A stretch of 64,000 bases of DNA from an uncultured virus (IMG/VR IMGVR_UViG_3300027969_000088) (taxonomy: Duplodnaviria > Heunggongvirae > Uroviricota > Caudoviricetes), in the IMG/VR virus record IMGVR_UViG_3300027969_000088. The stretch is one strand, 5' to 3'. The translations under genes and the position numbers were made by a program. Positions 1 to 64,000 of this stretch are shown here, piece after piece. Within the stretch, counting starts at the first letter, position 1; every line of letters starts with the position of its first letter. Below the pieces are notes generated by a model. It made no database searches. It was not told the DNA's origin and worked only from the letters and a program-made list of their open reading frames with translations.

Positions 1-189
1 ATAAGAAAGGTAGACATTATAGGGTTTATGAATTATTTAAAGAAGAATATTTAAAAACAAAATATTAAATAGAAGAAAAATACAACGAAACATACGGAGG
101 TAACAAATGATAATAGTAATATGTGCAGTTATGGTAGCTATGCCACTTTGGGTAATTGCTAGTGAATTAAGGGAAATAAGGATAAAGAA

Positions 190-426
190 ATGAGTGAGAA
201 ACCAAAATTAGAAAAGTGTTCCTTCACATTTGGGCAAGAAGGAAACACCAATGGAACAACTGATAAATACGAGGAGATAACCATAGAATGTGAGTCTGGA
301 CTTGGTATCGATAACGATGAAGGTTGTTATTACGTTTTGAAAACTGAATCTGGTTGGAGCATAGACAATGTAAATGACTTACAAGAATTATTCAATAGAA
401 TTAACAAAGTAATAAATGAACGCTGA
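190..426 (+). CDS. hypothetical phage protein
   Basis: 78-aa ORF whose stop overlaps the primase start. Confidence 0.7.
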   Translation: MSEKPKLEKCSFTFGQEGNTNGTTDKYEEITIECESGLGIDNDEGCYYVLKTESGWSIDNVNDLQELFNRINKVINER

Positions 427-2155
427 TAAACTAATTAAGTTAGGTATAGACCTAAGAGATAAATGGAGTGGTGAGGTTAAGACCAAATGTCCTAAGTGTT
501 CATCCAGCAGAAAGAAACAAACCGACCCCTCCCTTGGTGTTAATATAGACAAGGGTGTATGGAAGTGTCACCATTGTGGATGGAGTGGTAGCGTGAATGA
601 ATATGTGAGACCCGAACCAAGGGCACAAGTCACAACTGCAAAAATACTTGAGTACTTTGAGAAGAGAAAGATTACTGCTGAGACCGTAAAGAAGTTTGAT
701 GTATCTGAGAGTAACGAATGGATGCCCCAAGATCAGAAAGACCACAAGGTAGTTTGTTTCAATTACTATCTAGATGGAGAACTAATCAATATTAAATTTA
801 AGACATCGGATAAGATGTTTAAGATGGTCAAAGATGCCCGTAAGATTCCGTACAATATCGATTGTATTAAGAATTCGCCATATGTAATTATATCTGAGGG
901 CGAGGAGGAGACAATGGTTTGGTCTCAGAGTAATTTGAATGCCATCTCTGTACCTAACGGGGCCAGTAAGAATAACAATAATCTTGAGTGGTTAGATTCT
1001 GTATATGATTTGTTTCAAGACAAAACAATCTATATCGCTACAGATAACGATGAGCCAGGCAGAAAACTTAAGGATGACTTAGCTCGTAGGTTTAGTTCAT
1101 CTGATATACGTATCATTGATTTCCCTGAGGGCGAGAAGGATGCCAATGATTGTTTGGTGCGTTATGGTCAAGACTTTGTATCTCGTTTGTTTATCGATGC
1201 AAAGCAATTACCAATTACCGAGATTTCCTCGGCATCTGATTACTTATCTCTGATTGAATCATATAGGAAGGATGGTTATCCAGTTGGGTCTCACGTAGGA
1301 ATGTCTGAGACCGATGAACATATATCTTGGAATCGTGGGGAGTTAGGTGTAGTTACGGGAATCCCCGGATCAGGTAAGAGTACTTGGTTAGACTTTATGT
1401 TTGTCAGGTTGGCTTATTTAAAAGGATGGAAGTTTGCGATGTTTAGTCCAGAGAATATTGCTCCATTAAAAATTACACGTTTGTCTGAACAAATATTAAA
1501 TAAAGGCTTGGGCTCTATGAACTCAAAAGAGGTTGAACATAGCGTTGGTATTATCAATAAACACTTTTGGTTTTACAACGTAGAAACCTTGGAAGACTAC
1601 ACGATTTCAAATCTATTGAGACTTGCTGAGACTATGGTTAAACGTAGTGGAATTGATTGCCTATGTCTTGATCCGTTTAATTATATCGAACAAGATGCAA
1701 GTGATGACAGCAGTAACGAAAAAATTGGAAACCTTCTGCGTAAACTTAAGCAGTTCGCTGTTAAGATGAACGTATTGGTTGTATTGGTTGCCCATCCACG
1801 TAAGATGGATAAGACTGGTGGCAACTACAATGTGCCAAGACTATACGATATCTCTGGGTCTCACCACTTTTTTAACGTACCTGATTGGGGTGTAGCAGTA
1901 CATCGTACATTTCAGAACGGACAGAAAGACCCTGTAGAAATACACGTACAAAAAATTAAATACCACTTCCGAGGTAAATTGGGAAGAATTGACTATGAGT
2001 TTAACCGTGACTCTGGTCAGTATACAGAAGACGGAAAGTTTAAATCTTTAATACTATTAAAAAATGATATTCAAACAGATGAGAATGATATGTTTAGCTC
2101 ACAAGAAGCGTGGGGAAGAGGTGCTGGAATTCAACCTGTCACCACACTATTTTAA
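416..2155 (+). CDS. primase-helicase (T7 gp4/Twinkle-like: Zn finger, TOPRIM, DnaB-type SF4 helicase)
   Basis: CPKC...CHHCG Zn ribbon; ISEGEEE and ATDNDEPG TOPRIM motifs; Walker A GIPGSGKS; LDP Walker B; VAHPRK and YDISGS. Confidence 0.95.
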   Translation: MNADKLIKLGIDLRDKWSGEVKTKCPKCSSSRKKQTDPSLGVNIDKGVWKCHHCGWSGSVNEYVRPEPRAQVTTAKILEYFEKRKITAETVKKFDVSESNEWMPQDQKDHKVVCFNYYLDGELINIKFKTSDKMFKMVKDARKIPYNIDCIKNSPYVIISEGEEETMVWSQSNLNAISVPNGASKNNNNLEWLDSVYDLFQDKTIYIATDNDEPGRKLKDDLARRFSSSDIRIIDFPEGEKDANDCLVRYGQDFVSRLFIDAKQLPITEISSASDYLSLIESYRKDGYPVGSHVGMSETDEHISWNRGELGVVTGIPGSGKSTWLDFMFVRLAYLKGWKFAMFSPENIAPLKITRLSEQILNKGLGSMNSKEVEHSVGIINKHFWFYNVETLEDYTISNLLRLAETMVKRSGIDCLCLDPFNYIEQDASDDSSNEKIGNLLRKLKQFAVKMNVLVVLVAHPRKMDKTGGNYNVPRLYDISGSHHFFNVPDWGVAVHRTFQNGQKDPVEIHVQKIKYHFRGKLGRIDYEFNRDSGQYTEDGKFKSLILLKNDIQTDENDMFSSQEAWGRGAGIQPVTTLF

Positions 2156-2306
2156 AGAGTTAAAACAAAACTATTTCCTCTTTGATAAGAAGGAAATACC
2201 CATTATATCTTCGGGGTGGAATAAAATAGAAGATTACTATTATAAAGAATTACACACAAGCCAAGGTAGTTTTTACGGCAACACAATTAACTATAGCTTA
2301 AGATGA
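2064..2306 (+). CDS. hypothetical protein
   Basis: 80-aa ORF filling the gap, stop overlaps the polymerase ATG (ATGA); start uncertain. Confidence 0.5.
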   Translation: MIFKQMRMICLAHKKRGEEVLEFNLSPHYFKELKQNYFLFDKKEIPIISSGWNKIEDYYYKELHTSQGSFYGNTINYSLR

Positions 2307-4231
2307 TAAAAGTATACGACATAGAAACATTCTGCAATTGTTTTACCTACATAGATTACGATCCTGACACTAAAGAAAGTAAGGAGTTTGTAGTGACAAG
2401 TTTCAGAAACGAACTAAAGGATTTTGTTTCCTATTTGAAAACTTTAAAAAAGAAAAAGGCCGGGATGGTTGGCTTCAACAATGTACACTTTGACTGGCCT
2501 ATAGTACGTGCTATTATGGAAGGAGAATTACGTACAGCCGAGCAGATTTATTCTTTGACTCAGAATATTATTTCGAATGAAAAGAAAACTTATACCAAGC
2601 AAGAGATTCCTCAGTTAGATTTGTACTTGCTGAATCACTACGATAACAAAGCACGTAGCACATCTTTAAAAGCTTTGGAAGTTTCTTTGGGGTGGGATAA
2701 CGTATTGGATATGCCTTTAGACCATACCACGGAGATTACTCCTAACAATATTGATATTCTATTATCGTACAATAGAAACGATGTTATGTTTACTGCTGAG
2801 TTCTATAAGGCGTGTGCTGAGAAGATTGAGTTACGTAAGAAAATCAGTAAGAAGTATAACCTCAAGGTTATAAATAAGAGCGATGTTGTAATAGGAGAAT
2901 CAATTTTTATTAAATATTTATCTGAAGATATGGATATACCACCGAATGAACTAACTAAAATTAGGGGAAAACGTGCAGACGTGCCCCTAAAACAGATTAT
3001 CTTTCCTTATGTGAAGTTTGATGAGCCTCGCTTCCAAAAGTTGCTTAGATTGATGCAAGAAACTGTTTCCTCCAGTAACTTTTTAAAAGACTTTGTTGAG
3101 AATTTAGACACGGGTTTGTCAACCAATGAACTATTGGAAAAGTTTAAGGATAACAATATCCGTGTGCAAAGAATTGCCCAACAGAAAAAGTCATTCTCAT
3201 TTAGTGTTCAGCACGATGATTTGAGGATTGATTATGGTGTGGGTGGTATCCACGGATGTATCAAGCCTGGGGTATATAAGTCAAGTTTATCACACGGAAT
3301 ACTTGACATTGATGTTAAATCATATTACCCTAACTTATTTATTCAAAATAACTTACATCCACGTCAGATGGATCAACATACCTTTGTTAAAGTATACTCA
3401 GACATATTTCAAGAGAGGGTTAAAGCACAGAAAGAAGGCGACAAATTAACCTCCGATGCACTCAAGTTGGCACTCAACGGTTTGTTTGGTAAGACGGGCT
3501 CAGATGTCAGTTGTTTCTACGATCCGTTTGTATTTTATTCGGTAACTGTAAATGGTCAACTGCTTTTGTCTATGTTGGTAGAGCGGCTTACTTCTAAAGG
3601 TGCGTCCCTACTGCAAGTTAACACAGATGGTGTTACAATTTTATATGATTATTTGTTACGAGATGAAATTATAAATATATGTAAAGAATGGGAAGCCATC
3701 ACCAAATTACAATTGGAGTATGCAGACTATTCTCAGATGATTATCCGGGATGTAAATAATTATATTGCTGTAGGTACTGATGGTAAGATTAAAGAGAAAG
3801 GTTCTTTCGAAACTAAGAAGGATTGGCATAAGGATAATTCTTATATGGTTGTACCTTTGGCTGTACGTGAATACTTTGTAAATGGTACTCCAATAGAGGA
3901 GACCTTAGCCAAGCATGAAAACATATTAGATTTCTGTGGTAGGTACAAGGCATCCAAAGGATGGCACGTAGAGTTTGCTTACTTGGATGGCAATACTGAG
4001 AAACGAATTGAGTTTGGTAAGATATATCGATTCCTTCCAGTAATTAAGGGTGGTGTATCTTTGAAATTAAATAAGGATGGCAGACAACACCATCTATGTG
4101 AAGGGTATCAAACCTATCCGTATAATCAATTGGAGAAATTTGATAAGAGTAATTTGAATATGAAATTTTTTGTAGCAGAATGTCAGAAACTAATCGAGAC
4201 GATATATCCATCGCAGGAGGTACTCTTCTAA
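2303..4231 (+). CDS. family B DNA polymerase with 3'-5' exonuclease
   Basis: YDIET and GFNNVHFD exo motifs; DIDVKSYYPN, KLALNGLFGK and NTDG polymerase motifs. Confidence 0.95.
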   Translation: MIKVYDIETFCNCFTYIDYDPDTKESKEFVVTSFRNELKDFVSYLKTLKKKKAGMVGFNNVHFDWPIVRAIMEGELRTAEQIYSLTQNIISNEKKTYTKQEIPQLDLYLLNHYDNKARSTSLKALEVSLGWDNVLDMPLDHTTEITPNNIDILLSYNRNDVMFTAEFYKACAEKIELRKKISKKYNLKVINKSDVVIGESIFIKYLSEDMDIPPNELTKIRGKRADVPLKQIIFPYVKFDEPRFQKLLRLMQETVSSSNFLKDFVENLDTGLSTNELLEKFKDNNIRVQRIAQQKKSFSFSVQHDDLRIDYGVGGIHGCIKPGVYKSSLSHGILDIDVKSYYPNLFIQNNLHPRQMDQHTFVKVYSDIFQERVKAQKEGDKLTSDALKLALNGLFGKTGSDVSCFYDPFVFYSVTVNGQLLLSMLVERLTSKGASLLQVNTDGVTILYDYLLRDEIINICKEWEAITKLQLEYADYSQMIIRDVNNYIAVGTDGKIKEKGSFETKKDWHKDNSYMVVPLAVREYFVNGTPIEETLAKHENILDFCGRYKASKGWHVEFAYLDGNTEKRIEFGKIYRFLPVIKGGVSLKLNKDGRQHHLCEGYQTYPYNQLEKFDKSNLNMKFFVAECQKLIETIYPSQEVLF

Positions 4232-4527
4232 CAAACTTTATTCCTCATTATGGAATAGACTTAAGGGTAATTTTATTATCGTTATCAAATGAATTGGTAC
4301 GTAAAAAAATTACCTTTGGGCCTTATTTTACAGATAGAACCGATGTTATAGTTCCTACACTAAAACATCGATTTTATACTAAACCTGTACGTGGGTACTT
4401 AATTGTATCTTGTAGGTCAAAAATTAAAATACCAATGGAGACAGATAAGAATGGATTGAGTCTTAATACGATTGAAATACTTTGTGAGTATTTAGAAAAG
4501 ATAGAAATTAACTATCCTATATTTTAA
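4180..4527 (+). CDS. hypothetical protein
   Basis: 115-aa ORF, last of the + block, converging on the terminase. Confidence 0.55.
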   Translation: MSETNRDDISIAGGTLLTNFIPHYGIDLRVILLSLSNELVRKKITFGPYFTDRTDVIVPTLKHRFYTKPVRGYLIVSCRSKIKIPMETDKNGLSLNTIEILCEYLEKIEINYPIF

Positions 4528-6328
4528 CTGTCTTCCAAACACGGACGTAACGACCACCTTGGTATTCAACAAAAGGAATTTCCTTTGTCTTGACCTCCTC
4601 TGGTTTCTTACGTTCGTATTTTTTAATTCTATTTTTGTGGTGAATTTCACAAGCAACAATTGCATCGGATATATCCGTATTTTCTATAAGGTAGTTTTTA
4701 AGTTCTTGTATAATTTCCAAGAACCAAATCTCATCGCAGTATGCCTTAAGATAGTCTATTAGATATGAATTGCCTCGCTCTGCTGTAACATCGTTCTTGT
4801 AGTATCCAATTGAATCATCGTCCTTGAAGAAACCTTTACCTAAGAATACTGGTTTCTTAGCAAGTAGATGTATCTTACCAAAGTCTTTGTACTTTTGTTT
4901 TACTACACCTCCTCTGTTAATCTCTATCATTGCTATAGCGTTATTGTAGTACTCTTGCATTAGAATCATATTCTTTACAATTTCTTCTGGGTCTGAGTCC
5001 CTTTCGGTATAGTATGCAACGTAACGATTGGTATCGATATCCTTGATGGCAATCGCTTGTTTAGAACCATCGCCCATATTCTTTGAGTTAAATGGAATAG
5101 GGTCAATACCAGCAATATAAGTATGTCCTTCAACCACATCTTCTAAAAAATGCATAGGGCTGCTTAGGTTGGGTTCTTTGACAATTCCTCCATTAAAATC
5201 ATAACGAAGAGTCGAGCGGTCAATAGGTGGACGTGATGCTAAGATAATACGTTCTTGTGTATCTAACTTATCCATAATGTATTTAGGAAACGCACCTCCT
5301 CCACTAACAGAAAATACCTCATTGATATCCAAAGGATATTGTTTGATAAACGAATTTAAGAAAGACTTATCTTCTAACCTATCTAACTTATCCCTAGTCT
5401 TCATAATGTACTCAGTCGCTGCTTTCTCATCGCTGTGACCATTAGGACAGAAGTTTAGATACTTGCCAGTTTCCTTACCCTTATCATCCAACTCTGGAGC
5501 CTCCATAATACCTTGGTATCCTGGAAGAAACATCGTTAATATATTTAGTTCGGCAGCAGAATCCCATAGAGTACGTGCAAGTTTTTGTCCTACAGATGTA
5601 GCTTCCCCGGCACTTCCTCCAATAACAATAGGAGCAACCTTAACGAAACCTGATCGTGTACTTGCCTGAGCAGATTTGTAAACCTTATCTGCCTTGGGAT
5701 GCAACATACACTCATCTATAAAAATATGCATTGCACGATACGCCTCAAATGCTGTTGGTGTATCTACGGTCTCTTTGGTAATAATCTGAGAGTCCAAACC
5801 AGTTACACTACCAGTTTTTACCTCTCTCTTACCCAAGTGTAAGTAACCTTCTTGTCTTGTCGATACAACACCAGGACGGGCATATGAATCAAATTCATCG
5901 TATACAACACGCAGTTTATCCTTGAATAAAGCCTCTAGTCTTTTCTTATCGGCAGATGTAATCAAAGAAGTCGATCCTGGATTGGTCATTGCTATCCACA
6001 TAGGAATAATTCCTCCAAATATAAAAGATAAGCCGACCTCACGTCTCTTAGTCACGAATAAATCGTGATTAGTTCTACGTGCCTCTAGGTATCCTCCATA
6101 AATTAAATCATCTATATCTCGCCAAATCGGTCTTTTTTTGAAACCTCTGGCGTCTTTTACGAATCCTTGAGTTAACGCATAGTAATGAGGACCAGCTAAA
6201 TCGAAGCGTCCTTCAATCCAATATTCCTTTTCCTTACTCCACCATAAATCTTTTTCTTGCTTAGTGGAGTTAGGATTGATTAGGTACTTACTTGCCCAAT
6301 CTTCGTATACAAATTTGGATGCTTTCAT
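4517..6328 (-). CDS. terminase large subunit
   Basis: KRREVGLS Walker A-like; IFIDE Walker B; YIAGIDP and IEINRG RNase H-like nuclease motifs; crAss-like TerL style. Confidence 0.9.
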   Translation of the reverse strand: MKASKFVYEDWASKYLINPNSTKQEKDLWWSKEKEYWIEGRFDLAGPHYYALTQGFVKDARGFKKRPIWRDIDDLIYGGYLEARRTNHDLFVTKRREVGLSFIFGGIIPMWIAMTNPGSTSLITSADKKRLEALFKDKLRVVYDEFDSYARPGVVSTRQEGYLHLGKREVKTGSVTGLDSQIITKETVDTPTAFEAYRAMHIFIDECMLHPKADKVYKSAQASTRSGFVKVAPIVIGGSAGEATSVGQKLARTLWDSAAELNILTMFLPGYQGIMEAPELDDKGKETGKYLNFCPNGHSDEKAATEYIMKTRDKLDRLEDKSFLNSFIKQYPLDINEVFSVSGGGAFPKYIMDKLDTQERIILASRPPIDRSTLRYDFNGGIVKEPNLSSPMHFLEDVVEGHTYIAGIDPIPFNSKNMGDGSKQAIAIKDIDTNRYVAYYTERDSDPEEIVKNMILMQEYYNNAIAMIEINRGGVVKQKYKDFGKIHLLAKKPVFLGKGFFKDDDSIGYYKNDVTAERGNSYLIDYLKAYCDEIWFLEIIQELKNYLIENTDISDAIVACEIHHKNRIKKYERKKPEEVKTKEIPFVEYQGGRYVRVWKTVKI

Positions 6329-6732
6329 CGTCTAGTATTTACACGATCAAGGAATGAATCAGCAGAGTCATCAATTACTTCATCCTCTGGATACGCTTCT
6401 AATTTCGCTAACTTTAAACTCTTGTTAACTTTGTCTCCTGCTTGGAGTAATTTAAACAGACCATCTTGATATGGGTCATCTAAGTCTAAAGTGTGGTCAC
6501 GTACAGATTTCATCAGTTCCTTAGATGCTGTGATTAAAACTGCATAAAAGTCTTTAGCAGGATCAAACAATTGTACCTGCAATCTTTCTATGGCTTCGGT
6601 CTCAGAAATATTATTTTCCGTTAGGAATTCCGAAAGCTTTTCTAAGCTCGTTGATTTTACGTTTTTGATCTTCAATTTCTTTTTGTGCCTTATTGGCCTC
6701 AATTGGGTTACCGATAGCGGTGTAGTACTCAC
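6325..6732 (-). CDS. possible terminase small subunit / hypothetical (true start probably nearer 6675)
   Basis: Helical protein directly upstream of and overlapping TerL. Confidence 0.45.
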   Translation of the reverse strand: MSTTPLSVTQLRPIRHKKKLKIKNVKSTSLEKLSEFLTENNISETEAIERLQVQLFDPAKDFYAVLITASKELMKSVRDHTLDLDDPYQDGLFKLLQAGDKVNKSLKLAKLEAYPEDEVIDDSADSFLDRVNTRR

Positions 6733-6799
6733 ACCACGAGATTAACTTCTGAAGTTCTTTAACTTCGTCTTCGATTATTTGTTTATTGCTTTTAGCCAT
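6611..6799 (-). CDS. small coiled-coil hypothetical protein
   Basis: 62-aa ATG ORF within the operon. Confidence 0.6.
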   Translation of the reverse strand: MAKSNKQIIEDEVKELQKLISWCEYYTAIGNPIEANKAQKEIEDQKRKINELRKAFGIPNGK

Positions 6800-7146
6800 T
6801 GCTCTAAATTAAAGTTTGCAAAATCACCCTCTTCGATAATTTCTCCCAAAGATAAATAAAATCTTACAATAATACCAAGAGTTTTTAACTGCTCTCTTGT
6901 TGCAGTATTTCTGTATTTATAGTCGGGATCTAACCCACCAATAACTGCTAAATGAACTTCGTTTCCTGGACAATAGTCTAAAACAAAGAAGTGACCTTGA
7001 GCATCAATACAATGAGTTATAAATGGTTTTCTATCCAGACCACCAATATGCGTAGTTTCATTACTTAAACGATATGGTCTCTTCTCGTGAGAATATACCT
7101 CGCTAGGTAATAAATCTATTAAACTATATGTCCAGTATATTTTCAT
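6775..7146 (-). CDS. degenerate T7-lysozyme/Amidase_2-like protein
   Basis: HLAVIGGLD...NTATREQLKTL resembles the amidase core; Zn-ligand residues not evident. Confidence 0.45.
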   Translation of the reverse strand: MKIYWTYSLIDLLPSEVYSHEKRPYRLSNETTHIGGLDRKPFITHCIDAQGHFFVLDYCPGNEVHLAVIGGLDPDYKYRNTATREQLKTLGIIVRFYLSLGEIIEEGDFANFNLEQWLKAINK

Positions 7147-7430
7147 AATAAACTAAAGCCGGGATGTAAATCAGCCGACATATTTGTTGGACTCGACTCC
7201 ATGGTAAAAAATACAGTTCCTGTTTGCATACTAATCATTTTTTCTAAATACCATTTTGCTTTTTTCATATCTTCTACTCCGCCTTTCTCCTCACATCTCC
7301 AAAGATACTTAATTACATTGGCAGTACAAACTGCATCTAATCCTTTCTTGTTAATGGTTGCTGACTCGATGGCATCGATACATTCTACTTTACCTTGTTT
7401 GTAGTGGGATGGGTTGATATTGTCTTTCAT
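7143..7430 (-). CDS. DUF3310 / T7 gp1.7-like nucleotide kinase family protein
   Basis: DNINPSHYKQGKVECIDAI...NVIKYLWR...KGGVEDMKKAKWYL. Confidence 0.88.
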   Translation of the reverse strand: MKDNINPSHYKQGKVECIDAIESATINKKGLDAVCTANVIKYLWRCEEKGGVEDMKKAKWYLEKMISMQTGTVFFTMESSPTNMSADLHPGFSLL

Positions 7431-7870
7431 AATGTGAATTCTTCTGTGGGCACAAATATACACAAATCTTTTGGAACACGAAAAAAATTATCTGATCCTT
7501 TACGATCTTGTGTATTTATGTAAAGTTTTTCTTTATATTTTTCGTCAAATATAATATTAGATTGACAAAATATAGCAGCGTTTGTTTCCTTGCAGATGAT
7601 GACATACCAGAAGTTTTTATTCTTCCATTTGGCTTTTCTGTTTAGAAATGAGACCGAATCAAAAGGAAAGTCCTCCTTGCAAGTCCATGGTCTACGGGAT
7701 TTCATTTCTACTTCCCACCAGTATTGTTTATCATCTTTGTAGGAGTATAAATCTATACCATAGATATCCTCGTTCTCATAAACCTCATGACCTTTCTTAA
7801 ATAAAAAATCTATAAGGAGACCTCTCCCTACATTATCATTTTCTTCGAAAGATTTCTGATTGAACTTCAT
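7427..7870 (-). CDS. PD-(D/E)XK-like nuclease-fold protein
   Basis: YGIDL...WEVEMK motif; ATG at 7870 coupled to the upstream stop. Confidence 0.6.
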   Translation of the reverse strand: MKFNQKSFEENDNVGRGLLIDFLFKKGHEVYENEDIYGIDLYSYKDDKQYWWEVEMKSRRPWTCKEDFPFDSVSFLNRKAKWKNKNFWYVIICKETNAAIFCQSNIIFDEKYKEKLYINTQDRKGSDNFFRVPKDLCIFVPTEEFTL

Positions 7871-8265
7871 GGTCTTATTCGGTGTCCTAATAGCATTCCA
7901 GTTATGAACGCTACCAATAACCACCAAGGATTAAATGCTCTTTTAGTAATTATTCTACCCGGAACTTTAACTTGATAAGAGATTGTATCTCTGAAAGTTA
8001 AAGTATCTGGTTTAATGGTTATTCCAAAACGATTTCCTTTTTTTGAAATCTTTAATTGTTTAGTTTCGATGATAGTATCGTGCTGAATAATAAATGAATC
8101 ACTAAATTCTTCAGTTGTTATTGTGTCTATTTCAACTAAAGTATCCTTAATAGTTACTGTATCCGTTTCAATTAAATCTGGATACTTCATAATCAATCGA
8201 TCATACCTTTGCTTGGGACTCCAACAAGAAGCCAAGATTAAAGAGAATAAAATTATATATTTCAT
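7867..8265 (-). CDS. lipoprotein with C-terminal TM helix (spanin-like)
   Basis: MKYIILFSLILASC lipobox; C-terminal hydrophobic WWLLVAFITGMLLG. Confidence 0.65.
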   Translation of the reverse strand: MKYIILFSLILASCWSPKQRYDRLIMKYPDLIETDTVTIKDTLVEIDTITTEEFSDSFIIQHDTIIETKQLKISKKGNRFGITIKPDTLTFRDTISYQVKVPGRIITKRAFNPWWLLVAFITGMLLGHRIRP

Positions 8266-8295
8266 GTCACAAATATACAAAAAATTGTGACATTT

Positions 8296-8395
8296 TCTTG
8301 TCGCAATTATATGTTAAAAATGCGACAAGATATATCGTTCAAAAAGCTCAAATATATCGTTCACGAAATCGTGTACAAATGAATTTAATGAACAT
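8296..8395. repeat. cluster of inverted and direct repeats (operator-like)
   Basis: TCTTGTCGCA-N15-TGCGACAAGA; ATATATCGTTCA x2; GTTCACGAAATCGTGTACA, also present at 54748. Confidence 0.7.
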
Positions 8396-8397
8396 AG

Positions 8398-8418
8398 AAA
8401 AGGGGCTATTACGCCCCT
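8398..8418 (-). terminator. intrinsic terminator
   Basis: AGGGGC-GTAATA-GCCCCT followed by a T run on the minus strand. Confidence 0.8.
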
Positions 8419-8458
8419 AATTCCACACACATGAAGACAGAAATCTTTTACAAATATA

Positions 8459-9031
8459 CTAAATTATTTCACAATTATTACTTACCCTTCTGCACATTTC
8501 TATAAAGTGCTCTTGAGAGTAAACATTTTTCATTCTATTTATATCTTTGTGAACCCATTGAACATTATCTTTTGTATATCCTTTTGATGAATCAATTCTA
8601 TCTAGAGAAGCAGTAGATTTTTTTAGTTCTTCTTTGTTGTTATTTTTAGGAAATGTTAAATGTAAACCGCTTAAAGCACATTTTCTTTCTTGTCTCAAAA
8701 ATAAATCCCAAATAAATTGAATATCTATATCTAATTTTTTTTCTATTCCTAATCTACTTTTTCTTCTTGATGCAGCTCTATGTATAATATACCAAAACCA
8801 ATTACCACTAATTTCTCCAACTCCTCTAAACAAAGGATTATCAATTCCTTCTCTATGCCAACAACCACAACTAGAAAATTGTGATCTTTTCATAGATGTA
8901 GATGTTCTAACTATTAAATTACCACATTTACATTTACACAACCAAGAAGAATGCCCCCTAGGAGTAGGAGGCCTTTCTTCTATTACTTCCAATAAGCCAA
9001 ATGTTTGACCTAATAAATTTACTTTTCGCAT
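8459..9031 (-). CDS. free-standing HNH homing endonuclease
   Basis: LLGQTFGLLEV...WLCKCKCG N-domain; CALSG and SLDRIDSSKGYTKDNVQWVHKDINRMK HNH; TACATTTG promoter 8 nt upstream of the ATG. Confidence 0.88.
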   Translation of the reverse strand: MRKVNLLGQTFGLLEVIEERPPTPRGHSSWLCKCKCGNLIVRTSTSMKRSQFSSCGCWHREGIDNPLFRGVGEISGNWFWYIIHRAASRRKSRLGIEKKLDIDIQFIWDLFLRQERKCALSGLHLTFPKNNNKEELKKSTASLDRIDSSKGYTKDNVQWVHKDINRMKNVYSQEHFIEMCRRVSNNCEII

Positions 9032-9066
9032 AACTACTACAAATGTAGGCAATAGTTGCGAAATAA

Positions 9067-10926
9067 TCAAATTATTTCACAACCGTTTGGTCCAGCACAC
9101 CCTGATTGGTCCATAAGATTAGTATTATCTTTCATTTCGATAATCATAGTCATATCTAAATTTGATAAACTTTTCATACCCTCAAGATAAACTTCCTCAG
9201 TAATTGTCTCGTAAGGAGTCTGATCATAAGAACCTAAGTCTTCTGGCATTACAGACAAACCATTGTAATGATTTTTATTTTCCCACATCCATTCACCAAC
9301 CATACCCCACTCGTGGTTTCTCATAGTAACGGTAGCACTTACGTTGTGCGTATTTTCTCCGTACACATGACCGGGTTTAATCCATTTCTCGTGGAGTAAT
9401 TTAACACGCTCAAGGAATTCAATTGCTGACTCATCCAATCTTGTAATTGCACCTTTAGGAGCAGCGATAGGAATTTTAACAAAGGCCATGGTTGTAGGCT
9501 TAGCTATATCATCTTCAATTAACTCTGGGTGGTAAACTGCTAAGTACAAATACAAAGCCTCGTTCTTACCTAATTTAATTCTACGATAGTAATAATTGTC
9601 GTGCCATGGATGAACACCACTAGACGTTCCTAATACCAAAGAAGATGTACCAGATGGTTTTACGCAAGTGATACGAGCAGCAGTATTAATACCGATTGTA
9701 TTAGCAACAAAAACATTTGTTATTACCGCTGTTTCAGCAGCCTCAGCCATATCTAAATCAAGTACTTTACCAGAAGCAATGCCTGTCATTCCAATACCCA
9801 ATAAAGCTTCACGCTCAGTTACTTCTTTCCACTCTTCACGTAAGTAATGAAAGTCTGTGTATGATGCTTGAATCGTGCCAATGAATGCCGCAGCTTGTGT
9901 TCTGTCTTCGTAATCAAACTGGTCTGTGATGTCTGAGGCGTTAATTTCTACAAGGTTGCAGAACTGAAAACAATTTAACGAAATCTCACAGCATGGATTC
10001 GTACCTAAATTCAAATCATTTGTGAAATAAAAACCAGGCTCACCTGAGTTACTCAATTCAACTTTCTTCCACAAGTCTAAGAATTGCTGTTTAGAAATCT
10101 TATCTCTAAGAAGCATAGCACTATTGTTAGCACGACCACGCTGAGCATTGTTATCATACCACGTACCAAATTTACAAGTAAGCATTTCTTCATCATCGTG
10201 ATCAAACAAAGAAATCATTGCTGACCTTCTGATACCACCGCTCAATACTGCATCTGCTATATGACATAAGATATCATGGCATTGTATAGTAGATAATTGT
10301 GTTCCTTCTTCTACGCCTTGGAGAATACTTTCAATGTGAGCCAAACAAATCTTCAAAGGTTCTGGACCTGGAGCAACACCACCACTTGTGATTAGTCTCT
10401 CTCCTTTGGCACGAATCGATCTGAAATCAAAGTTTGGTTTCCAATTGCTGAGACCGAAATATCCCTTCATTAAAACCTTAATTGCATCAGCCCAACCTTC
10501 AATATTATCCGGAACTAAATAGCGTTTAGTTTTCTTTGGGTGAGTAATACTAGGTAATTTGGAAACATGATGTCTTTGGATAGAATACCCCACACCAGTG
10601 CCCGATAGTAATAAAAACATGGTCTCATTGAATGCCCTATAATCATCAATATGTAGATAGCTACAATTAAATAGACGAGCATTGTTAACCTCAATCGGCT
10701 TACCACCGAACTGAAGTGAACGCATAGAAGGGAGTACTTTCTTTTCATATACAAATTGGTAATTGATTCTGATTAACTTTTCGAGTTGAGGAAACTTACG
10801 AATGTGCATCTCCATATTACGAGTCACCATCTCTTCCCAAGTTTCCCTACGTTTTTCTGAATCTATGTATTTTGCATACTTAGCCCATACTACAACATCG
10901 GATAATATTTTGTGTTCTAATTCCAT
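9067..10926 (-). CDS. nrdJ: class II (adenosylcobalamin-dependent) ribonucleotide reductase
   Basis: LPSMRSLQ, FNCS, GGIRRSA, TNPCCEI, VKPSGT and a C-terminal CAGPNGC redox pair; no beta subunit nearby. Confidence 0.92.
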   Translation of the reverse strand: MELEHKILSDVVVWAKYAKYIDSEKRRETWEEMVTRNMEMHIRKFPQLEKLIRINYQFVYEKKVLPSMRSLQFGGKPIEVNNARLFNCSYLHIDDYRAFNETMFLLLSGTGVGYSIQRHHVSKLPSITHPKKTKRYLVPDNIEGWADAIKVLMKGYFGLSNWKPNFDFRSIRAKGERLITSGGVAPGPEPLKICLAHIESILQGVEEGTQLSTIQCHDILCHIADAVLSGGIRRSAMISLFDHDDEEMLTCKFGTWYDNNAQRGRANNSAMLLRDKISKQQFLDLWKKVELSNSGEPGFYFTNDLNLGTNPCCEISLNCFQFCNLVEINASDITDQFDYEDRTQAAAFIGTIQASYTDFHYLREEWKEVTEREALLGIGMTGIASGKVLDLDMAEAAETAVITNVFVANTIGINTAARITCVKPSGTSSLVLGTSSGVHPWHDNYYYRRIKLGKNEALYLYLAVYHPELIEDDIAKPTTMAFVKIPIAAPKGAITRLDESAIEFLERVKLLHEKWIKPGHVYGENTHNVSATVTMRNHEWGMVGEWMWENKNHYNGLSVMPEDLGSYDQTPYETITEEVYLEGMKSLSNLDMTMIIEMKDNTNLMDQSGCAGPNGCEII

Positions 10927-11327
10927 TAGAAAGCTTTTCCGTGTTTATAACCACGCATAGAGTTGTATTTCATTTTCAACTCAATGTGCTTTTCTAAATC
11001 GATACCAAGACCGCCACATAAATCAAATAGGCGAATTGCTACATCGGCAACCTCATCTTCAAAAGAAGACTTAACTGCAAGTTGAAATTTCTCTTTCCAA
11101 GCAATAGCTTTTAGCAAGAACTCTTCATCGGTTCTGTCTAATTCTAAATCTCTGCTTAAATCTTCAACTGCAAAAGGATCTGCATAGTGATTTTTACGTA
11201 GTGCTTCTTGGGCTTCTGCCAATTCACTAACGATTAACATTAACATTTCGGAAACATTTCTGTTTTCTGTTTCCCAGAAGCCTTTTTCTTTAGCTACTGC
11301 GTGTGCTTTCTCTATATAATTTTTCAT
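10926..11327 (-). CDS. MazG-like nucleotide pyrophosphohydrolase
   Basis: LIVSELAEAQEALRK...EDEVADVAIRLFD...KMKYN...HGK. Confidence 0.88.
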   Translation of the reverse strand: MKNYIEKAHAVAKEKGFWETENRNVSEMLMLIVSELAEAQEALRKNHYADPFAVEDLSRDLELDRTDEEFLLKAIAWKEKFQLAVKSSFEDEVADVAIRLFDLCGGLGIDLEKHIELKMKYNSMRGYKHGKAF

Positions 11328-11379
11328 AGGGGCTACAAATATAATCTGAGACCCTACGAAAAAGCAAATTAAATTTAAA

Positions 11380-11655
11380 TTATTTTTTGGTAGACTTACC
11401 GTTCTGCCCGTTACGAGCACGATTCTTTTTTGCGGATTCCAAAACTAAACCACCGCTCTTTGTGTGACTTAAGTCTTTACCAGCAGCGTGTCTTTTTCCG
11501 TAAACACCACGTTTACGTGCCTCACGATTTAATTCAATACGTTTAGCAACCTCCGATGGTTTTTTATTATAGGCTTTTTGATAAGCCAAATCTCTACCCG
11601 TGGCTTTATTAGAACCAGGTGCTTTATTTTTTCCTACGATTGTGTTTCTTGCCAT
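11380..11655 (-). CDS. small basic protein (HNH-remnant-like)
   Basis: K/R-rich; GKDLSH...NRARN; start at MARNTIVG. Confidence 0.7.
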   Translation of the reverse strand: MARNTIVGKNKAPGSNKATGRDLAYQKAYNKKPSEVAKRIELNREARKRGVYGKRHAAGKDLSHTKSGGLVLESAKKNRARNGQNGKSTKK

Positions 11656-11734
11656 GGGTAAATTCGTCAATTAAAATAAATATTCCTAATACAAAAACAA
11701 GCATTAAAGTCGAAACAATATATGCTGTGTTCAT
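11624..11734 (-). CDS. 36-aa single-TM peptide
   Basis: MNTAYIVSTLMLVFVLGIFILIDEFTHGKKHNRRKK, translationally coupled (ATGA); below the ORF-track cutoff. Confidence 0.5.
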   Translation of the reverse strand: MNTAYIVSTLMLVFVLGIFILIDEFTHGKKHNRRKK

Positions 11735-11877
11735 TTCTTTTTAGCGGTCTTTAGAGATTGTTTAAAAGCTTTTGCTGTCGGAGCACCCTTAGTACCCGGC
11801 TTTCTCATAGTCTCTCCGCTACCTGCTGCAATACGCTTCTTCTTAGCGTTTACATTTGCATAAAGTCCTTGTTTCAT
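11731..11877 (-). CDS. 48-aa basic peptide
   Basis: MKQGLYANVNAKKKRIAAGSGETMRKPGTKGAPTAKAFKQSLKTAKKK; coupled to both neighbours. Confidence 0.75.
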   Translation of the reverse strand: MKQGLYANVNAKKKRIAAGSGETMRKPGTKGAPTAKAFKQSLKTAKKK

Positions 11878-12014
11878 CCCTGACCTTTGTATTTTTTTTG
11901 ATAATTCCTACTACTCTTAGTAGAACTAGTCTTAGTCTTGGCGTGAACGCCTGGTCTACTAACTTTTGATTTAGCAGACCAAGATTTCACAGACGATTTG
12001 TCTTTATTTGCCAT
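11874..12014 (-). CDS. 46-aa basic peptide
   Basis: MANKDKSSVKSWSAKSKVSRPGVHAKTKTSSTKSSRNYQKKYKGQG; coupled to both neighbours. Confidence 0.72.
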   Translation of the reverse strand: MANKDKSSVKSWSAKSKVSRPGVHAKTKTSSTKSSRNYQKKYKGQG

Positions 12015-12226
12015 TATTTCTTTTTAGTGGCAGACTTCCACATTTGCTTTGCTGCTACAGCTTTACCAATAGCAGTTGCTTTTTTAGGAGACATACCTTT
12101 CTTTTCGTAACTCTTCGCTACAGCATCAGCCATAGGACCAAAACCCTTACCTTTTTTACCAATGTCTTTACCTGCTCTTGCAGCCTTTGCAATGGTGCTT
12201 CTTTGTTTTGCAGTTCCGTATGCCAT
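12014..12226 (-). CDS. small Lys/Ala-rich protein
   Basis: 70-aa ORF with TAATG coupling. Confidence 0.75.
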   Translation of the reverse strand: MAYGTAKQRSTIAKAARAGKDIGKKGKGFGPMADAVAKSYEKKGMSPKKATAIGKAVAAKQMWKSATKKK

Positions 12227-12438
12227 TAGTTACCGTACATCATAGGCATTTTCATTGCCTTTTTAGCGGGAGATTTTTTAGCAGCAGTTTTCTTAGCAAA
12301 CATAGCATCTTCTTTTTTTGCAACTTTTTTACTTTCGGTTTTTTCGTGCTTTACCATAGCTGCTTTAGAAGCGTACTTCTCCATGCCTCCGTGCTGAGAA
12401 ATCTTCTTAGCAGGGGCTTTTTTCATTGGTTTTTTCAT
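12226..12438 (-). CDS. histone-H1-like Lys-rich small protein
   Basis: MKKPMKKAPAKK...AKKSPAKKAMK. Confidence 0.75.
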   Translation of the reverse strand: MKKPMKKAPAKKISQHGGMEKYASKAAMVKHEKTESKKVAKKEDAMFAKKTAAKKSPAKKAMKMPMMYGN

Positions 12439-12439
12439 A

Positions 12440-13198
12440 TTAATTGTAGTTTTTCTTAGTTGTTTTAAATTGAGATCCAGCTTTTTTAGCAGGCATTTTA
12501 CTCTTTGTTTCCACGTATGGTCCTCCTCTTACTGTACCTGTATCTCCATAGTTATTTGAAGATTTGATTGTTGGTATTTTCTGAGCCGGCTTCGATACTG
12601 GAGCACTAACTGATTTAGTCATTGGCTTTATAGCAACTGTGTCCTTAACCATCGGTTTAGAAACGGCTGGTTTTGTTACGACCGTATCTTTGACTATTGG
12701 TTTACTTGCAGGTTTTTGATACTTTACAGGTTGTACTGGTTTTTTGTAAATGTCAATCCATCCTCCTCCTGTACCACGATTTGAAATACCTATTCCTCCT
12801 ATCGGTTTAATTTTTTGACCTTTAGGGTTCATATTAAGATCATATCTTCCTGACTTATTGTTTGGACGGTAATTTACAAAATCATAATCTTTTTTTGAAA
12901 ATTCTTTTGGTGAAACGCCTTTTTTTATATACAGCGGTGTATCGTCATTATTGAGTTTTATTTTTTTAAGTGTGTTTTTACTTTTGTTGTATAGATTTAA
13001 ACTATCGCTATATGATTTTATTCTTTTATCGTTAGGATTTGAAGTATAAATTGGCTCTGCTGTTTTAGAAATAGCTGTTTTTTTCCAAGTAAAAGATTCA
13101 TCCATTCTGGCAATCGGATTAACAGAAGTACCTTTAGGTTTAGGACCATTGCTCATTGCAGCTCTTTCGTACATATGATCCTTTAGTGACTTTGCCAT
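12440..13198 (-). CDS. basic hypothetical protein with KPxVKDTV repeats
   Basis: ORF with TATATTTG 3 nt upstream of the ATG at 13198. Confidence 0.75.
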   Translation of the reverse strand: MAKSLKDHMYERAAMSNGPKPKGTSVNPIARMDESFTWKKTAISKTAEPIYTSNPNDKRIKSYSDSLNLYNKSKNTLKKIKLNNDDTPLYIKKGVSPKEFSKKDYDFVNYRPNNKSGRYDLNMNPKGQKIKPIGGIGISNRGTGGGWIDIYKKPVQPVKYQKPASKPIVKDTVVTKPAVSKPMVKDTVAIKPMTKSVSAPVSKPAQKIPTIKSSNNYGDTGTVRGGPYVETKSKMPAKKAGSQFKTTKKNYN

Positions 13199-13210
13199 AT
13201 ACAAATATAA

Positions 13211-13315
13211 TTATTTTTTGGGTTTATTCTGTGATACCTTTACCTTACCACTTGGTTTGGTAGGTTTTGAGTTGTTGTGTTCTAGCTTCTTAGCTACAAA
13301 ATTACAGTTATACAT
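13211..13315 (-). CDS. 34-aa basic peptide
   Basis: MYNCNFVAKKLEHNNSKPTKPSGKVKVSQNKPKK, TAATG-coupled to the upstream gene. Confidence 0.45.
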   Translation of the reverse strand: MYNCNFVAKKLEHNNSKPTKPSGKVKVSQNKPKK

Positions 13316-13611
13316 TAGCACTTCCATCTTTTACGGGCTTGTCTCAGTCTTGAATTAGGATCTGAGGCCGCACCCGGAAACATTTTCATTTGACCAGCAC
13401 TACGAGCACAAAATGATTTGCGTCTCTTAGCGTCTGCACTACCTGCCTTTACCTTACCCGTAACGGCTGTTTTTAATTTACTACCTGGATTAGCCTTTCT
13501 ATATGCTGCAACACCTTTAGCCGTCATACCTGCCCCACTTTTAGTAGGGAGGTAATTAGCAGATTTGCCTTTAGTTGTTTTAGCTATTGGGTTATCCTTT
13601 CTAGTTGCCAT
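13315..13611 (-). CDS. basic phage protein (DUF6321-like)
   Basis: GMTAKGVAAYRKANPGSKLK...RRKSFCARS...RWKC. Confidence 0.8.
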   Translation of the reverse strand: MATRKDNPIAKTTKGKSANYLPTKSGAGMTAKGVAAYRKANPGSKLKTAVTGKVKAGSADAKRRKSFCARSAGQMKMFPGAASDPNSRLRQARKRWKC

Positions 13612-13612
13612 T

Positions 13613-14410
13613 TTAAACGTTTCTAGATAAAGCTGTTTGGAATGTATTTACGGCTGTATAAAAATTAGCTGCTTGTGTATCAGTTAAGCCTGTACCGATA
13701 GTCGCAAACGCAATTTGAGTTGGTGAAGGTTCAAATCCAGCAGATCCGTTTACAGCACAAACATAAATATTTTTATTAATTAACTGACTAGGAGCTTGAC
13801 TGCTTCTACTATCGAATAAAGAATTATTTTTATAAAGTTTTATTACGGAGCTAAGTCTTGATACTAAATAAAAACCATGAGAGTCTGGGTTAGTACTAAT
13901 AGTGGTATTCATACCTGCGTTTAGTCCATAATATAAATCACTCGAACCAGCGGCTTGTATATGTATACCATTATAACGACTAGTGTTTGCTCCAATCTGT
14001 CCATTGTCGGTAGGTAGTCCAATACTTCTAGAATATACAGAAATGTGTGCAGTACTCAAAGTACCGTTAACGCTAGGATTGTACCCAGTATCCATATAAC
14101 CAGTACTTCCGTCTCCTGTTATTCCAGTACTACTAACTGCCACTGTACCTGTAATAGTACCTGTGAATGAAGAACTTATAAGATTCTGTCTAACAGCTAT
14201 TGAACTATTACCAATCATAGGGTATGCAGCTTGAATAGAATTCCAAATACCATAAGCTTTCAAATCCACAACCAATTGCTTAACAGCGTTTTGTTCAGTT
14301 GTTGTAAGTGATCCTCCAGCAGCTACTACTCTGTCGATGTATGCTTGTCCGTCAGTATCAGGTGCACTACCACCAGAAGAAGCAATAATACTATTAAGTG
14401 TTAAATTCAT
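13613..14410 (-). CDS. tail/fibre-associated lectin-like protein
   Basis: DGQAYIDRVVAAGG...TGDGSTGYMDTG...FYTAVNTFQTALSRNV. Confidence 0.7.
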   Translation of the reverse strand: MNLTLNSIIASSGGSAPDTDGQAYIDRVVAAGGSLTTTEQNAVKQLVVDLKAYGIWNSIQAAYPMIGNSSIAVRQNLISSSFTGTITGTVAVSSTGITGDGSTGYMDTGYNPSVNGTLSTAHISVYSRSIGLPTDNGQIGANTSRYNGIHIQAAGSSDLYYGLNAGMNTTISTNPDSHGFYLVSRLSSVIKLYKNNSLFDSRSSQAPSQLINKNIYVCAVNGSAGFEPSPTQIAFATIGTGLTDTQAANFYTAVNTFQTALSRNV

Positions 14411-14413
14411 AGT

Positions 14414-14839
14414 TTAGATAACTATATCACCGAACACATAAGCCTCAGTAGGACTGATGAAAAGTATTCCGGCAGTACTATACTGAGCATTTATCTTTAA
14501 CTTACCACCAGAACTGCGTAAAGTCATACCAGCACCTGCAACGAAAGTAACTTGACCTGCTCCATATTGAGCAACCATTACTTGGTTTTCACGATTAAAT
14601 ACATTGGCAGGAACAGTTACGTTCACAGCACTTGCTGAGTTTATCTCAATTACTTTTTCAGAATCAAATAAAGTAAGTGTGTAAGCAGCGGTTTGTCTAG
14701 CACCTATATTGGTTGCTGAGATAGAACCAATTGGTATAATTTTACTTTCTCCAGAACTATTATCGAAGACTTCAAGTAGATCACTACTCTTGTCTAATTG
14801 TGTTGGGGACAACTTAGGTCCATTAGGGTTTATAGCCAT
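14414..14839 (-). CDS. tail fibre-associated protein
   Basis: YTLTLFD...QYGAGQVTFVAGAGMTL...VFGD, a typical fibre C-terminal module. Confidence 0.7.
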   Translation of the reverse strand: MAINPNGPKLSPTQLDKSSDLLEVFDNSSGESKIIPIGSISATNIGARQTAAYTLTLFDSEKVIEINSASAVNVTVPANVFNRENQVMVAQYGAGQVTFVAGAGMTLRSSGGKLKINAQYSTAGILFISPTEAYVFGDIVI

Positions 14840-14843
14840 GATT

Positions 14844-15050
14844 TTATATTTCGTTATTTTTATTTGTGAATTTTTCTGCTACAGTTCCGAGACCGTATGC
14901 AATGGTAATATATTCTACTGCCTCGATTGCTTTGATATCTTTATGTGCGAACATATATATAATCAAAGATAAGAATCCAATACCTCCAAGAAACCTCTTG
15001 TGAGAAGCTCCTTCGCTTGATGAGAACATATCTACAAAAAACTTTTTCAT
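14844..15050 (-). CDS. holin-like membrane protein
   Basis: SHKRF followed by two hydrophobic segments. Confidence 0.6.
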   Translation of the reverse strand: MKKFFVDMFSSSEGASHKRFLGGIGFLSLIIYMFAHKDIKAIEAVEYITIAYGLGTVAEKFTNKNNEI

Positions 15051-15379
15051 TTGATTATATCGCTTTGAGGATTGCTTATTTTCATCATTAAACCGCCTTC
15101 AAGTCTTTTAACTTCTTGGCCATTGTTTAACACGATGATTGTTGGAACTGTTCTGACTTTCATTTTGTCTTTTAGTTCTGGAAACTTATCCAAAGATAAG
15201 AAATAATATTTTACTCCGTTGACTGTTTTCCACTGGTAAGTATTTACTTTGTTCCATTCGTAGTTAATTTGAACTACTGTCTTACCATCATTTAAATTTG
15301 GAACTCCTTGCTCTGGTTTCTTAAATCCGAACCATATACCGATAACGGCTAGTGAGGCTATTGTTAAAAAAGTTTTCAT
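15047..15379 (-). CDS. membrane-anchored thioredoxin-fold protein lacking CxxC
   Basis: N-terminal TM; NYEWN at the WCxxC position; VRTVPTIIVLNNGQEVKRLEG. Confidence 0.7.
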   Translation of the reverse strand: MKTFLTIASLAVIGIWFGFKKPEQGVPNLNDGKTVVQINYEWNKVNTYQWKTVNGVKYYFLSLDKFPELKDKMKVRTVPTIIVLNNGQEVKRLEGGLMMKISNPQSDIIK

Positions 15380-15654
15380 CTCATTAAACGTTCTTCCATT
15401 TTTTCCAATCTCATATCAATTTTCTCAACCTTACGATCTATGTTATCTACTGTTGTTCGTAGTAACTGATCTTTTAATTGATACTCTTCGGCTGAGACCG
15501 CAGGTTTCGGTAATTGCTTTGCTTCTTCAATGTCAGATGAAAGTTTATAGTATACTCCCATCAATGACCCCAATCCACAAACTATTACGATTAAGAATTC
15601 CAACGTTAACGTAAATTTGGTATTCTTACTAACTTCCATACTTTGATTTTCCAT
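15376..15654 (-). CDS. TM + coiled-coil protein (lysis-associated?)
   Basis: Hydrophobic helix followed by a heptad-rich tail; TATCTTTG upstream. Confidence 0.65.
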   Translation of the reverse strand: MENQSMEVSKNTKFTLTLEFLIVIVCGLGSLMGVYYKLSSDIEEAKQLPKPAVSAEEYQLKDQLLRTTVDNIDRKVEKIDMRLEKMEERLMR

Positions 15655-15680
15655 TATTAACAAAGATAATAAATTAAAAC

Positions 15681-15712
15681 AAAAAACGCAAACCTTTGTA
15701 GATTTGCGTTTC
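15681..15712 (-). terminator. intrinsic terminator
   Basis: AAACGCAAA...TTTGCGTTT hairpin followed by a T run on the minus strand. Confidence 0.65.
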
Positions 15713-15746
15713 TAGATTTAGTACCTTAGATTTTCTAACTTTTAAT

Positions 15747-16076
15747 TTAGATAACCCAAGGTAAAGGTGTATTTTCTGGAGATACAGGAGGATTGATTTG
15801 AGAATCAATTTGACCTTGAATACAAGCCTCAATGTTTTCTACTCCGTCTGGTGTTAATTCGCTTTTAATCCAAGTTGTAACGATTTCGTTTGTTAGATCT
15901 TCATAGGGAATAAATGTAGATACTGAAGCTGTAGAAAATTGCGCTACATTGCTTAAGGTTGCGGTATAAATACCGTCTACTCCTGTTACGTCATAGTAAG
16001 CAATTACTACATAGTTCTGTTCATTTTCGACTGGTTGTGTGTAAAGGGTAGTTACTACCCAAGTATAGTTTGTCAT
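15747..16076 (-). CDS. tail fibre-associated small protein
   Basis: YTWVV...FIPYEDLTNEIVTTWIK...PLPW, a common phage family next to fibres. Confidence 0.7.
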   Translation of the reverse strand: MTNYTWVVTTLYTQPVENEQNYVVIAYYDVTGVDGIYTATLSNVAQFSTASVSTFIPYEDLTNEIVTTWIKSELTPDGVENIEACIQGQIDSQINPPVSPENTPLPWVI

Positions 16077-16080
16077 AGTT

Positions 16081-17517
16081 TTATGCTAATAATATTTTTT
16101 GTGCTACTCCGTTAATAATTACATCCCAAGTTTTAGTTTGTGCTGCTACCGCTGTTGTTACTGCTCCAGCGTTTGTTCCTGAACTACCAACTACAAATTG
16201 ATTGTTTGCAGTTGCAGTTGCACCTACTCCTATAATTACTGAACCCGAAAAATTTCCAGTTACAGTATTATAACCTATTGCAACATTATTGGAACCAGTT
16301 GTATTATTTTGAGCAGCAAATGTACCTATACCAGTATTACCACCACCTGTAGAAAATAATAAAGAACCACTTCCAACACCAGTATTATTACTACTTGTTG
16401 TTGTGGTAGCAACAGATTGGTAACCTATTCCTGTATTATTTGTTCCTGTAGTAACTGCAAGTCCTGCCTGAAACCCTACTGCGGTATTGTTTGAGCCTGT
16501 AGATGCTTTTAACGCTTGATAACCCATAGCAACTAAACCCGTAGCCGATGTATTCGTCAATAATGCTTGTGCCCCTACTGCCGTATTACTATCTGCGGTA
16601 TTCCCTTGTAATGCTTGAGCACCTATCGCAACACAACTAAATTGACCCGTACCTAATTGTAACGATAAATAACCAAGTGCTGTATTATTTCCTCCTGTAA
16701 TATTTGCTCCTAACGATAAATTACCTAAAGCGGTATTATTTGCCCCTGTAGTATTTGCAACGCTTGATTGAAAACCTACTGCAGTGTTGTTTGAGCCTGT
16801 AGAAACTCTTAACGCTTGATAACCTATTGCGGTAATTTGTGTTCCACTTGTATTAGTTAAAGCAGCCTCATAACCTACTGCCGTATTATTTGATGCCGTA
16901 TTATTTTGCAATGCCGTTCTACCAATTGCTACGTTATTACTTCCTGTCGAATTAAGCTGTAAAGAACGACCTCCTAAAGCAATATTACCTGTTCCCGTAG
17001 TTATAGAAGTTGCGGATAAATAACCTACAGCCGTATTGCTGCCCGCAGTTGAAACTCTTAACGCTTGGTAACCTACTGCAGTAGTTTCCGTTCCTGTTAC
17101 GTTTAAAGCCAAAGTTTGAGATCCTATAGCAGTATTACCGTCTGCAGTAGTATTTAATCTCAAAGCATGTTTTCCAAAAGCAGTATTAAAGCTTCCTGTA
17201 TTTGATAATAAAGCTTCATGCCCAAAAGCAGCATTGCTACCACCGGTTAAATTTGAAGATAAAGCCGATAAACCAAAAGCAGCATTATCTACACCGGTAG
17301 TGTTAGCCGTTAATGCTGTTTGACCAAAAGCAGTATTAGAAGCTATTGCTCCACCACCGTAATTTGTTACAGCCGTTGTAGAAAGCAAAAGAGGGGAGTC
17401 GTTTCCAGCTCCGTCAGATAATTTTTTTAATGTTGCGCTTATTGCGGTATTGTCCGTAGTTTTAATTAACCCAGAGAATGTTGTTGCTGGGGTTAATCCG
17501 CTTAATGTATTTCCCAT
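16081..17517 (-). CDS. tail fibre / adhesin with ~14-aa NTA(V/I)G repeats
   Basis: More than 20 tandem NTAVGxQAL-type repeats (YadA-head-like beta roll). Confidence 0.85.
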   Translation of the reverse strand: MGNTLSGLTPATTFSGLIKTTDNTAISATLKKLSDGAGNDSPLLLSTTAVTNYGGGAIASNTAFGQTALTANTTGVDNAAFGLSALSSNLTGGSNAAFGHEALLSNTGSFNTAFGKHALRLNTTADGNTAIGSQTLALNVTGTETTAVGYQALRVSTAGSNTAVGYLSATSITTGTGNIALGGRSLQLNSTGSNNVAIGRTALQNNTASNNTAVGYEAALTNTSGTQITAIGYQALRVSTGSNNTAVGFQSSVANTTGANNTALGNLSLGANITGGNNTALGYLSLQLGTGQFSCVAIGAQALQGNTADSNTAVGAQALLTNTSATGLVAMGYQALKASTGSNNTAVGFQAGLAVTTGTNNTGIGYQSVATTTTSSNNTGVGSGSLLFSTGGGNTGIGTFAAQNNTTGSNNVAIGYNTVTGNFSGSVIIGVGATATANNQFVVGSSGTNAGAVTTAVAAQTKTWDVIINGVAQKILLA

Positions 17518-17518
17518 A

Positions 17519-17641
17519 TTATGACCAAGTTTCTGTTATATCGTTCCAAAAAGTTACTGTTAATAGTTGCCATTGAACATCTCTAAAGTCAAGAATAGAA
17601 TCATATCTGACCTTATTTATACTAACACCAATGCCTATCAT
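17519..17641 (-). CDS. 40-aa hypothetical protein
   Basis: MIGIGVSINKVRYDSILDFRDVQWQLLTVTFWNDITETWS, ATGA-coupled. Confidence 0.55.
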   Translation of the reverse strand: MIGIGVSINKVRYDSILDFRDVQWQLLTVTFWNDITETWS

Positions 17642-17919
17642 ACCAAGTAAGCAATTACACTTCCACTAGTTAAAGTGATTGAACTAAAATAGTCTCCTTT
17701 AGGCATTGAAATAAGCATACCTTTTGTTAATGTTACTGAAGTGAGACCCAAATCAGAGGTTACATCATTTCCACTTTTGTTTAAAACAGCAGAAACTACT
17801 GCATCCGCATTTATAACAAAAGCTTGAAATCCTCCCGTATTAGCACTTGTGCCAGTCAATACTTTACACCCGGTCATTCCACCTTGAAAGTCTATTGATC
17901 TTGATTCGATAATTTCCAT
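17638..17919 (-). CDS. small virion/tail protein
   Basis: Ends FSSITLTSGSVIAY; TATCTTTG 4 nt upstream. Confidence 0.7.
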   Translation of the reverse strand: MEIIESRSIDFQGGMTGCKVLTGTSANTGGFQAFVINADAVVSAVLNKSGNDVTSDLGLTSVTLTKGMLISMPKGDYFSSITLTSGSVIAYLV

Positions 17920-17944
17920 AATTCAAAGATACATAATAAAAACA

Positions 17945-17972
17945 AAAAAGGCAACCCTCTCAGATTGCCCTT
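17945..17972 (-). terminator. intrinsic terminator
   Basis: GGCAA...TTGCC hairpin followed by a T run on the minus strand. Confidence 0.65.
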
Positions 17973-17991
17973 CTTAAAACCTAAAACTAAT

Positions 17992-18252
17992 TTATAAACA
18001 AGCAAGAGCTTGAGCCTTTGCCAATACGGTCAATTGCTCATTTTCTTTAATAAAGTTTTTTAGTGTTTCTACATCAGTAGGATCAAGCTCTAACTCTTCT
18101 CCTGCGTGTAATTTTAATGCCCAATGCCACAATTTAGCAGCATCTCCTTTGTTTGTAGTTGCTAAGATATTAGCAATTAATTTACCTAAATTGCTGTCTG
18201 CAATTTCTTTTCCGTCTAAACCTAAAAGGTTGTGATTTAAATTTATTTTCAT
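17992..18252 (-). CDS. hypothetical (fibre chaperone-like)
   Basis: 86-aa ORF within the tail operon. Confidence 0.7.
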   Translation of the reverse strand: MKINLNHNLLGLDGKEIADSNLGKLIANILATTNKGDAAKLWHWALKLHAGEELELDPTDVETLKNFIKENEQLTVLAKAQALACL

Positions 18253-18255
18253 ATA

Positions 18256-18546
18256 TTATAGTTTTGTTAATCCTAATTCGTTTAATGCCCAGTCGATTAC
18301 ATAGTTATCATCTGAGGCCCACAAAGAATATTCTTCTGTGGTCATGATTAAATTGCCTTCAATTAAAGTTGGTCCAGGAATCTCTGTTTGAACTTCATCA
18401 AATGCATAAGGAACTGCTTTTCTTAGTTCCCAATAAAAAGAAGGAGCAGCTTCACTAGATTCTTTTAAATCAATTTGAAGACATCTAAGACTGAAATACT
18501 TAGCAATTCCTTTGGTAGGTATTTCTATAGGTTGAATCTTAATCAT
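18256..18546 (-). CDS. hypothetical tail-associated protein
   Basis: IEGNLIMTTEEYSLWASDDNYVIDWALNELGL. Confidence 0.7.
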   Translation of the reverse strand: MIKIQPIEIPTKGIAKYFSLRCLQIDLKESSEAAPSFYWELRKAVPYAFDEVQTEIPGPTLIEGNLIMTTEEYSLWASDDNYVIDWALNELGLTKL

Positions 18547-18565
18547 TTTACAAATATAACTAATT

Positions 18566-19717
18566 TTATATTAAATTTACCCATGCACCATTTTCATAAC
18601 CACGAAATTTATTTGTGGTTGTGTTATAATAAATCATTCCGTTTGTTCCTGATGGATCAGCTGTTAAATTACCTAGAGTTAACATATTTTGTATTCTAAC
18701 CCTACCATTTACATCCATTTTGAATGTACCATTTGTAGTAGTTCCAATTAATAGGTTACCATCATTCGTAATTCTCATTCTTTCTCCATAGGAATCAGCG
18801 TTCCTTGTACGAAAAGTCATATAGGAACTTCGGTTTGCAGCAGTAGCCCAAGTTGCACTTAATCCAAATACTCTTATATCGGCTGCGTCTACGGGACCAA
18901 TATTATCATCCCCTTGCCATCTTATACCACCAATTAAATCATTAGTGATTGCAAGACTATTTTTCATTTTGTACAATTCTATAAAAGCACCAAAAGTAGT
19001 TGAACTTGCAGTATTACAAGAAATTGTATGCTTTAGATCTCTAGCAACTGCAAAAAATGCCCCTTGTTCAATATTCTCATAAGTAGTTACTTGTTTATTG
19101 ACTATCATTGAATTACCAAATTCTACGGGTAATGTCCAACTAGAAGTATTAGTTCCTATGTTAAATTGCAACATTGTCTGTCCACTTCCCGACCCAAGAA
19201 GATTACTATCCCAATCACTTCTTGGATAACCCGTAATACTAAAGTATCCACTTTGGTCAAAAAACATTATACTACCCACAGTCCCCGAAAGGAATCCACT
19301 AAATTTAACATAACTTAATCCCATCAAAGGAGTTCCTGCGGCATACCCCGATGTAACTTTAAATTGAGCACCAGTTGTTGGTACTGCATAATACTCACGA
19401 ACTTCTATTGTATTGGTGGTGACGTTTCCTGCTGTAGTTACTTGATTTAAAGTAGGGACAATAGGAGTTTGATTTTGCCATTGAGAAGTAGTTGAATTAT
19501 ATGCTAAGACTTGAGCATTGGCAGGAGCACTTATGGTGACATCTGTTAATCCATTAAGATCTGAGGCCCCACCTAACGATAACGTATCTAACTCAACTAC
19601 AATCCTACGAAGTCTAGACTCTTGGTCTTTATATTCTTGGTTACGAGTTGTTGCGTATAACTTATTCAGATATATCGCTTGTTTAAGTAACTCTTGTTTA
19701 GTAACCTCTAAAGACAT
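18566..19717 (-). CDS. tail fibre / spike protein
   Basis: LNGLTDVTISAPANAQVLAYNS, PTLNQVTTAGN, ERMRITNDGNLLIGTT, GMIYYNTTTNKFRGYENGAW. Confidence 0.85.
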   Translation of the reverse strand: MSLEVTKQELLKQAIYLNKLYATTRNQEYKDQESRLRRIVVELDTLSLGGASDLNGLTDVTISAPANAQVLAYNSTTSQWQNQTPIVPTLNQVTTAGNVTTNTIEVREYYAVPTTGAQFKVTSGYAAGTPLMGLSYVKFSGFLSGTVGSIMFFDQSGYFSITGYPRSDWDSNLLGSGSGQTMLQFNIGTNTSSWTLPVEFGNSMIVNKQVTTYENIEQGAFFAVARDLKHTISCNTASSTTFGAFIELYKMKNSLAITNDLIGGIRWQGDDNIGPVDAADIRVFGLSATWATAANRSSYMTFRTRNADSYGERMRITNDGNLLIGTTTNGTFKMDVNGRVRIQNMLTLGNLTADPSGTNGMIYYNTTTNKFRGYENGAWVNLI

Positions 19718-20340
19718 TAATTAATCAAGTTAAAATTGATTATTTCTCCTTCTGAGAAGTGTTTAATTATTTCTTTCCAATGTACATCTGGAACAACTTG
19801 GCATCCAGCACTCCACTTATCGATTAGGCCTCCGAGACCTCCTCTATGTAAGTTGATTCCAAATAAGCCAAATTGCTTTGGTGCTCTTCTGTCTAAGGTA
19901 GCATCCTTATTTCCATCTCTGAAAATATCAATAGGTCTTACTTGTTGGAAGTAAGGCATCTTTAACCATAATGTACTCCAGTCTTGTTTGTATATGTATT
20001 TATGAGACCCAATCACTTGCTGTTCTACAGCGATGGCCGTCCCGGTAATTCCACCATAACTGATTGGATTCTGAACGTAGTACTTACCTGCTGTTGTAGA
20101 ACAAGGAGCAACCTTTACAATTTCTCCACCTACAATCAAAACTACAAAGTCATCATAACTATTTGTAAGTTTTTCATCTGTACGTATGTATACCAAACCT
20201 TTGCTAACATGAACATATTTCTTGTTCAAGAATATTGTAGAGATATACTCTTTTAAAATGGCTAGTGTATTTTTTCCGATAACACCATCCACTTCTAAAT
20301 TATAGCCTTTAGACTTTAAAAATATTTGTAATCCTTTCAT
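19717..20340 (-). CDS. endolysin candidate (PG-binding domain + YkuD-like His/Cys domain)
   Basis: LQIFLKSKGYNLEVDGVIGKNT; GINLHRG...WSAGCQV. Confidence 0.75.
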   Translation of the reverse strand: MKGLQIFLKSKGYNLEVDGVIGKNTLAILKEYISTIFLNKKYVHVSKGLVYIRTDEKLTNSYDDFVVLIVGGEIVKVAPCSTTAGKYYVQNPISYGGITGTAIAVEQQVIGSHKYIYKQDWSTLWLKMPYFQQVRPIDIFRDGNKDATLDRRAPKQFGLFGINLHRGGLGGLIDKWSAGCQVVPDVHWKEIIKHFSEGEIINFNLIN

Positions 20341-21332
20341 TATAATGCTTGTCCGCTAAGTACGTAAGTATTTGTATTTATACAAGTAACTGTAATAACT
20401 CTGCCTCTCAAATTAGTAGGGTTATATGTTCCGCTTGGTGAAACTGTAATAGTTGTTCCTACAGCATTGATATAGTAAGCACTTGCCGAAACACCACAAG
20501 TAAAACTAATTGCTTGAACGGTATTGGTGATGATTGTAAATGATGCACCGGTAGTTACAGCAGGGCTATCTTGTAAGTTAAAATTAACAATACCAGAACC
20601 ATGGCCAACTACATAAATAGAATCTCTGTTTAAATCTGCCAAAGGATACGCACCGGCAGAAGCAACCGCAACAATTGATTTAGTTTTTAATGCTACGTTT
20701 GCAGACAACTGAGCATCAGGAAGTGTACCACTATTAATTGCACTTGCGTTTAAGTTAGTTACTAAAGATCCGTTAGATGCTGGTAAACGACTAGTTCCAT
20801 CTAATTGAACTAGTTGACTTGCACCATTAAAAGTATTACCTTGCACTGTTACTTGAGCACTCAAACGAGCATCTGCCAAAGTACCTCCGCTTATATTACT
20901 AGCATTTAAAGTTGTAAGTAAGTTACCGCTCAACGCAGGTAAACGTCCAATTGAATCTAATTGAACTAGTTTGTTTGCTATGTTAAATGTATTACCTTGA
21001 ACTGTTACATTTGCAGATAACTGAGCATCAGGAAGTGTACCACTATTAATTGCACTTGCGTTTAAGTTAGTCAATAGAACACCACTTACTGCTGGTAATT
21101 GAGTAGAAGCATTTAACTGAACTAATTGACTAGCTCCGTTAAAAGTATTACCTTGAGTTGTAAAATTACCAGTAGCAATAATTGCTGTGGTCAAATCTGT
21201 TATTGTAGTTCGTTTAGTTTCACCAGCCGCAGTAGATGAAATATCTACAATAAGCAAAAGGTCACCCGAAGCAATAGATCCACCCGATAAAAGGGTTAAT
21301 TCACTTATTGCACTATCTTTAAAATCGCTCAT
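20340..21332 (-). CDS. tail fibre protein with internal repeats
   Basis: ISELT...DLLLIVD N-terminal anchor; three QGNTFN...LNASxIxxGTL repeats. Confidence 0.8.
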   Translation of the reverse strand: MSDFKDSAISELTLLSGGSIASGDLLLIVDISSTAAGETKRTTITDLTTAIIATGNFTTQGNTFNGASQLVQLNASTQLPAVSGVLLTNLNASAINSGTLPDAQLSANVTVQGNTFNIANKLVQLDSIGRLPALSGNLLTTLNASNISGGTLADARLSAQVTVQGNTFNGASQLVQLDGTSRLPASNGSLVTNLNASAINSGTLPDAQLSANVALKTKSIVAVASAGAYPLADLNRDSIYVVGHGSGIVNFNLQDSPAVTTGASFTIITNTVQAISFTCGVSASAYYINAVGTTITVSPSGTYNPTNLRGRVITVTCINTNTYVLSGQAL

Positions 21333-21334
21333 TT

Positions 21335-21751
21335 TTATAATATTATTTTATATCCGTTTTGTAATAATAACCAAGAACCATTCTGTTTAAGAAGGTATCC
21401 TCCAAGTTTAGATTTTTTCATTAGCAATCTACCTAATTCTGTGTCCATAAATGTTTCAATTTCTGCTGGTGTCACAGAACAATTACCGCATTTTTTTGCA
21501 AATCTTTTTGCTACAGATAACATTTTATCCATATTATCATTGTAACAACTGATACTCTCTAGGCAAAACAATATAAACAAACCTTTCTTCTGCTGTGTTT
21601 CCATAGCACAACAAGGAGTATCATATTTCTTAGCAGTATTGATTTTATTCTCCGTAGCAACGATTGCCTTACGGACTGCTAAGTAAGTACCTAAATAATC
21701 ATATAGATTGATGTAAACCATTAGCAACCACAACTTGAACCAATAGACCAA
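21335..21751 (-). CDS. tail hub-like structural protein
   Basis: Cys-rich; ends YLLKQNGSWLLLQNGYKIIL; position beside the fibre gene. Confidence 0.6.
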   Translation of the reverse strand: MVYWFKLWLLMVYINLYDYLGTYLAVRKAIVATENKINTAKKYDTPCCAMETQQKKGLFILFCLESISCYNDNMDKMLSVAKRFAKKCGNCSVTPAEIETFMDTELGRLLMKKSKLGGYLLKQNGSWLLLQNGYKIIL

Positions 21752-22296
21752 CTATTACAATCAGAATCTGATAGCATCAAAGTTATTTCATCAAATAAAT
21801 CTTGTGCAAGTGTATAGTCTGCACATTCAAATGCTTGAACCATTCGATCATACATAAATTTAACCTCTGCATAATTATTGGTTTCCATATCGCTCAATGC
21901 CAATTTACCAATAGAACAAACTAAATCGTTCACTCTTAAAGAGTATTCAGTCAAGGCTGGAATTCCACTTCCAACAAAGTTTATTACGTATTTCCAAATA
22001 CCGTCTTGTAAAGTAAAGGTCGGTACTACCGAAGTAACATCATTAAGCAAGTCATATGCCCTATCTACACTTGTAAAAAAAGTAGTAGTAATTAAATTAG
22101 AAGTTCCTATACTTACAGCAGAAGAAGGAAGATATATGTCTAAGTTTATTGCTGTTATTGGGCCTGAAGTATGTGCGACATTAGGAGGATTACCCCATCC
22201 ACCAGGATTAGAGACAGCATTGTAATCACCAGTATTGTCGGTGATTACAATTTTATCATCGTAATTTATAATTCCAATTTTGATTGCTAGTGCCAT
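21721..22296 (-). CDS. tail hub-like structural protein
   Basis: DNTGDYNAVSNPGGWG...C-terminal CGC, as seen in crAss-like tail proteins. Confidence 0.65.
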   Translation of the reverse strand: MALAIKIGIINYDDKIVITDNTGDYNAVSNPGGWGNPPNVAHTSGPITAINLDIYLPSSAVSIGTSNLITTTFFTSVDRAYDLLNDVTSVVPTFTLQDGIWKYVINFVGSGIPALTEYSLRVNDLVCSIGKLALSDMETNNYAEVKFMYDRMVQAFECADYTLAQDLFDEITLMLSDSDCNSWSIGSSCGC

Positions 22297-22318
22297 AACT
22301 CAAAGATACAAAAATTAT

Positions 22319-25300
22319 CTAAGGAATCAAACCGTTTTCATCTGCTATACCAACCCTCTTTAATTTCACCATCATATCCGGAGTAATCAAACCTCTTTCC
22401 TTCATAATTATCAAGTATTTCTTTTGTCTTTGGGTATAATACTCTTTCATATAACTATCGTTAGCGGCTTTCTGTGTTTTTTGGAATTGCTCAAATAAAG
22501 TAATAATTTTATTTTTTGCTCCTTCTACATCTCCATCTTCGATATTAGTTTTTATCTTAGCTTTGATGTCTATAATTTCATCACCATAAGACCTAAGAGA
22601 TGTACGCATAAACTCTCCTCTCAATCTCAATTCTTGTCTGTATAAATCGTTAGGTAAACTATATCCAATAAACTTAGGTACATTTTCTGAATCATAACCA
22701 TCGATAGTAGTTTTTTCTAACATCTGAAAATCATTTTTTAAAGGATTAGCAATAATTTGATCTATAGGTCTTGTTTTTTTGTTCCATTGCCATTCATAAT
22801 TTTTACCAGACATTTGTTCGTACATTAGAGCAAAATCTATTAAGCCACTATATAATTTTGAAGACTCAAGATAGATTTGTTTTTCTTTGTTTCTTAATAA
22901 AACTGGTGTAGTATGGTCATGTATCGCAAAAGGATCAAATATTGCTTGTAAATAAGCAACAGCAGAATAATCTCCATCTGGATCGGCAATTGTAACTCTT
23001 GTGCTTAAATCTTCTCCAAATGGTCCTATTGCTTCTTTGAAAAATTCATTTCTTGTGCTTTCATTAAAAGAAATATTTCTATTTAATTTTTGTACTGTTT
23101 TTGTAATTGTTCTTCCAAATACAGCTGGCCAAGTATCGCCTTCTCTTTCCGAGAAAATCTCATTTGAGTTTTGTACCATTTGGGCATTTCCTTTATACAT
23201 GAAAGAATAAAAAGATGGGAAGAAAACAGCCATTGATGTAGACAAGGTTCCTGATGCAAAATTTTCCCATGCTCCTTTACTTGCTTCTGGGTCTTTAAAA
23301 TCAGAAAGTAATTGACCAATACGTGCTAAACCTTGGAACATCGGTAATGTCTCAATACCATTACTAAGTGTATTTTGAAACATAAAACCTATTCCATTTT
23401 TTGCATCATCTACTAATTCAGTCATAGAATCTTGATATGCTTTGCGATTAGCGTTATGAGTACTACCATATAAATTCATAGCATATCCAACAAAACCAGC
23501 ATTATTTGTGTTTAAGATAACATCACCAGGCAATGCAAAACCACCTCTTCTTGCTATAAAATAATCTGTTCCTCTTGTTTTATAGTCACCACCAAAGAAA
23601 TTTAAACCAGTTTTGGCAGCATTTTTTGCTTGTTCTGCTAAATATTCATAGTGCAAAGTAGCGTTATAAATACCTCCACGCAAATTAATATTTTTTAGAT
23701 TTTTTTCTTTTTCTGGTTCTTGACCACTAGCCATAACAGCTCCACATTTAACTGCTGACATAGCAAAACCATAGATTGCAAAACTCGTTGCCATTTGAGC
23801 AGCATCGTGTGTTGTTTGTCTTTTTGCAGCAAACAATTCAATTTTATCTTTTTCGTATTGTAATCTTTTTCTTTCGCTGTTTAATTTTGGAATACCTTTT
23901 CCCCATTTATCACTAGAGTGAAACTGAAAATATTTATACTGATAATACCCTTCAGAAAAAATGTATTTGGCTGAAGCAATATGAGGCACAGTTTTAGCAA
24001 TTGCACTACCTAAAAAGTTCACGGGAACTTTTGTAAATGGCATAAGAGTCCAAAGACCAGCATCTAAGATTTGTAATAAATTTTTACTTATTCCTAAAGC
24101 TGTAAATTGTCTTTTGGCTTCAGAAAAAATACCTGTTCCAGAAGTATTTGCACGATTTGCAATATATGCATTTTTAATTCCTTTTCTAAGAGAACCACGA
24201 ATTGTTGATATACCTCCAGATATTAAATTATCTGCTAATAATGTACGTTTTAATCCTTCTTTTTCAAATGTTTCGTACAATTCTGGCATATTATAAAGAA
24301 TAGTACTTAAAGAACGAATTGCATTTTTATCCAAATTTCCTTTTGCATCTTTAATCATATTATCAAATACACCACCTTGGTAATTTGTACCTTCGATGTT
24401 TTGAAAATAATCAATCATTGCACGTTGAGCTGCCATTTGACCAAATGCTATATCACCTCCGTATGCCATAACACGACCTACAAATTCAGAAGTAGCAGGA
24501 CCAGCAGATGCTAATAACATTGATGCATTTCCACCTACTACAGCAGAAACAGGACCTAATCCAAAACTCCAAGCCAAACTACGAGCTAAAGTATAGTCTT
24601 TACCATCTCTTAATTCAATTGTGCCATCTTTTAATTTGGTGAGTGTTAAGTCTAAAGCATCTGCCTGTTCTTCCATAGTCATTTCAGATAATGATTTACC
24701 AGTAGTTTTTCTTATCATAACATTCATAAAGTTAAATGCCCACGCAGGATCTTTAAAGAAGTTTACTTGAGCAAGATTATCATAATAACGATTTAAACCT
24801 TTTGATGTATTTAAAGCACCATATTTAAAGTTATTCTGTTGAGTATAATGAATTCTATCTGATGTCAATTGTCTAGCCATTTTCCAATTTGAAAAACTTA
24901 AAGTATTACCTTTAATTCCTCTTCCTACTGAATCACGTAATTTTTGTATTCCTCTTGCTGCATAGTTAGTAGTCCAAAGATTGTTTTCTACGTTTGCAAC
25001 TAAACTTAATACAGTAGTTGAAATTCCTAATAATGCTCTACTACCACCAGATGTTATTCTTTCATTCCAGAATATTGGTTTTCTAGCATCTAAGAATTGT
25101 GCTAAACGAATAGTGGCATCTCCTATTGCTTTTTCTGAGGCCCAATAAGTATCAAATGCATTATCACTCCAATCGGTATGTAATTCTTCTAAAGCCTTCT
25201 TATTTCTCTGTTGTGATGTTTTATAATCGTTTGCAAGAGAATTTAAAGTTTCTTTTTGTTTTTCTGTAAGAACTACTCCATTATTTTCTATAGCTCTTTC

Positions 25301-28300
25301 TAAAACGCTTAGAATATTCTTTTCGCTAAATGAACGAGCCATTTGTAAAATTCTACCTGCTTGGCTAAATAATTGAGATGAAACTTGGAATGCATATACT
25401 ATAGATTCCGGATTGTATAAATTATCTCCAACTTTACCGGAACGAACTTGATCCGCCCAATCTAAAGTTTTATCTACTAAATTTCTATCTTGTGAAAACT
25501 TTTTAACAGCGTTGGTTAATTCAATAGCAATTTGGTCAAAGCCATTTGTTGCTAGATAATCAAGGAACAAATCCATAGTGACAGCACTATCAACTAAACC
25601 TATTCCAGTTTGACGTAATACATTAGAAACATCAGCAGCCGTTTGTTCAACTTTTAAATTTTTAACATCTTGTTCCAAATCTTCCATAAAGTCAGTTGGA
25701 AATTCTTTGTTTGCATCTAAAGCATTTTTAACAGTCTCACGATATTCTGCACCGAAGATATCAATTAACTCTGCGTTGCTCATATAATCCATATCCGTAA
25801 CTGCTTTGAAAATTTCCAATGGAGAAAAATTAACCATTACTCCATTGTGTTCCATACCATCTGCAATTAAATCTTCATAAATTAAACCAAGTTGACCTAA
25901 ATTATTGGTGATTTGTTGTTTAATATATTTTTGACGATCAAAGAATACATCGTGAACCTTAGTCATCGTCTCCATAGCAATTTTGGCTTGTGCTTGTTTA
26001 AACGAATTTTCATCAAAATTGGCAAGACCTATTTGTTCTTTGATGTGCTTAGGAGTATAACCTTTATTAATAAGGGCCATATAACTCGAAATCTTATTGT
26101 TATTACTTTGCATCATCGCCCTGTGATATTCAGAACCGATGTTACTATAGTTCAATTGACCTTTATTTTTATAGCCGTCAATAATCGGTTTTAAATGTTT
26201 AGCAAAAAATGAATCAGGATCATTTATATCTTTGATTGTGATATAAGGATCAAATATTTTTGTTTCTCCATCGGCATCTTCGGCAGCATTTTTTTCATGT
26301 ATATCATCTACAATAAGACCTTTTTGAGTAATGGTAACATGATGAGCACCATTTTTACTAAATACTTTTGCTTCAAAACCACTTTGTTTAGTAATTTCTT
26401 TTGCAAGTTCTTGCATATCTGATAAAGAAAAACTACTATATTCTCTAAAAGAAATTGATAAAGCTGGTTGTTTTGTAACAAAAGAAAGTTGATTTTTACC
26501 ATTTAAATCTGACCTTGAAAAACCAACAATTTCATAAGCAGTATTGCTAAACATTAAATTATGCGCTGCAAATCTGTAGAAATCATAGTCAAAACCTCTT
26601 TTATAAAGGTTTGCTATTGTGTTTTTAAATACATATTTACAACCTTCACCTAGCCATACTTTCGATTCCATACCTTGTTTTATTTCATATTCAGGAGCAG
26701 GGAATAGATTTTCTACGTTGTTTATCCATATGCCATTTTTCTTGGCCCAATCTTCTAAGTGGTTTTCTTGTTCTCTGATTGTTTGTTCAGAAGCTCTGGT
26801 GCCCGTGTTAAACTCTTTCGAAAATCTTCCAAGCTCATTAAAGGCCTCTTTTCCCACATTTCCAATGCTGTACTTGTTTGCTTGGGGGCTAAGTTGTTGC
26901 TCTGCGAGAGTTCCGAGTTGTCGTTCGTTTCCGTTTTCATCTATTAATAATGTATTTTTAAGTTGTCCTTTGTTAATTATAGTTGTTGTACTGACAGGTT
27001 TAGTAATAGTAACACCTATCGCACCAAATGTATTGTTTTTTTCTACTACAGCAGATGGTCCTAATCTATCTTGAATGTATTCAAGTAATTCATTACCGTC
27101 AAATCCTTTTTGATATGCTCCAGTACTTTCAATCTTGTAACTTTTGCTTTCTAATCCCGGCTTTCCTCCTTTAGTTGGTTGAATATCTCCAGCCCATTTA
27201 CGAGTACTTATTACTGCTTTACCGCCTTCGTTCAATTTATCGTAAATATCTTGAACGATAGCATCACGTACATCTTTCGGTACGACATTTAATACGTTCA
27301 ATGATACAACAGCATCATATTTTTTATTTATTTGATCTGAGGCCGTAAAAGTAGGTTTTTCTTTACCTTGCCATCTTTCTGTGTTTGGTTCATAAGAATC
27401 TATTGTTCTACCTAATTTACTACCTAACACATCTACTCCAAGACCTAACCCTGCTCCGTAATCTAAAACATCACCTTTTACATCAGCAATTATATTAGCA
27501 ACTTTATTGTAAGATGCTACGGTATTAGCACGTTGAGTTGTACCACTACTTTTTTCAGCTGCTATTTGACCTTTATTAATTGTGTTATCAATCCTAGGTT
27601 TTTTATTCAATAAATCATTTAAAGTAACAGAAGAACCAAAATTATCTCTAAGTTTATTAGTTTTTAATTCTTTAGTTACTTTGTCTTCAGAATCAAATAA
27701 ACTATCTTTATTAAAAATAAGAAAGTTGTCTACTCCTATTTTATTTTCTTGCAAGATATCTTCATCTTTAAAAGCAATACCTGTATATCCTTGAGATTTA
27801 AGTTTTTCTATTAAAGCCTCAACATCTTTTTCATTAATAGAAGTTTCGAATCGTGGGTCTAAAAGTTCATGTATACCTAATTCATCTGTAGTCCAACCTT
27901 CTTCTCTTGGCTTAAGTCCTAAATCGTTAATAGTTTTTCTAACTAAATCTTCAGAAGCCATTTCAATCGGATTTATAAAAAACTTGCTAACTTTTCCATA
28001 ATTCATATTAGCAAATTCTTTCGCTTGTCTTCTATCGCTAGCTACATATAAATTATTTCCTTCGTTATCAAAATTGCCTCCGTGGTATACTGGTATAGTT
28101 TCATTTAGATTAAAATCATTTTGTGCTTTATTAGTAATTTTACCTTTTGCTTTAGTTTCTTTAGAGCCTTTGTTTGTTTTTTCTGTTTGACGATTTGTTT
28201 TCAATTTACCTGTAACTTGTCCACTAGCTAAAGTGTCAGATAAATCATTCATATACTCAATGAAATCCTTACGATTATTTATACTATTGAAAATTTGAAC

Positions 28301-31300
28301 TCTACCTTTAGAAACATACGCCACAAAATCAGAAATGGCTTTAGCAATTTTATCTATGGTAGACAAATCTAATTTCTTTCCGTCTCTAGACATAAGAGCT
28401 GCCAATTCTACTAAAAACTCTTCACCTTTTTGATTATCTCTATATTCCTCAACTAAACTATTTAAGTTTGCTAAATTCTTTTCGCCTACTTGAGATGCAA
28501 GTACATTTTGTAAACTTTCTTTCATTCTATTAAATAATTCTGGATTTTGTCCTAAACTATTTAATAGAAGTACGTGTGAAACTTCGTGACCAATAGTTGT
28601 AGAATTTGCAGTATCCATATTAATTTGAATTTGTGCTTGAAACTTGCCCGTTTTCTCATTAAATGATATAGTTATGTTTCCATTTCTATTTTTCTTTGTA
28701 TCCAAACTAGTCATCGTTTCATTAAAATCATTAGTATTTAATAAAACAATGTTAACACCCGGAGTTGCTTCGTCTAGTACTCCTTGTAATCTTTTAGCAT
28801 CATCTAATATTACATCTGCATTTTGTTGTCCAGCAGCCCTTGCATTATCAGCAATTAAATTTAATTTTTCTTCATCTTTAACTATCGCACCTGTTTTACT
28901 TGCCTTTGTACTTAATCCTGTTACAATCTGAGGCCCAGAAACAACCTTAGTATCGTTCTCTGTCATTTGTTTTTTGAATTCCTCAAGACCTTTAGTTATT
29001 TCTTGGTTTTGAGTTTCAACTTTAATTTTACCATCTAGTAAATCATTTGCAAATTTTTCATCATTCAATGAAGCAATTAAATCAGTATCATCTACAATGA
29101 TGGATTGTTTATTATCAAAAGTAATTTTGGTATAATTTAAATTCTTTCCGTTTGGAATATCTGACATTTTTTTATCCAAACTTTTAATTTGAGAATCGAT
29201 AGCATTTTTTAAATTCTCATCGGTTTGAGCATCAGATGCTTTTTGTAATTTAGCCTTTTTTGAAGCCAATGCCAAGTAATACTTTTGATGATCTGGATTT
29301 TCTATTATTTCTTTAGCAGCAGGAAAAGTTTTAATTACTTCATCAAATGCTTTTCTCATATCCGCTAATTCATTAGCATCAATTTGACCTGTGCGATATA
29401 GCATTTCTGGAATAAAACCAACTCCTTTTTCTCCTATAATTTGCATAGCATCACTAACCATTTGACTTAGTCCGCTATCTTTTAATTTATTAAGTACACG
29501 ATTCTTTGCTATCTCTACTTGCTTTTCTCTATATGTTTCCATCATTGCACTACCACCACCTAAAACCATTACAGTTGGGGTAATGTTAATCATAGTAGAC
29601 ATACCATTTTTACTAGTCCAATCCCAAAAACCATCTGGGTTTTCAGTAGTATATTTATACTCTAAGTAACTTTGTGGTAATTCTTGAGCTCCTTCTGTTA
29701 ATAATTCAAAAGTCGTACCTGCACCAAACTTTTTAGCTATCCCTCCTATTCCTACTCCTTTTCCTAATTTACCAAGGAAACCTTTTGTAAAAGGTAACAT
29801 TTCTGCTACATATGTAGGAGCAAGTAATAATTGAACTCTTAAGCTTTCAGCAGCAGCGTTTTCAGCATCTGCAACAGATCCTGTTCTTTTAAAAGCATTT
29901 TTATAATTCTGACCAGTTTGATCCCAAGTATCTTGAGCAAAACCTATTGAACCACCTACATATGCACTACCACCTAAAAGTGTTGCAGCCATTGCTGGTG
30001 CATAATTAACAGTTTGCATAGCAAGATTTTGTACAACATTTTTTAACGCTGCTGTACTTAATAATCCTTCTACTTCTAAAACTTTATCAAATGGTGAAAT
30101 ATGAACTTCGCTCTTTTTTTGTACTAATTGTAAATGTTTTAATAAACCAGTTAGTGGATTATTTTCATATCCTACAGCAGCACTAATAGATTGTATTGCA
30201 TTTTCAAAATTATCAGCAGCTCTTCCTTGAATAATATCTACTATTCTCCACCCTAGGTTTGAACTATTGCGTTCTTCATCTATTGCAAAGTCATCGTATG
30301 CATCACGATAAGCATCTCTATATTTACGATACGCTGCTGTTGTTACTCTTGCTCCTTCTTCGTTTGCGTCATGAGCAACACCATATTTTTTTTGTAGTTT
30401 TTCAAAGTCTTTTTCAGATTGACCATCAAGTTGAATTTGATATTGAGTATATTTTTCTTCTGCTGCCTTTTTTAAATCGTTTTTAAGTTTTTCGTTTTTG
30501 TCGTTTTCTTCTTTTACAAAATTTACATACTTTGCATATTCAGCTGCATTTTGTTCTGGCGTTATATTAGGAGTTTGAGAAAATGACAAATATGTTTGAT
30601 AAGAAAGATTAACACTTTGTTTAGATGCCTCAGCAGCTTTTTTCATTGTTTGTTCAAAGTCATTTGCTAAACTTAAACTATATGAATTTAAAACTTTATT
30701 TTTATCAAACACTAATTGCTTTATGTCTTTTTCAAAATCTAAATTTGCCCTTGATATATCTTCAGCAAAAATATTTTTATCATTTACTTTTTTCTCAACT
30801 ATATTTTCAATTAAATTTTCTTCTGCTCTTTGTGACAATAAACGAATCATACGAGGTTTAATAATAGCTATAACATCTTCTTTGCTCATATCTAAGCGTT
30901 TCAATGTTTCATCTTTAATAAAGCCCATAGGAGCATTTAAATATTTATCTACTTGGTCTTCTATATAAATAGGATTGATTTTTGGATTGTTAGCATCATC
31001 TAGCATTACTAATCCATAATCTCCAGCTAATTGTCTGTTTGGATTTAATCCTTTAGAACTTGTTTTAGTTATTTTTCCAACATTATTAATACTTTCTGTT
31101 GTAATTGTTGTAAGTGCTGGATTATCATAGAAATTAACTGGCAAATTAAAATTAGAACTTTTTAAAATTTTATTAATCTCTGGAGTGATTATTTGGTCAA
31201 ATTGATTTCCTGCAATATTTAAATCTCCTTCGACATCAAATCTTCTATCAGAAGAAGTAGCAATACTTAAATCTTGGTACGCTGAATAATTTCTTACGTA

Positions 31301-32083
31301 ACTTTCTAATAAATTTTGACTTTGTTCAACTGGCTTAGGTTTGTTTAACTCGGTTAAACTTTCAGTTAATGTAAACTCTTTAAAAGGTGCTCCTTTTTGA
31401 ATTGGGGCAAAATTAATTGCTTGAGTACCTTCGCCTTTTGGTTTTATCTCAATGTTGTTATTGTTAATATTAACATTGAATTTTTTATTTGCTGTTTTTA
31501 CTATGGCATCTAAATCTTCTTGAGCATTAGGGTCAGATTTAAATTGTTTATATAATTGTACAAAATTATCTGTTTTATCCTTTAGTAAATTTAAATTTAC
31601 ATTAGGCTGAGCTAATAAATTTTGTATCTCTCCATATAAGGTTTGATACTGATTCTTCATAGAACCAGTATATGGCATTTGTCCTACAGACTTTATAATA
31701 CCATTTGTCGGGGTAGGTTTTGGTATTGATGGACCAGTAGAATTTTCAAATCCTACACTCATCAAATTATTGTTTTCTTGTTGACTTACATTTCCAGCGT
31801 TTTCTGGTAAATTCGCTTGGGTTTGGTCCACCACATTTTCAGTCTGTCCACCCGAAAGAGATTGAAAAGAAGAACTTTCTTCTGCGAGGTTTTGAATAAT
31901 CGGTTGGTCTTTTTTTTTTAAATATTCTGAGGCCGATTTCACTCCGAATAAATCTTCAAGTTGTTTATCTGCCTCTGGGGCACTAGTAATAAACTCTTGA
32001 AAATCTTCTTTGTTGTTAAAGTACTGACCGAAATCAGGTTTTTGGCTTAACTCGCCATACAGTTCTTCAAAATTTTCTGCCAT
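22319..32083 (-). CDS. giant virion cargo / polyvalent protein (zincin protease, ART-like, SAM-methyltransferase, kinase-like domains)
   Basis: HEVSH at aa ~1166 with downstream EEF; VYHGG...LYVASD...A..FA (ART-like); VLDYGAGLG...YDAVVSLNVLNV (MTase); GMESKV...DDIHEKN...IFDP (kinase-like). Confidence 0.85.
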   Translation of the reverse strand: MAENFEELYGELSQKPDFGQYFNNKEDFQEFITSAPEADKQLEDLFGVKSASEYLKKKDQPIIQNLAEESSSFQSLSGGQTENVVDQTQANLPENAGNVSQQENNNLMSVGFENSTGPSIPKPTPTNGIIKSVGQMPYTGSMKNQYQTLYGEIQNLLAQPNVNLNLLKDKTDNFVQLYKQFKSDPNAQEDLDAIVKTANKKFNVNINNNNIEIKPKGEGTQAINFAPIQKGAPFKEFTLTESLTELNKPKPVEQSQNLLESYVRNYSAYQDLSIATSSDRRFDVEGDLNIAGNQFDQIITPEINKILKSSNFNLPVNFYDNPALTTITTESINNVGKITKTSSKGLNPNRQLAGDYGLVMLDDANNPKINPIYIEDQVDKYLNAPMGFIKDETLKRLDMSKEDVIAIIKPRMIRLLSQRAEENLIENIVEKKVNDKNIFAEDISRANLDFEKDIKQLVFDKNKVLNSYSLSLANDFEQTMKKAAEASKQSVNLSYQTYLSFSQTPNITPEQNAAEYAKYVNFVKEENDKNEKLKNDLKKAAEEKYTQYQIQLDGQSEKDFEKLQKKYGVAHDANEEGARVTTAAYRKYRDAYRDAYDDFAIDEERNSSNLGWRIVDIIQGRAADNFENAIQSISAAVGYENNPLTGLLKHLQLVQKKSEVHISPFDKVLEVEGLLSTAALKNVVQNLAMQTVNYAPAMAATLLGGSAYVGGSIGFAQDTWDQTGQNYKNAFKRTGSVADAENAAAESLRVQLLLAPTYVAEMLPFTKGFLGKLGKGVGIGGIAKKFGAGTTFELLTEGAQELPQSYLEYKYTTENPDGFWDWTSKNGMSTMINITPTVMVLGGGSAMMETYREKQVEIAKNRVLNKLKDSGLSQMVSDAMQIIGEKGVGFIPEMLYRTGQIDANELADMRKAFDEVIKTFPAAKEIIENPDHQKYYLALASKKAKLQKASDAQTDENLKNAIDSQIKSLDKKMSDIPNGKNLNYTKITFDNKQSIIVDDTDLIASLNDEKFANDLLDGKIKVETQNQEITKGLEEFKKQMTENDTKVVSGPQIVTGLSTKASKTGAIVKDEEKLNLIADNARAAGQQNADVILDDAKRLQGVLDEATPGVNIVLLNTNDFNETMTSLDTKKNRNGNITISFNEKTGKFQAQIQINMDTANSTTIGHEVSHVLLLNSLGQNPELFNRMKESLQNVLASQVGEKNLANLNSLVEEYRDNQKGEEFLVELAALMSRDGKKLDLSTIDKIAKAISDFVAYVSKGRVQIFNSINNRKDFIEYMNDLSDTLASGQVTGKLKTNRQTEKTNKGSKETKAKGKITNKAQNDFNLNETIPVYHGGNFDNEGNNLYVASDRRQAKEFANMNYGKVSKFFINPIEMASEDLVRKTINDLGLKPREEGWTTDELGIHELLDPRFETSINEKDVEALIEKLKSQGYTGIAFKDEDILQENKIGVDNFLIFNKDSLFDSEDKVTKELKTNKLRDNFGSSVTLNDLLNKKPRIDNTINKGQIAAEKSSGTTQRANTVASYNKVANIIADVKGDVLDYGAGLGLGVDVLGSKLGRTIDSYEPNTERWQGKEKPTFTASDQINKKYDAVVSLNVLNVVPKDVRDAIVQDIYDKLNEGGKAVISTRKWAGDIQPTKGGKPGLESKSYKIESTGAYQKGFDGNELLEYIQDRLGPSAVVEKNNTFGAIGVTITKPVSTTTIINKGQLKNTLLIDENGNERQLGTLAEQQLSPQANKYSIGNVGKEAFNELGRFSKEFNTGTRASEQTIREQENHLEDWAKKNGIWINNVENLFPAPEYEIKQGMESKVWLGEGCKYVFKNTIANLYKRGFDYDFYRFAAHNLMFSNTAYEIVGFSRSDLNGKNQLSFVTKQPALSISFREYSSFSLSDMQELAKEITKQSGFEAKVFSKNGAHHVTITQKGLIVDDIHEKNAAEDADGETKIFDPYITIKDINDPDSFFAKHLKPIIDGYKNKGQLNYSNIGSEYHRAMMQSNNNKISSYMALINKGYTPKHIKEQIGLANFDENSFKQAQAKIAMETMTKVHDVFFDRQKYIKQQITNNLGQLGLIYEDLIADGMEHNGVMVNFSPLEIFKAVTDMDYMSNAELIDIFGAEYRETVKNALDANKEFPTDFMEDLEQDVKNLKVEQTAADVSNVLRQTGIGLVDSAVTMDLFLDYLATNGFDQIAIELTNAVKKFSQDRNLVDKTLDWADQVRSGKVGDNLYNPESIVYAFQVSSQLFSQAGRILQMARSFSEKNILSVLERAIENNGVVLTEKQKETLNSLANDYKTSQQRNKKALEELHTDWSDNAFDTYWASEKAIGDATIRLAQFLDARKPIFWNERITSGGSRALLGISTTVLSLVANVENNLWTTNYAARGIQKLRDSVGRGIKGNTLSFSNWKMARQLTSDRIHYTQQNNFKYGALNTSKGLNRYYDNLAQVNFFKDPAWAFNFMNVMIRKTTGKSLSEMTMEEQADALDLTLTKLKDGTIELRDGKDYTLARSLAWSFGLGPVSAVVGGNASMLLASAGPATSEFVGRVMAYGGDIAFGQMAAQRAMIDYFQNIEGTNYQGGVFDNMIKDAKGNLDKNAIRSLSTILYNMPELYETFEKEGLKRTLLADNLISGGISTIRGSLRKGIKNAYIANRANTSGTGIFSEAKRQFTALGISKNLLQILDAGLWTLMPFTKVPVNFLGSAIAKTVPHIASAKYIFSEGYYQYKYFQFHSSDKWGKGIPKLNSERKRLQYEKDKIELFAAKRQTTHDAAQMATSFAIYGFAMSAVKCGAVMASGQEPEKEKNLKNINLRGGIYNATLHYEYLAEQAKNAAKTGLNFFGGDYKTRGTDYFIARRGGFALPGDVILNTNNAGFVGYAMNLYGSTHNANRKAYQDSMTELVDDAKNGIGFMFQNTLSNGIETLPMFQGLARIGQLLSDFKDPEASKGAWENFASGTLSTSMAVFFPSFYSFMYKGNAQMVQNSNEIFSEREGDTWPAVFGRTITKTVQKLNRNISFNESTRNEFFKEAIGPFGEDLSTRVTIADPDGDYSAVAYLQAIFDPFAIHDHTTPVLLRNKEKQIYLESSKLYSGLIDFALMYEQMSGKNYEWQWNKKTRPIDQIIANPLKNDFQMLEKTTIDGYDSENVPKFIGYSLPNDLYRQELRLRGEFMRTSLRSYGDEIIDIKAKIKTNIEDGDVEGAKNKIITLFEQFQKTQKAANDSYMKEYYTQRQKKYLIIMKERGLITPDMMVKLKRVGIADENGLIP

Positions 32084-32086
32084 TTT

Positions 32087-33634
32087 TTATTTTTTAACGT
32101 ATTGTTTTACTAAATTATTTATTTGATCAAGACTTGTAAATGTTTTTCCTTGGAGTGCATTAGTTGCTTTGGTTGCTTTTTCTTTCATAATATTCAAATA
32201 AGTTCCCATTTGTTGTAAGTTCCATTTATTACCAGCCAATTTAGCATAAGAATAATTTTCCAAAGGAGTATAATAAGTTCCTCCCGGATGACTAAACTCA
32301 ACAAATGGAGCAACTCCTTTTATTAGAGCAAACTCATTTGCGTGAGCAATAATTTTATCTCCGTTTACTAGTTTATAAGGTAAAGTACGAACACGATCTA
32401 TTTGAACATCTTCTTTAGTACCGTTTAAACTATTTCCATAAGAATCAGTAAATAAGTTACTAGGATCAATTTTTACTGGTCCTACTTGAATATCTTCAGC
32501 AGAATAACTAGGTAAACCTAATTTTGTCTTTCTCTGTTCTGTAGTAGTTTTTTTATTGTTTACTTTTTCCCCAGGGGTTTTTAAATCAACTATTTCTAAA
32601 TTATCAGTTGGTGTAACTGGATCTTGTAAAGTTCCAGGATTTATTACACTAAAATTATTACCTTTTTTCTCTTGAATTAATTTTCCTTTTAATTCAGGAT
32701 TAGAGAATTGAGAAACTGACATCATTAAAGCATTTTTCGCTTTGGTAAAATCTTCTTCGGTATAAGTACCATCTTCTTGAGGTACTATATTTAATCTTGC
32801 ATTGGCCGATACCTGCTGAACAACCTCTGGATTCAAAGTCATATAATCTATAACTTCATCTTCAATTGACCTAGGTCTACCATCTAAATATAAACCTTTA
32901 TTTTTTGGATCGGTATAAGCACTTTCAGCATCAGCTATAGTCAATGGTCTAACAGATTGTGTTTGTAATTCTTTAGCACCATATGCGTCTGGAATAGAAA
33001 CAACATTTCGTCCTAAAATAGTCTTACCTAATTTTTGTACTTTATCTGCCAAATCTTTTTGATATGGAATAGCATCGACTGCATTCAACACTGGTAAACC
33101 TTCAGGAGTTATACCAAAGTAATTATCCATACTATTAGGATTTTGGTCTTTATATTTCAAAAGATCCTCACGAGATTTTGCGTTTTTGTAAACATTTAAA
33201 AACGGTTGTAAATGTTCTCCGGTAAATTTCTTTTTACCATCTACAAATTTAACATCTTCGTCAAACTTGCTATAAATTCTAGAAAAACTTTTTAGTTCTC
33301 CCATCTTTTGGTCTACATTTAACATCAATTCTCCTAATTGATTTGTGCCATAGGGACTACCAGAAGATTGTATGTCTGAAATAGATTGGATAGTACTTTC
33401 TAAAAGCTTTCTTGCCTCTGGCATAACCAAAGGATGCAGAGCATCTTTCTGACGAAATAACTCAAAAACCTTTTCTTTATCTTTATCTTCTTTTGTTTTT
33501 GCCGCTACTCCAGCTTTTAATTGTCTATTTTTTTCTGCTTCGCCAGCTCTAAAAGACATTTCACCGAGTTTTTCAGCAAACTGGTTTCTACCTTGTAAGC
33601 TTATCGCTTCCCCTATTGATGGTGCTTCTGCCAT
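32087..33634 (-). CDS. virion cargo/ejection protein
   Basis: 515-aa ORF between the small cargo gene and the giant protein. Confidence 0.65.
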   Translation of the reverse strand: MAEAPSIGEAISLQGRNQFAEKLGEMSFRAGEAEKNRQLKAGVAAKTKEDKDKEKVFELFRQKDALHPLVMPEARKLLESTIQSISDIQSSGSPYGTNQLGELMLNVDQKMGELKSFSRIYSKFDEDVKFVDGKKKFTGEHLQPFLNVYKNAKSREDLLKYKDQNPNSMDNYFGITPEGLPVLNAVDAIPYQKDLADKVQKLGKTILGRNVVSIPDAYGAKELQTQSVRPLTIADAESAYTDPKNKGLYLDGRPRSIEDEVIDYMTLNPEVVQQVSANARLNIVPQEDGTYTEEDFTKAKNALMMSVSQFSNPELKGKLIQEKKGNNFSVINPGTLQDPVTPTDNLEIVDLKTPGEKVNNKKTTTEQRKTKLGLPSYSAEDIQVGPVKIDPSNLFTDSYGNSLNGTKEDVQIDRVRTLPYKLVNGDKIIAHANEFALIKGVAPFVEFSHPGGTYYTPLENYSYAKLAGNKWNLQQMGTYLNIMKEKATKATNALQGKTFTSLDQINNLVKQYVKK

Positions 33635-33636
33635 TG

Positions 33637-34545
33637 TTAATATTGTTTAAACATAGAACCGATTCCTTTTTTACCACCCATTGAATATGGTAAATTTAGC
33701 AAATTAGGAGAAGTTTCTTCGTAGTCATTAAACTCACCTGCTAAATCTACATTTGTTCCTCCCATTGTTGGTGGTAAATTATTAGGATTTGTTCTATTAA
33801 AATTTAATCTTTGACTTCCTCCCATAGATAATGGTAAATTATAAGCAATACTTTTTGCGATTTTTGGCATATTTAAATTTCCAAAACTACCACCAAAGGT
33901 ATATGGACTATTGTTTGCGGTAGTACTTGCATCAGTATTTTTAGCAGTACTTCCAGCATCATTATCCACTCCGTTTACTTTTGCATATAAATCACGATCT
34001 TTTTGTGCTTCTGATAATTTCATATTCATCATTGCAAAACCACTAGCCGCACCTAAAGCATCTTGAAAACCTTGTTGTTTTGCTAAACCATAACCTTTCA
34101 GCATTTCTTGTCTTTGGTTTATATCAACACCAATATCTCTTTGTTGCAAACCACTAAGTTCTCTATTTGTTCCAATCATACCTTGCATACCTTGTCTTTG
34201 AGCAGCCTCATTTTGTGCCGCTAAACTCAAAGCAAAATTTGCATTATTTACTCCTGCCATTCTAGAAAGAGCATTTGACATTTGTCCTCCTGACATATCA
34301 TTTGCCGCTCTTTGATTAGATAATTGAGACATAGCAAAATTTTGATTGGCTAAAGCTTTTGATGCTGGAGTTAATCCTTGTCTATATTGTTTTTCTTGCA
34401 ATGCTCTATTCTGTATTAAAGGATTAGCAGCATCCATAAAACGAGCTTGTCGTTGTTTATTTAAAGCATCTAAACCTTGTTGTGCTTTAATACCTCTGTA
34501 AAGTCCGTAGAGTCCTTGAGCTCCTGCTATAATTGCTGGTAACAT
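33637..34545 (-). CDS. virion cargo/ejection protein (pilot-like)
   Basis: N-terminal Gly/Ala hydrophobic helix, Q/N/A-rich coiled region. Confidence 0.7.
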   Translation of the reverse strand: MLPAIIAGAQGLYGLYRGIKAQQGLDALNKQRQARFMDAANPLIQNRALQEKQYRQGLTPASKALANQNFAMSQLSNQRAANDMSGGQMSNALSRMAGVNNANFALSLAAQNEAAQRQGMQGMIGTNRELSGLQQRDIGVDINQRQEMLKGYGLAKQQGFQDALGAASGFAMMNMKLSEAQKDRDLYAKVNGVDNDAGSTAKNTDASTTANNSPYTFGGSFGNLNMPKIAKSIAYNLPLSMGGSQRLNFNRTNPNNLPPTMGGTNVDLAGEFNDYEETSPNLLNLPYSMGGKKGIGSMFKQY

Positions 34546-34568
34546 ATATTTACAAATTTAGTTAATTA

Positions 34569-37500
34569 TTATTGATTATACAAACGAGGCATTGCTCTAA
34601 ACTTAACTATAGCATTAATAAGCTTTTGACCTACAGATGTACTCTTCAAGTTAATTTTAATTTTAAGCCAACGTCCCCATAGTCTACTAGTATCGTTGGA
34701 GTTTACTCCTGTTCCAGTAGAATCATTTTTTATATTGCTGTAATACAAATCTTCTCTCAAATCAAAATCATTTTGTACTAAGAAAGAAATGTGGTTCTTA
34801 GTTGTAAAGTTCGCAGCAAATGGTTTTTGTTCACTTGCTATTTGTAATGCTTCATAGTTCTTTGATATGTTAGGCTCGTAGTTCATTACCATTTCTATAT
34901 TTGCATCTTGTGCTGTTCCATAGAATGTACTTTCTGAGCCTGAATCATGTAAAAATAATTGATTTAAAGCAGAAGGATTTACACTAAAGAAATTGTTATT
35001 GTAAGGAATATAAAGATTTGGAAAATAAGTATGAAAACAAACAAATCCATTTTTTAATTCATCATAAACTAAGGTAAATTGTTTATTAGATACACCATCA
35101 TTATATTTAAAAGTAAAAATGGCTTCAGAATATTTATCATTCCAAATACCATGAACTCCTTTAGCGGATAATGGAAAATATTCATTGGAAATATATTTTC
35201 CATTATTTAATAAATAACTCATTAACCCTTTATCACTTATTACTCTTGTTCCGTCTTGACCAAAACGAATTATTTTTTGTAATCTATCGTTATACCAATA
35301 TATCGATTGCTTTCCAGCTGAATTTTTTCCTATAATTATACTAGTCTTTTTTGATGTGCCAATATTACTAATTTCTTCTCCTCTAGAAGACAGAATTGAT
35401 CCTGATCCGATAACAATATCAGATCCTGTTTGACCATTCAATAAACTAGGGTCTCTAAAATATTGTCTTTGAAAACTAAATTCTTGCCAAGTATAAAAAT
35501 TATTATTTATAATTTCATGATGTGAAATTTCTCCATTTGCTAAGTCTAAATCGCTAAAACTGCTTGGTTCAAAAAGCATAAAGTTATTTTTTATACTACC
35601 TATAGTTTTTTTACTACTCCAAACAATTCTAGTTGGAAATTTATAGTCTGTTAAATTATTATCATAATAATACCCTAATTCACCAAATAATATATTACTC
35701 GGTGTATATCCATCATCATAGTTATTTTGATTTGATGCTTCAAATGGCACTTCTAACCAATAAAGTGCTTTGCTTCCTATTGTACCTTGACCATATGTTC
35801 CTGCTGCTCTAGGGTTAACATATTGAGGAAATGCATATCCACTACCACCTTGATCATTTCCATCCCATTCTACAACATTAAACATTTGAGTATTTAATAC
35901 ATTTTGAGAATAAAAACTCCAACCAGATGCTTGTCCTGTAGGAGTAGAAGTATTATTAAATCGAGTTGATTGAAGTTTTAAATGTGATTTTTGATTAAAT
36001 GTGTCACCTCCAAAAACAGATACATTGTTTTTTACTCCATTATCAGCGTCTAATAAAATATAATATTGCCCTGTAGAATAGTATGTTGTATTTTCAGTAT
36101 TTGGTGGATATTTTTTATTGGCTTTTAAATCTCTAAATATTTGGGTATAATAATGACCATATTCATTTGCATTTAGAGGCGCACTTAAAGCAGGAATTGG
36201 GCTTGGTAATTTAAATCCATATGCAGCAGTAAATACCTCAGCACTACCAGCATCTGTATTTAAAGCGAAATTGTCTCCGGGAACTAGATTAGGATATTCA
36301 CCAGCAGAATTGATTTCTCCTCCTTTCACTGGGGTAACTGTACTAAAACTCAAAGAAACTGCATTTCGATCATAAAAATAACCTGGAAAATCTTGATATT
36401 TACTTAAACCAGATGCTCTACTTATACCACTTGCTTGTACCATATTTGTACGATCAAAAGGGTATGAAATTTTTAATTGGTCTCCGCTTTCATAAGTGTA
36501 ATCTCTTCCAAAATAAAAATCAGCAGAAAAGAAAAAAGTTCTTTGTGAAGGAGTAGTTCCACCAAGAAGAATACCATTGTTAAATACACCTAAAGGAGTG
36601 TACCAAGTGCCCCCTGATGTTTTTGCTCCTGTCGTACTTCTAAATAATAAACCAGTAGCCAAAACTTCTGGGATACGTTCTGCTCTTACAATTTTATAAG
36701 AACTTATCAAATCAGAAACTCTAACTCCGTTTGTTTTTACTGCATCGCTATAGTCTAAATTGATATTATGGAATCTTGGATAATAAACTTTAGTATACGC
36801 AGCATCGCTAGTAGTAAGATTTATATCTAAAGTTGCTATATTTACAGAACCAGTTCCTGATGTTCCTAAAGAAACAACTGTTGGAGAAGTAAAATATGTA
36901 TCGCTTAATTGAAAAGTATTTGTAGTAACTGATGTTGCGTAATAAACTTTACCAGATGTAACTCCACTCAAGCCTGTCAATACAGTTACAACAACTTCGT
37001 CTCCTTCTTGAAACATATGGTTAGTTAATGTAATGGTATTTGTTCCTACATCTACAGAAGTAATTGTTCCACCTAGCATTGTTCTCCTTGTTCCTATTAC
37101 ATTAGTAGTACTAGAATCAAATCTAATATCCTCTAACCAATAAGGAGAACTCCATTTATTTGTTTTTTTCCACTTTACTTGAATACCAAAACGATAAGTA
37201 TCATTGAACATATAACCCGTGTAATTCATTACGTTCATAGGATCTTGGTATTCTCCAAATTTATAAGCAGGTTCTCCTTTAGTTGACAATGAACCAATTC
37301 CACCTAAACCTGTTATATATTTTTGATGTAAAGAATGGTTTATTACTGAGGCCCAATCTCTTAAATCAAATTCTTTTTCTTGAGAAATATTACTTAAAAC
37401 TAATCTATTATCAAAAAGTTTTAAATTTTTAGCTGATGCATAAGATTGTTTTAATGCTAATAACTCTGGAATACTAAGTACAATGTTATCATCACCAATA

Positions 37501-38792
37501 CCAGTATGTTCAATTTTTAATTCAGTTTGTGATTCTCCTAATTTAAATCTTCTAATAATTTTTGGAGTAAATGCTTTACCACCATATTCAATTACAGTTA
37601 ATTCAAAATAACTATATATACCAGGAGTAAAATTTTTAACTTGGAGTTTAATTCCTTTATTTGTTATAGTTCCTGTTTCATCTCCTGCTATACTCGATGC
37701 TTTTAATGTTTTTGCGCTGTAAACATTAATAGGATTGGTTGGATATAAAAATTCTGTTGCAGAAAAATCATTCATAATAAATCTACCAGAATATCTTTTA
37801 TTACCAGAGGGTAGTCTTCCTAACCCTTCTACAACTTCAATATTATCTATATAAATATTTTCTAAACCTTTAAATACAGCACTTTCAAAATTAATTGTAT
37901 CTAATTCATAAAAACCACCTTCTGTATATGAAAATCCATTTAGTGTTCTTTTTAGTGTTTTTTTCAATCGTAAAGAACGTACAGGATTTAAGTTATCTGT
38001 CCAATAAAAATTAATGTAGTCATTAATTTCTTCAAGATCAACATCTAATATTTTAGTTTGAAAAAAAGTAAGTTTTTTAGAACGCAATAAAGTTACATAT
38101 GCGTAACCAGCACCACTAGGGTACACAACACCAATTTCACTAACTTGCGAACTACCATCAGAATTGGTTAAACTACCAGCAGAATAAACAAACAAGTCAT
38201 CTCCCAATTGTTTAGATCCAATAACACTAAAAGAACCACCTGTAGCAATGTATTCGGTTTTTACTTTTATAGAACATAATTCTGCTGTAATATTTTGTAC
38301 TGTCAAAACAAAATCTGTATCTAAAGAAGTGCTTAAATCAAAATAACCAGTATAAGTTCCAGTTGGCTCAAATGGATTAACACCAGGGTATGTAAAGTTT
38401 CCTCCATACGCACTATTAGCCAAGGTATTTAAATATCCTTTTAAAGCACTCGCATAACCACTTAAAGAAGTACCTCCTAAATTCAAATTAGCATTTGTGA
38501 AATAAACATTACTATTAGTTTTTAAAATTAAAGTACCTTCGTTTGCAGTTACAGCACCACTAGCAATATCTGTTACATCAAAAAATATTCTATATAACTT
38601 ATTTGTTGACGTATAATTTGATACACTCGCACTTAACGAATTTCCATTAATCGGCATAATACCTGCAAAGTTTCCACCATCTGTTTGACGATGGCGAATA
38701 TTATTTGCATCAGTATAGTTACCTTGATTGATATAAGATACGTCAGTATCTTTATCCATTATTCCAGATGGAGTTACTCTTATCTGAGCCAT
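34569..38792 (-). CDS. tail muzzle / stabilization protein (P22 gp10-like, crAss-type)
   Basis: GIMDKD...YTDANNIR start; YWTDNLNPVR; YRFGIQ; C-terminal SRLWGRWLKIKI. Confidence 0.85.
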   Translation of the reverse strand: MAQIRVTPSGIMDKDTDVSYINQGNYTDANNIRHRQTDGGNFAGIMPINGNSLSASVSNYTSTNKLYRIFFDVTDIASGAVTANEGTLILKTNSNVYFTNANLNLGGTSLSGYASALKGYLNTLANSAYGGNFTYPGVNPFEPTGTYTGYFDLSTSLDTDFVLTVQNITAELCSIKVKTEYIATGGSFSVIGSKQLGDDLFVYSAGSLTNSDGSSQVSEIGVVYPSGAGYAYVTLLRSKKLTFFQTKILDVDLEEINDYINFYWTDNLNPVRSLRLKKTLKRTLNGFSYTEGGFYELDTINFESAVFKGLENIYIDNIEVVEGLGRLPSGNKRYSGRFIMNDFSATEFLYPTNPINVYSAKTLKASSIAGDETGTITNKGIKLQVKNFTPGIYSYFELTVIEYGGKAFTPKIIRRFKLGESQTELKIEHTGIGDDNIVLSIPELLALKQSYASAKNLKLFDNRLVLSNISQEKEFDLRDWASVINHSLHQKYITGLGGIGSLSTKGEPAYKFGEYQDPMNVMNYTGYMFNDTYRFGIQVKWKKTNKWSSPYWLEDIRFDSSTTNVIGTRRTMLGGTITSVDVGTNTITLTNHMFQEGDEVVVTVLTGLSGVTSGKVYYATSVTTNTFQLSDTYFTSPTVVSLGTSGTGSVNIATLDINLTTSDAAYTKVYYPRFHNINLDYSDAVKTNGVRVSDLISSYKIVRAERIPEVLATGLLFRSTTGAKTSGGTWYTPLGVFNNGILLGGTTPSQRTFFFSADFYFGRDYTYESGDQLKISYPFDRTNMVQASGISRASGLSKYQDFPGYFYDRNAVSLSFSTVTPVKGGEINSAGEYPNLVPGDNFALNTDAGSAEVFTAAYGFKLPSPIPALSAPLNANEYGHYYTQIFRDLKANKKYPPNTENTTYYSTGQYYILLDADNGVKNNVSVFGGDTFNQKSHLKLQSTRFNNTSTPTGQASGWSFYSQNVLNTQMFNVVEWDGNDQGGSGYAFPQYVNPRAAGTYGQGTIGSKALYWLEVPFEASNQNNYDDGYTPSNILFGELGYYYDNNLTDYKFPTRIVWSSKKTIGSIKNNFMLFEPSSFSDLDLANGEISHHEIINNNFYTWQEFSFQRQYFRDPSLLNGQTGSDIVIGSGSILSSRGEEISNIGTSKKTSIIIGKNSAGKQSIYWYNDRLQKIIRFGQDGTRVISDKGLMSYLLNNGKYISNEYFPLSAKGVHGIWNDKYSEAIFTFKYNDGVSNKQFTLVYDELKNGFVCFHTYFPNLYIPYNNNFFSVNPSALNQLFLHDSGSESTFYGTAQDANIEMVMNYEPNISKNYEALQIASEQKPFAANFTTKNHISFLVQNDFDLREDLYYSNIKNDSTGTGVNSNDTSRLWGRWLKIKINLKSTSVGQKLINAIVKFRAMPRLYNQ

Positions 38793-39316
38793 TAAGTATT
38801 TGCTAATTTTTGTGTTTGAAATTCACGTTGATAATTTTGAATTATAGCAACGCCAAAGTCTTTAAAGTATCTACGGGTGTATTTCCATCCGATGTAAGCA
38901 ACAAGCATGCGTTCCCAGTCTTCAGGAAGTATTAGTGAACCATGTTCATCTGTTCTGAGACCGTAGTATTTAAAAACTACTTTTGTACCATCGGCAACCA
39001 TTTTAATCATCTCTCCGTTAACCAAAGCAGGATAGTTTCTAAAAATTAATGTTTCGCCTTGAATTGTATAGTCAACATCTGGACAATATTTTTCTCCAGA
39101 CACACAAAGATAAACTCCGATTATGCTATTGACATCGACTGGAATAGTCGCTTTGTTGTCATAAATCGTAAGGCTCTCTTGTTTTTCAATAAGTTTATTT
39201 CTTGTCTTATGTGAACGCATCGCTTGGTTGATTAGTACCTCAAACCACAAAGCATTATTCTCATAACTACAATTCAACTCTTCACAAGCAGCTGCTATAA
39301 TGTCATCTATTTTCAT
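38792..39316 (-). CDS. tail ring / tubular protein
   Basis: YYGLRTDEHGSLILPE...AYIGWK. Confidence 0.7.
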   Translation of the reverse strand: MKIDDIIAAACEELNCSYENNALWFEVLINQAMRSHKTRNKLIEKQESLTIYDNKATIPVDVNSIIGVYLCVSGEKYCPDVDYTIQGETLIFRNYPALVNGEMIKMVADGTKVVFKYYGLRTDEHGSLILPEDWERMLVAYIGWKYTRRYFKDFGVAIIQNYQREFQTQKLANT

Positions 39317-39954
39317 TATTTTGGTATTCTTGTAATATTATCTGTTCCTGATTCTGCAAGACGATTTGTTTTTCTAAACAAGTCTCCAGTTACGTATTCA
39401 ACAATATCATGTTTTAAATTTGTATCAACAGGATAGTGATCAAGCACTTTATCAAAATTAGGAATAGTAGTTGGATTATTAAACATACCCCTAACTTGAA
39501 CGTATTGTAATTTAGAATTATTGTAAAATATTAAAGAAATTTTACCTTGAGTCAAGTGTTTAAAATCCCACATAACTTCTTTTTTCTTAAAAAATAAAGA
39601 GTGTCTAGTGAGTGTTGTAAACCCTTTTCTGATTCTAACAAAAGGCTTTAGTCCATTTGCATGACCTACATACACAAAACCATCGTTCTGACCATCTGTA
39701 GTAATTACATTTGGACATTCAAATAATACTACATCACAATTCTTTTCTGTATCACTAAAACGGATATCTATTGTTTGTACCCACGCATCATTGATAAACT
39801 TACCTACTTTAATTAAGTAACTAGAAATTAAATGTGCTCTAGCAGAGTGTATTTTGGTTTCAATATATTCATCATCGAAACGAGTTTCATTGTAAGTCAT
39901 ACCACTTAACAAGTCACTTTTTATTTCATCTACGATTTCTTGTAAGTAAATCAT
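39316..39954 (-). CDS. tail ring protein
   Basis: VQVRGMFNNP...DHYPVD. Confidence 0.7.
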   Translation of the reverse strand: MIYLQEIVDEIKSDLLSGMTYNETRFDDEYIETKIHSARAHLISSYLIKVGKFINDAWVQTIDIRFSDTEKNCDVVLFECPNVITTDGQNDGFVYVGHANGLKPFVRIRKGFTTLTRHSLFFKKKEVMWDFKHLTQGKISLIFYNNSKLQYVQVRGMFNNPTTIPNFDKVLDHYPVDTNLKHDIVEYVTGDLFRKTNRLAESGTDNITRIPK

Positions 39955-40778
39955 TATGGGTTATTAATTATATCCTGCGTTGCAGATTGTTTAGTTTGAT
40001 AATCTTTGGTCTGAGCCCCAAAGTTCAATACACATTCGTCCATAAGACGATAAAGAAATTTCTGAGAATAATAAGTTTTTAAATCTATTGATGTATCCGC
40101 AACTGAAATATCGACAGGAGGAACACAAACATAGTCTATACTAATTGTAGCAGGTGTTGGAGTTAGTCTCACAGATCTAAAAGCCGATGCTCCATTATTA
40201 ATAAACTCATAACGAGGAGTTACTATATTAGCTTTATGGAAAGAACCAGCCTTACGAACAGAAGACATCTGCTTTAATTCTAAACTATACATCCAAGTAT
40301 ATGTTCCAGCCGTTGTTGCAAATACCCCAGCAGTTGTTTTGGCTTGAAATGTGTCTCCGTTTACTTTGCTAACAATATAAGTTGTTCCGGATAATTTAAT
40401 TGTTGATCCTTTACGAAGAGTGTGTTTTACACTACTCAAAGTAGTTCCACTAGCAGTTACTACCAAACTCTGTTCATAATTTCCTAAAATACGCATTGTA
40501 TGCATATAATAAGGAATTTCATTTGCAGGTGGGGTTGGAGTTGTTACACCGGCATTTAATGTACATACTCCAAGCGTAGGAGTAAATACTTTTTCTTTCA
40601 AAAAGAAACCGACTAGTTCATCTGATTCTTTTTCAAAAGATAAATTGTGATACATATTATCCACAAGTCTGTACATTGATTCTTTTATCAATGAGTTAGC
40701 CTTCGTATTATCTAGAAAAGCAGAATACGCTTTGTCTATTTTTTGCTGAAGATATGTCCAAAATAGTGCACCTGTCAT
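39954..40778 (-). CDS. head-tail ring/adaptor protein
   Basis: Position after the capsid genes; IDYVCVPP. Confidence 0.65.
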   Translation of the reverse strand: MTGALFWTYLQQKIDKAYSAFLDNTKANSLIKESMYRLVDNMYHNLSFEKESDELVGFFLKEKVFTPTLGVCTLNAGVTTPTPPANEIPYYMHTMRILGNYEQSLVVTASGTTLSSVKHTLRKGSTIKLSGTTYIVSKVNGDTFQAKTTAGVFATTAGTYTWMYSLELKQMSSVRKAGSFHKANIVTPRYEFINNGASAFRSVRLTPTPATISIDYVCVPPVDISVADTSIDLKTYYSQKFLYRLMDECVLNFGAQTKDYQTKQSATQDIINNP

Positions 40779-40808
40779 TTTATCAAAGATACAAAAAATT
40801 AAAGAAAC

Positions 40809-40835
40809 AAAAAAGGGGTATTAATAGACCCCTTT
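40809..40835 (-). terminator. intrinsic terminator
   Basis: AAAGGGGT...ACCCCTTT hairpin followed by a T run on the minus strand. Confidence 0.7.
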
Positions 40836-40863
40836 GATGTAAACATATTAAATAACCTATTAT

Positions 40864-41709
40864 TTAAGATTTACCAGCTCTTTTCTTTTCTGTGGCAGAT
40901 AAGATTGGAATCAAATTTTCTAATTCTTTTGGTAATTCTAAATCATTTCCAAGAGTTTGAATTTGAGATAGTTCGTCTTTTTCATATTTGTCTACTTCTG
41001 GTTTGATATAGTTTTCAAACAAATCAGTATCAGATAAAATTGTAGAAATTACAGATTCAACTTCAGTACCTAAATTACGCCCTCCTATTTTAAATATAAA
41101 TCCTTCTTTTTTAACAATACCAAATTTAACTGCTTTGTTTGCATAAATAGTTGCAACACGTTCAATATTTCTAACTTCAAGAAAAGTAGAAACCATATCT
41201 CTTTTTGCAACTGCAACACCATTTAAAGTTAAACCTATTAAATGCAAATATACCTCTTTAGAAGTCATATCTCTTGGATCTGAGCCCAAAGCAAAAGTCA
41301 AGTCTCTTCTTTCAAAATCATTCATATTAGATACACAACTAACACAACTTAATTTGGAAGTAAGTGCTTCAAACTCAACTTTAACTTTTTCTTCTTTGAT
41401 TTCAAATTTAAATTGTTCTGAAACAAGATTCGGATTAGTATATCCATCAGTAAATACCAAAGGATGGTTTTTCCAAAATTCTATAATAGTTTTGTCTGCG
41501 AAATCAGATTCATCAAAACTCAACTTTAATGGATAATTTGATTCGAACGTGTGTTGAAATACTCTATCTTTTTGTTCTAAAGTACTTACTACTTTTGTTC
41601 CATTACCTAAAAGAAAAATTTCTTTTTCATTCTTTCGGTCACGATAAGAACCTACAATTGTTATATTGCCTTTGGTTCTTTGAGGAATTAATAATGCTTT
41701 GATTCTCAT
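40864..41709 (-). CDS. conserved crAss-like head-module protein, function unknown
   Basis: 281-aa ORF next to the capsid genes. Confidence 0.65.
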   Translation of the reverse strand: MRIKALLIPQRTKGNITIVGSYRDRKNEKEIFLLGNGTKVVSTLEQKDRVFQHTFESNYPLKLSFDESDFADKTIIEFWKNHPLVFTDGYTNPNLVSEQFKFEIKEEKVKVEFEALTSKLSCVSCVSNMNDFERRDLTFALGSDPRDMTSKEVYLHLIGLTLNGVAVAKRDMVSTFLEVRNIERVATIYANKAVKFGIVKKEGFIFKIGGRNLGTEVESVISTILSDTDLFENYIKPEVDKYEKDELSQIQTLGNDLELPKELENLIPILSATEKKRAGKS

Positions 41710-41750
41710 AATATTTTTTACAAATATAAATTATTTTAATTACATAAACA

Positions 41751-41782
41751 AAAAAAAGAGGAAGATTTTACCTTCCTCTTTT
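41751..41782 (-). terminator. intrinsic terminator of the capsid operon
   Basis: AAAAGAGGAAG...CTTCCTCTTTT hairpin followed by a T run. Confidence 0.8.
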
Positions 41783-41798
41783 ATAAGTTGATTAATTT

Positions 41799-42557
41799 TT
41801 ATTTAACCAATAGAGTAGTTAAAGCAGTAATTAAAGCTGCGTTATAACCAGATCCACCACTAGGGATGTAAATGTAAGTCTTTTCTGCATCTCCGTGACC
41901 ACTCATTACGCTTTCACTAGTTGAGAATGCTTCGAAAATAAATACACCATAGTTAGTTCCAGATACTGGAAGACCTACTGTAGCATTAAAGTAACCAGTA
42001 GCTAACAAGTTTGCACCTGTAGCTCCTAATTCTACGTTACCAGCAGTTGTAACAACTAAAGCTAAGTTAGCACCTACACCAGCACTAAAGATAGGGAAAC
42101 CTGTTTTAGCGGTGATAATCAAGGTAGTAGTACCAGATGCAGTAACACGAGTACTCCAATAAGGGTGGTTGTTAATTGCAGTACGGAAAGCATCACCGAT
42201 AGTAGTCGCAGTTCCACCTGAAGTAGGAGTAGTGTGAGTAAATACAGTTTGAATTTCGTTAGGCAAATTGCTATTAAACGCTTGACCTTTTTCTGCACTC
42301 AAAGTAACACGATAGTCGGTGCTATTTGCAGCAGTAGGAGTAATGGTAATAACACGAGCCGTTTCAGCAGTATATACTTTGTACACACCATTTTTAAGTC
42401 CTACCAAAGGAATTTGAAAGTTTTGCAAAGCAGCTGGAGTAACAGCAAGAGTATTAGTACCACCAATTTTTAAATACCCAGCTTTGTTTACAGCAGTACC
42501 GTCATCGGCAGTAGCAGCAATAGAAGGGAAACAGAAATATTTTTGAGACATTGACAT
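41799..42557 (-). CDS. auxiliary capsid/decoration protein
   Basis: Thr/Ala/Gly-rich, strongly biased codons, directly after the MCP. Confidence 0.7.
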   Translation of the reverse strand: MSMSQKYFCFPSIAATADDGTAVNKAGYLKIGGTNTLAVTPAALQNFQIPLVGLKNGVYKVYTAETARVITITPTAANSTDYRVTLSAEKGQAFNSNLPNEIQTVFTHTTPTSGGTATTIGDAFRTAINNHPYWSTRVTASGTTTLIITAKTGFPIFSAGVGANLALVVTTAGNVELGATGANLLATGYFNATVGLPVSGTNYGVFIFEAFSTSESVMSGHGDAEKTYIYIPSGGSGYNAALITALTTLLVK

Positions 42558-42569
42558 AATTTTATATTA

Positions 42570-43913
42570 TTAGATAGCGAATTCAATCAGACCCATTTTG
42601 TCTGCAACACAATACAAACCACAATCAGATAAAATGTGGAAGTCAACACCATCAACATCACTAGTACCTAAAGATACTTGTTGTCCACCGCTCAAAGCAG
42701 CTTTAATAGTTGAAGGATCGCTAGACTCAAGACCAATCATACCAGGAACGTAGTTAGCAATTAACTCGTCTTGGTTGAAGTGATATTTCTGAAGAGCAGC
42801 AATAGTTCCAGAACCATCAGCAGCAGGGATAGGAGTAGTATCAATAAAGTAGATAGAGTTACTCATACGAGGCTTACCATTGATAGTAGAAAGTTCACCA
42901 CGGAACATTTCGTCATCTAATAAAGCCCAACGAACAAATTCAATTTCAATACCAGCATAAGCGTATTTCATTACGTTCAAACCAGTTACTGAAGTTCCAC
43001 CAAAGGTATTTGCAGTACCAGCGTATTTGATATAATCTCCTAAGATAGTTTGCAAACGAGCCAAAGCAGAAGAACCCATCAAAGCAACTAATTTACGTCC
43101 ACCTTCAGCAGATACACGAACCATTTGCTCCAAGAAGTCATTGAATACAGTTTGAGATAATTCAGAAGTCAAAGACAAGTAAGAACCACCATTATTGATG
43201 ATTGACCAACGAAGACCACCTGTAGTGTAATATTCACCATAAGGACCTTGTTTGATTTGTCTTTCAGAGAAAGCATATTTGTATTCCAACTGTTTAGCGA
43301 ACGCTTTCAAAGTTAGATCATCATATGATCTCCACCAGAAATCACCATTCCATTTTACAAATGAAGCAGTACGATCTCTACGAGACTGGTGAGAACTTTC
43401 ACGAGTTACAGAAGTCAAAGCGAAATCTGTATCTGGAGTGTAGTTCAAAGTACTTTTACCTGTGCTTGAACGGTTTGCAGAAGCGTCAAAGAAACGTTTT
43501 GCGTGTTGTCCAGCCAAGAAATGAGAACCAGAACTTAAAGTAGCAACACTATGACCAGCAAGAGTAAGAACATTACCAGAATTATCAACGCTAACTACGA
43601 TAGCTTGAATTAAGTTACCGTCAGCAACGATATCACCGATACGGAATTTAGAAGCGTCAGATACTGATACGTTTAACATACCACTACCAGTAGCAGAGTT
43701 AGTAACAATTTTAGAGTAAACACCCAAGTTTCCTAAAGAACTAATTTCAATTTTCGACTGAGAAGAAGAAATAGAACTAGCTAATTTAGAAGTTAATTGA
43801 GTCAAAACGTTATAACCATAATCTTGGCTATAAACCATTGCCATTTTGTTCGGCAAAGAAAGACCTTTAAGTAATAGTGATTGACTTATTGGTAAGTTAG
43901 AGATAGTTGACAT
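42570..43913 (-). CDS. major capsid protein (HK97 fold)
   Basis: 447 aa with highly biased codons, downstream of portal and scaffold; QLEYKYAFS...TTGGLRWSI; DVDGVDFHILS. Confidence 0.85.
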   Translation of the reverse strand: MSTISNLPISQSLLLKGLSLPNKMAMVYSQDYGYNVLTQLTSKLASSISSSQSKIEISSLGNLGVYSKIVTNSATGSGMLNVSVSDASKFRIGDIVADGNLIQAIVVSVDNSGNVLTLAGHSVATLSSGSHFLAGQHAKRFFDASANRSSTGKSTLNYTPDTDFALTSVTRESSHQSRRDRTASFVKWNGDFWWRSYDDLTLKAFAKQLEYKYAFSERQIKQGPYGEYYTTGGLRWSIINNGGSYLSLTSELSQTVFNDFLEQMVRVSAEGGRKLVALMGSSALARLQTILGDYIKYAGTANTFGGTSVTGLNVMKYAYAGIEIEFVRWALLDDEMFRGELSTINGKPRMSNSIYFIDTTPIPAADGSGTIAALQKYHFNQDELIANYVPGMIGLESSDPSTIKAALSGGQQVSLGTSDVDGVDFHILSDCGLYCVADKMGLIEFAI

Positions 43914-43943
43914 TTATTTTTTTGTTTGTTTTTTTATTTTCCT

Positions 43944-44894
43944 TTAACCTGGAAAAAGGTTATTAAAGGCTTCTTGCGCAGCCTCAAGTCCTGAGCCAAC
44001 AGTACGTCCGCCACCAGTCATGTTCTTACTTGGATTACTCACTTCACGAATAACCTGTTCTTTACCTTCATTTTTGGCTTTAGTAATATTAGCTTTTACC
44101 ATATCTTTTCCGTATTTGAGCCAAAGCCCAATGGAATAGATTTTTTCAACGTCAAACGAACCATCTTCTCTTTGTAATGTAAACTCTTTGTCTATAAAAG
44201 TTTTCAAATCTTTTGACATTTCGTCTGTAATTTTCAAACCATAAACTTCTTTATTTACAATCTCTTGAGAAAACATATTCAATTCTTCATTGTATTTATT
44301 AGCAATAACCTTTTGTTTTTCGCTTTGGTCAACATTAGAACTAGTTAACTGTTTCAGTCTATCTTGATTCCTTTGGTCAAACCTTTGCTTAAACGTATCG
44401 GCCCATTGTTTCTTTTGGAAAAATGATGCATTATCAAATTCATAAGATGCCTGTTCAATTTCTTCAGGCGTTAATTCCATAAATTCTTTAAGACCATTTT
44501 TTACTAATTGCTCATCATTCCAACTAGAAATATCGTCAACTTTATATTCGTTAACAAAATCTTTTAGAGATTTACCATTCTTTTTGTATTCAAGAATTAA
44601 TTTTAAATCTTCATCTAAATCTAATTCTTTACTTTCAATAGGTAAAGTCTCTTTTTTGGTTTGATCAACAACTACATTTTTTTCTTCAGTTTCCCACCAT
44701 TGTTTACTTTCAGTAACACTGTCAGTAATTTGGTCGTTAACTTGAGGAGTTGTTGTATTGTTTTCTACTACTGGTTCAACTATTTCAGTTTGGACAGTAG
44801 GTTCAACAACTGTATCAACGCTAGGTTCTACAGTTGGTGCAGTAATAGTCTGATTTCTTAATTCATCAGCAAGTTGTTCTAAATAACCTTCCAT
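43944..44894 (-). CDS. scaffolding-like protein
   Basis: Acidic low-complexity N-terminus, helical, between portal and MCP. Confidence 0.65.
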   Translation of the reverse strand: MEGYLEQLADELRNQTITAPTVEPSVDTVVEPTVQTEIVEPVVENNTTTPQVNDQITDSVTESKQWWETEEKNVVVDQTKKETLPIESKELDLDEDLKLILEYKKNGKSLKDFVNEYKVDDISSWNDEQLVKNGLKEFMELTPEEIEQASYEFDNASFFQKKQWADTFKQRFDQRNQDRLKQLTSSNVDQSEKQKVIANKYNEELNMFSQEIVNKEVYGLKITDEMSKDLKTFIDKEFTLQREDGSFDVEKIYSIGLWLKYGKDMVKANITKAKNEGKEQVIREVSNPSKNMTGGGRTVGSGLEAAQEAFNNLFPG

Positions 44895-44938
44895 ATTTTT
44901 ATCAAATTTAAAGTATTTTATACAAATTTACAACTTTT

Positions 44939-47161
44939 TTATTGTTGTTGTTGCATTTCTTCAGGATTTTGATTTTGTGCTTCTGCCATCATTCCATCTT
45001 CTGGAGAAGCTTCACCTCCTATTCCTGCTTTAATTGCATCACTTGCCATTTTAGACTGAGCCCCAAGTTCTGCACGATAATTAGCACCTTGTTCTTTAAC
45101 ACCTTGCTGTTGTTGTTGAGCAGCCATTTGTTGTTCCATTTGTGCTTGTTGCATCATTTGTTGCATTGCTTGTTGTTTTTGAGCATCTCTTTGTTTTTTA
45201 TTCATTGAGTATTGTAACTCGTTAATCAACTCAGTATAACTTTTTGCAGTTTCAATTTTAATATAGTCAGCCAAATCAATTTGTTGATTTTGCATAGCAG
45301 CTTGAGCAATACTTATAATTCTTTCACGAGCAGCATCATCCATAAAGTCTTTAACTTTAATGTAAACGCCTAACTCTTCGAATTGTAAATCTTCTGTAAT
45401 TTTTAACCATTGTTTACCACGTGTTCCAACAACAGGGATTTGGTCTTCGGTCTCAGCCATTAGGGAAACTTTATATTGATTCAAACCAAAAGACAATTGC
45501 TTTTGGAAGAATTCTATAAAGCCTTGATATAAATAAGAAGTACCTAAGTTAGATTGTGCAATAGTACCTGCTTGTGTTTTAGCACCTACATAACCTGCTT
45601 GTTGTCCAAGAGCAACTTTAGGAATATTTACAATCTCTTCCATTAGTCTTTCTTCTTCTCTTCTCAAACCAATAAGTTGTTGTACGTTTGTATCAAGAGT
45701 CATATCTACAACTTCTACAAGTCTAGCATCTTGTCCGGCAACAAAATCTTCACCAGTTGCAGAACCATCTGTGATGTGAATACCCATACGTTCAAAATCA
45801 GAAATTACATCTTTCGCAGATGAACTACCAAGTTTTTGTTTGTTAATTAGATAAACTTTACCTTTGGCTCTATTCATCATTTTGGTAATCTCATTGGTAA
45901 TATAATCAATACGATCTTGGTGTTGGTGCAATCGAGCCACAACAGAACGATTTTCACCCATAACCATATTTGGAATAAATACTTTTAGTGGTAATTCAAC
46001 ATCTCCAGGATTATCGTGTTTACGAACTAGATTAGTTGTTTCTTCAAAATCAACAACATATTTGTTTCCAATAAGTGTTCCTTTGTAAACGGTCTTGGTC
46101 CAAAACTGACCTTTTCTTCCATTGCGAATTTTACCATAATGAGTGTTGCCGAATTTATCTTTAGATTGTTCGTAACCTAAATCTTTCATACCAATCCAAT
46201 ATCCAGTTACACACGCCAAAGTTGGAAGGTTGTTTACATTAAACGCCCAGTTAGTTGCATATGGATGCGTAGTCAAATCTAACAATTGATATAAATTGTT
46301 CATATTGATTTGTTTAATTTCTTCTAATTCTGCTGAACTCAAAGAATCTTGATAACGCTCCACAATATCAGTAACATTCAACCAATCTACTTTACCTACG
46401 AAACGGGCATCTTCATTGAAGTCATTATCTTTTGCTCTATCAACGATAAGATTATGAGGAAGAATTACATCAAAATATTGTTTACCATTTTCAATTCTAT
46501 TTTCAAATCCAATATATCCGCCAAGTAATACATAGAGAAATGCTTGTTTTAATTTGTTACGAAAATCATTTCTTAAAAGAATATCTTCACACAAACGCAT
46601 TCCCATAACTTCACTATACTCTCTATAGTCATACTCCATGTAACGATAAACATCATCCGGAACTTCCATCTTTTGACTATCGTTTCCTAAAGGAGCATAT
46701 TCAAAACCATGCTTAAGCAACATTTCAAAAATCTCTGGAGCATCAAACATTAATAATGCTTTTTCTAAAATCTTAGTTTTTTTGTTTACTGCGCTTTTAC
46801 TTTGTGCTTTTACAGATGGTTCTATATTTTCAATCATCTTGATTGCATTACCCACCATAAAATCTATTAAAGAAGTAATTTTTTGACCATTAATCCATAC
46901 CGTTGGTAAGTCACAAGAGTTTTGGTCTTGTGTGGTATAGTAATAATCTTTGTTGTATTGTCTCCCTAAATAGTAAGTATACATTCGTATAATCTCATCT
47001 ATTGGGTTCTCCAGATCTTTAACTTGTCTAACTCTTGAAATCCTATCATGTCTTTTGTTAAAATGAGACATAATAAATTTTAAATTTTCTTTGTACCAAA
47101 CTTGTGTTTTTTCACTTTCTGACAAAAACTGCTTTGGTTGATTTGTTATAGTAAACGCCAT
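44939..47161 (-). CDS. portal protein
   Basis: 740 aa; QPKQFLSESEK start, VYKGTLIG, Q-rich C-terminal coil; canonical position. Confidence 0.88.
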   Translation of the reverse strand: MAFTITNQPKQFLSESEKTQVWYKENLKFIMSHFNKRHDRISRVRQVKDLENPIDEIIRMYTYYLGRQYNKDYYYTTQDQNSCDLPTVWINGQKITSLIDFMVGNAIKMIENIEPSVKAQSKSAVNKKTKILEKALLMFDAPEIFEMLLKHGFEYAPLGNDSQKMEVPDDVYRYMEYDYREYSEVMGMRLCEDILLRNDFRNKLKQAFLYVLLGGYIGFENRIENGKQYFDVILPHNLIVDRAKDNDFNEDARFVGKVDWLNVTDIVERYQDSLSSAELEEIKQINMNNLYQLLDLTTHPYATNWAFNVNNLPTLACVTGYWIGMKDLGYEQSKDKFGNTHYGKIRNGRKGQFWTKTVYKGTLIGNKYVVDFEETTNLVRKHDNPGDVELPLKVFIPNMVMGENRSVVARLHQHQDRIDYITNEITKMMNRAKGKVYLINKQKLGSSSAKDVISDFERMGIHITDGSATGEDFVAGQDARLVEVVDMTLDTNVQQLIGLRREEERLMEEIVNIPKVALGQQAGYVGAKTQAGTIAQSNLGTSYLYQGFIEFFQKQLSFGLNQYKVSLMAETEDQIPVVGTRGKQWLKITEDLQFEELGVYIKVKDFMDDAARERIISIAQAAMQNQQIDLADYIKIETAKSYTELINELQYSMNKKQRDAQKQQAMQQMMQQAQMEQQMAAQQQQQGVKEQGANYRAELGAQSKMASDAIKAGIGGEASPEDGMMAEAQNQNPEEMQQQQ

Positions 47162-47491
47162 TTATTACAAATTTACTAAATTTTATTAAAAAATTGTTTT
47201 TTATTTATTGATTAAACAGAGTTAGGGCATTTAGATTAATAATCGTAGTACTTATTCTGCGATGTCTTCGTTGTTATCCGTAAGTGCACTTTCTTGGGTG
47301 AACCACTTTTTAAACCATACCCCCCCTACCCCCCTTTCCTTTTAAAGCTTTAAAAAAACTTTTGGAAATTGGTGTAGGAGAGGTAGTGGTTGTGATTGCC
47401 AAGAAACTTTCTCGTCCATCCCCACACAGTCCATCAAGACATACCCCCATCAAAAAGTATGAACTGCGGTGCAATATTAGAATAAATATTT

Positions 47492-47884
47492 TTAATTGTC
47501 AAGCAAAATATGTCTTGGTTGATATTTTTTTATGTAGAACTCAATGAATTCAGCACCTTTGGCAACTAAATTTTTTTCTACGATTAATCTGAAGATATAT
47601 TTATCATTGAAATTATACTTCTTCTGGAGAATATCTAAGAATGGTTTTACAACATTATCTGCATCGGCAGCAATATTACTTACTCCAACTATTAATGAAA
47701 TCTCTAAATAGTCTTTAGTTTGCTTTAAATCATACGGTTGTAAACGTAGCAACATCTCTTTCTCATATGAAACGTATTCTTTTGTTTTGAATCGTTTACC
47801 TTGCCAACATTGATTAACAGACAAGGGTTTAATGTCTACCCTATTTGAGAAAAGAAGGATAGAATTTTTTAAGTGTTTCGACAT
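47492..47884 (-). CDS. RusA-like Holliday junction resolvase
   Basis: KPLSVNQCWQG...DADNVVKPFLDIL...FNDKYI. Confidence 0.82.
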   Translation of the reverse strand: MSKHLKNSILLFSNRVDIKPLSVNQCWQGKRFKTKEYVSYEKEMLLRLQPYDLKQTKDYLEISLIVGVSNIAADADNVVKPFLDILQKKYNFNDKYIFRLIVEKNLVAKGAEFIEFYIKKYQPRHILLDN

Positions 47885-48242
47885 TAGTTTTTAAATCTTG
47901 AAAAAGCAATAGTTCTACAGGTATTCCATAAAATTCTGAAATAGCTATAGCAATTTTAAGTGAGTTTATATTTTGGTCATTATAAAGAAATTTAGTTAGA
48001 CTATTTTCTACATCGATACCCATAAACTCTTTTAGTTTATTAACTGAAATAAACTCTTTGTATTGTTGAGAAAGAAAAATAATATTTTCTCTAAAGCGAT
48101 TACTAATACTCTTTTGTTTGTTAAAAATTACTTCGGAGTAATATTCACCTCGAACTTGAGCAATTAACTCATTTTCAAGCAAGATGTTCATACCTCGCTT
48201 TTTAATGCTAATTATTTTTTTGTCTAATTCATCGATGGTCAT
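47841..48242 (-). CDS. putative XRE-like HTH protein
   Basis: SLKIAIAISEFYGIPVELLLFQDL C-terminus. Confidence 0.55.
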   Translation of the reverse strand: MTIDELDKKIISIKKRGMNILLENELIAQVRGEYYSEVIFNKQKSISNRFRENIIFLSQQYKEFISVNKLKEFMGIDVENSLTKFLYNDQNINSLKIAIAISEFYGIPVELLLFQDLKTNVETLKKFYPSFLK

Positions 48243-48496
48243 ATATCAGAAATCTTCATCTCAAATTCTTTAAGATATCTTTCATTTTCATCAATACATT
48301 TTTTAACCTCTTTCATTACAATGATTAATTTTTGTTGGTCAACTAAAGACTTACCATTCAAGATGTTATACACATCGTATTTTTGAATACCCAGTCTAGT
48401 TGTTCTGTCTACAATACGGGCCATATCGCCACGTTTTAACTTGTTTTTTAATTCAAGCACTTTTTCTTTTAGTTCGTTATTCATAATATTATACAA
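48239..48496 (-). CDS. small putative DNA-binding protein
   Basis: LKRGDMARI...YDVYNILNG HTH-like. Confidence 0.55.
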   Translation of the reverse strand: MYNIMNNELKEKVLELKNKLKRGDMARIVDRTTRLGIQKYDVYNILNGKSLVDQQKLIIVMKEVKKCIDENERYLKEFEMKISDI

Positions 48497-48562
48497 TTTT
48501 ACAAAAAATATTTGAAATTACAAAATATTATATTATATTCGCAGCACTAATAGTAAAAAAAC

Positions 48563-49183
48563 ATGGGACTTAAAAATGGATTAGGTAAGAGAACTTACCT
48601 TGGAATTAGAGAAGGCAAGATTGCCAAAAACATCGGTGACAAGAAGTATGAATTGTATGATTCTTTCGAAGGAACAATTGTAGGGATTAGCACCAGAGAT
48701 GGAATGTACGGACAAGAACTTTGTTTAGATTTAAGAGATGGAGGAGAACTTTACCAACTTCAACTCCGTATCAAAGGTGAAGACAAACCAGGTCAATTGG
48801 CCAAGCAAACATCTCACTTTATTGCATTTGCACATTGTTGCCCGATTATTGACCCAACTAAACCAATCGAGTTTATTCCAAGCTTGAAAATAGTTGATGA
48901 AAAGAAGAGAGCTGCTTTGTTCTTAAAGCAAAATGGTGAAACATTAAAATGGGCATTTAAAAAAGGAGAAGGTATGCCTGATCCTGAAGAAGTGTTCAAC
49001 AAAAAAGGAGAACTTGTTTCTATTGATTGGTCTGAAGTGGAAACTTTCAGAATGAACAAAGTAAATGAGTTTTCTGCGAAAGTTAGGGAAGCAGCAAGTT
49101 TTAACAACATGATGACTTCTGAAGTTGTAGAAGAATCAAGTGAGGATTTGACTCCACTTGAGGATGATGACTTACCGTTCTAA
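48563..49183 (+). CDS. single-stranded DNA-binding protein
   Basis: Acidic C-terminal tail EDDDLPF. Confidence 0.75.
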   Translation: MGLKNGLGKRTYLGIREGKIAKNIGDKKYELYDSFEGTIVGISTRDGMYGQELCLDLRDGGELYQLQLRIKGEDKPGQLAKQTSHFIAFAHCCPIIDPTKPIEFIPSLKIVDEKKRAALFLKQNGETLKWAFKKGEGMPDPEEVFNKKGELVSIDWSEVETFRMNKVNEFSAKVREAASFNNMMTSEVVEESSEDLTPLEDDDLPF

Positions 49184-49185
49184 TT

Positions 49186-49452
49186 ATGCCTAGAGGAGTT
49201 AACAACACAGAACTCGCTGGAAAAATCGGAAAAAAAGTTGCACAGCCTGTCCATATGAAACACTATGGGCAGGAGCAACTCTCGATTATCCGCCAATCAA
49301 GTTTAAAATCATCAGTATCTTTTGTGGAAGCACTATTACCACGTTTACAAATAGAATTTTCAGTAAACGATGTAAGAATGTTGACATTAGAAACTGCTGA
49401 GATGTTTGAAAAATGGGTCTTGAGAGATGAAACTGGAACTAGTCAGGATTAA
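49186..49452 (+). CDS. hypothetical protein
   Basis: SIIRQSSLK...AEMFEKWV. Confidence 0.7.
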   Translation: MPRGVNNTELAGKIGKKVAQPVHMKHYGQEQLSIIRQSSLKSSVSFVEALLPRLQIEFSVNDVRMLTLETAEMFEKWVLRDETGTSQD

Positions 49453-50410
49453 CAAAGACGAGCAATACCAGGAATGGTTAGACTTTCGTGAAAGAGGCTT
49501 AGGTGCTTCTGAGATTGGCACTCTTATGGGTGTCAATTCTTGGAAGTCCCCAGCCGAATTGTATTATCAAAAGATAGGATTGATTCCTCAGAAGCAAGTG
49601 CAGAATATGCCTATGTTTATGGGAACTATTCTTGAGCAAACTGTTGCAGATATTTTTGAACATTGGGAGAACGATGAGGCTACAATGATTAAGAACTTTG
49701 GTGAAGGTAAGAAGGTTAGACAATTGTATGAACCAGTAGGTTACATTATCAATCCTTTGTACCCACATCTATTCTTTTCTCCGGATAGACTAATTACAAC
49801 AAAAGAAATCAGAGTCCGAAACTCAGCGATTAACCTTGAGAATGTTGAGGCTATTGCTGAAATCAAAACCATTAATGGTTGGTCTGCTAAGCAATGGGAA
49901 GGTGGAATACCTCCATCCTACTATTTACAATTGCAAACCTACTTAATGGGTCTCGGAGTTCAAAAAGGTTACCTTGTTGTCCTAAAAGACGGAAGAGACT
50001 TTACTGTACATGAGTATGAGGCCGATGAAGATATCATCAGTTCTATTATAAACATTACTACAGACTTTTGGGAAAGAGTTCAACTAGGTAGAGAAGCACT
50101 TAAGAACGGAGGAGACTATGATCAGTATGCTCCACCACCAGATGGTACAGAAGCATTTGCTGAATATCTTACTGAAAGGTATGCTAATCCAGAGGATAAG
50201 AGTATAGCTTCGAATGTAGAGATTGATGAGTACATAACTCATTACTTAAAACTTGGTGGAAAAATTGCTGAAATGGAAGATGAGAAAAGAGAAGCTTCGA
50301 ATATGATTAAGAACCATATGGGTAACTATGCTTTGTTAAACTCTGATATAGCAAAGGTTACGTGGAGACCTAACAAAAATGGTTCACGTGTATTTAGGGT
50401 AAATGGCTAA
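49427..50410 (+). CDS. YqaJ/lambda-exonuclease family recombination nuclease
   Basis: WLDFRERGLGASEI, GTILE, SPDRL, EIKT, YYLQLQTY. Confidence 0.92.
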   Translation: MKLELVRINKDEQYQEWLDFRERGLGASEIGTLMGVNSWKSPAELYYQKIGLIPQKQVQNMPMFMGTILEQTVADIFEHWENDEATMIKNFGEGKKVRQLYEPVGYIINPLYPHLFFSPDRLITTKEIRVRNSAINLENVEAIAEIKTINGWSAKQWEGGIPPSYYLQLQTYLMGLGVQKGYLVVLKDGRDFTVHEYEADEDIISSIINITTDFWERVQLGREALKNGGDYDQYAPPPDGTEAFAEYLTERYANPEDKSIASNVEIDEYITHYLKLGGKIAEMEDEKREASNMIKNHMGNYALLNSDIAKVTWRPNKNGSRVFRVNG

Positions 50411-50687
50411 GGGGGATAAGGAATGGTATTTAAATATGTGGCAAACGAGACAGACGCACCAGTGCGAGGAATGTGGTTTACATCTTCCACACTTCTCTCC
50501 GATGTTCATATCGCATATCATAACAAAAGGAAGTTATCCGAGTCTGAGGCAACATCCCGAAAACTGGATGCTATATTGTATGCATTGTCATCAGACATGG
50601 GAGTTTGGCAAGAGGAAGGAGATGAAGACTTACCAGAGAGCCATGGAGATTGCTGAAAAATTAAAAAGGGAGTATCATTCAAAATAA
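50403..50687 (+). CDS. small HNH/Zn-finger nuclease (NinG/Ref-like)
   Basis: CEECG...SHIITKG...NWMLYCMHCH. Confidence 0.75.
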   Translation: MAKGDKEWYLNMWQTRQTHQCEECGLHLPHFSPMFISHIITKGSYPSLRQHPENWMLYCMHCHQTWEFGKRKEMKTYQRAMEIAEKLKREYHSK

Positions 50688-50725
50688 AGTTTGCATATGT
50701 AAACCTTTTATTTTATCTTTGTAAT

Positions 50726-51148
50726 ATGTCTAGGAAAAGAGATAGTAAATATGACGATGCCTACCAACTTTATTTAGATGGTATGTCATTACAGCAAGTT
50801 GCTAGTTCTATTAGTGTTACGAGACAATGTGTTTTCAAAGCATTTAAAAAAAGAAATTTTATTCTGAGAACTCCTAATTTTCAACCTCATCAGTATTTTG
50901 ATGGTCATAAATTTTCTCTTAGAAATCATGGTTATTACGAAAAAACTACCGGTAATAGAGAATTGATGCATCGTTATGTTTGGGAAAAACACAATGGTCC
51001 AATTCTTGAAAAACATGACATACATCACAAGAATCATGATAGAAGTGATAATAGAATTGAAAATTTAGAAATGCTTGGCCATAAAGAACACGCTAAAAAA
51101 TACGCAACAGGAAATAACCAATATACAAAGAAAAATGATTCACTTTAG
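50726..51148 (+). CDS. HNH homing endonuclease with N-terminal HTH
   Basis: MHRYVWEKHNG...IHHKNHDRSDNRIENLEML; TATCTTTG 4 nt upstream. Confidence 0.88.
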   Translation: MSRKRDSKYDDAYQLYLDGMSLQQVASSISVTRQCVFKAFKKRNFILRTPNFQPHQYFDGHKFSLRNHGYYEKTTGNRELMHRYVWEKHNGPILEKHDIHHKNHDRSDNRIENLEMLGHKEHAKKYATGNNQYTKKNDSL

Positions 51149-52202
51149 TTTATTTTCTGGCATAGGAGGATTTGATCTTGCTTCTGAGTGGATGGGATGG
51201 AAAAACTATTTAAGTTGTGACATCAATCCATTTAGTAAAAAAATCTGTGAATTCTATTGGCCAGAGGCTTATCATCATGATAATATTAAAACATTAAATT
51301 ATGAAACAATTAACATTGAACTTTCAAGGAGATTCGGAAGCCACTGGAGAAATGAGGACATTATCCTCACCGGTGGCTTCCCGTGACCATGTCAACCCTT
51401 CAGTACCGCTGGAAAAAGGATGGGAAAAGAAGATGATCGCCATCTTTGGCCCTATATGCTCCAAGCAATCAAAGACATTAGACCAAGATATGTCGTGGGG
51501 GAAAATGTTCGTGGACTCCTTAGTTGGTCGGACGGATTGGTTCTCGAAGAGGTCTACGCTGATTTGGAAGGTGAGGGATACGAAATCCAAACGTTTGTAC
51601 TTCCAGCTGTCGGCATCAATGCACCACACAAACGGGACAGGGTCTGGATTATTGCTAAAAACACCAGCAGCGATGGACGGGTACAGCGAGAACTTAACGA
51701 AGAAGGAACAAGTATTCGGAAATTCGGGGACACTGGCTCAAGAAGTAGCAACGGGGTTCATATACAAGAGGGGGATGATACCAACACCAATAGCCGGGGA
51801 TTGGAAGGGTCAATTGAGATCGGACGGAACAGCGAATATGTTGAGCGGAAAAGCGACATTGGGATTACTGCCGACACCGAACAGTTACGATTGGAACACA
51901 GCAGCGAAGCCTGGGACGTATTTGGCTCGATCACAGAGGCACAAGGACAAGAACGTAAATCTCCAAATGAGTCTAAGACAGATGACAATGTTTATACCGA
52001 ACAAGGTGGACCATCCGAAGCTTGGGACTGCTTCCCAATTAAATCCCCACTTTGTAGCGGAGATGATGGGCTTCCCAACGAATTGGACGGACTTACCTTT
52101 CCTAAGTGGAGAAAAGAAAGTATAATGGGATATGGCAACGCCATTGTTCCTCAGATTGCTTACCGTATATTTGCAACCATAAATGAACTCGAAAATAGAT
52201 AA
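51135..52202 (+). CDS. C5-cytosine DNA methyltransferase, alpha chain, with in-frame TGA at 51384-51386
   Basis: Motif I FSGIGG; GGFP*PCQPFS; ENV; HKRDRVW; motif X GYGNAIVPQ; all in one frame. Confidence 0.85.
51301..52125 (+). CDS. overlapping alternate-frame beta chain of the C5 methyltransferase (TRD + motif IX)
   Basis: 274-aa nested ORF with PTP..DW repeats and LNPHFVAEMMGFPTNWT (motif IX), which the alpha frame lacks. Confidence 0.75.
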   Translation: MKQLTLNFQGDSEATGEMRTLSSPVASRDHVNPSVPLEKGWEKKMIAIFGPICSKQSKTLDQDMSWGKMFVDSLVGRTDWFSKRSTLIWKVRDTKSKRLYFQLSASMHHTNGTGSGLLLKTPAAMDGYSENLTKKEQVFGNSGTLAQEVATGFIYKRGMIPTPIAGDWKGQLRSDGTANMLSGKATLGLLPTPNSYDWNTAAKPGTYLARSQRHKDKNVNLQMSLRQMTMFIPNKVDHPKLGTASQLNPHFVAEMMGFPTNWTDLPFLSGEKKV

Positions 52203-52494
52203 GAAGCAGTATCTCAGATACATGAAGACATTTGTCTGGGCTATTAAGAAAGATACTGTTTCTTTGGCCGATGCAGCTGAGAAGAGAGTAATGATTAACT
52301 ATCCAGTGGATGCAACTACGGTAGAAGATGCCATTAACTTTGTAGAAACGGGTGAGGGCCTCAGAGATACCAATGTCTCCACCACAGACCTATATGCTAT
52401 GATGGAAGCAATGAAACATTTACAAATTAAGGAAGAACCTAAAGTAGAAGAAAAACCAAAAAGAAAAAGAATTAAGAAAAATGACAGCAAATAA
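52183..52494 (+). CDS. hypothetical protein
   Basis: 103-aa ORF within the operon. Confidence 0.7.
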   Translation: MNSKIDKKQYLRYMKTFVWAIKKDTVSLADAAEKRVMINYPVDATTVEDAINFVETGEGLRDTNVSTTDLYAMMEAMKHLQIKEEPKVEEKPKRKRIKKNDSK

Positions 52495-52822
52495 ATTTAT
52501 TGGGTTACTATTACATAGTAGAGATGCGATGCATTTAGCCCATTGGAACACAAAATCTTTTTCAGAGCATGATGCATTGAATAAGTACTACGATGGTATA
52601 CTTGAATTAACAGACGAGTTTACTGAAGTATTGTTTGGTCAAAAAGGACGTTTAGATATTTCTGTACCAGAAGTAGAAATAGAAGAACCTGTAGAGCACC
52701 TTACAGACTTTAGAGATATTGTTGAAAATGAAAGAGATAATTATTCTACTAATCTTCAGAATACTCTAGACGAAGTACTTTCTTTAATTGACCAAACACT
52801 ATACAGACTAACACTTAAATAA
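52481..52822 (+). CDS. ferritin/Dps-like four-helix protein (DUF5856-like)
   Basis: HLAHWNTKSFSEHDAL..YYD...DEFTE...LQNTLDE..LIDQTLYRL. Confidence 0.85.
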   Translation: MTANKFIGLLLHSRDAMHLAHWNTKSFSEHDALNKYYDGILELTDEFTEVLFGQKGRLDISVPEVEIEEPVEHLTDFRDIVENERDNYSTNLQNTLDEVLSLIDQTLYRLTLK

Positions 52823-52823
52823 T

Positions 52824-53117
52824 ATGGAAAGTAATTATAAAGTAAGGGGTCTCAGAGTTCTATTAACTCCACCCCTAATTGTAAAATCTGCTATACAACT
52901 AGATGCAAAACTAGAGGAGCAGATAATGGATGAGCAAATGAAAAAATGGGGCTCACTAGAAGTATTTGCTGTAGGTGATGAAGTAAATGATATTTCAGCA
53001 GGGGATAGAGTTTATGTCAATCCTATGTTCTTAAGAAATTCTGAACACGTGTTAATTGATGGGGAGGATAAGATAATTGTTCGTGCTCCGGATATTGCTG
53101 TGATTTGGTATAAATAA
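52824..53117 (+). CDS. GroES-like co-chaperonin
   Basis: VRGLRVLL...VFAVGDEVNDISAGDRV...IIVRAPDI. Confidence 0.75.
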   Translation: MESNYKVRGLRVLLTPPLIVKSAIQLDAKLEEQIMDEQMKKWGSLEVFAVGDEVNDISAGDRVYVNPMFLRNSEHVLIDGEDKIIVRAPDIAVIWYK

Positions 53118-53249
53118 TTAAAAGAAATTAGCCCCGTTGGCCAGGGGATCGTAAAATACAGATCGGCATTTTAACAATGCCCAAGACATCTGTTCTCATC
53201 GTATAGGAGATAGGGTTAGCCTTCCCGACATCGTCTAAAAAGGCAAACA

Positions 53250-53326
53250 TAGTCAGGTGGATTAATATGGTAAATCATTCAATGGGAAACTGTTGAAAGA
53301 TACAGGTTCGAATCCTGTCCGACTAC
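53250..53326 (+). ncRNA. tRNA-like RNA 1, anticodon arm replaced by a GAAA-tetraloop hairpin
   Basis: Acceptor TAGTC../..GACTA; D arm GATT-AATATGGTA-AATC; TTCAATGG-GAAA-CTGTTGAA; T arm ACAGG-TTCGAAT-CCTGT. Confidence 0.75.
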
Positions 53327-53394
53327 ACCGGTAATGGGAAGGAAGCCCACGTTAAACTAAACCGTTGGAGGCTGTCGAGCCTTATGGATCGGTG
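53326..53394 (+). ncRNA. structured RNA unit between tRNA-like elements
   Basis: Closing stem CACCGGT/ATCGGTG with inner hairpins TGGG..CCCA and GAGGCT-GTCG-AGCCTT. Confidence 0.45.
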
Positions 53395-53470
53395 TACCTA
53401 GATGTAAAATTGGTGCTATTGGTCTCTGAAGAATAGGGAACACGGGTAACTGCAAGATAAGTTACAAAAT

Positions 53471-53545
53471 AGGTGCATTGATCGTTTAGCGGTTAAGACA
53501 TATCGTAAGATAAGACGCAGGTTCGAATCCTGGGTAGGTGCACCT
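53471..53545 (+). ncRNA. tRNA-like RNA 2, anticodon arm replaced by a GTAA-tetraloop hairpin
   Basis: AGGTGCATT/GGTGCACCT; D arm GTTT-AGCGGTTA-AGAC; TATC-GTAA-GATA; CAGG-TTCGAAT-CCTG. Confidence 0.75.
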
Positions 53546-53549
53546 TAAA

Positions 53550-53677
53550 TCGGAGAGTGGCGGAAGGTTAGGGGTAACCCTGACGTGTTAGACGCTGCTA
53601 GCTAAATATAGCAATTTGGGATTAGCCCTCTAACCATAGAGTGCCCAAAATACAGGTTAGAGTCCTGTCTCTCTGAC
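53550..53677 (+). ncRNA. expanded tRNA-like RNA 3 (Leu-type scaffold with insertions)
   Basis: TCGGAGAG/CTCTCTGA; TGGCGGAA...AGACGC D arm holding a GTTAGGG-GTAA-CCCTGAC insert; TGCTA-(8 nt)-TAGCA; long variable arm; ACAGG-TTAGAGT-CCTGT. Confidence 0.7.
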
Positions 53678-53760
53678 AAACAACAAAGGGGCATCAATGT
53701 CCCTCTGTATACATAATATCAGTTCAAACCTGACAAATAAACTATGAAAGCAATATTAGA

Positions 53761-54384
53761 ATGATTGGAATTTATAAAATAGTATCTCCAATAGGTAGAG
53801 TATATGTAGGACAATCTACAAATATAGAAAAAAGATGGAATCACTATAGATCACTAGACTGTAAGGACCAACAAAAAATATATAATTCTTTTGTTAAGTA
53901 CGGGGTTTGTAGTCATATTTTTTTAATAATTGAAGAGTGTGATGTTAGCGATTTGAACGAAAGAGAAAGATATTGGCAAGAATATTACGATGTTGTAAAA
54001 AAAGGATTAAATTGCAAAATGGTTTTTACAAATGAAAAATCTGGTTTTTTATGCGAAGAAACAAAGAAAAAAATAAGCAAAGCAAATAAAGGAAGATCTA
54101 ATAGAAAGAATTATAACCATTCAGAAGAAACAAAGAGAAAAATAAGTGAAGCCAATAAAGGAAAAAAAGCAACTGGTTTTTTAGGAAATCACTCAGAAGA
54201 AACAAAAAGAAAAATAAGTGAAGCCAATAAAGGAAGAATTGTTTCTGACGAACACAAATTAAAATTATCATTAGCAGCTATTGGAAGGCCAAGCAAGTTA
54301 AAAGGTAGAATTTTTACAGAAGAAGAAAGAAAAACAATGTATTCAACAAGGAAAAAAATAAAAAATATATGCAAGCTCAATTAA
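53761..54384 (+). CDS. GIY-YIG homing endonuclease with NUMOD3 repeats
   Basis: MIGIYKI...VYVGQS...R...ERE; repeated HSEETKRKISEANKG. Confidence 0.92.
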   Translation: MIGIYKIVSPIGRVYVGQSTNIEKRWNHYRSLDCKDQQKIYNSFVKYGVCSHIFLIIEECDVSDLNERERYWQEYYDVVKKGLNCKMVFTNEKSGFLCEETKKKISKANKGRSNRKNYNHSEETKRKISEANKGKKATGFLGNHSEETKRKISEANKGRIVSDEHKLKLSLAAIGRPSKLKGRIFTEEERKTMYSTRKKIKNICKLN

Positions 54385-54593
54385 CCTTCAATCTTCCAGA
54401 AGACCACACAGATTTTGAAGATGCTGTCAATGGACAGAGATGGTCTTTAGCAATGTGGGAACTAGATCAACACCTTCGGTCTCAGACTAAACATCCTCCA
54501 GAAGGAATGTCAGATGATACATGGAAGGCATTAGATGATACTAGAGAGAAACTATATGAGATACTAAATGAAAACGCCCTTAAGCTCAGATAG
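54369..54593 (+). CDS. small phage protein (xxAxLxFNLPED family)
   Basis: FNLPEDHTDFEDAVNGQRW...ELDQHLRS. Confidence 0.75.
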   Translation: MQAQLTFNLPEDHTDFEDAVNGQRWSLAMWELDQHLRSQTKHPPEGMSDDTWKALDDTREKLYEILNENALKLR

Positions 54594-54654
54594 AGCAAAC
54601 AAAAGACACTAAAGTAAACCTATAGGCTTATGTTTGATTTTTGTGATTTTTTCA

Positions 54655-55130
54655 CAATAAAGTGCATTATAAGGAACAAAACAATACATTTAAGGAACTT
54701 TTATGACACATTAAGGAAGATTAGTGCTTTTTAAGGCACTTTTCTTTGTTCACGAAATCGTGTACATAAATGAATAGTGAACAATAAGGTCTCAGACTTA
54801 TATTGAGTATTTATAAGGTAATGACCTAATATCTGGTATTGCGATATGCGATATTATATCTCCTAGGGTATATATAAAAAGCCTTGACATAAAAATATCT
54901 CATATTGCGATATTATACCTTTTAGGGTATAGATAATTTACTCCAGTATGTTTTTATTACCGATAGGGTATAATTGTGCAATATATCATACATTAACTCG
55001 GTTTTTTACCGATAAGGAGTAATATATCATACGTACGATGATTACGTACACTTCGTAACGAACTATTCGTAATGATAAAAAAGTTTAGTTTTACTTTAGT
55101 CGGTCTCGAAATTTACCGAGGTGAGACCAA
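54655..55130. repeat. array of diverse short palindromic operator-like sites
   Basis: TAAGGAAC/TAAGGCAC family, GTTCACGA-AA-TCGTGTAC, ATATC..TATTGCGATAT, ..AGGGTATA, TTACCGATA.GG, TACGTAC, GGTCTC..GAGACC. Confidence 0.7.
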
Positions 55131-55447
55131 AAAATTTTTAGTGGGGGTTACAAAACTTTACAAATAAATACACGGGGGTTAAAAACAAGCCCCCCCCTTC
55201 TGTTAAAACTTGTGCGAGGTGTGAAGGTGATACGTTCCGAAAAGTCAGGTTGCCACCCAAAAAAAATATCCCCCCCTTTTTCCCTATCTCGAAGCAAATA
55301 ACTGATTGATTATCAATAACTTAACAGCCTAAATTGAATTAATTTGAACACAAAAAACGTATTCGCACTACTTAACTGATTGATATGCAATGAATTAAAA
55401 TGTTCACACTCGTTCGATTGTGTACACTATCAATAAGTTAACTGCTC

Positions 55448-55852
55448 TATTTAGAATTATTCTAAACAAAGCTCTTGCGTACACACGCACACACACACGC
55501 CTACACGTGCGCACATACACGCACCCTGGCGCACACACACGCACGTTATAGGGATTTTTTACCACTTCAGCAAATTTATTTGCTATTTATAATTATTCTA
55601 AATTACTTTGAATATTTTTTTATTTGAATTTTTTTGCCTATGCGCATACACACGCACTCGCTGGTGCACACACGTACGCACGTTAACGGTTATTTTACTC
55701 ACAATTGCAAATTTATTTTTTGCTATTTGATATCGATTATTTATTTTATTTGTTTAAACGAACAAAAATATTTTTAAAATTTATTTAATTGATTATCAAT
55801 AACTTATAATTTATTTTACATTTTTTTTTAAATTCATAATGATTCTAAATAA
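55448..55852. promoter_or_regulatory. three Fur/PerR-type 7-1-7 boxes
   Basis: TTAGAAT-T-ATTCTAA, TTATAAT-T-ATTCTAA and TCATAAT-G-ATTCTAA within 55448-55469, 55584-55605 and 55831-55852. Confidence 0.55.
55476..55730. repeat. two imperfect direct repeats with alternating purine-pyrimidine (CA/CG) tracts
   Basis: GCGTACACACGCACACACACACGC...GCACGTTA and GCGCATACACACGCAC...GCACGTTA, each followed by GCAAATTTATTT..GCTATTT. Confidence 0.75.
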
Positions 55853-56028
55853 CATAATTATTTTATTGATTATCAGTAACTTACATTTTACATTTTTTTG
55901 CTAACTCATTGATAATCAACTATGTTTACCTATCGTTTCAAAAAATTGCCTTGTAACTCATTGACTATCAATACCCTTTTGTTATAACTAATTGTTTATC
56001 AGTAACTTACGATTAAATTTTTGTGTTG

Positions 56029-56036
56029 TATGTTTG
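56029..56036 (+). promoter_or_regulatory. Bacteroidota -7 promoter element (early promoter)
   Basis: TATGTTTG matches TAnnTTTG. Confidence 0.6.
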
Positions 56037-56040
56037 CATC

Positions 56041-56497
56041 GTTGGTTTAACACACTAACAACTTCAAATCACGTTTGCATAAAGTGTTTACACTACACAA
56101 CGTGAGATTTATAAAAGCAGTAATAAAAACTGTTTTTTGTGAGATGTGGACTCAAAGAAAAAATACCATTGGTGACGTAAAATCTATGTGCAAACGTAGT
56201 CCTACCTAAGTGGACGGGCATCCCTCTTGTGACCAAGTCAAAAATGAGGGTGTATAATCGTGTAGCGTCCGAGTAATCGGGGAACGCCCGTGTTATATGC
56301 TTTCTTGAGGGGACTATAAGAAAACAGAGAGAAAACTGTTTTTGTGTAAGTGGCGTATAACTACGTCCTATTAGTCTATGATGGTTCAACCACTTCAATG
56401 TGAGAAACCTAAAAAATAATGTGCCGTAAAAACTACCTTGTTATACATAAAGTTTGACATTGTATGTAGGTAACCTCGTGAGGTTAACAAGGTAGCA
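56041..56497 (+). ncRNA. candidate large structured RNA / long 5' leader
   Basis: Long-range stems ACGTTTGCATA/TGTGCAAACGT, ACGGGC/GCCCGT, GTTATATGC/GCGTATAAC and CTACCTTGTTA/TAACAAGGTAG; GNRA loop CCGA-GTAA-TCGG; no + strand ORF. Confidence 0.65.
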
Positions 56498-56510
56498 AAC
56501 TTTTAAACAT

Positions 56511-56900
56511 ATGAAAAACACACAAATCAAAATCGAAAACAACGGGACGTTCATCAAGTTTGACCTTGACACTAACAACACTAAAGACAACAACAAAGTA
56601 AGGCGAGCTTTAGTGTATCGTTTCTTTGACTATTACAACACTATGCGAGTACTGGGGGCAAAAGGTTTCAAGGGGAACGAGCCTTTTGTAGTCACTATTT
56701 TAATTGACGGGCAGTTACAATTTACGTCTGCAAATTTAACGACTCAAGTACAAACAAGGCTTAAGTTAATTAATAACCCAAAAGGTAGGGAACGTTTCGA
56801 CTTCGCATTGGATACTATTATCGCAATGGCACAACGTTTCGAGAGTACAAATGTTGATGCAATTATCAAAGATGTTGCGACTCGTTTGTTAGAAGCATAA
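56511..56900 (+). CDS. first early gene, hypothetical
   Basis: 129-aa ATG ORF followed by a terminator. Confidence 0.8.
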   Translation: MKNTQIKIENNGTFIKFDLDTNNTKDNNKVRRALVYRFFDYYNTMRVLGAKGFKGNEPFVVTILIDGQLQFTSANLTTQVQTRLKLINNPKGRERFDFALDTIIAMAQRFESTNVDAIIKDVATRLLEA

Positions 56901-56920
56901 TTTATCCTTACTATCTATTC

Positions 56921-56952
56921 ACCCCTATGGTAATTATCATAGGGGTTTTTTT
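56921..56952 (+). terminator. intrinsic terminator
   Basis: ACCCCTATG-GTAATTAT-CATAGGGGT followed by a T run. Confidence 0.85.
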
Positions 56953-57023
56953 ATGTCTATAAATATGGACAGTCAAAAACAATCATCAACACTCACCAGG
57001 CTTAGTCTGTATTAGCAAGTCTA

Positions 57024-57075
57024 TGTAAATTCACAAATCGGTGTGCCGTACGTTCGAGTCGTACATTTACAGCCA
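57024..57075 (+). ncRNA. minimal tRNA mimic (acceptor stem + T arm + GCCA end)
   Basis: TGTAAAT/ATTTACA 7-bp stem; GTACG-TTCGAGT-CGTAC; ends G-CCA. Confidence 0.65.
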
Positions 57076-57099
57076 AAACAAAAATCTAAACATACAATT

Positions 57100-57285
57100 A
57101 TGAGTCTAAAAAATCAAAGTCTAATTATGACCTTTTTAGGTCTTGCACTATCAGTCTTATTGATAGCCGTGTCTTATCACTTTTCCTTACCAAATTGGGT
57201 AGAATACTTAGGGGCATTTTGCTTTTTTGTATTTGTAGTCGTGCTGTGTTTTGAAATGTATATCGATGATACTTATAAAAAATAA
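57100..57285 (+). CDS. small two-TM membrane protein
   Basis: ATG at 57100, two hydrophobic segments. Confidence 0.6.
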   Translation: MSLKNQSLIMTFLGLALSVLLIAVSYHFSLPNWVEYLGAFCFFVFVVVLCFEMYIDDTYKK

Positions 57286-57289
57286 AACT

Positions 57290-57586
57290 ATGAAACAAAT
57301 CACACAACAAGCAGTCGGAGCTTTTATGAATGCACAACCATTCAAAAGAGACAACACACAAGTAAAAGTATTACCAAACGTAACAATCTTGTCACTATTC
57401 GGTAATGATATTGCTTACCTATACAACGATCCAGAACGCACTTTAAGTATCACCAATTGTGGTTGGTTCTCCAAGACAACAAAAGAACGTCTTAATGGTA
57501 TACCGAATGTAAACATCTCTCAAAAGAAAGGCGAGTGGTATTTAAATGGTGTACTATGGAATGGTGGAGTAACTGATATAAAATAA
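57290..57586 (+). CDS. early hypothetical protein
   Basis: LFGNDIA...GWFSKTTKERLNG...QKKGEWY, a common early phage family. Confidence 0.75.
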   Translation: MKQITQQAVGAFMNAQPFKRDNTQVKVLPNVTILSLFGNDIAYLYNDPERTLSITNCGWFSKTTKERLNGIPNVNISQKKGEWYLNGVLWNGGVTDIK

Positions 57587-57593
57587 AAAAACT

Positions 57594-58295
57594 ATGAATA
57601 TAAAAACTTTATTAGCCGATGGCAAGACCAATGCCAAAACCAAAAAGAACGTGCGTCCTACGGGTATGCTCTATCTACACCCCTCTATAGTAGAGGGTAA
57701 AGATATGTGTCCCTTTGCTACTGTCAATTGTCGAGCTGCTTGTCTTAATACAGCCGGTATGGGTGCTTGGAGCAATACACAATTAGCACGTCTCAATAAG
57801 ACTAAGTACTACGTATCAGATAGACAAAAGTTCTTGGCTCAACTCTCTATAGAGATTAATAAGATGGCAAGAAAGTATTCATCTGAGACCCTTGCCATAC
57901 GTCTCAATGGTACAAGCGACCAACCTTTAGTAGAGCAAATTGTCAAGGACTTTACAATTGCCGACAACGTAGTGTTCTATGACTACACAAAGAATCACAA
58001 AAAGGCTGGAGAACGTACCTTTCTAAGTGGTCACAAGTATGTAGTCACATATAGCCTACACGAAAATAATATCGAGTCGTTTCAGTATATGCTCGACAAC
58101 AAACTATGTAATGGTGCTGTAGTATTCAACCTCAAACCTAATCAGCCTATGATTACTGAATGGCGTGGTTTCCCCGTGGTAGATGGTGACGAGCGTGACG
58201 ATCTTATGCTCGACATACCCAAGGGTACTATCTTAGGACTCAGAGCCAAAGGTAAGGCAAGAAAAGATACTTCGGGCTTTGTTATTCATCTATAA
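57594..58295 (+). CDS. gp88-like protein (CPxAxxxCxxxC, radical-SAM-like fold)
   Basis: MCPFATVNCRAACLN, IRLNGTSD, FYDYTK, DGDERD, LRAKG. Confidence 0.8.
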   Translation: MNIKTLLADGKTNAKTKKNVRPTGMLYLHPSIVEGKDMCPFATVNCRAACLNTAGMGAWSNTQLARLNKTKYYVSDRQKFLAQLSIEINKMARKYSSETLAIRLNGTSDQPLVEQIVKDFTIADNVVFYDYTKNHKKAGERTFLSGHKYVVTYSLHENNIESFQYMLDNKLCNGAVVFNLKPNQPMITEWRGFPVVDGDERDDLMLDIPKGTILGLRAKGKARKDTSGFVIHL

Positions 58296-58314
58296 CCCCC
58301 AAAACACTCATCAT

Positions 58315-58497
58315 ATGACTACATCAATTAAATTTGGCGATTTCGTGAAAATGATTTCGCCTACAGACATTAATCAAGTCTACATCGTTATAGGTGTAGA
58401 CTCACAACAAGCAACTATAGAAGAACTCTATACCGATGCTATGTACCCACAAACACACAATGTACAACTAAACCAAATCTACAAATATGACTTTTAA
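58315..58497 (+). CDS. hypothetical protein
   Basis: ATG at 58315, KOW/SH3-like IKFGDFVK. Confidence 0.55.
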   Translation: MTTSIKFGDFVKMISPTDINQVYIVIGVDSQQATIEELYTDAMYPQTHNVQLNQIYKYDF

Positions 58498-58663
58498 CGA
58501 ATTTACAACGTGGTGCAAAGGCAAGATTGTTATGCACCCAGACAAGAAACAAGACATCATCGAATTCCATTCATTAGCACATAGCGAAATCGCTGATGGT
58601 GGTAGTGAACAACACGAAATCGACTTAGCAATGAACGACATAAACGACTTAATCAATGGATAA
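58487..58663 (+). CDS. 58-aa hypothetical protein
   Basis: MTFNEFTTWCK...GGSEQHEIDLAMNDINDLING; below the ORF-track cutoff. Confidence 0.6.
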   Translation: MTFNEFTTWCKGKIVMHPDKKQDIIEFHSLAHSEIADGGSEQHEIDLAMNDINDLING

Positions 58664-58831
58664 CACTTTATTAAACGCAAAACAATGGTTCGAGTCTATG
58701 GGCTACGAAGTTAATATATTTGTAGGTTCACTATACCTACAATTAGAAAGTTGCTCAGTAGAATTATCTCAACGTGAGATTGAAGGCAGAGCACAACAAT
58801 GGATTGATGAATTAGATAGAGAAGATTAAAT

Positions 58832-59485
58832 ATGAGACCCTTAAATATATTAGTTGCTTGTGAGTACTCAGGTGCAGTACGCCAAGCGTTTAGAAAGTTA
58901 GGACACAATGCAATATCTTGTGACCTCTTGGAAGCCGAAGACAATAGCCCGTATCATCACACGGGCGATGTCTTTCAAATTATCAATGCCAATCCTATGA
59001 ATGGTCAGCCGTGGGACTTAATGATAGCACACCCACCTTGTACGGATCTGGCAGTAAGTGGTAGCCGTTGGTTTCCCGAAAAGATAGCAGATGGTAGGCA
59101 AGAACGAGCACTACAATTTGTACGTGACCTTATGGATGCACCCATAGAGCATATCCTTATAGAGAATCCTATTAGTGTTATCTCCTCTAAGATTAGAAAG
59201 CCTAATCAGATTATTCAACCGTGGCAGTTCGGAGACCCATTCCAAAAGTCTACTTGTCTATGGCTAAAGAATCTACCATTGTTAGCACACACTAAGATAG
59301 TAGACAAAGGAGAATTCAAAGAATGGATTGACAAGAAAACCGGTAAGACTAAACGCCAAGCAACGTGGTACTATGAAGCTTTCAAACGTGGCAAAGAAGA
59401 CAGATGGAAAGATCGATCACGTACCTTTCAAGGTATAGCCGATGCCATAGCCGACCAATATTCTAATTATATTTTAAATAAATAG
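58832..59485 (+). CDS. C5-cytosine DNA methyltransferase-like protein
   Basis: LVACEYSG, AHPPCT, IENP, RSRTFQGIADAIADQ. Confidence 0.85.
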   Translation: MRPLNILVACEYSGAVRQAFRKLGHNAISCDLLEAEDNSPYHHTGDVFQIINANPMNGQPWDLMIAHPPCTDLAVSGSRWFPEKIADGRQERALQFVRDLMDAPIEHILIENPISVISSKIRKPNQIIQPWQFGDPFQKSTCLWLKNLPLLAHTKIVDKGEFKEWIDKKTGKTKRQATWYYEAFKRGKEDRWKDRSRTFQGIADAIADQYSNYILNK

Positions 59486-59517
59486 TAAATTATAATAAAT
59501 TATAATATATTTGAACA

Positions 59518-59976
59518 ATGAAACAACAGACTAAATTCAAAGTAGCAGTAAGAAAATACCCTATAGAGTATTCAAGAGAAGGTACTATAGGTCTGATGCA
59601 AGAAAAATGGGAACGATTACGTGACGATAATGGTATCATTCAATATCACTACGCTTACCGACCAGAAGAAGGACAAGTATTCTACACTATACAACCTACA
59701 CTAAAGAAATGTCGTGCACAAAGGAATGAAGTTTTATTGGAAAGATTATTAAAGTGTGGTTATGATATAAACAAAGAACATATAATGTTAGCGTTCGGAG
59801 AATCTATATGGTGGTATCCACTTAAAACGGGTGGTAGATTCATATACGATTGGAACGAGGCAATTGGTATTGCTATGGCTAATGGTGTTACTGTAAGATT
59901 AAAGTTAGGCGATTTAGAATGGGATAACTTAGACGATCCTAATGCTACTCGCTATTGTATGAGAACAAAAAAATAA
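59518..59976 (+). CDS. hypothetical protein
   Basis: 152-aa ORF with TATATTTG 4 nt upstream. Confidence 0.7.
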   Translation: MKQQTKFKVAVRKYPIEYSREGTIGLMQEKWERLRDDNGIIQYHYAYRPEEGQVFYTIQPTLKKCRAQRNEVLLERLLKCGYDINKEHIMLAFGESIWWYPLKTGGRFIYDWNEAIGIAMANGVTVRLKLGDLEWDNLDDPNATRYCMRTKK

Positions 59977-59984
59977 ATATAGAT

Positions 59985-60254
59985 ATGACAAAATTATTAG
60001 TAAAAGACGCAATCGAAATCATTAAGAGTAAGAGATTTTTCTCTGCTGTGTTCACAAAGAAAGATGGTACTACACGCTACATCTATGGTAGGTATGGTGT
60101 GAAGAAACATCTGAAACCCAATGCTAAACCCCAAGCCTATAACCCATCAGAACGTGGTTACTTGACTATATGGGATATGCAGAAAAAAGAATATAGATTA
60201 ATAAACACCCAAACACTCACCGTTATAAACCACAAAAAAATATATGTTAAATAA
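59985..60254 (+). CDS. WYL-like SH3 beta-barrel protein
   Basis: FFSAVFTKKDGTTR...IWDMQKKEYRLIN. Confidence 0.75.
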   Translation: MTKLLVKDAIEIIKSKRFFSAVFTKKDGTTRYIYGRYGVKKHLKPNAKPQAYNPSERGYLTIWDMQKKEYRLINTQTLTVINHKKIYVK

Positions 60255-60495
60255 ATTAATAAACTTTAAAATTGAAGTTGCTTACGCTCTTAAAGAGTAT
60301 CCGGAAATAACTGAAGAAATCAATAATATACACGACTATTGTATGTTGTTTATGACTGACGGCTTAGTAATATTTAGCAACGAATTAGATATTGCTCTCA
60401 ATGATTTAGAAGAGTTAATAGAAAGAAACAAAGAAGTCTCCAGTCATACTGATTGGAGTACTGAGTACGAAACAATTTACGAAAGAGACTTATAA
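60244..60495 (+). CDS. acidic hypothetical protein
   Basis: 83-aa ORF within the early operon. Confidence 0.65.
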   Translation: MLNKLINFKIEVAYALKEYPEITEEINNIHDYCMLFMTDGLVIFSNELDIALNDLEELIERNKEVSSHTDWSTEYETIYERDL

Positions 60496-60497
60496 TT

Positions 60498-60716
60498 ATG
60501 CAAAAAACATTTAGAATCGGAGAATCTGCAATCGGTGGTATTGTAGTAGTTAAGACACGTCCTAAAAACGTGTATGAAGTTACTTGCTTAGACTGGTATA
60601 CAAAAGAAAAAGTTCAATGGAGATTTGTATACGGACTCGAAGAACTTAAAGATTATTTAACGGACATTAGCACATACTATTGGGCTGATAAAATAACAAA
60701 ACACTTTAAAAAATGA
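60498..60716 (+). CDS. hypothetical protein
   Basis: KTFRIGESAIGGIV...YYWADKI. Confidence 0.7.
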   Translation: MQKTFRIGESAIGGIVVVKTRPKNVYEVTCLDWYTKEKVQWRFVYGLEELKDYLTDISTYYWADKITKHFKK

Positions 60717-60886
60717 AATATACTATAGAACAAATCGATGCAATGCTGTACGCATTAGACGATGCAATTTATGAATCAGAATTAAAACTGAACATTGAAG
60801 ACGATAACGAGTTGAGAGATGCTCACATTGAACAATTAAGACAATTAGATAACATATTTAACTTATTAAACGATTTAAAATTATGA
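60713..60886 (+). CDS. 57-aa acidic hypothetical protein
   Basis: ATGA-coupled at both ends; below the ORF-track cutoff. Confidence 0.6.
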   Translation: MKYTIEQIDAMLYALDDAIYESELKLNIEDDNELRDAHIEQLRQLDNIFNLLNDLKL

Positions 60887-61230
60887 AACACACAATTATA
60901 ACAGAAGTAGAAAATTCCGATATAAACATTGTAATGTTTATCGAAGACCACGCATTGGTAGGTATTAATTATTGGTTTGGACTCGGAGACCCACTCGGTC
61001 CAGAACTAAGTGACTTTTTTGGTAAACCTGATCGAATCTTATTCGATTATGTTAAAAGGTATTACAACAATGCAGAATATGACGTTGATTACTTTTTTCC
61101 ATCGCCAGATTTTGACCATCAAGTAAAAAGATTAGATGGTATTATGTCTGCTATGCATCAAGTAAACTTTATCGAGGAGCAGATAAGCGAATTGCAATTA
61201 ACAATTAAAAACTTAATGGAGAACTTATAA
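60883..61230 (+). CDS. hypothetical protein
   Basis: 115-aa ORF. Confidence 0.7.
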   Translation: MKHTIITEVENSDINIVMFIEDHALVGINYWFGLGDPLGPELSDFFGKPDRILFDYVKRYYNNAEYDVDYFFPSPDFDHQVKRLDGIMSAMHQVNFIEEQISELQLTIKNLMENL

Positions 61231-61232
61231 AT

Positions 61233-61592
61233 ATGGGACGTTATTATTCAGGGGACATCGAAGGCAAGTTTTGGTTTGCTGTCCAATCATCAGGTTGTGC
61301 TGACCGTTTTGGTAGCATTGGTTATGAACCTTCTTGCATTGAATACCATTTTGACTTCGAACATTTGTCGGGAGTAAAAGAAGAGATTCAAAATATAGAA
61401 GAAAAGTTAGGAGACAAGAAACAAAAGTTAGATGACTTCTTCGCAGAAGTAATTAGTTACTCAGACAAATCGATTGCAGATTTAGGAGTTACTAAAGATG
61501 ACTTATCAGAGTATGCTGATCTACTGATGGGTTATAAAATTAGAGATTGTATTGAAGACACGGGAGCGTGTAGTTTTACTGCTGAATTATAA
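61233..61592 (+). CDS. hypothetical protein (MGRYYSGDIEGKFWF family)
   Basis: Recognisable phage N-terminus and C-terminal CSFTAEL. Confidence 0.75.
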   Translation: MGRYYSGDIEGKFWFAVQSSGCADRFGSIGYEPSCIEYHFDFEHLSGVKEEIQNIEEKLGDKKQKLDDFFAEVISYSDKSIADLGVTKDDLSEYADLLMGYKIRDCIEDTGACSFTAEL

Positions 61593-61614
61593 TAAACAAT
61601 TTAAAAATAAACAT

Positions 61615-61860
61615 ATGAGACAAGTAACAATTAAAGTACAACGTACTTACACCAAAGAAGCACAGGTAACTATTGAGTTACCTGACAATGTAGTATTAGA
61701 CTATGTAGATGATTATCTACTTGCAAATCAAGGATTGTATGAGAATAGAATTCAATATGCAATGGATAAGCAAGAACATTCTTTTGACGATGAAACAATA
61801 CGTTATGATGTTACCGAAGAAGTAACAGAACGTAGACATATCTGGGGAGGTACATTATGA
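61615..61860 (+). CDS. hypothetical protein
   Basis: ATG at 61615; ends WGGTL. Confidence 0.65.
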   Translation: MRQVTIKVQRTYTKEAQVTIELPDNVVLDYVDDYLLANQGLYENRIQYAMDKQEHSFDDETIRYDVTEEVTERRHIWGGTL

Positions 61861-62414
61861 AAATAGAAACTTATTGCCCACTATTCCCCGGCTTTTATGG
61901 TACAATATTCGAGCCGAACGAAGAGAATGAAATCGAATATCACAACGATGAGAACGATACTGAATTATCCTATGATGATTTTGAATTTGACTATACTGAC
62001 TACCAAGAAAGAGTTGCCCGTGCATTTGTAAATTCTTTTGAGGTAGAGTTTCAAGATGTTATGCCAGTGGAGATTAACTATCAAAGCATATCAAGTCCTC
62101 AGTATTATAATTTCTCCAATGATTCAATTAACATTGAGGTTGACCTTGACTTTGATAAATTTATGCAGATTGTAAATGATAACAAGGACAATCTCAAAAA
62201 ATACATTCGTGATAACTACACATCTCGTGATGGCTTTAATTCATTCCATTCTAATGATATCGAAGATTGGTGCGACCCAGAATATGTATTGGAGAATTTA
62301 TCTCATCGTGTTGGTGCTTTAATGGAAGCTTTGCTCCTAACAATTGTTAATCAAGATGATATCTACCATTGGGCAGAAAGTGAAATGTTCTACCTTAATT
62401 ATAAAGTAAAATGA
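61857..62414 (+). CDS. highly acidic early protein
   Basis: FPGFYGT...SPQYYNFSND...YTSRDGFNSF; D/E-rich. Confidence 0.75.
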   Translation: MKIETYCPLFPGFYGTIFEPNEENEIEYHNDENDTELSYDDFEFDYTDYQERVARAFVNSFEVEFQDVMPVEINYQSISSPQYYNFSNDSINIEVDLDFDKFMQIVNDNKDNLKKYIRDNYTSRDGFNSFHSNDIEDWCDPEYVLENLSHRVGALMEALLLTIVNQDDIYHWAESEMFYLNYKVK

Positions 62415-62680
62415 AAATAGAAGAAATAACAGCAAAACTAAACGAGAAAGGATATGTATATCCCGATTGTTTACGATGGACTACGGGAGATATCAATCTC
62501 CGGTTGTCAGCAATGGATAGACAAGATGACTTAAAGTTTATGACTGAAGACGATAAGATGATGTTATTAGAAAATTTCTTTGATGCATATGCTGATGACA
62601 TTATGGAATTCATTAACCAAAAATTAGAACAAGACCTTGAGTCTTATACGGATTACCAAGTAACAAAACAACCATTTTAA
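62411..62680 (+). CDS. acidic hypothetical protein
   Basis: 89-aa ORF. Confidence 0.7.
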   Translation: MKIEEITAKLNEKGYVYPDCLRWTTGDINLRLSAMDRQDDLKFMTEDDKMMLLENFFDAYADDIMEFINQKLEQDLESYTDYQVTKQPF

Positions 62681-62682
62681 TT

Positions 62683-63309
62683 ATGAAAGTATTAGAATTA
62701 TTCGCAGGTTCACGCAGTATCGGTAAGGTATGCGAAGAGATGGAGTACAGAGTATTCTCATCGGATTGGACACAATTTGACGGCATAGACTATGCTGTAG
62801 ACATTAATCAGTTTGATACGGAGAAAGTGCCATTCATTCCAGATGTTATATGGGCATCTCCTCCTTGTACAACATTCTCTGTTGCTTCTATAGGTAAACA
62901 TTGGCATCCAAATCGGAGACCCAAATCTAACGATGCATTGATAGGCTTAGAAATTCTTAAGTCTACTATCAATATTATCAATCAGTATAAGAAACTTAAC
63001 CCTAACCTTATATGGTACGTTGAGAATCCTCGTGGTATGATGCGCAAGATGGAGTTATGGAATGATTTATTTCACGTCCGTAATACTGTGACCTATTGTC
63101 AGTACGGAGACACACGAATGAAACCTACTGATATATGGACAAACAATTTCGATTGGACACCTCGCCCAGCGTGTAAGAATGGTATGCCTTGCCATGTATC
63201 TGCACCTCGTGGTAGCACTACTGGTACACAAGGTTTAAAAGGTAGTTACCTACGATCTCAAGTACCATATGAATTATGTAAGGAAATAATAAATGCTACA
63301 AAAATATGA
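62683..63309 (+). CDS. C5-cytosine DNA methyltransferase
   Basis: VLELFAGS, WASPPCTTFS, YVENPRG, YCQYGD..KPTDIW, RSQVPYELC. Confidence 0.9.
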   Translation: MKVLELFAGSRSIGKVCEEMEYRVFSSDWTQFDGIDYAVDINQFDTEKVPFIPDVIWASPPCTTFSVASIGKHWHPNRRPKSNDALIGLEILKSTINIINQYKKLNPNLIWYVENPRGMMRKMELWNDLFHVRNTVTYCQYGDTRMKPTDIWTNNFDWTPRPACKNGMPCHVSAPRGSTTGTQGLKGSYLRSQVPYELCKEIINATKI

Positions 63310-63683
63310 CAACTATAATTAATAAACTAAAAGACATGGGTTATATAGTATATAACCCTTACAACAATTCATTAGAGAGACCTCGATACATTGTACCTTT
63401 AAATGAATTTGACACAGAAGAAATTGATAAACTAACCGTGGAATTATATATCGATAGTTTAGAGTTAATCAAAAAAGAATTACCGGATGAATATGGCACG
63501 ATTAAAAACTTTAAGCAACATTTATTCTTTGACATAAATGCCGATGGTTCGTTTTATGAATGGACTTGTGATTTGGCTTATGAGTGTATAGATGATGCGA
63601 TTGCTGTTGCTCGTGAATTAAACATCGAAGAAATATGGGATTGTGACGATGGCACTAATATATATGTAGATGAAACAGATTGA
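63306..63683 (+). CDS. acidic hypothetical protein
   Basis: 125-aa ORF. Confidence 0.7.
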   Translation: MTTIINKLKDMGYIVYNPYNNSLERPRYIVPLNEFDTEEIDKLTVELYIDSLELIKKELPDEYGTIKNFKQHLFFDINADGSFYEWTCDLAYECIDDAIAVARELNIEEIWDCDDGTNIYVDETD

Positions 63684-63954
63684 TGCATTTGTACCAAAAG
63701 AAATTTATGATGACTTTGTTAAGAAACACAAAACACATAAAGGCGCATTAGATTATTTATCTATAGCATTAGAACATAGAATTACTGCACAAAGATATTT
63801 AATCAATCGTGATTTGATTACGCAAGTAAATCATATTAAAATTAATATACCAATCAAAGAACATTTAGTTCCTTATTTGAATGAATATTGTTTGATTAAA
63901 GGTATTACTAAACAAGAACTATTAGTTAAAATTATGTTAAAAAGAAGAGTATGA
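63670..63954 (+). CDS. hypothetical, possibly ribbon-helix-helix
   Basis: KINIPIKEHLVPYLNEYCLIKGITKQELL. Confidence 0.6.
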   Translation: MKQIDAFVPKEIYDDFVKKHKTHKGALDYLSIALEHRITAQRYLINRDLITQVNHIKINIPIKEHLVPYLNEYCLIKGITKQELLVKIMLKRRV

Positions 63955-64000
63955 AAGCAATAGGATACATTAGAGTAAGTACTGATATGCAAGCTGACAA
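63951..64000 (+). CDS. serine recombinase/resolvase, 5' end only (truncated by the window edge)
   Basis: MKAIGYIRVSTDMQAD contains the YxRVST catalytic serine motif. Confidence 0.8.
   Translation, partial: MKAIGYIRVSTDMQAD

Follow-up and report, generated by a model that had tools for sequence, protein, structure and literature searches.

T4 gene 60 is essentially the only natural case of programmed translational bypassing in bacteria that has been studied well, and shorter counterparts of this bypass have long been expected by workers in the field. Synthetic stop-hops were reportedly obtained in E. coli by Weiss et al. in 1987 and by O'Connor et al. in 1989. In the accounts of gene 60 cited here, the take-off codon is followed by a stop, a 5' stem-loop forms as the mRNA exits, and an HNH endonuclease, MobA, is linked to the gene (10.1101/2022.08.31.505936, 10.1101/2024.12.09.627546); a 2022 preprint calls the gene 60 cassette 'unique' (10.1101/2022.08.31.505936). 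In synthetic stop-hops, a stop has matching codons on either side, and a 2016 review, in the section cited, knows of no natural ones (PMC5009743); the synthetic hops are elsewhere described as low-level (10.1101/2024.12.09.627546). For Streptomyces phage terminase genes, a short coding gap has been proposed to be hopped (PMC5009743, PMC10732093); this candidate needs a rare UUA codon and lies in a different gene from the one studied here, and the sections cited mention no endonuclease link.

Here, we analyse a 64,000-nucleotide stretch of DNA from an uncultured virus of the Caudoviricetes (IMG/VR record IMGVR_UViG_3300027969_000088), hereafter the window, in which a C5-methyltransferase gene is interrupted by an in-frame TGA within its catalytic motif IV (Table 1). 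Comparative analysis indicates that this stop is part of a conserved cassette rather than damage, and makes it probable that ribosomes skip the TGA in a programmed +6 translational hop, as part of a mobile element that is the analogue of T4 mobA/gene 60. In both T4 gene 60 and the window family, the insert interrupts a conserved phage enzyme gene, an HNH-family gene lies directly upstream, and the peptidyl-tRNA leaves its codon while a stop occupies the A site, to re-pair at a matching one, the hop being a proposal for the window family; in both, some carriers lack the endonuclease yet have the insert, for gene 60 as far as the cited sections go (10.1101/2022.08.31.505936, PMC5009743). The two differ in the gap (6 or 9 nt in the window family, 50 nt in gene 60), in the take-off codon (Pro CCN versus Gly GGA) and in the host gene (motif IV of a C5 methyltransferase versus a topoisomerase). 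Unlike gene 60, the window family has no take-off stem-loop inside the gap, and its landing codon tolerates C-to-U changes. Compared with the gene 60 cassette family, with its 50-nt gap, in-gap take-off stem-loop and KKYK nascent peptide, the window is an analogue and not a member. The hallmarks of bypassing found at its site are two codons for the same tRNA (CCG and CCA), a stop after the take-off codon, a 5' stem-loop with covariation and linkage to an endonuclease gene.

Synthetic E. coli stop-hops have the same layout as CCG TGA CCA in the window, but they are artificial constructs without stimulators, whereas the window site is conserved, sits in a catalytic motif and is accompanied by a covarying, stimulatory-looking stem-loop. 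M.EcoHK31I is a C5 methyltransferase of an alpha and a beta chain, with beta nested in another frame as in the window; no in-frame stop has been reported for it, whereas the window alpha chain has one, and the window beta chain seems to include a target-recognition-like region, unlike the beta chain of M.EcoHK31I.

Table 1 Features of the interrupted methyltransferase locus in the window.
Feature	Position	Strand	Basis or remark
HNH_3 endonuclease gene, 140 aa, weak HTH_7	50726..51148	+	Pfam PF13392, 57.5 bits
C5-methyltransferase gene (alpha chain)	51135..52202	+	Start ATG 51135, end TAA 52200-52202
Alpha chain up to the stop (from motif I FSGIGG to motif IV GGFP, 83 codons)	51135..51383	+	PF00145, alignment
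Nested +1-frame gene 'beta', 274 aa, LLPTP-type repeats, motif-IX-like end	51301..52125	+	Open frame, homologues
5' stem-loop	51336..51381	+	Fold, covariation; directly 5' of the take-off codon
Putative take-off codon CCG (Pro)	51381..51383	+	CCN in all 63 distinct interrupted versions
In-frame stop TGA, putative skipped codon	51384..51386	+	TGA, TAA, TAG or two stops in relatives
Putative landing codon CCA	51387..51389	+	Y-Y-N in relatives
Alpha chain after the proposed hop: catalytic Cys codon, motifs IV-VIII, unstructured-looking linker, motif X (GNAIVPQ)	51390..52202	+	PF00145

Sequence context of the in-frame stop

The frame-0 translation from the start ATG reads ...ILTGGFP, stop, PCQPFSTAGKRMGKEDD... 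to the terminal TAA, and the TGA is its sole internal stop. The codons GGC (51375-51377) and TTC (51378-51380) precede CCG TGA CCA, and TGT (51390-51392), CAA (51393-51395), CCC and TTC follow. Motif IV of the window is therefore GGFP-stop-PCQ where uninterrupted relatives have GGFPCQ, and in an alignment with eight full-length relatives, which read GGF--PCQPFS, the window has exactly two codons more (Pro and stop), confirming the six extra nucleotides noted in the initial annotation. That annotation had also described two halves with intact motifs in the same frame, as is borne out by translation and by matches of both halves to Pfam PF00145: the N-terminal part scores 21.6 bits (cut-off 22), and the C-terminal part scores 86.1 bits over profile positions 70-319 of 324. 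As in the C5-methyltransferase class, motifs I, IV (PCQ), VI (ENV), VIII and X share one frame, the interrupting stop aside.

An assembly error, which had been flagged for exclusion, was rejected on two grounds: contigs of two other studies cross the site (X2 record 9, 50700-51710; X3 record 21, 51135-51776), with no indel among the variants listed (a further 27 rows are substitutions, so the support is for the lack of indels rather than for each letter), and the site recurs in more than 100 distinct sequences. The nearest virus record, G001, gave no match to the methyltransferase region. An RNA run (X21) covers only 51782-52091, downstream of the stop site.

Selection on the two halves and the nested frame

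Before the stop, dN/dS of the alpha chain is 0.03-0.06 among three interrupted relatives, with a pS of 0.57-0.63 in codons 1-55. After the stop, counted by frame-0 codon position (1/2/3), the window and its relative L001 differ at 4/2/15 sites within motifs IV-VIII and at 2/1/7 sites within codons 240-270, the block with the motif X tail. The non-overlapped tail has a dN/dS of 0.04-0.27, and its pS (0.566) equals that of the non-overlapped N-terminal part (0.571). In a crude simulation, frame 0 stayed open in 8/580 replicates. These substitution patterns show in-frame purifying selection on either side of the stop, an argument that presumes the stop to have been in place before the window, L001 and L051 diverged; had cassettes been swapped in later by homing, part of the downstream frame-0 signal would be a relic. 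A pseudogene was rejected, given a dN/dS of 0.03-0.27 in the non-overlapped parts on both sides and no further stop or frameshift. Relaxed selection downstream, which the initial annotation had named as evidence against its proposal, was not seen; in motifs IV-VIII and in the tail, substitutions fall at frame-0 third positions.

The insert also leaves the overlapping beta frame intact, as had been proposed: the +1 frame is open across the site. The beta protein has 2841 library matches at E <= 1e-3, both frames are open in 43/44 relatives, and across the central 120 codons the beta frame is the selected one. The locus thus has what marks the nested alpha/beta class, a second chain in another frame within alpha that is conserved as a protein, and P0218 and P0257 are un-overlapped fusions. 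The beta chain appears to carry a variable region too, the one resembling a target-recognition region, and the alpha chain would work together with it.

Recurrence of the insert and codon rules

To place the site among its relatives, the Pro-stop-Pro pattern at motif IV was searched in sequence collections. As a result, 39 stretches were found in viral contigs, 34 distinct versions (33 of them real) in the pool of all loci collected at that stage, at least 80 in-context matches among the 118 stretches listed from metagenomes, and five in-context matches among 56 stretches from genomes. The interrupted contigs are assigned to Bacteroidota-type, Firmicutes, Proteobacteria and CPR lineages. A private mutation was therefore rejected, and the initial annotation's alternative of a recent inactivating insertion is refuted, the Pro-stop insert being common to more than 100 distinct phage and metagenome sequences. 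In the cultured-phage collection, queries with the window site DNA, the Firmicutes-type site, the alpha C-terminal protein and the HNH_3 protein returned no interrupted example, and the window site DNA had no match at all. Matches in Paenibacillus phages begin exactly at the landing codon and belong to uninterrupted nested alpha/beta genes annotated as two CDS.

With the landing codon left free, 79 in-context matches were obtained, 63 of them distinct. These 63 versions are 40-80% identical to one another, and their frame 0 remains open over a long distance wherever contigs permit it. Their take-off codons are CCG (31), CCT (19), CCA (11) and CCC (2). A stop lies directly 3' of the take-off codon in 63/63 by construction of the search pattern (TAA 31, TAG 16, TGA 16), and the control was a search with a free middle codon: among the 80 stretches listed out of 84, all 35 in methyltransferase context had a stop there, and all 44 with a sense codon lay outside that context. 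TGG as the middle codon was found in methyltransferase context in 0/16 metagenome and 0/14 genome TGG matches, and a stop without the extra 5' Pro codon at motif IV in no stretch. Eight genuine gaps are of 9 nt, and six of these eight hold tandem stops.

The landing codons are CTA (16), CCA (13), CCG (9), CTG (8), TCA (6), CCC (4), CCT (3), TCG (2), CTT (1) and TTA (1), that is, Y-Y-N in 63/63 (Pro 29, Leu 26, Ser 8). Hence, of the CCN-stop-CCN arrangement whose conservation had been put forward as a check, the take-off half holds in 63/63 versions, whereas a CCN landing codon is found in only 29/63. In uninterrupted relatives a Pro codon precedes the catalytic Cys in 115/115; Leu or Ser at this position in interrupted genes therefore argues that the landing codon is not translated as that residue, and its invariable Y-Y-N form indicates a constraint of the kind that pairing to the Pro anticodon predicts.

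A conserved stem-loop upstream of the stop

The mRNA directly 5' of the stop folds into an outer 12-bp stem (51336-51347 with 51370-51381) and an inner 6-bp hairpin (51353-51358 with 51364-51369). The outer stem closes, in its last pair, on the take-off codon's first C. The fold of 51325-51400 has an energy of -32.4 kcal/mol (z = -4.64), and 0/200 shuffles were as good. In 116 interrupted sequences, pairing between the 3' arm and upstream sequence has a duplex energy of -19.1 kcal/mol, compared with -6.4 and -6.8 kcal/mol in two uninterrupted sets of 37 and 78, at similar GC content (0.47 vs 0.44); the differences have p = 3e-19 and 5e-30, values that, like the counts, overstate independence because the sequences are phylogenetically related. 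An anchored stem of at least 8 bp is present in 83/116 interrupted sequences and in 0/37 and 0/78 uninterrupted ones. A minority has a weak or irregular stem, 33/116 having fewer than eight contiguous anchored pairs; in the type with an embedded HNH gene, for example the Muriventricola aceti H5_61 prophage copy L243, the fold has z = -0.78.

Moreover, in a plain MAFFT alignment of 97 sequences, one pair occurs as CG 38, GC 29 and UA 4 and another as AU 32, UA 21 and GC 18. The covariation score is 0.264, compared with 0.181 for shuffled alignments (0/500 reach it) and 0.07-0.17 for slid controls, and N-terminal types that encode different amino acids still provide a complementary 5' arm. The Phe codon at the site is TTC in 112/116 interrupted sequences and in 19/37 and 56/78 controls. 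TTC as a slippery site was rejected, since pairing within the stem explains it better and versions with TTT have A in the 5' arm. The conserved structure is thus upstream of the stop and linked only to interrupted genes, and a stimulatory role is predicted for it from sequence comparison.

The initial annotation had instead pointed to a possible hairpin after the stop. The region 51384-51430 folds no better than chance (-7.7 kcal/mol, z = +0.31, 119/200 shuffles folding as well), and mean downstream z-scores are no lower in interrupted (-0.55) than in uninterrupted sequences (-0.92).

Linkage to an HNH_3 gene

The HNH_3 gene overlaps the methyltransferase start by 14 nt. Such a gene lies just upstream or is embedded in frame, at fixed positions, in 47/64 interrupted loci and 0/39 uninterrupted ones, the latter mostly relatives of the window (Fisher p = 3e-15, subject to the same relatedness of sequences); it is absent from the relative L001 and from the X3 variant. 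The initial annotation had inferred that the bypass would limit or regulate methyltransferase output; the tight linkage suggests instead that the insert is there chiefly because it belongs to a mobile cassette, of which the HNH_3 protein is the candidate homing endonuclease. In addition, the window gene is a mosaic, with 29-32% GC in its N-terminal part, 45-50% GC in its C-terminal part and a switch near motif IV, and N-terminal types recombine with different C-terminal types. The cassette would comprise the HNH_3 gene, the neighbouring N-terminal gene segment with its hairpin, and the insert, and would recombine into methyltransferase genes at motif IV. As with T4 mobA/gene 60, the six-base insert plausibly makes carriers resistant to the endonuclease that they encode.

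Proposed mechanism

From the anatomy, conservation, covariation, selection and linkage observed, we infer a hop and its efficiency, a role for the hairpin and a target for the endonuclease. The alpha chain would be made up to ...Gly-Gly-Phe-Pro, leaving peptidyl-tRNA-Pro on CCG in the P site and TGA in the A site, where slow termination after a C-terminal proline would hold the ribosome. At this point the 5' arm of the stem-loop would already be outside the ribosome, with the 3' arm, made up of the Gly-Gly-Phe codons plus the Pro codon's first C, still inside. Zipping of the stem behind the ribosome would then pull the mRNA forward, so that the tRNA leaves CCG and re-pairs six bases on at CCA, which would not be decoded again. 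In relatives, any Y-Y-N codon could serve for re-pairing, the two G's of the Pro anticodon forming G:C or G.U pairs with it. Decoding would restart at the Cys codon and yield the canonical GGFPCQPFS in a full-length alpha chain, a product that would contain the peptide ...ILTGGFPCQPFSTAGK and nothing from TGA or CCA.

The stop-hop between Pro codons regenerating GGFPCQ, as first proposed, thus gains strong comparative support from the recurrence, the stop-only inserts, the tandem stops, the covarying stem-loop and the purifying selection on both halves. Its matched landing codon has to be relaxed from Pro to Y-Y-N: 34/63 landing codons are not Pro, so re-pairing there would need a G.U pair at codon position 1 or 2. 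A tRNA-Pro(CGG) could read CCG take-off codons, and its poor fit to CCA or CUA would count against the hop, as does the low level described for synthetic stop-hops.

Alternative explanations

The stop may instead be the scar of a selfish cassette, in which the HNH_3 cassette invades motif IV and abolishes the alpha chain through the stop left behind, each invasion being recent and the hairpin serving the endonuclease gene (for example in mRNA stability or regulation) rather than methyltransferase translation. The tight HNH_3 linkage, the GC switch near motif IV, the combination of N-terminal types with different C-terminal types and the existence of uninterrupted type-B relatives with a decayed hairpin would all fit. 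However, a dead gene has no need of the strong protein-level selection seen before the stop (dN/dS 0.03-0.06 at a pS of ~0.6), synonymous divergence is equal on its two sides with a tail dN/dS of 0.125, and 63 divergent versions keep frame 0 open. A scar also leaves unexplained why the insert is only ever a stop, why CCN precedes and Y-Y-N follows it, and why stops come in tandem, so that we regard it as unlikely. A true split enzyme, with the 83-aa N-terminal fragment released at the stop and assembling with a separately made remainder, is very unlikely. The cited sections report that artificial C5-methyltransferase fragments can complement (PMC3404938, PMC3439449) and that M.EcoHK31I is naturally heterodimeric (PMC2836561), and gene callers start a C-terminal protein at the first ATG, as in five of the 120 homologues listed. 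Nevertheless, no in-frame start codon lies between the stop and the catalytic Cys, whose codon follows the stop at a distance of one codon, and a start at the first in-frame ATG (51420) would lose PCQPFSTAGKR, conserved in 79/80 pattern matches. A restart at the ATG or GTG formed by the last base of the landing codon and TG was rejected as well, being in the -1 frame, which is open for a median of 17 codons; the same early closure excludes a -1 slip on C-CCN.

Frameshift sites of the prfB type have a purine-rich GGNGG-type element 5' of the shift codon, and such a GGNGG lies 4 nt 5' of the take-off codon here. A +1 frameshift at Pro-stop would give an alpha-N::beta fusion, either in place of the hop or alongside it, and in 62/65 interrupted loci the +1 frame indeed stays open over 150 codons or more, counted from the take-off site. 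We nonetheless judge it decidedly improbable, since tRNA-Pro re-pairs at +1 only on CCT or CCC (21/63) and not on CCG or CCA (42/63), and since the fusion would lack the catalytic Cys and motifs VI and VIII and leave frame-0 selection and the Y-Y-N landing codon unexplained. Readthrough, suppression or a reassigned stop, giving GGFP-X-PCQ, would account for a stop in a well-conserved gene, its classic signature, and an odd tRNA-like gene lies 1.9 kb downstream. Against these, all three stops occur at the site, tandem stops fill most of the 9-nt gaps, no sense codon replaces the stop in methyltransferase context among the 80/84 stretches listed, and 34/63 versions would have Leu or Ser in front of the Cys where normal relatives have Pro. 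All three stops also end ordinary long ORFs of the window (TAA 28, TAG 4 and TGA 5 of 37), and a reassigned code was rejected. The readthrough offered in the initial annotation as a second option is contradicted by the tandem stops and the non-Pro codons, and is highly improbable. Finally, that the six bases are cut from the mRNA by hairpin-guided cleavage and ligation, or are missing in part of the DNA population, is scarcely credible: its sole support is that a conserved hairpin adjoins the insert, DNA contigs of three studies retain the insert with no deletion variant listed, and we know of no bacterial mechanism for such an excision.

Significance

On the comparative evidence, we lean slightly towards the view that the locus is the first stop-hop known from nature and defines a second family of bypasses linked to homing endonucleases, one that evolved independently and in which a module homes into motif IV, the slide covers 6 or 9 nt over one or two stops, and the insert gives immunity to the module's own nuclease. 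If true, the signal would work on very different ribosomes, given the Bacteroidota-type, Firmicutes, Proteobacteria and CPR contigs that carry the cassette. As a minimal cassette of about 55 nt with more than 100 natural variants, it would allow mRNA structure at the ribosome exit to be tested as a driver of sliding, as well as the codon-anticodon match required at the landing site and whether a stop after a C-terminal proline acts as a take-off context in general. For annotation, interrupted genes are called as fragments or pseudogenes, as the C-terminal stubs among the homologues illustrate, so that the anti-restriction methyltransferases of many phages are under-counted. The HNH link mirrors that of mobA/gene 60 in a gene unrelated to it, suggesting that homing elements repeatedly use an insert plus a bypass to tag conserved genes while sparing their function.

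Motif IV of a nested two-chain methyltransferase gene is split by a stop codon

The window has phage-like content in the form of a YqaJ recombinase, two HNH genes, a GIY-YIG gene and large structural ORFs; it also holds an interrupted C5 methyltransferase gene. As the initial annotation had described, a single TGA splits motif IV. Both gene halves match Pfam PF00145. The read-through translation is covered 100% by full-length relatives of 311-385 aa, which read GGF--PCQPFS, so the window gene carries two extra codons. Base composition changes near motif IV, the 5' part of the gene being AT-rich and the 3' part GC-richer, which makes it a mosaic.

Features of the methyltransferase region and of other parts of the window
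Feature	Position	Strand	Remark
Single long ORF	22319-32083	-	3254 aa
Additional HNH gene	50403-50687		
HNH_3 gene	50726..51148	+	overlaps methyltransferase start
C5 cytosine methyltransferase gene	ATG 51135 to TAA 52200-02	+	one interruption, in motif IV
Beta, +1 ORF	51301..52125	+	274 aa, nested in methyltransferase gene; 2841 library relatives
Stem-loop (folding)	51336-51347 with 51370-51381	+	inner hairpin 51353-58/51364-69
In-frame stop TGA	51384-86	+	GGC TTC CCG TGA CCA TGT CAA = GGFP-stop-PCQ
Similarity to deposited phages	52023-52172		
tRNA-like sequences	53250-53326 and 53475-53542		GC-richer island about 53200-53700
GIY-YIG + NUMOD3 homing-endonuclease-like gene	53761-54384		directly after tRNA-like island

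The methyltransferase chain (alpha) overlaps a nested chain (beta), and the 6-nt insert preserves the open beta frame across the site, as initially noted. Of 44 relatives, 43 keep both frames open, while the third frame contains 12-24 stops. The gene matches the nested two-chain kind of M.EcoHK31I described in PMC2836561. In natural fusions the two parts follow each other in the same frame, alpha then beta in P0218 (482 aa) and beta then the motif X end in P0257 (660 aa); P0193 (342 aa) is a beta chain with an inserted HNH_3 domain, and Paenibacillus phage records annotate both CDS. At the DNA level the region resembles cultured or deposited phages only over about 130 nt (72-77% to phages of Bacteroides and Porphyromonas), in a stretch where alpha (DDGLP..LDG) and beta (EMMGFP..W) both encode conserved motifs.

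The inserted stop is recurrent and both gene halves are constrained

Contigs of two other studies cross the site with no indel among the differences listed, and the insert is found at the same place in a syntenic relative (L001, CCT TGA CCA) and in distant loci of 42% identity (L039/L041, CCG TAA TGA CCT). An assembly error or private mutation is ruled out by these independent contigs and the recurrence in relatives. Pattern scans found the Pro-stop-Pro form in 39 viral-contig stretches, and a scripted search of all loci then collected gave 34 distinct versions from 42 matches; one of these versions arose by chance. In addition, there were at least 80 in-context matches among at least 118 metagenomic stretches and five among 56 stretches of bacterial genomes, namely MAGs labelled Ideonella, Paceibacterota and Oscillospiraceae (two) and the isolate Muriventricola aceti H5_61. 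CCN-stop-CCN, first noted in the window, recurs among homologues in all three sources. Within the window's N-terminal sequence type, 14 of 26 loci are interrupted and 12 are not.

A control scan allowing any codon between the two Pro codons matched 84 stretches, and among the 80 of these listed the middle codon was a stop in 36 and a sense codon in 44; translated flanks placed 35 of the 36 stop cases and none of the 44 sense cases in a methyltransferase gene. TGG, which the TRR pattern permits, was found in methyltransferase context in 0/14 and 0/16 matches, and a pattern scan for a stop lacking the additional Pro codon on its 5' side had no match. In these sequence comparisons, the conserved element of the insert is the stop itself. 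Once any codon was allowed to follow the stop, methyltransferase sites made up 79 of the 80 matches, in 63 distinct versions using TAA (31), TAG (16) and TGA (16). Six of the eight genuine 9-nt inserts carry two stops in tandem, and ordinary long ORFs of the window are terminated by all three stop codons. A changed genetic code or readthrough, the latter proposed initially alongside bypass, is therefore very unlikely, and the bypass part of that proposal appears largely right.

The initial annotation had also offered a recent inactivating insertion as the alternative, which is at odds with the insert's recurrence and with frame-0 constraint on both halves. Among three interrupted relatives (window, L001 and L051), the part before the stop (alpha-N) has a dN/dS of 0.03-0.06, with a raw synonymous divergence of 0.57-0.63 over 55 codons not overlapped by beta. 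Past the stop, differences between the window and L001 fall on the three frame-0 codon positions as 4/2/15 in motifs IV-VIII, 40/6/6 in the central 120 codons and 2/1/7 in codons 240-270, the block with the motif X tail. The central substitutions lie at beta-frame third positions, the +1 frame being the selected one, so alpha there is only a passenger linker whose frame has to remain open as far as motif X. In the non-overlapped tail, pS is 0.566, equal to that of alpha-N (0.571), and dN/dS is 0.125, indicating that both sides of the stop diverged together with the far side kept under frame-0 constraint. Relaxed selection in the downstream half was not seen, given this tail dN/dS and the third-position bias in motifs IV-VIII. 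In a crude simulation of random substitutions leaving beta open, frame 0 also stayed open in 8/580 replicates with 92 substitutions and 0/113 with 141. Provided that the stop was already in the common ancestor of the compared genes, both halves appear to be kept by selection.

A stem-loop precedes the proposed take-off codon

The codon before the stop (take-off) is CCN in all 63 versions. The codon after it (landing) is CTA in 16, CCA in 13, CCG in 9, CTG in 8, TCA in 6, CCC in 4, CCT in 3, TCG in 2, CTT in 1 and TTA in 1, and thus encodes Pro, Leu or Ser. Pro precedes the catalytic Cys in 115/115 uninterrupted relatives, arguing that the landing codon is not read as that residue. Its first two bases are always pyrimidines (Y-Y-N) and its third is a purine in 55/63, limits that would be expected of G:C or G.U pairing with the UGG Pro anticodon (two G's and U).

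A stem-loop overlooked in the initial annotation lies directly 5' of the take-off codon, its last pair taking in the first C of this codon (-32.4 kcal/mol, z = -4.64, matched by 0/200 shuffles); the hairpin initially proposed downstream of the stop folds at chance level. The 3' arm is composed of the Gly-Gly-Phe codons, and the 5' arm, about 35 nt upstream, sits in a 12-residue segment missing from type-A relatives. At 116 distinct interrupted sites, the 3' arm pairs with sequence upstream of it at a mean duplex energy of -19.1 kcal/mol; the mean is -6.4 for 37 uninterrupted relatives, -6.8 for 78 uninterrupted sites selected solely by pattern and -9.05 once the upstream sequence is shuffled. 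Anchored stems at least 8 bp long are present at 83/116 interrupted sites versus 0/37 and 0/78 uninterrupted ones, with similar GC content. Moreover, both Gly wobble bases change in step with their partners in the 5' arm (CG 38, GC 29, UA 4; AU 32, UA 21, GC 18), a covariation scoring 0.264 against 0.181 shuffled (0/500 reach it) and 0.07-0.17 in slid controls on a plain MAFFT alignment, and the rare TTT Phe codons sit opposite A's. N-terminal types that differ in the amino acids encoded there (G-S-H-W, W-N-P and others) all provide a complementary arm, so at this place RNA pairing overrides protein sequence. In the embedded-HNH type the stem is weaker and interrupted.

The insert is linked to an HNH_3 endonuclease gene

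HNH_3 homologues lie within 1.4 kb upstream in 47/64 distinct interrupted loci versus 0/39 uninterrupted ones (Fisher p = 3e-15). Of these, 36 are on the same strand in another frame, 35 of them ending 229-260 nt and one (L402) 44 nt before motif IV; 10 are embedded in frame, 57-144 nt ahead of motif IV, and one is on the opposite strand. According to 10.1101/2022.08.31.505936 (citing Bonocora et al. 2011), T4 carries its 50-nt bypass insert and the HNH endonuclease MobA as parts of a single mobile element; the insert confers protection from MobA, and the nuclease has been lost from some phages that retain the insert. The HNH_3 linkage resembles this system, and L001 and a variant on a contig from another study (X3) likewise keep the insert without the nuclease gene. 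Uninterrupted loci of the window's N-terminal type (L055-L061, L064) still carry the 12-residue segment, and their hairpin is decayed (-13 to -15 kcal/mol); they have neither insert nor HNH_3 gene and may reflect 'hit and run' cassette loss or a cassette precursor.

The GIY-YIG/NUMOD3 gene is a second free-standing nuclease gene close to the methyltransferase region. In the adjacent island, one tRNA-like gene has an enlarged anticodon loop, to which ARAGORN assigns a four-base anticodon 'gaaa' and no amino acid; it matches Rfam tRNA at 41.1 bits, with 9 rather than 6 unshown alignment positions in the anticodon-loop part. A weak second match (23.3 bits) falls under the gathering score. Expanded anticodon loops are reminiscent of frameshift- and hop-promoting tRNAs; this analysis found no connection between the tRNA-like gene and the Pro site.

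A proposed hop over the inserted stop

Taken together, a programmed translational hop over the inserted stop is the probable explanation, in keeping with the main idea of the initial annotation. From comparing sequences, we infer that peptidyl-tRNA-Pro would stall on CCN with the stop in the A site, termination being slowed by a C-terminal proline. The 5' arm, already exposed, would capture the Gly-Gly-Phe codons on their exit from the ribosome, the mRNA would shift forward by 6 nt (9 in some relatives), and the tRNA would pair again at the Y-Y-N codon, with decoding restarting at Cys. Judging from codon counts, CCG/CCT take-off and the preference for A-ending landing codons would bias the hop forward. 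For T4 gene 60, 10.1101/2024.12.09.627546 argues that forward bypassing is driven by pairing of the exiting mRNA.

The cultured isolate M. aceti H5_61 (L243, contig NZ_JAOQKF010000002.1), with an interrupted embedded-HNH-type copy (CCT TGA CCC), is a possible experimental system, though the stem ahead of its stop is weak (z = -0.78). A search with poor coverage of subscription journals turned up no publication describing either a stop or a hop in a methyltransferase gene, which does not prove that none exists; for in-frame stop hopping, a 2016 review (PMC5009743) says 'no occurences are known'. Programmed bypassing, stop-hops included, is known as a kind, and what would be new here is a case in an unrelated gene that has a stimulator and an endonuclease of its own.

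Follow-up and report, generated by a model that had tools for sequence, protein, structure and literature searches.

A covarying leader RNA with a predicted tRNA-like 3' junction at the head of the early region of an uncultured phage

Introduction

Large, strongly covarying RNAs without known function are rare, and phages host puzzling ones such as GOLLD and ROOL. Elements that resemble tRNAs and are processed by RNase P occur in the C4 RNA of phages P1 and P7, in operon mRNAs and in the mascRNA of MALAT1; in these elements the cut site frees an RNA from its leader or forms a 3' end. Transcripts punctuated by tRNAs are known from mitochondria. GOLLD and ROOL often lie near tRNA islands and the GOLLD linker sometimes holds tRNAs, as described in a preprint (bioRxiv 10.1101/2024.12.08.627333). 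Here we describe a leader RNA encoded in a 64,000-nt stretch of DNA (the window) from an uncultured Caudoviricetes virus (IMG/VR record IMGVR_UViG_3300027969_000088). A first-pass annotation had read the region ahead of the first early ORF as a large phage non-coding RNA or cis-acting leader of a family that it did not recognise, and both the strong covariation (n = 11) and an Rfam 15 search that returned no match bear this out.

Results

Locus and homologues

The structured region lies 5' of one particular early ORF (ORF1) as its leader, and the locus is organised as follows:

55299-56010, + strand: 26-nt repeat with a palindrome, TAACTNATTGATTATCAATAACTTA, in six copies 5' of the promoter (repeat search, family D1)
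56029-56036, + strand: promoter -7 box TATGTTTG, of TAnnTTTG type (sequence)
56040-56497, + strand: structured leader RNA (whole), ~458 nt, between promoter and ORF1 (alignment A3, n = 11)
56511-56900, + strand: ORF1, 129 aa, function not assigned, following every RNA copy
56921-56954, + strand: intrinsic terminator after ORF1
57100, + strand: start ATG of ORF2, downstream of module M2

The TAnnTTTG promoter element that had been noted directly 5' of the stretch was thus located, and the -7 box aligned as nATSTTTG in all 10 sequences covering the promoter region (AATATTG in L064). Boxes of this type match what we take to be the Bacteroidota sigma-A consensus, and transcription probably starts at about 56040, a few bases 3' of the box. 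The last copy of the 26-nt repeat overlaps the -35 region, and similar repeats precede the promoter in the homologues too. From its position behind a conserved promoter and at the head of the + strand gene block, the leader is probably made first in infection. It begins with a short CA-rich spacer and varies in length from ~390 to 490 nt across copies, with a conserved core of 140 positions.

Besides the leader of the window, 10 further distinct leaders were found on 12-13 other contigs from uncultured phages or metagenomes, and 8 new viral and 8 metagenome loci were gathered with alignment A2. All 11 copies, the window included, lie upstream of an ORF1 homologue (a family of 10 proteins with 47-100% identity). 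A model of the core, R1, gave 11 matches in 347 kb from 40 sources, every one 5' of an ORF1 homologue, and among the fetched loci the core was confined to the 5' side of ORF1 homologues at 46-100% identity. It was absent from the 22 R1-searched loci (L004-L025) of 53 relatives found via the 233-aa protein. Two pattern scans of IMG/VR returned 16 stretches, of which 8 were family contigs and another 8 chance matches, and 10 stretches (7 family contigs and 3 chance matches, the latter being the same gene in three related contigs). Prokaryote genomes yielded at least 120 pattern stretches, and the 80 searched with R1 gave only two 17.5-bit matches (E 0.04), which were taken as chance. Among GenBank phages, blastn with 55300-57600 returned zero matches, and with 57000-64000 short methyltransferase pieces alone matched. 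The leader region is missing from the nearest record, G001, and L001, L002 and L003 were uninformative because they represent the same phage (100% identity). Judged by these sequence searches, the leader family is confined to one small phage clade.

Two distant ORF1 relatives, in L006 (33-37% identity) and L004 (30%), follow other leaders, in which neither R1 nor R2, the model of the 3' junction, found a match. In L004, leader and ORF1 have been swapped together, with flanks still 87% identical at the nucleotide and 91% at the amino acid level. This joint exchange, like the restriction of all R1 matches to the 5' side of ORF1 homologues, would fit an ORF1 protein that binds the core of its own leader, either for translational autoregulation or as part of a ribonucleoprotein. 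The AF2 model of ORF1 (pLDDT 82.5) points the same way in that the folds it weakly resembles belong to nucleic-acid binders: tombusvirus p19 (Z 5.1) and the little fingers of Y-family polymerases (Z 4.7); however, its best PDB matches (Foldseek E 0.19 for p19; Z 5.5, 5.1 and 5.0) are too weak to name a fold and lie below a trustworthy level (Z < 8, Foldseek E >= 0.19). No Pfam or PHROG family, and hence no RNA-binding one, was found for ORF1, and the co-occurrence may be plain linkage in a swappable cassette. We consider such a partnership unlikely.

Conserved + strand RNA structure

Over the whole leader, compensatory changes were found in 41 of 68 RNAalifold pairs (alignment A3, n = 11). In the core, 97.7% of 383 cells were paired, compared with 83.2 +/- 1.2 in shuffles and 31.9-45.2% in slid controls, and 19 of 35 pairs had changed on both sides (8.3 +/- 1.7 in shuffles). 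The 3' junction showed 95.6% of 249 cells paired (31.7-37.0% in slid controls) and both-sides changes in 11 of 23 pairs. For core and junction alike these values were reached by 0 of 500 shuffles, a support that may be overstated with only 11 sequences that are related to each other; the slid controls are free of that weakness. The expectation that G-U pairs would favour a + strand RNA was borne out, with such pairs at 32 of the 383 cells in the core and 24 of the 249 in the junction, and we place the RNA on the + strand because of these pairs and of the context (promoter 5' and ORF 3' on that strand). Folding energy was less telling: the + strand has a minimum free energy of -116.2 kcal/mol (z -2.38; 1 of 100 shuffles equally good) and the - strand a z of -2.67 (2 of 100), so that thermodynamics alone is weak and cannot separate the strands. 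As annotated, the region is devoid of a + strand ORF, the longest in 56041-56497 having at most 44 aa, and no open frame on either strand is conserved across the 11 homologous leaders. A coding reading of the 101-aa - strand ORF at 56093-56398 was rejected (no PHROG, not conserved). By covariation, then, the leader is a structured, conserved, non-coding + strand RNA of what appears to be a previously undescribed family. Its 5' part and core consist of the following elements:

56069-56105, + strand: hairpin H1 (TCACGTT/AACGTGA), RNAalifold pairs at columns 97-105/131-139, covarying (e.g. UA:5 CG:5 at one pair)
56146-56169, + strand: hairpin Hc (GTGG/CCAT), closing the conserved purine-rich loop GKSGWASAACWA (9 homologues)
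56186-56197, + strand: GNRA-capped hairpin ATGT-GCAA-ACGT, an insertion common only to the window and L069 (ACGT-GAAA-ACGT)
56199-56215, + strand: hairpin H4 (GTCC/GGAC) with loop UACCUAAGU, covarying as GTCC/GGAC, CGAC/GTCG, TTAC/GTAA and CCC/GGG
56216-56414, + strand: conserved core, H5-H10 (model R1, 120.4 bits, E 4e-26)
56222-56226/56307-56311, + strand: H5, enclosing H5a
56230-56233/56237-56240, + strand: H5a, with the invariant loop region GUGACCAAGUCAA
56241-56306, + strand: ~60-nt insertion inside H5, common only to the window and L069 (alignments A3 and A4)
56312-56316/56372-56376, + strand: H6, forming a three-way junction with H7 and H8
56320-56327/56336-56343, + strand: H7, in the H6 three-way junction
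56352-56357/56362-56367, + strand: H8 (GGCGTA/TACGTC), a conserved hairpin in the H6 three-way junction
56383-56386/56406-56409, + strand: H9, with H10
56391-56393/56400-56402, + strand: H10, with H9
56410-56432, + strand: A-rich single-stranded linker UAAAAAAUAAUGUGCCGUAAAAA (alignment A3, columns 452-476)

The 5' domain comprises H1, with the conserved loop end UACACA, a variable hairpin, Hc and H4. Hc differs in sequence between copies (GGGCA/TGCCC, GGGTA/TACCC, GGGAT/ATCCC, GAGGTA/TGCCTC and GTGG/CCAT), and in 8 of 10 sequences 4 bp or more close its loop (2 bp in L062, none in L060). The insertion inside H5 contains GAGGG (56246-56250), CCGA-GTAA-TCGG (56269-56280), GCCCGT (56286-56291) and GTTATATGC (56292-56300); it resembles a partial, degenerate copy of the sequence 3' of H5, and at the same site L058, L060 and L070 carry a 21-24-nt hairpin.

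All stems named in the first-pass annotation were found complementary in the sequence; the 3' junction and the CCCTC/GAGGG-type helix belong to the conserved structure, and about half of the stems do not. The CCCTC helix itself is conserved, with GAGGG at 56307-56311 as the homologous partner rather than the copy at 56246-56250, an alternative inner partner within the insertion that exists only in the window and L069. ACGGGC/GCCCGT and CCGA-GTAA-TCGG likewise lie within or touch an insertion common only to these two. The 11-bp stem 56071-56081/56187-56197 is not conserved and competes with the conserved, covarying H1 (56069-56075/56099-56105), to which its 5' strand belongs, its 3' strand being the GNRA hairpin of the insertion common to the window and L069, and the stem GTTATATGC/GCGTATAAC (56292-56300/56353-56361) clashes with the conserved H8. 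A scan of all column pairs also returned tertiary candidates, which were rejected: 56167-56170 with 56421-56424 (4 bp) had one compensatory change only, and pairings of the H10 loop with the arm-B loop and of the arm-B loop with the 3' strand of the T arm occurred in 1-2 sequences or competed with a supported helix.

Comparison with known RNA families

Rfam 15 was searched as the first-pass annotation had suggested, with GOLLD, ROOL, group I and II introns, RNase P and tmRNA included and with OLE, raiA, HEARO and riboswitches likewise covered, and no family matched the leader. Across the whole window only a tRNA (53251-53325) passed the gathering thresholds. At E <= 10 on 55300-57200 and 56400-57110, no match lay wholly inside 56041-56497, and three faint ones touched its edges: Fwd6_3p_UTR (55984-56101, - strand; 20.3 bits against a gathering score of 79), bxd_3 (56421-56559, + strand; 20.1 against 70) and hveRNA (56412-56559, - strand; 17.3 against 90). 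Seven homologue loci gave genuine tRNAs only, and 2890-3500 of L064 gave nothing above 23 bits. ARAGORN found no tRNA or tmRNA gene in the leader or the modules described below (window and 12 loci), and the Rfam tRNA and tmRNA models recognised no module at E <= 10. A reading as tRNA was rejected, no four-arm cloverleaf being recognised by either program, as was one as tmRNA: the acceptor stem is closed locally (~60 nt apart), there is no conserved short frame, and ARAGORN was negative. A full-text literature search, at abstract level, found no published description of the leader RNA.

The invariant nucleotides in junctions and internal loops, together with the position in a 5' leader, are what a riboswitch or sensor would display whose core binds a metabolite, an ion or a tRNA and controls ORF1. 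However, no expression platform was found: there is no terminator between core and ATG, conserved or otherwise, the ATG region is unpaired in the consensus structure and so not hidden by pairing, and the 3' junction stands between core and ATG. ORF1 moreover lacks a metabolic annotation and the family is limited to its one small clade, which makes a riboswitch very improbable.

tRNA-like modules around the first early ORFs

The linker leads into a 3' three-way junction (M1), and a second module (M2) precedes ORF2:

56433-56495, + strand: three-way junction M1 (model R2, 50.2 bits, E ~2e-10)
56433-56443/56485-56495, + strand: M1 outer stem CTACCTTGTTA/TAACAAGGTAG, 11 bp in the window (covariation)
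56444-56449/56463-56468, + strand: M1 arm B, with the conserved loop UUUGAC
56472-56476/56481-56485, + strand: M1 second hairpin
57024-57075, + strand: module M2 before ORF2, with the 7-bp acceptor stem TGTAAAT/ATTTACA
57048-57064, + strand: canonical T arm of M2, GTACG-TTCGAGT-CGTAC; then G and CCA at 57073-57075

Covariation confirmed both the outer stem and the two inner hairpins of the annotated 11-bp CTACCTTGTTA/TAACAAGGTAG junction. In its predicted structure the junction is tRNA-like: its acceptor-type stem is long, a T-type arm abuts this stem, and the homologues have CCA, with GCCAA after the M1 stem in 10 of 10 and the CCA 10-20 nt ahead of the ORF1 start codon. M1 is not a canonical minihelix (9-bp stem, 5-bp arm, 6-nt loop), and its UCGWGU or UCACGU loops in 9 homologues approximate a T loop only. 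The window's own M1 has neither the T-type loop (CGUG instead) nor CCA (GCAAAC), and the modules of L004 are also without CCA (ACAAAC, GCAAAT); these losses are unexpected if CCA is essential.

When both strands of the 64-kb window were scanned strictly for an acceptor stem with a T arm and CCA, M2 was the sole match. In all loci, matches lay solely on the + strand just 5' of start codons, with none on the - strand. M1 was matched in 9 of 10 homologues and M2 in the window, L058 and L069, while in L062 and L067 the match was an element after ORF1. A T arm with a 5-bp stem and a G-C-closed 7-nt UUCRANN loop, abutting the acceptor 3' strand, was present in M2 of the window, L057, L058 and L069; L004 has it in each of its two modules and 6 loci have it in the post-ORF1 element. 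This mini element (GGCGA...GGGG-TTCGACT-CCCC...TCGCC-TT-CCA) occurs in 6 of 11 copies, with a compensatory change in its T stem, and the M2 copies were found weakly by R2 (E 0.019-0.069). The leaders of L004 and L006 are unrelated to the family, yet the same three-way junction stands ~20-25 nt before ORF1 in both, in L004 with a canonical TTTAG-TTCGAGT-CTAAA arm and with another such module 3' of ORF1. These comparisons show the predicted tRNA-like junction to recur as an independent module, 5' of ORF2 or 3' of ORF1, and to close unrelated leaders in distant relatives.

What the modules might do can be read in several ways. In every case the structured leader stops 10-25 nt short of the ORF1 ATG, with an A-rich unpaired stretch after it, junction modules also directly precede ORF2, and the mini element at the ORF1 3' end, in place of a terminator hairpin, fits a stabilising end structure. 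All this would suit an unprocessed cis-acting 5' UTR that protects the ORF1 mRNA from 5'-end-dependent decay or serves as a standby site or enhancer for Shine-Dalgarno-independent translation. We nevertheless think such a UTR rather unlikely, since a conserved core of ~300 nt with invariant loops would be needless for a stabiliser or enhancer, the distance from CCA to ATG varies (2-26 nt), and CCA together with canonical T loops points to recognition by tRNA enzymes. Several CCA-bearing tRNA-like modules at the very start of the early transcript, with genuine tRNA genes nearby in these phages, could also act as decoys for RNase P, the CCA-adding enzyme, modification enzymes or defence nucleases that target tRNAs, titrating or recruiting them, with the core as scaffold; most modules, however, lack anticodon and D arms, and we rate this as quite improbable.

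The terminator after ORF1 bears on a further possibility. With an RNA directly behind the early promoter and, in the window, a strong terminator after ORF1 and further + strand genes beyond, the nascent leader could act as a put-type antiterminator that modifies host RNA polymerase for readthrough at 56921 and beyond, the cis-acting function that the first-pass annotation had offered. The terminator, however, is found in only 3 of 11 copies (window, L057 and L058), while 6 have the mini tRNA-like element instead and 2 have neither, and the RNA is several-fold larger than put RNAs. The comparison thus does not support antitermination at 56921 as the conserved function, and membership among put-type antiterminators was rejected; because of the sparse terminator, this mechanism is highly unlikely.

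Discussion

The explanation that we favour, tentatively and with somewhat less than even confidence, is that of an early RNA built from modules, with a tRNA-like handle that signals processing to the host enzymes of tRNA maturation. The conserved promoter at 56029-56036 would drive + strand transcription of the leader, which consists of the CA-rich 5' spacer, the 5' domain, the core H5-H10, and the A-rich linker with a 3' junction mimicking that half of a tRNA which holds acceptor and T arm. Host enzymes would recognise the modules and cut the early transcript there, with RNase P acting on the 5' side of the acceptor stem and other enzymes trimming 3' ends to CCA. Cutting would free the structured core as a stable stand-alone RNA and leave ORF1 with a short A-rich leader that lacks structure and suits translation without a Shine-Dalgarno sequence.

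An extension of this processing model, bolder and unlikely to hold, is a new class of 'tRNA-handled' ornate phage RNA, in which a cut-out, CCA-ended RNA of ~350-400 nt engages the host translation or tRNA machinery and forms, with ORF1, a swappable host-takeover cassette. Such an RNA could be aminoacylated or have its CCA repaired, could tie up RNase P or EF-Tu, or could dock on ribosomes, and engagement of the host machinery would fall at the onset of infection. We regard the region as a candidate site of host-takeover or counter-defence innovation because relatives with 91% identical flanking proteins have unrelated leaders that end in the same junction. If the modules are processing signals, the phage would use tRNA punctuation to organise a bacterial early operon, possibly in connection with Shine-Dalgarno-independent translation in hosts of Bacteroidota type. 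The leader RNA has a defined promoter, a defined place at the very start of the early transcript, a strict gene partner and a built-in tRNA-like module.

Among described systems, the put RNA of HK022 is likewise a cis-acting structured RNA right behind an early phage promoter, but here the downstream terminator is not conserved, and size and architecture differ. With GOLLD and ROOL the leader RNA shares that it is large, elaborate, phage-encoded and defined by covariation, without known function; their association with tRNAs has a counterpart in its tRNA-like module and in a tRNA gene 2.7 kb upstream. It differs from them in being smaller, in matching no Rfam 15 family even at E <= 10, and in its place immediately behind a promoter, as leader of one particular early ORF. 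The modules resemble tRNAs, the tRNA-like domain of tmRNA and tRNA-like structures at viral 3' ends in that a hairpin abuts the 3' strand of an acceptor-type stem and in that M2 and the post-ORF1 modules have canonical 5-bp T arms with UUCGAGU, UUCAAGU or UUCGACU loops, a discriminator and CCA. Unlike these, they are without cloverleaf, anticodon arm, D arm and tag reading frame, M1 combines a stem of 9 bp with a 6-nt loop, and they stand 5' of start codons instead of at the RNA 3' end. Compared with elements of the C4 and mascRNA type, the putative released RNA would be far larger and of another fold, and the modules recur around the first early ORFs; the likeness to these elements lies in a mimic of the acceptor/T-arm with CCA, embedded in a longer transcript.

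A structured RNA family upstream of ORF1

The 56040–56497 (+) leader, which lies directly 5' of the 129-aa ORF1 (56511–56900, +), is strongly supported as a genuine structured RNA family, not catalogued before, that heads a phage early operon. The first-pass annotation had described an unrecognised + strand RNA behind a TAnnTTTG promoter. The promoter element is present (TATGTTTG), the stretch holds no + strand ORF above 44 aa, and Rfam 15 gave no hit at its gathering thresholds and none worth noting at E-values up to 10. A full-text literature search found no description of the element, which is weak evidence of absence as subscription journals were mostly outside its coverage.

No relative was found among GenBank phages, and one IMG/VR contig was 100% identical to the window. 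The 233-aa protein at 57594–58292 led to 53 related loci, the closest of which (L004, 91% amino acid identity) has a blastn match to the window that ends at 55073. ORF1, which belongs to no PHROG or Pfam family, had 10 relatives in a large protein collection (47–100% identity), and their alignment (A2) yielded 8 new viral and 8 metagenome loci, in which the regions upstream of ORF1 align with the window's leader. Removal of duplicates left 11 distinct leaders (the window, L056, L057, L058, L060, L062, L064, L067, L068, L069 and the 5'-truncated L070), derived from the window and 13 contigs. A covariance model of the conserved core (R1; 140 positions, 35 pairs) recovered these 11 copies and nothing else in 347 kb of 40 sources, including 22 loci of relatives picked through the 233-aa protein. 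Two different motif scans of IMG/VR gave known contigs and chance matches only, and 80 of the at least 120 stretches matched in 185,579 prokaryotic species genomes included no credible R1 match. This makes the family a small one, known to date only from uncultured phage contigs.

Covariation and anatomy of the leader

Folding energy was unimpressive and strand-blind (z-score −2.38 for the + strand, −2.67 for the − strand). RNAalifold predicted 68 pairs in the alignment of whole leaders (A3), with compensatory changes in 41. In the R1-derived core alignment, 97.7% of 383 cells were paired (83.2 ± 1.2 in shuffles) and 19 of 35 pairs had changed on both sides (8.3 ± 1.7 in shuffles); neither value was reached by any of 500 shuffles, a generous control because each alignment was made to its model, and because the 11 leaders represent about five subclades. 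The model of the 3' junction (R2; 77 positions, 23 pairs) gave 95.6% of 249 cells paired and both-sides changes in 11 pairs, again reached by 0/500 equally generous shuffles, although 19/500 matched its count of further pair types. The stronger evidence is the many distinct pair types together with the controls in which 3' partners were slid by 1–3 columns, where pairing fell to 32–45% (core) and 32–37% (junction). In the 5' domain, H1 and H4 covaried in A3 and Hc in a per-sequence listing; the T-type hairpin of the 3' junction showed no column-wise covariation, and the window and L070 hairpins there differ in size. No reading frame was conserved on either strand of the 11 leaders. As the annotation had favoured on the strength of several G-U pairs, the molecule is a + strand RNA, since such pairs (32/383 core and 24/249 junction cells) would become A-C mismatches on the other strand and the promoter and ORF share this orientation.

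Promoter and elements of the leader RNA in the window (+ strand)
56029–56036: promoter element
5' spacer: CA-rich, short in the window and much longer in homologues
56069–56075/56099–56105: H1
56114–56136: variable hairpin
56146–56149/56166–56169: Hc, closing a purine-rich loop
56186–56197: GNRA-capped mini hairpin, confined to the window and L069
56199–56202/56212–56215: H4
56222–56226/56307–56311: H5, enclosing the invariant H5a hairpin region GUGACCAAGUCAA
56241–56306: insertion of ~60 nt within H5, common to the window and L069 only (a 21–24-nt hairpin at this site in L058, L060 and L070)
H6/H7/H8: three-way junction with two GUGUAAGU-like copies and the invariant loop AGAGAAAA
H9/H10: 3' of H6/H7/H8, followed by an A-rich linker
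56433–56495: terminal three-way junction (M1)

Every stem listed earlier is complementary in sequence, and the terminal three-way junction is borne out by the covariation of R2. The CCCTC helix stands as a kind of helix, its homologous partner being the outer GAGGG (56307–56311) rather than the one first assigned. Two other proposed stems, the 11-bp 56071–56081/56187–56197 and GTTATATGC/GCGTATAAC, each draw one strand from a lineage-specific insertion and compete with a conserved covarying hairpin; they are not part of the family structure and may be alternative folds in the window phage.

tRNA-like modules around the first early ORFs

In 10 homologues, M1 consists of a 9-bp outer stem, one unpaired base, a 9-bp arm whose conserved loop is CCUUUGAC, two unpaired bases and a 5-bp hairpin (GUCUG-UCGWGU-CAGAC) directly adjoining the outer stem's 3' strand, after which comes GCCAA. 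Such an arrangement matches the acceptor/T-arm half of a tRNA whose CCA is encoded; in the window, M1 has lost T-type loop and CCA alike. In 6 of the 11 copies ORF1 is followed by a compact element that combines a canonical T arm (GGGG-UUCGACU-CCCC) with an acceptor-type stem and CCA; in the window, L057 and L058 an intrinsic terminator stands there instead. Antitermination at the 56921 terminator, as suggested by the first-pass annotation, is unlikely as a conserved role because only these 3/11 copies have the terminator. A further module just before ORF2 (M2) is present in the window, L057, L058 and L069; the window copy (57024–57075) has a 7-bp acceptor, a 5-bp T stem, the loop UUCGAGU and then G and CCA. 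R2 matched M2 copies only weakly (E 0.019–0.069), and a strict scan for the acceptor/T-arm/CCA architecture found nothing else in the window and nothing on any − strand. The modules were rejected as tRNAs, since ARAGORN and the Rfam tRNA and tmRNA models missed all of them.

The leaders of L004 (about 350 nt; ORF1 30% identical) and L006 (about 680 nt; 33–37%) are unrelated in sequence to that of the window, and fold into the same three-way junction about 20–25 nt before ORF1. The L004 junction carries a canonical UUUAG-UUCGAGU-CUAAA arm, and another such module follows its ORF1. The leader regions of both loci (L004 3918–4921, L006 about 1140–1819) look rich in hairpins, had no R1, R2 or Rfam match and may represent further undescribed leader RNA families. 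Two layers are distinct here: the junction is a module that a wider phage group has in common, set like punctuation marks about the first early ORFs, and the core is restricted to a single ORF1 subfamily.

Immediately behind the ORF1 stop, before the terminator or tRNA-like element, all 10 homologues carry AUCUGAG-N-CCCAA, a possible site for a nuclease or another protein. It also occurs in L004 (5416–5435), and is degenerate in the window (AUCUAUUCACCCC, 56915–56927). UGUGAGAC in the leader's 5' domain resembles this motif.

Genomic setting and cassette exchange

The window is a phage genome with a − strand structural block at 4.5–48 kb (portal protein, virion proteins and a 3254-aa polyvalent protein) and + strand blocks encoding primase/helicase, DNA polymerase, a RecE-like exonuclease and methyltransferases. 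Repeats are abundant throughout 54594–56510, which contains no ORF of at least 60 aa except one 101-aa − strand frame; the leader forms the final 460 bases of this stretch, and + strand genes then run to the window's end.

Features of the window upstream of the leader
22322–32083 (−): giant polyvalent ORF, Pfam Kinase-PolyVal and Methyltransf_23, no PHROG match at 1e-5
53250–53326 (+): tRNA gene, ARAGORN 'tRNA-???' with four-base anticodon (gaaa), Rfam tRNA 41.1 bits
53761–54384 (+): GIY-YIG homing endonuclease gene adjoining the tRNA gene, PHROG 314, E 4e-30
55299–56010: six copies of a 26-nt repeat with palindrome TTGATTATCAA, upstream of the promoter

The tRNA could be frameshift-suppressor-like or an otherwise unusual phage tRNA. 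The 26-nt repeats, the last of which reaches into the early promoter's −35 region, are candidate operators or iterons; repeats like them also precede the promoter in L057, L058, L062, L067 and L069. C runs, G runs and CACACGCACAC-type low-complexity tracts occur at 55170–55280 and 55477–55690 within the long non-coding stretch, have counterparts in L004 (3925–4050) and L006 (530–925), and may mark a genome end, packaging site or origin.

Between window 55073–57594 and L004 3548–6001, the block of promoter region, leader, ORF1, ORF2 and ORF3 is exchanged for unrelated sequence within flanks that are 87% identical in nucleotides and 91% in amino acids, with the promoter and start region (GTATGTTTGCA..GTTGGTTTAA) retained. 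From sequence comparison, the leader–ORF1–ORF2–ORF3 block looks like a swappable early cassette. The predicted ORF1 model (pLDDT 82.5) had no trustworthy structural match. Co-inheritance of the core with ORF1 and the block exchange would suit either an RNA–protein pair or a fast-evolving host-takeover cassette.

Proposed role and relation to known RNAs

Three features suggest that host tRNA-processing enzymes most likely recognise the modules: they mimic an acceptor/T-arm half complete with CCA, they interchange with a terminator at the 3' end of ORF1, and they sit just upstream of start codons that have no Shine-Dalgarno sequence. The action of such enzymes at the modules would release the structured core as an RNA of its own and shorten the mRNA leaders. 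The proposed processing would resemble that of the C4 RNA precursor of P1/P7 and of mascRNA, whose tRNA-like elements are cut by RNase P. The tRNA-like architecture around the first ORFs of this early operon was unexpected, and the mechanism is put forward as a proposal. Nearest in kind to the leader RNA are GOLLD and ROOL, ornate phage-borne RNAs with links to tRNAs and no known function (bioRxiv 10.1101/2024.12.08.627333); the leader RNA has no match to their models and differs from them in size and context.
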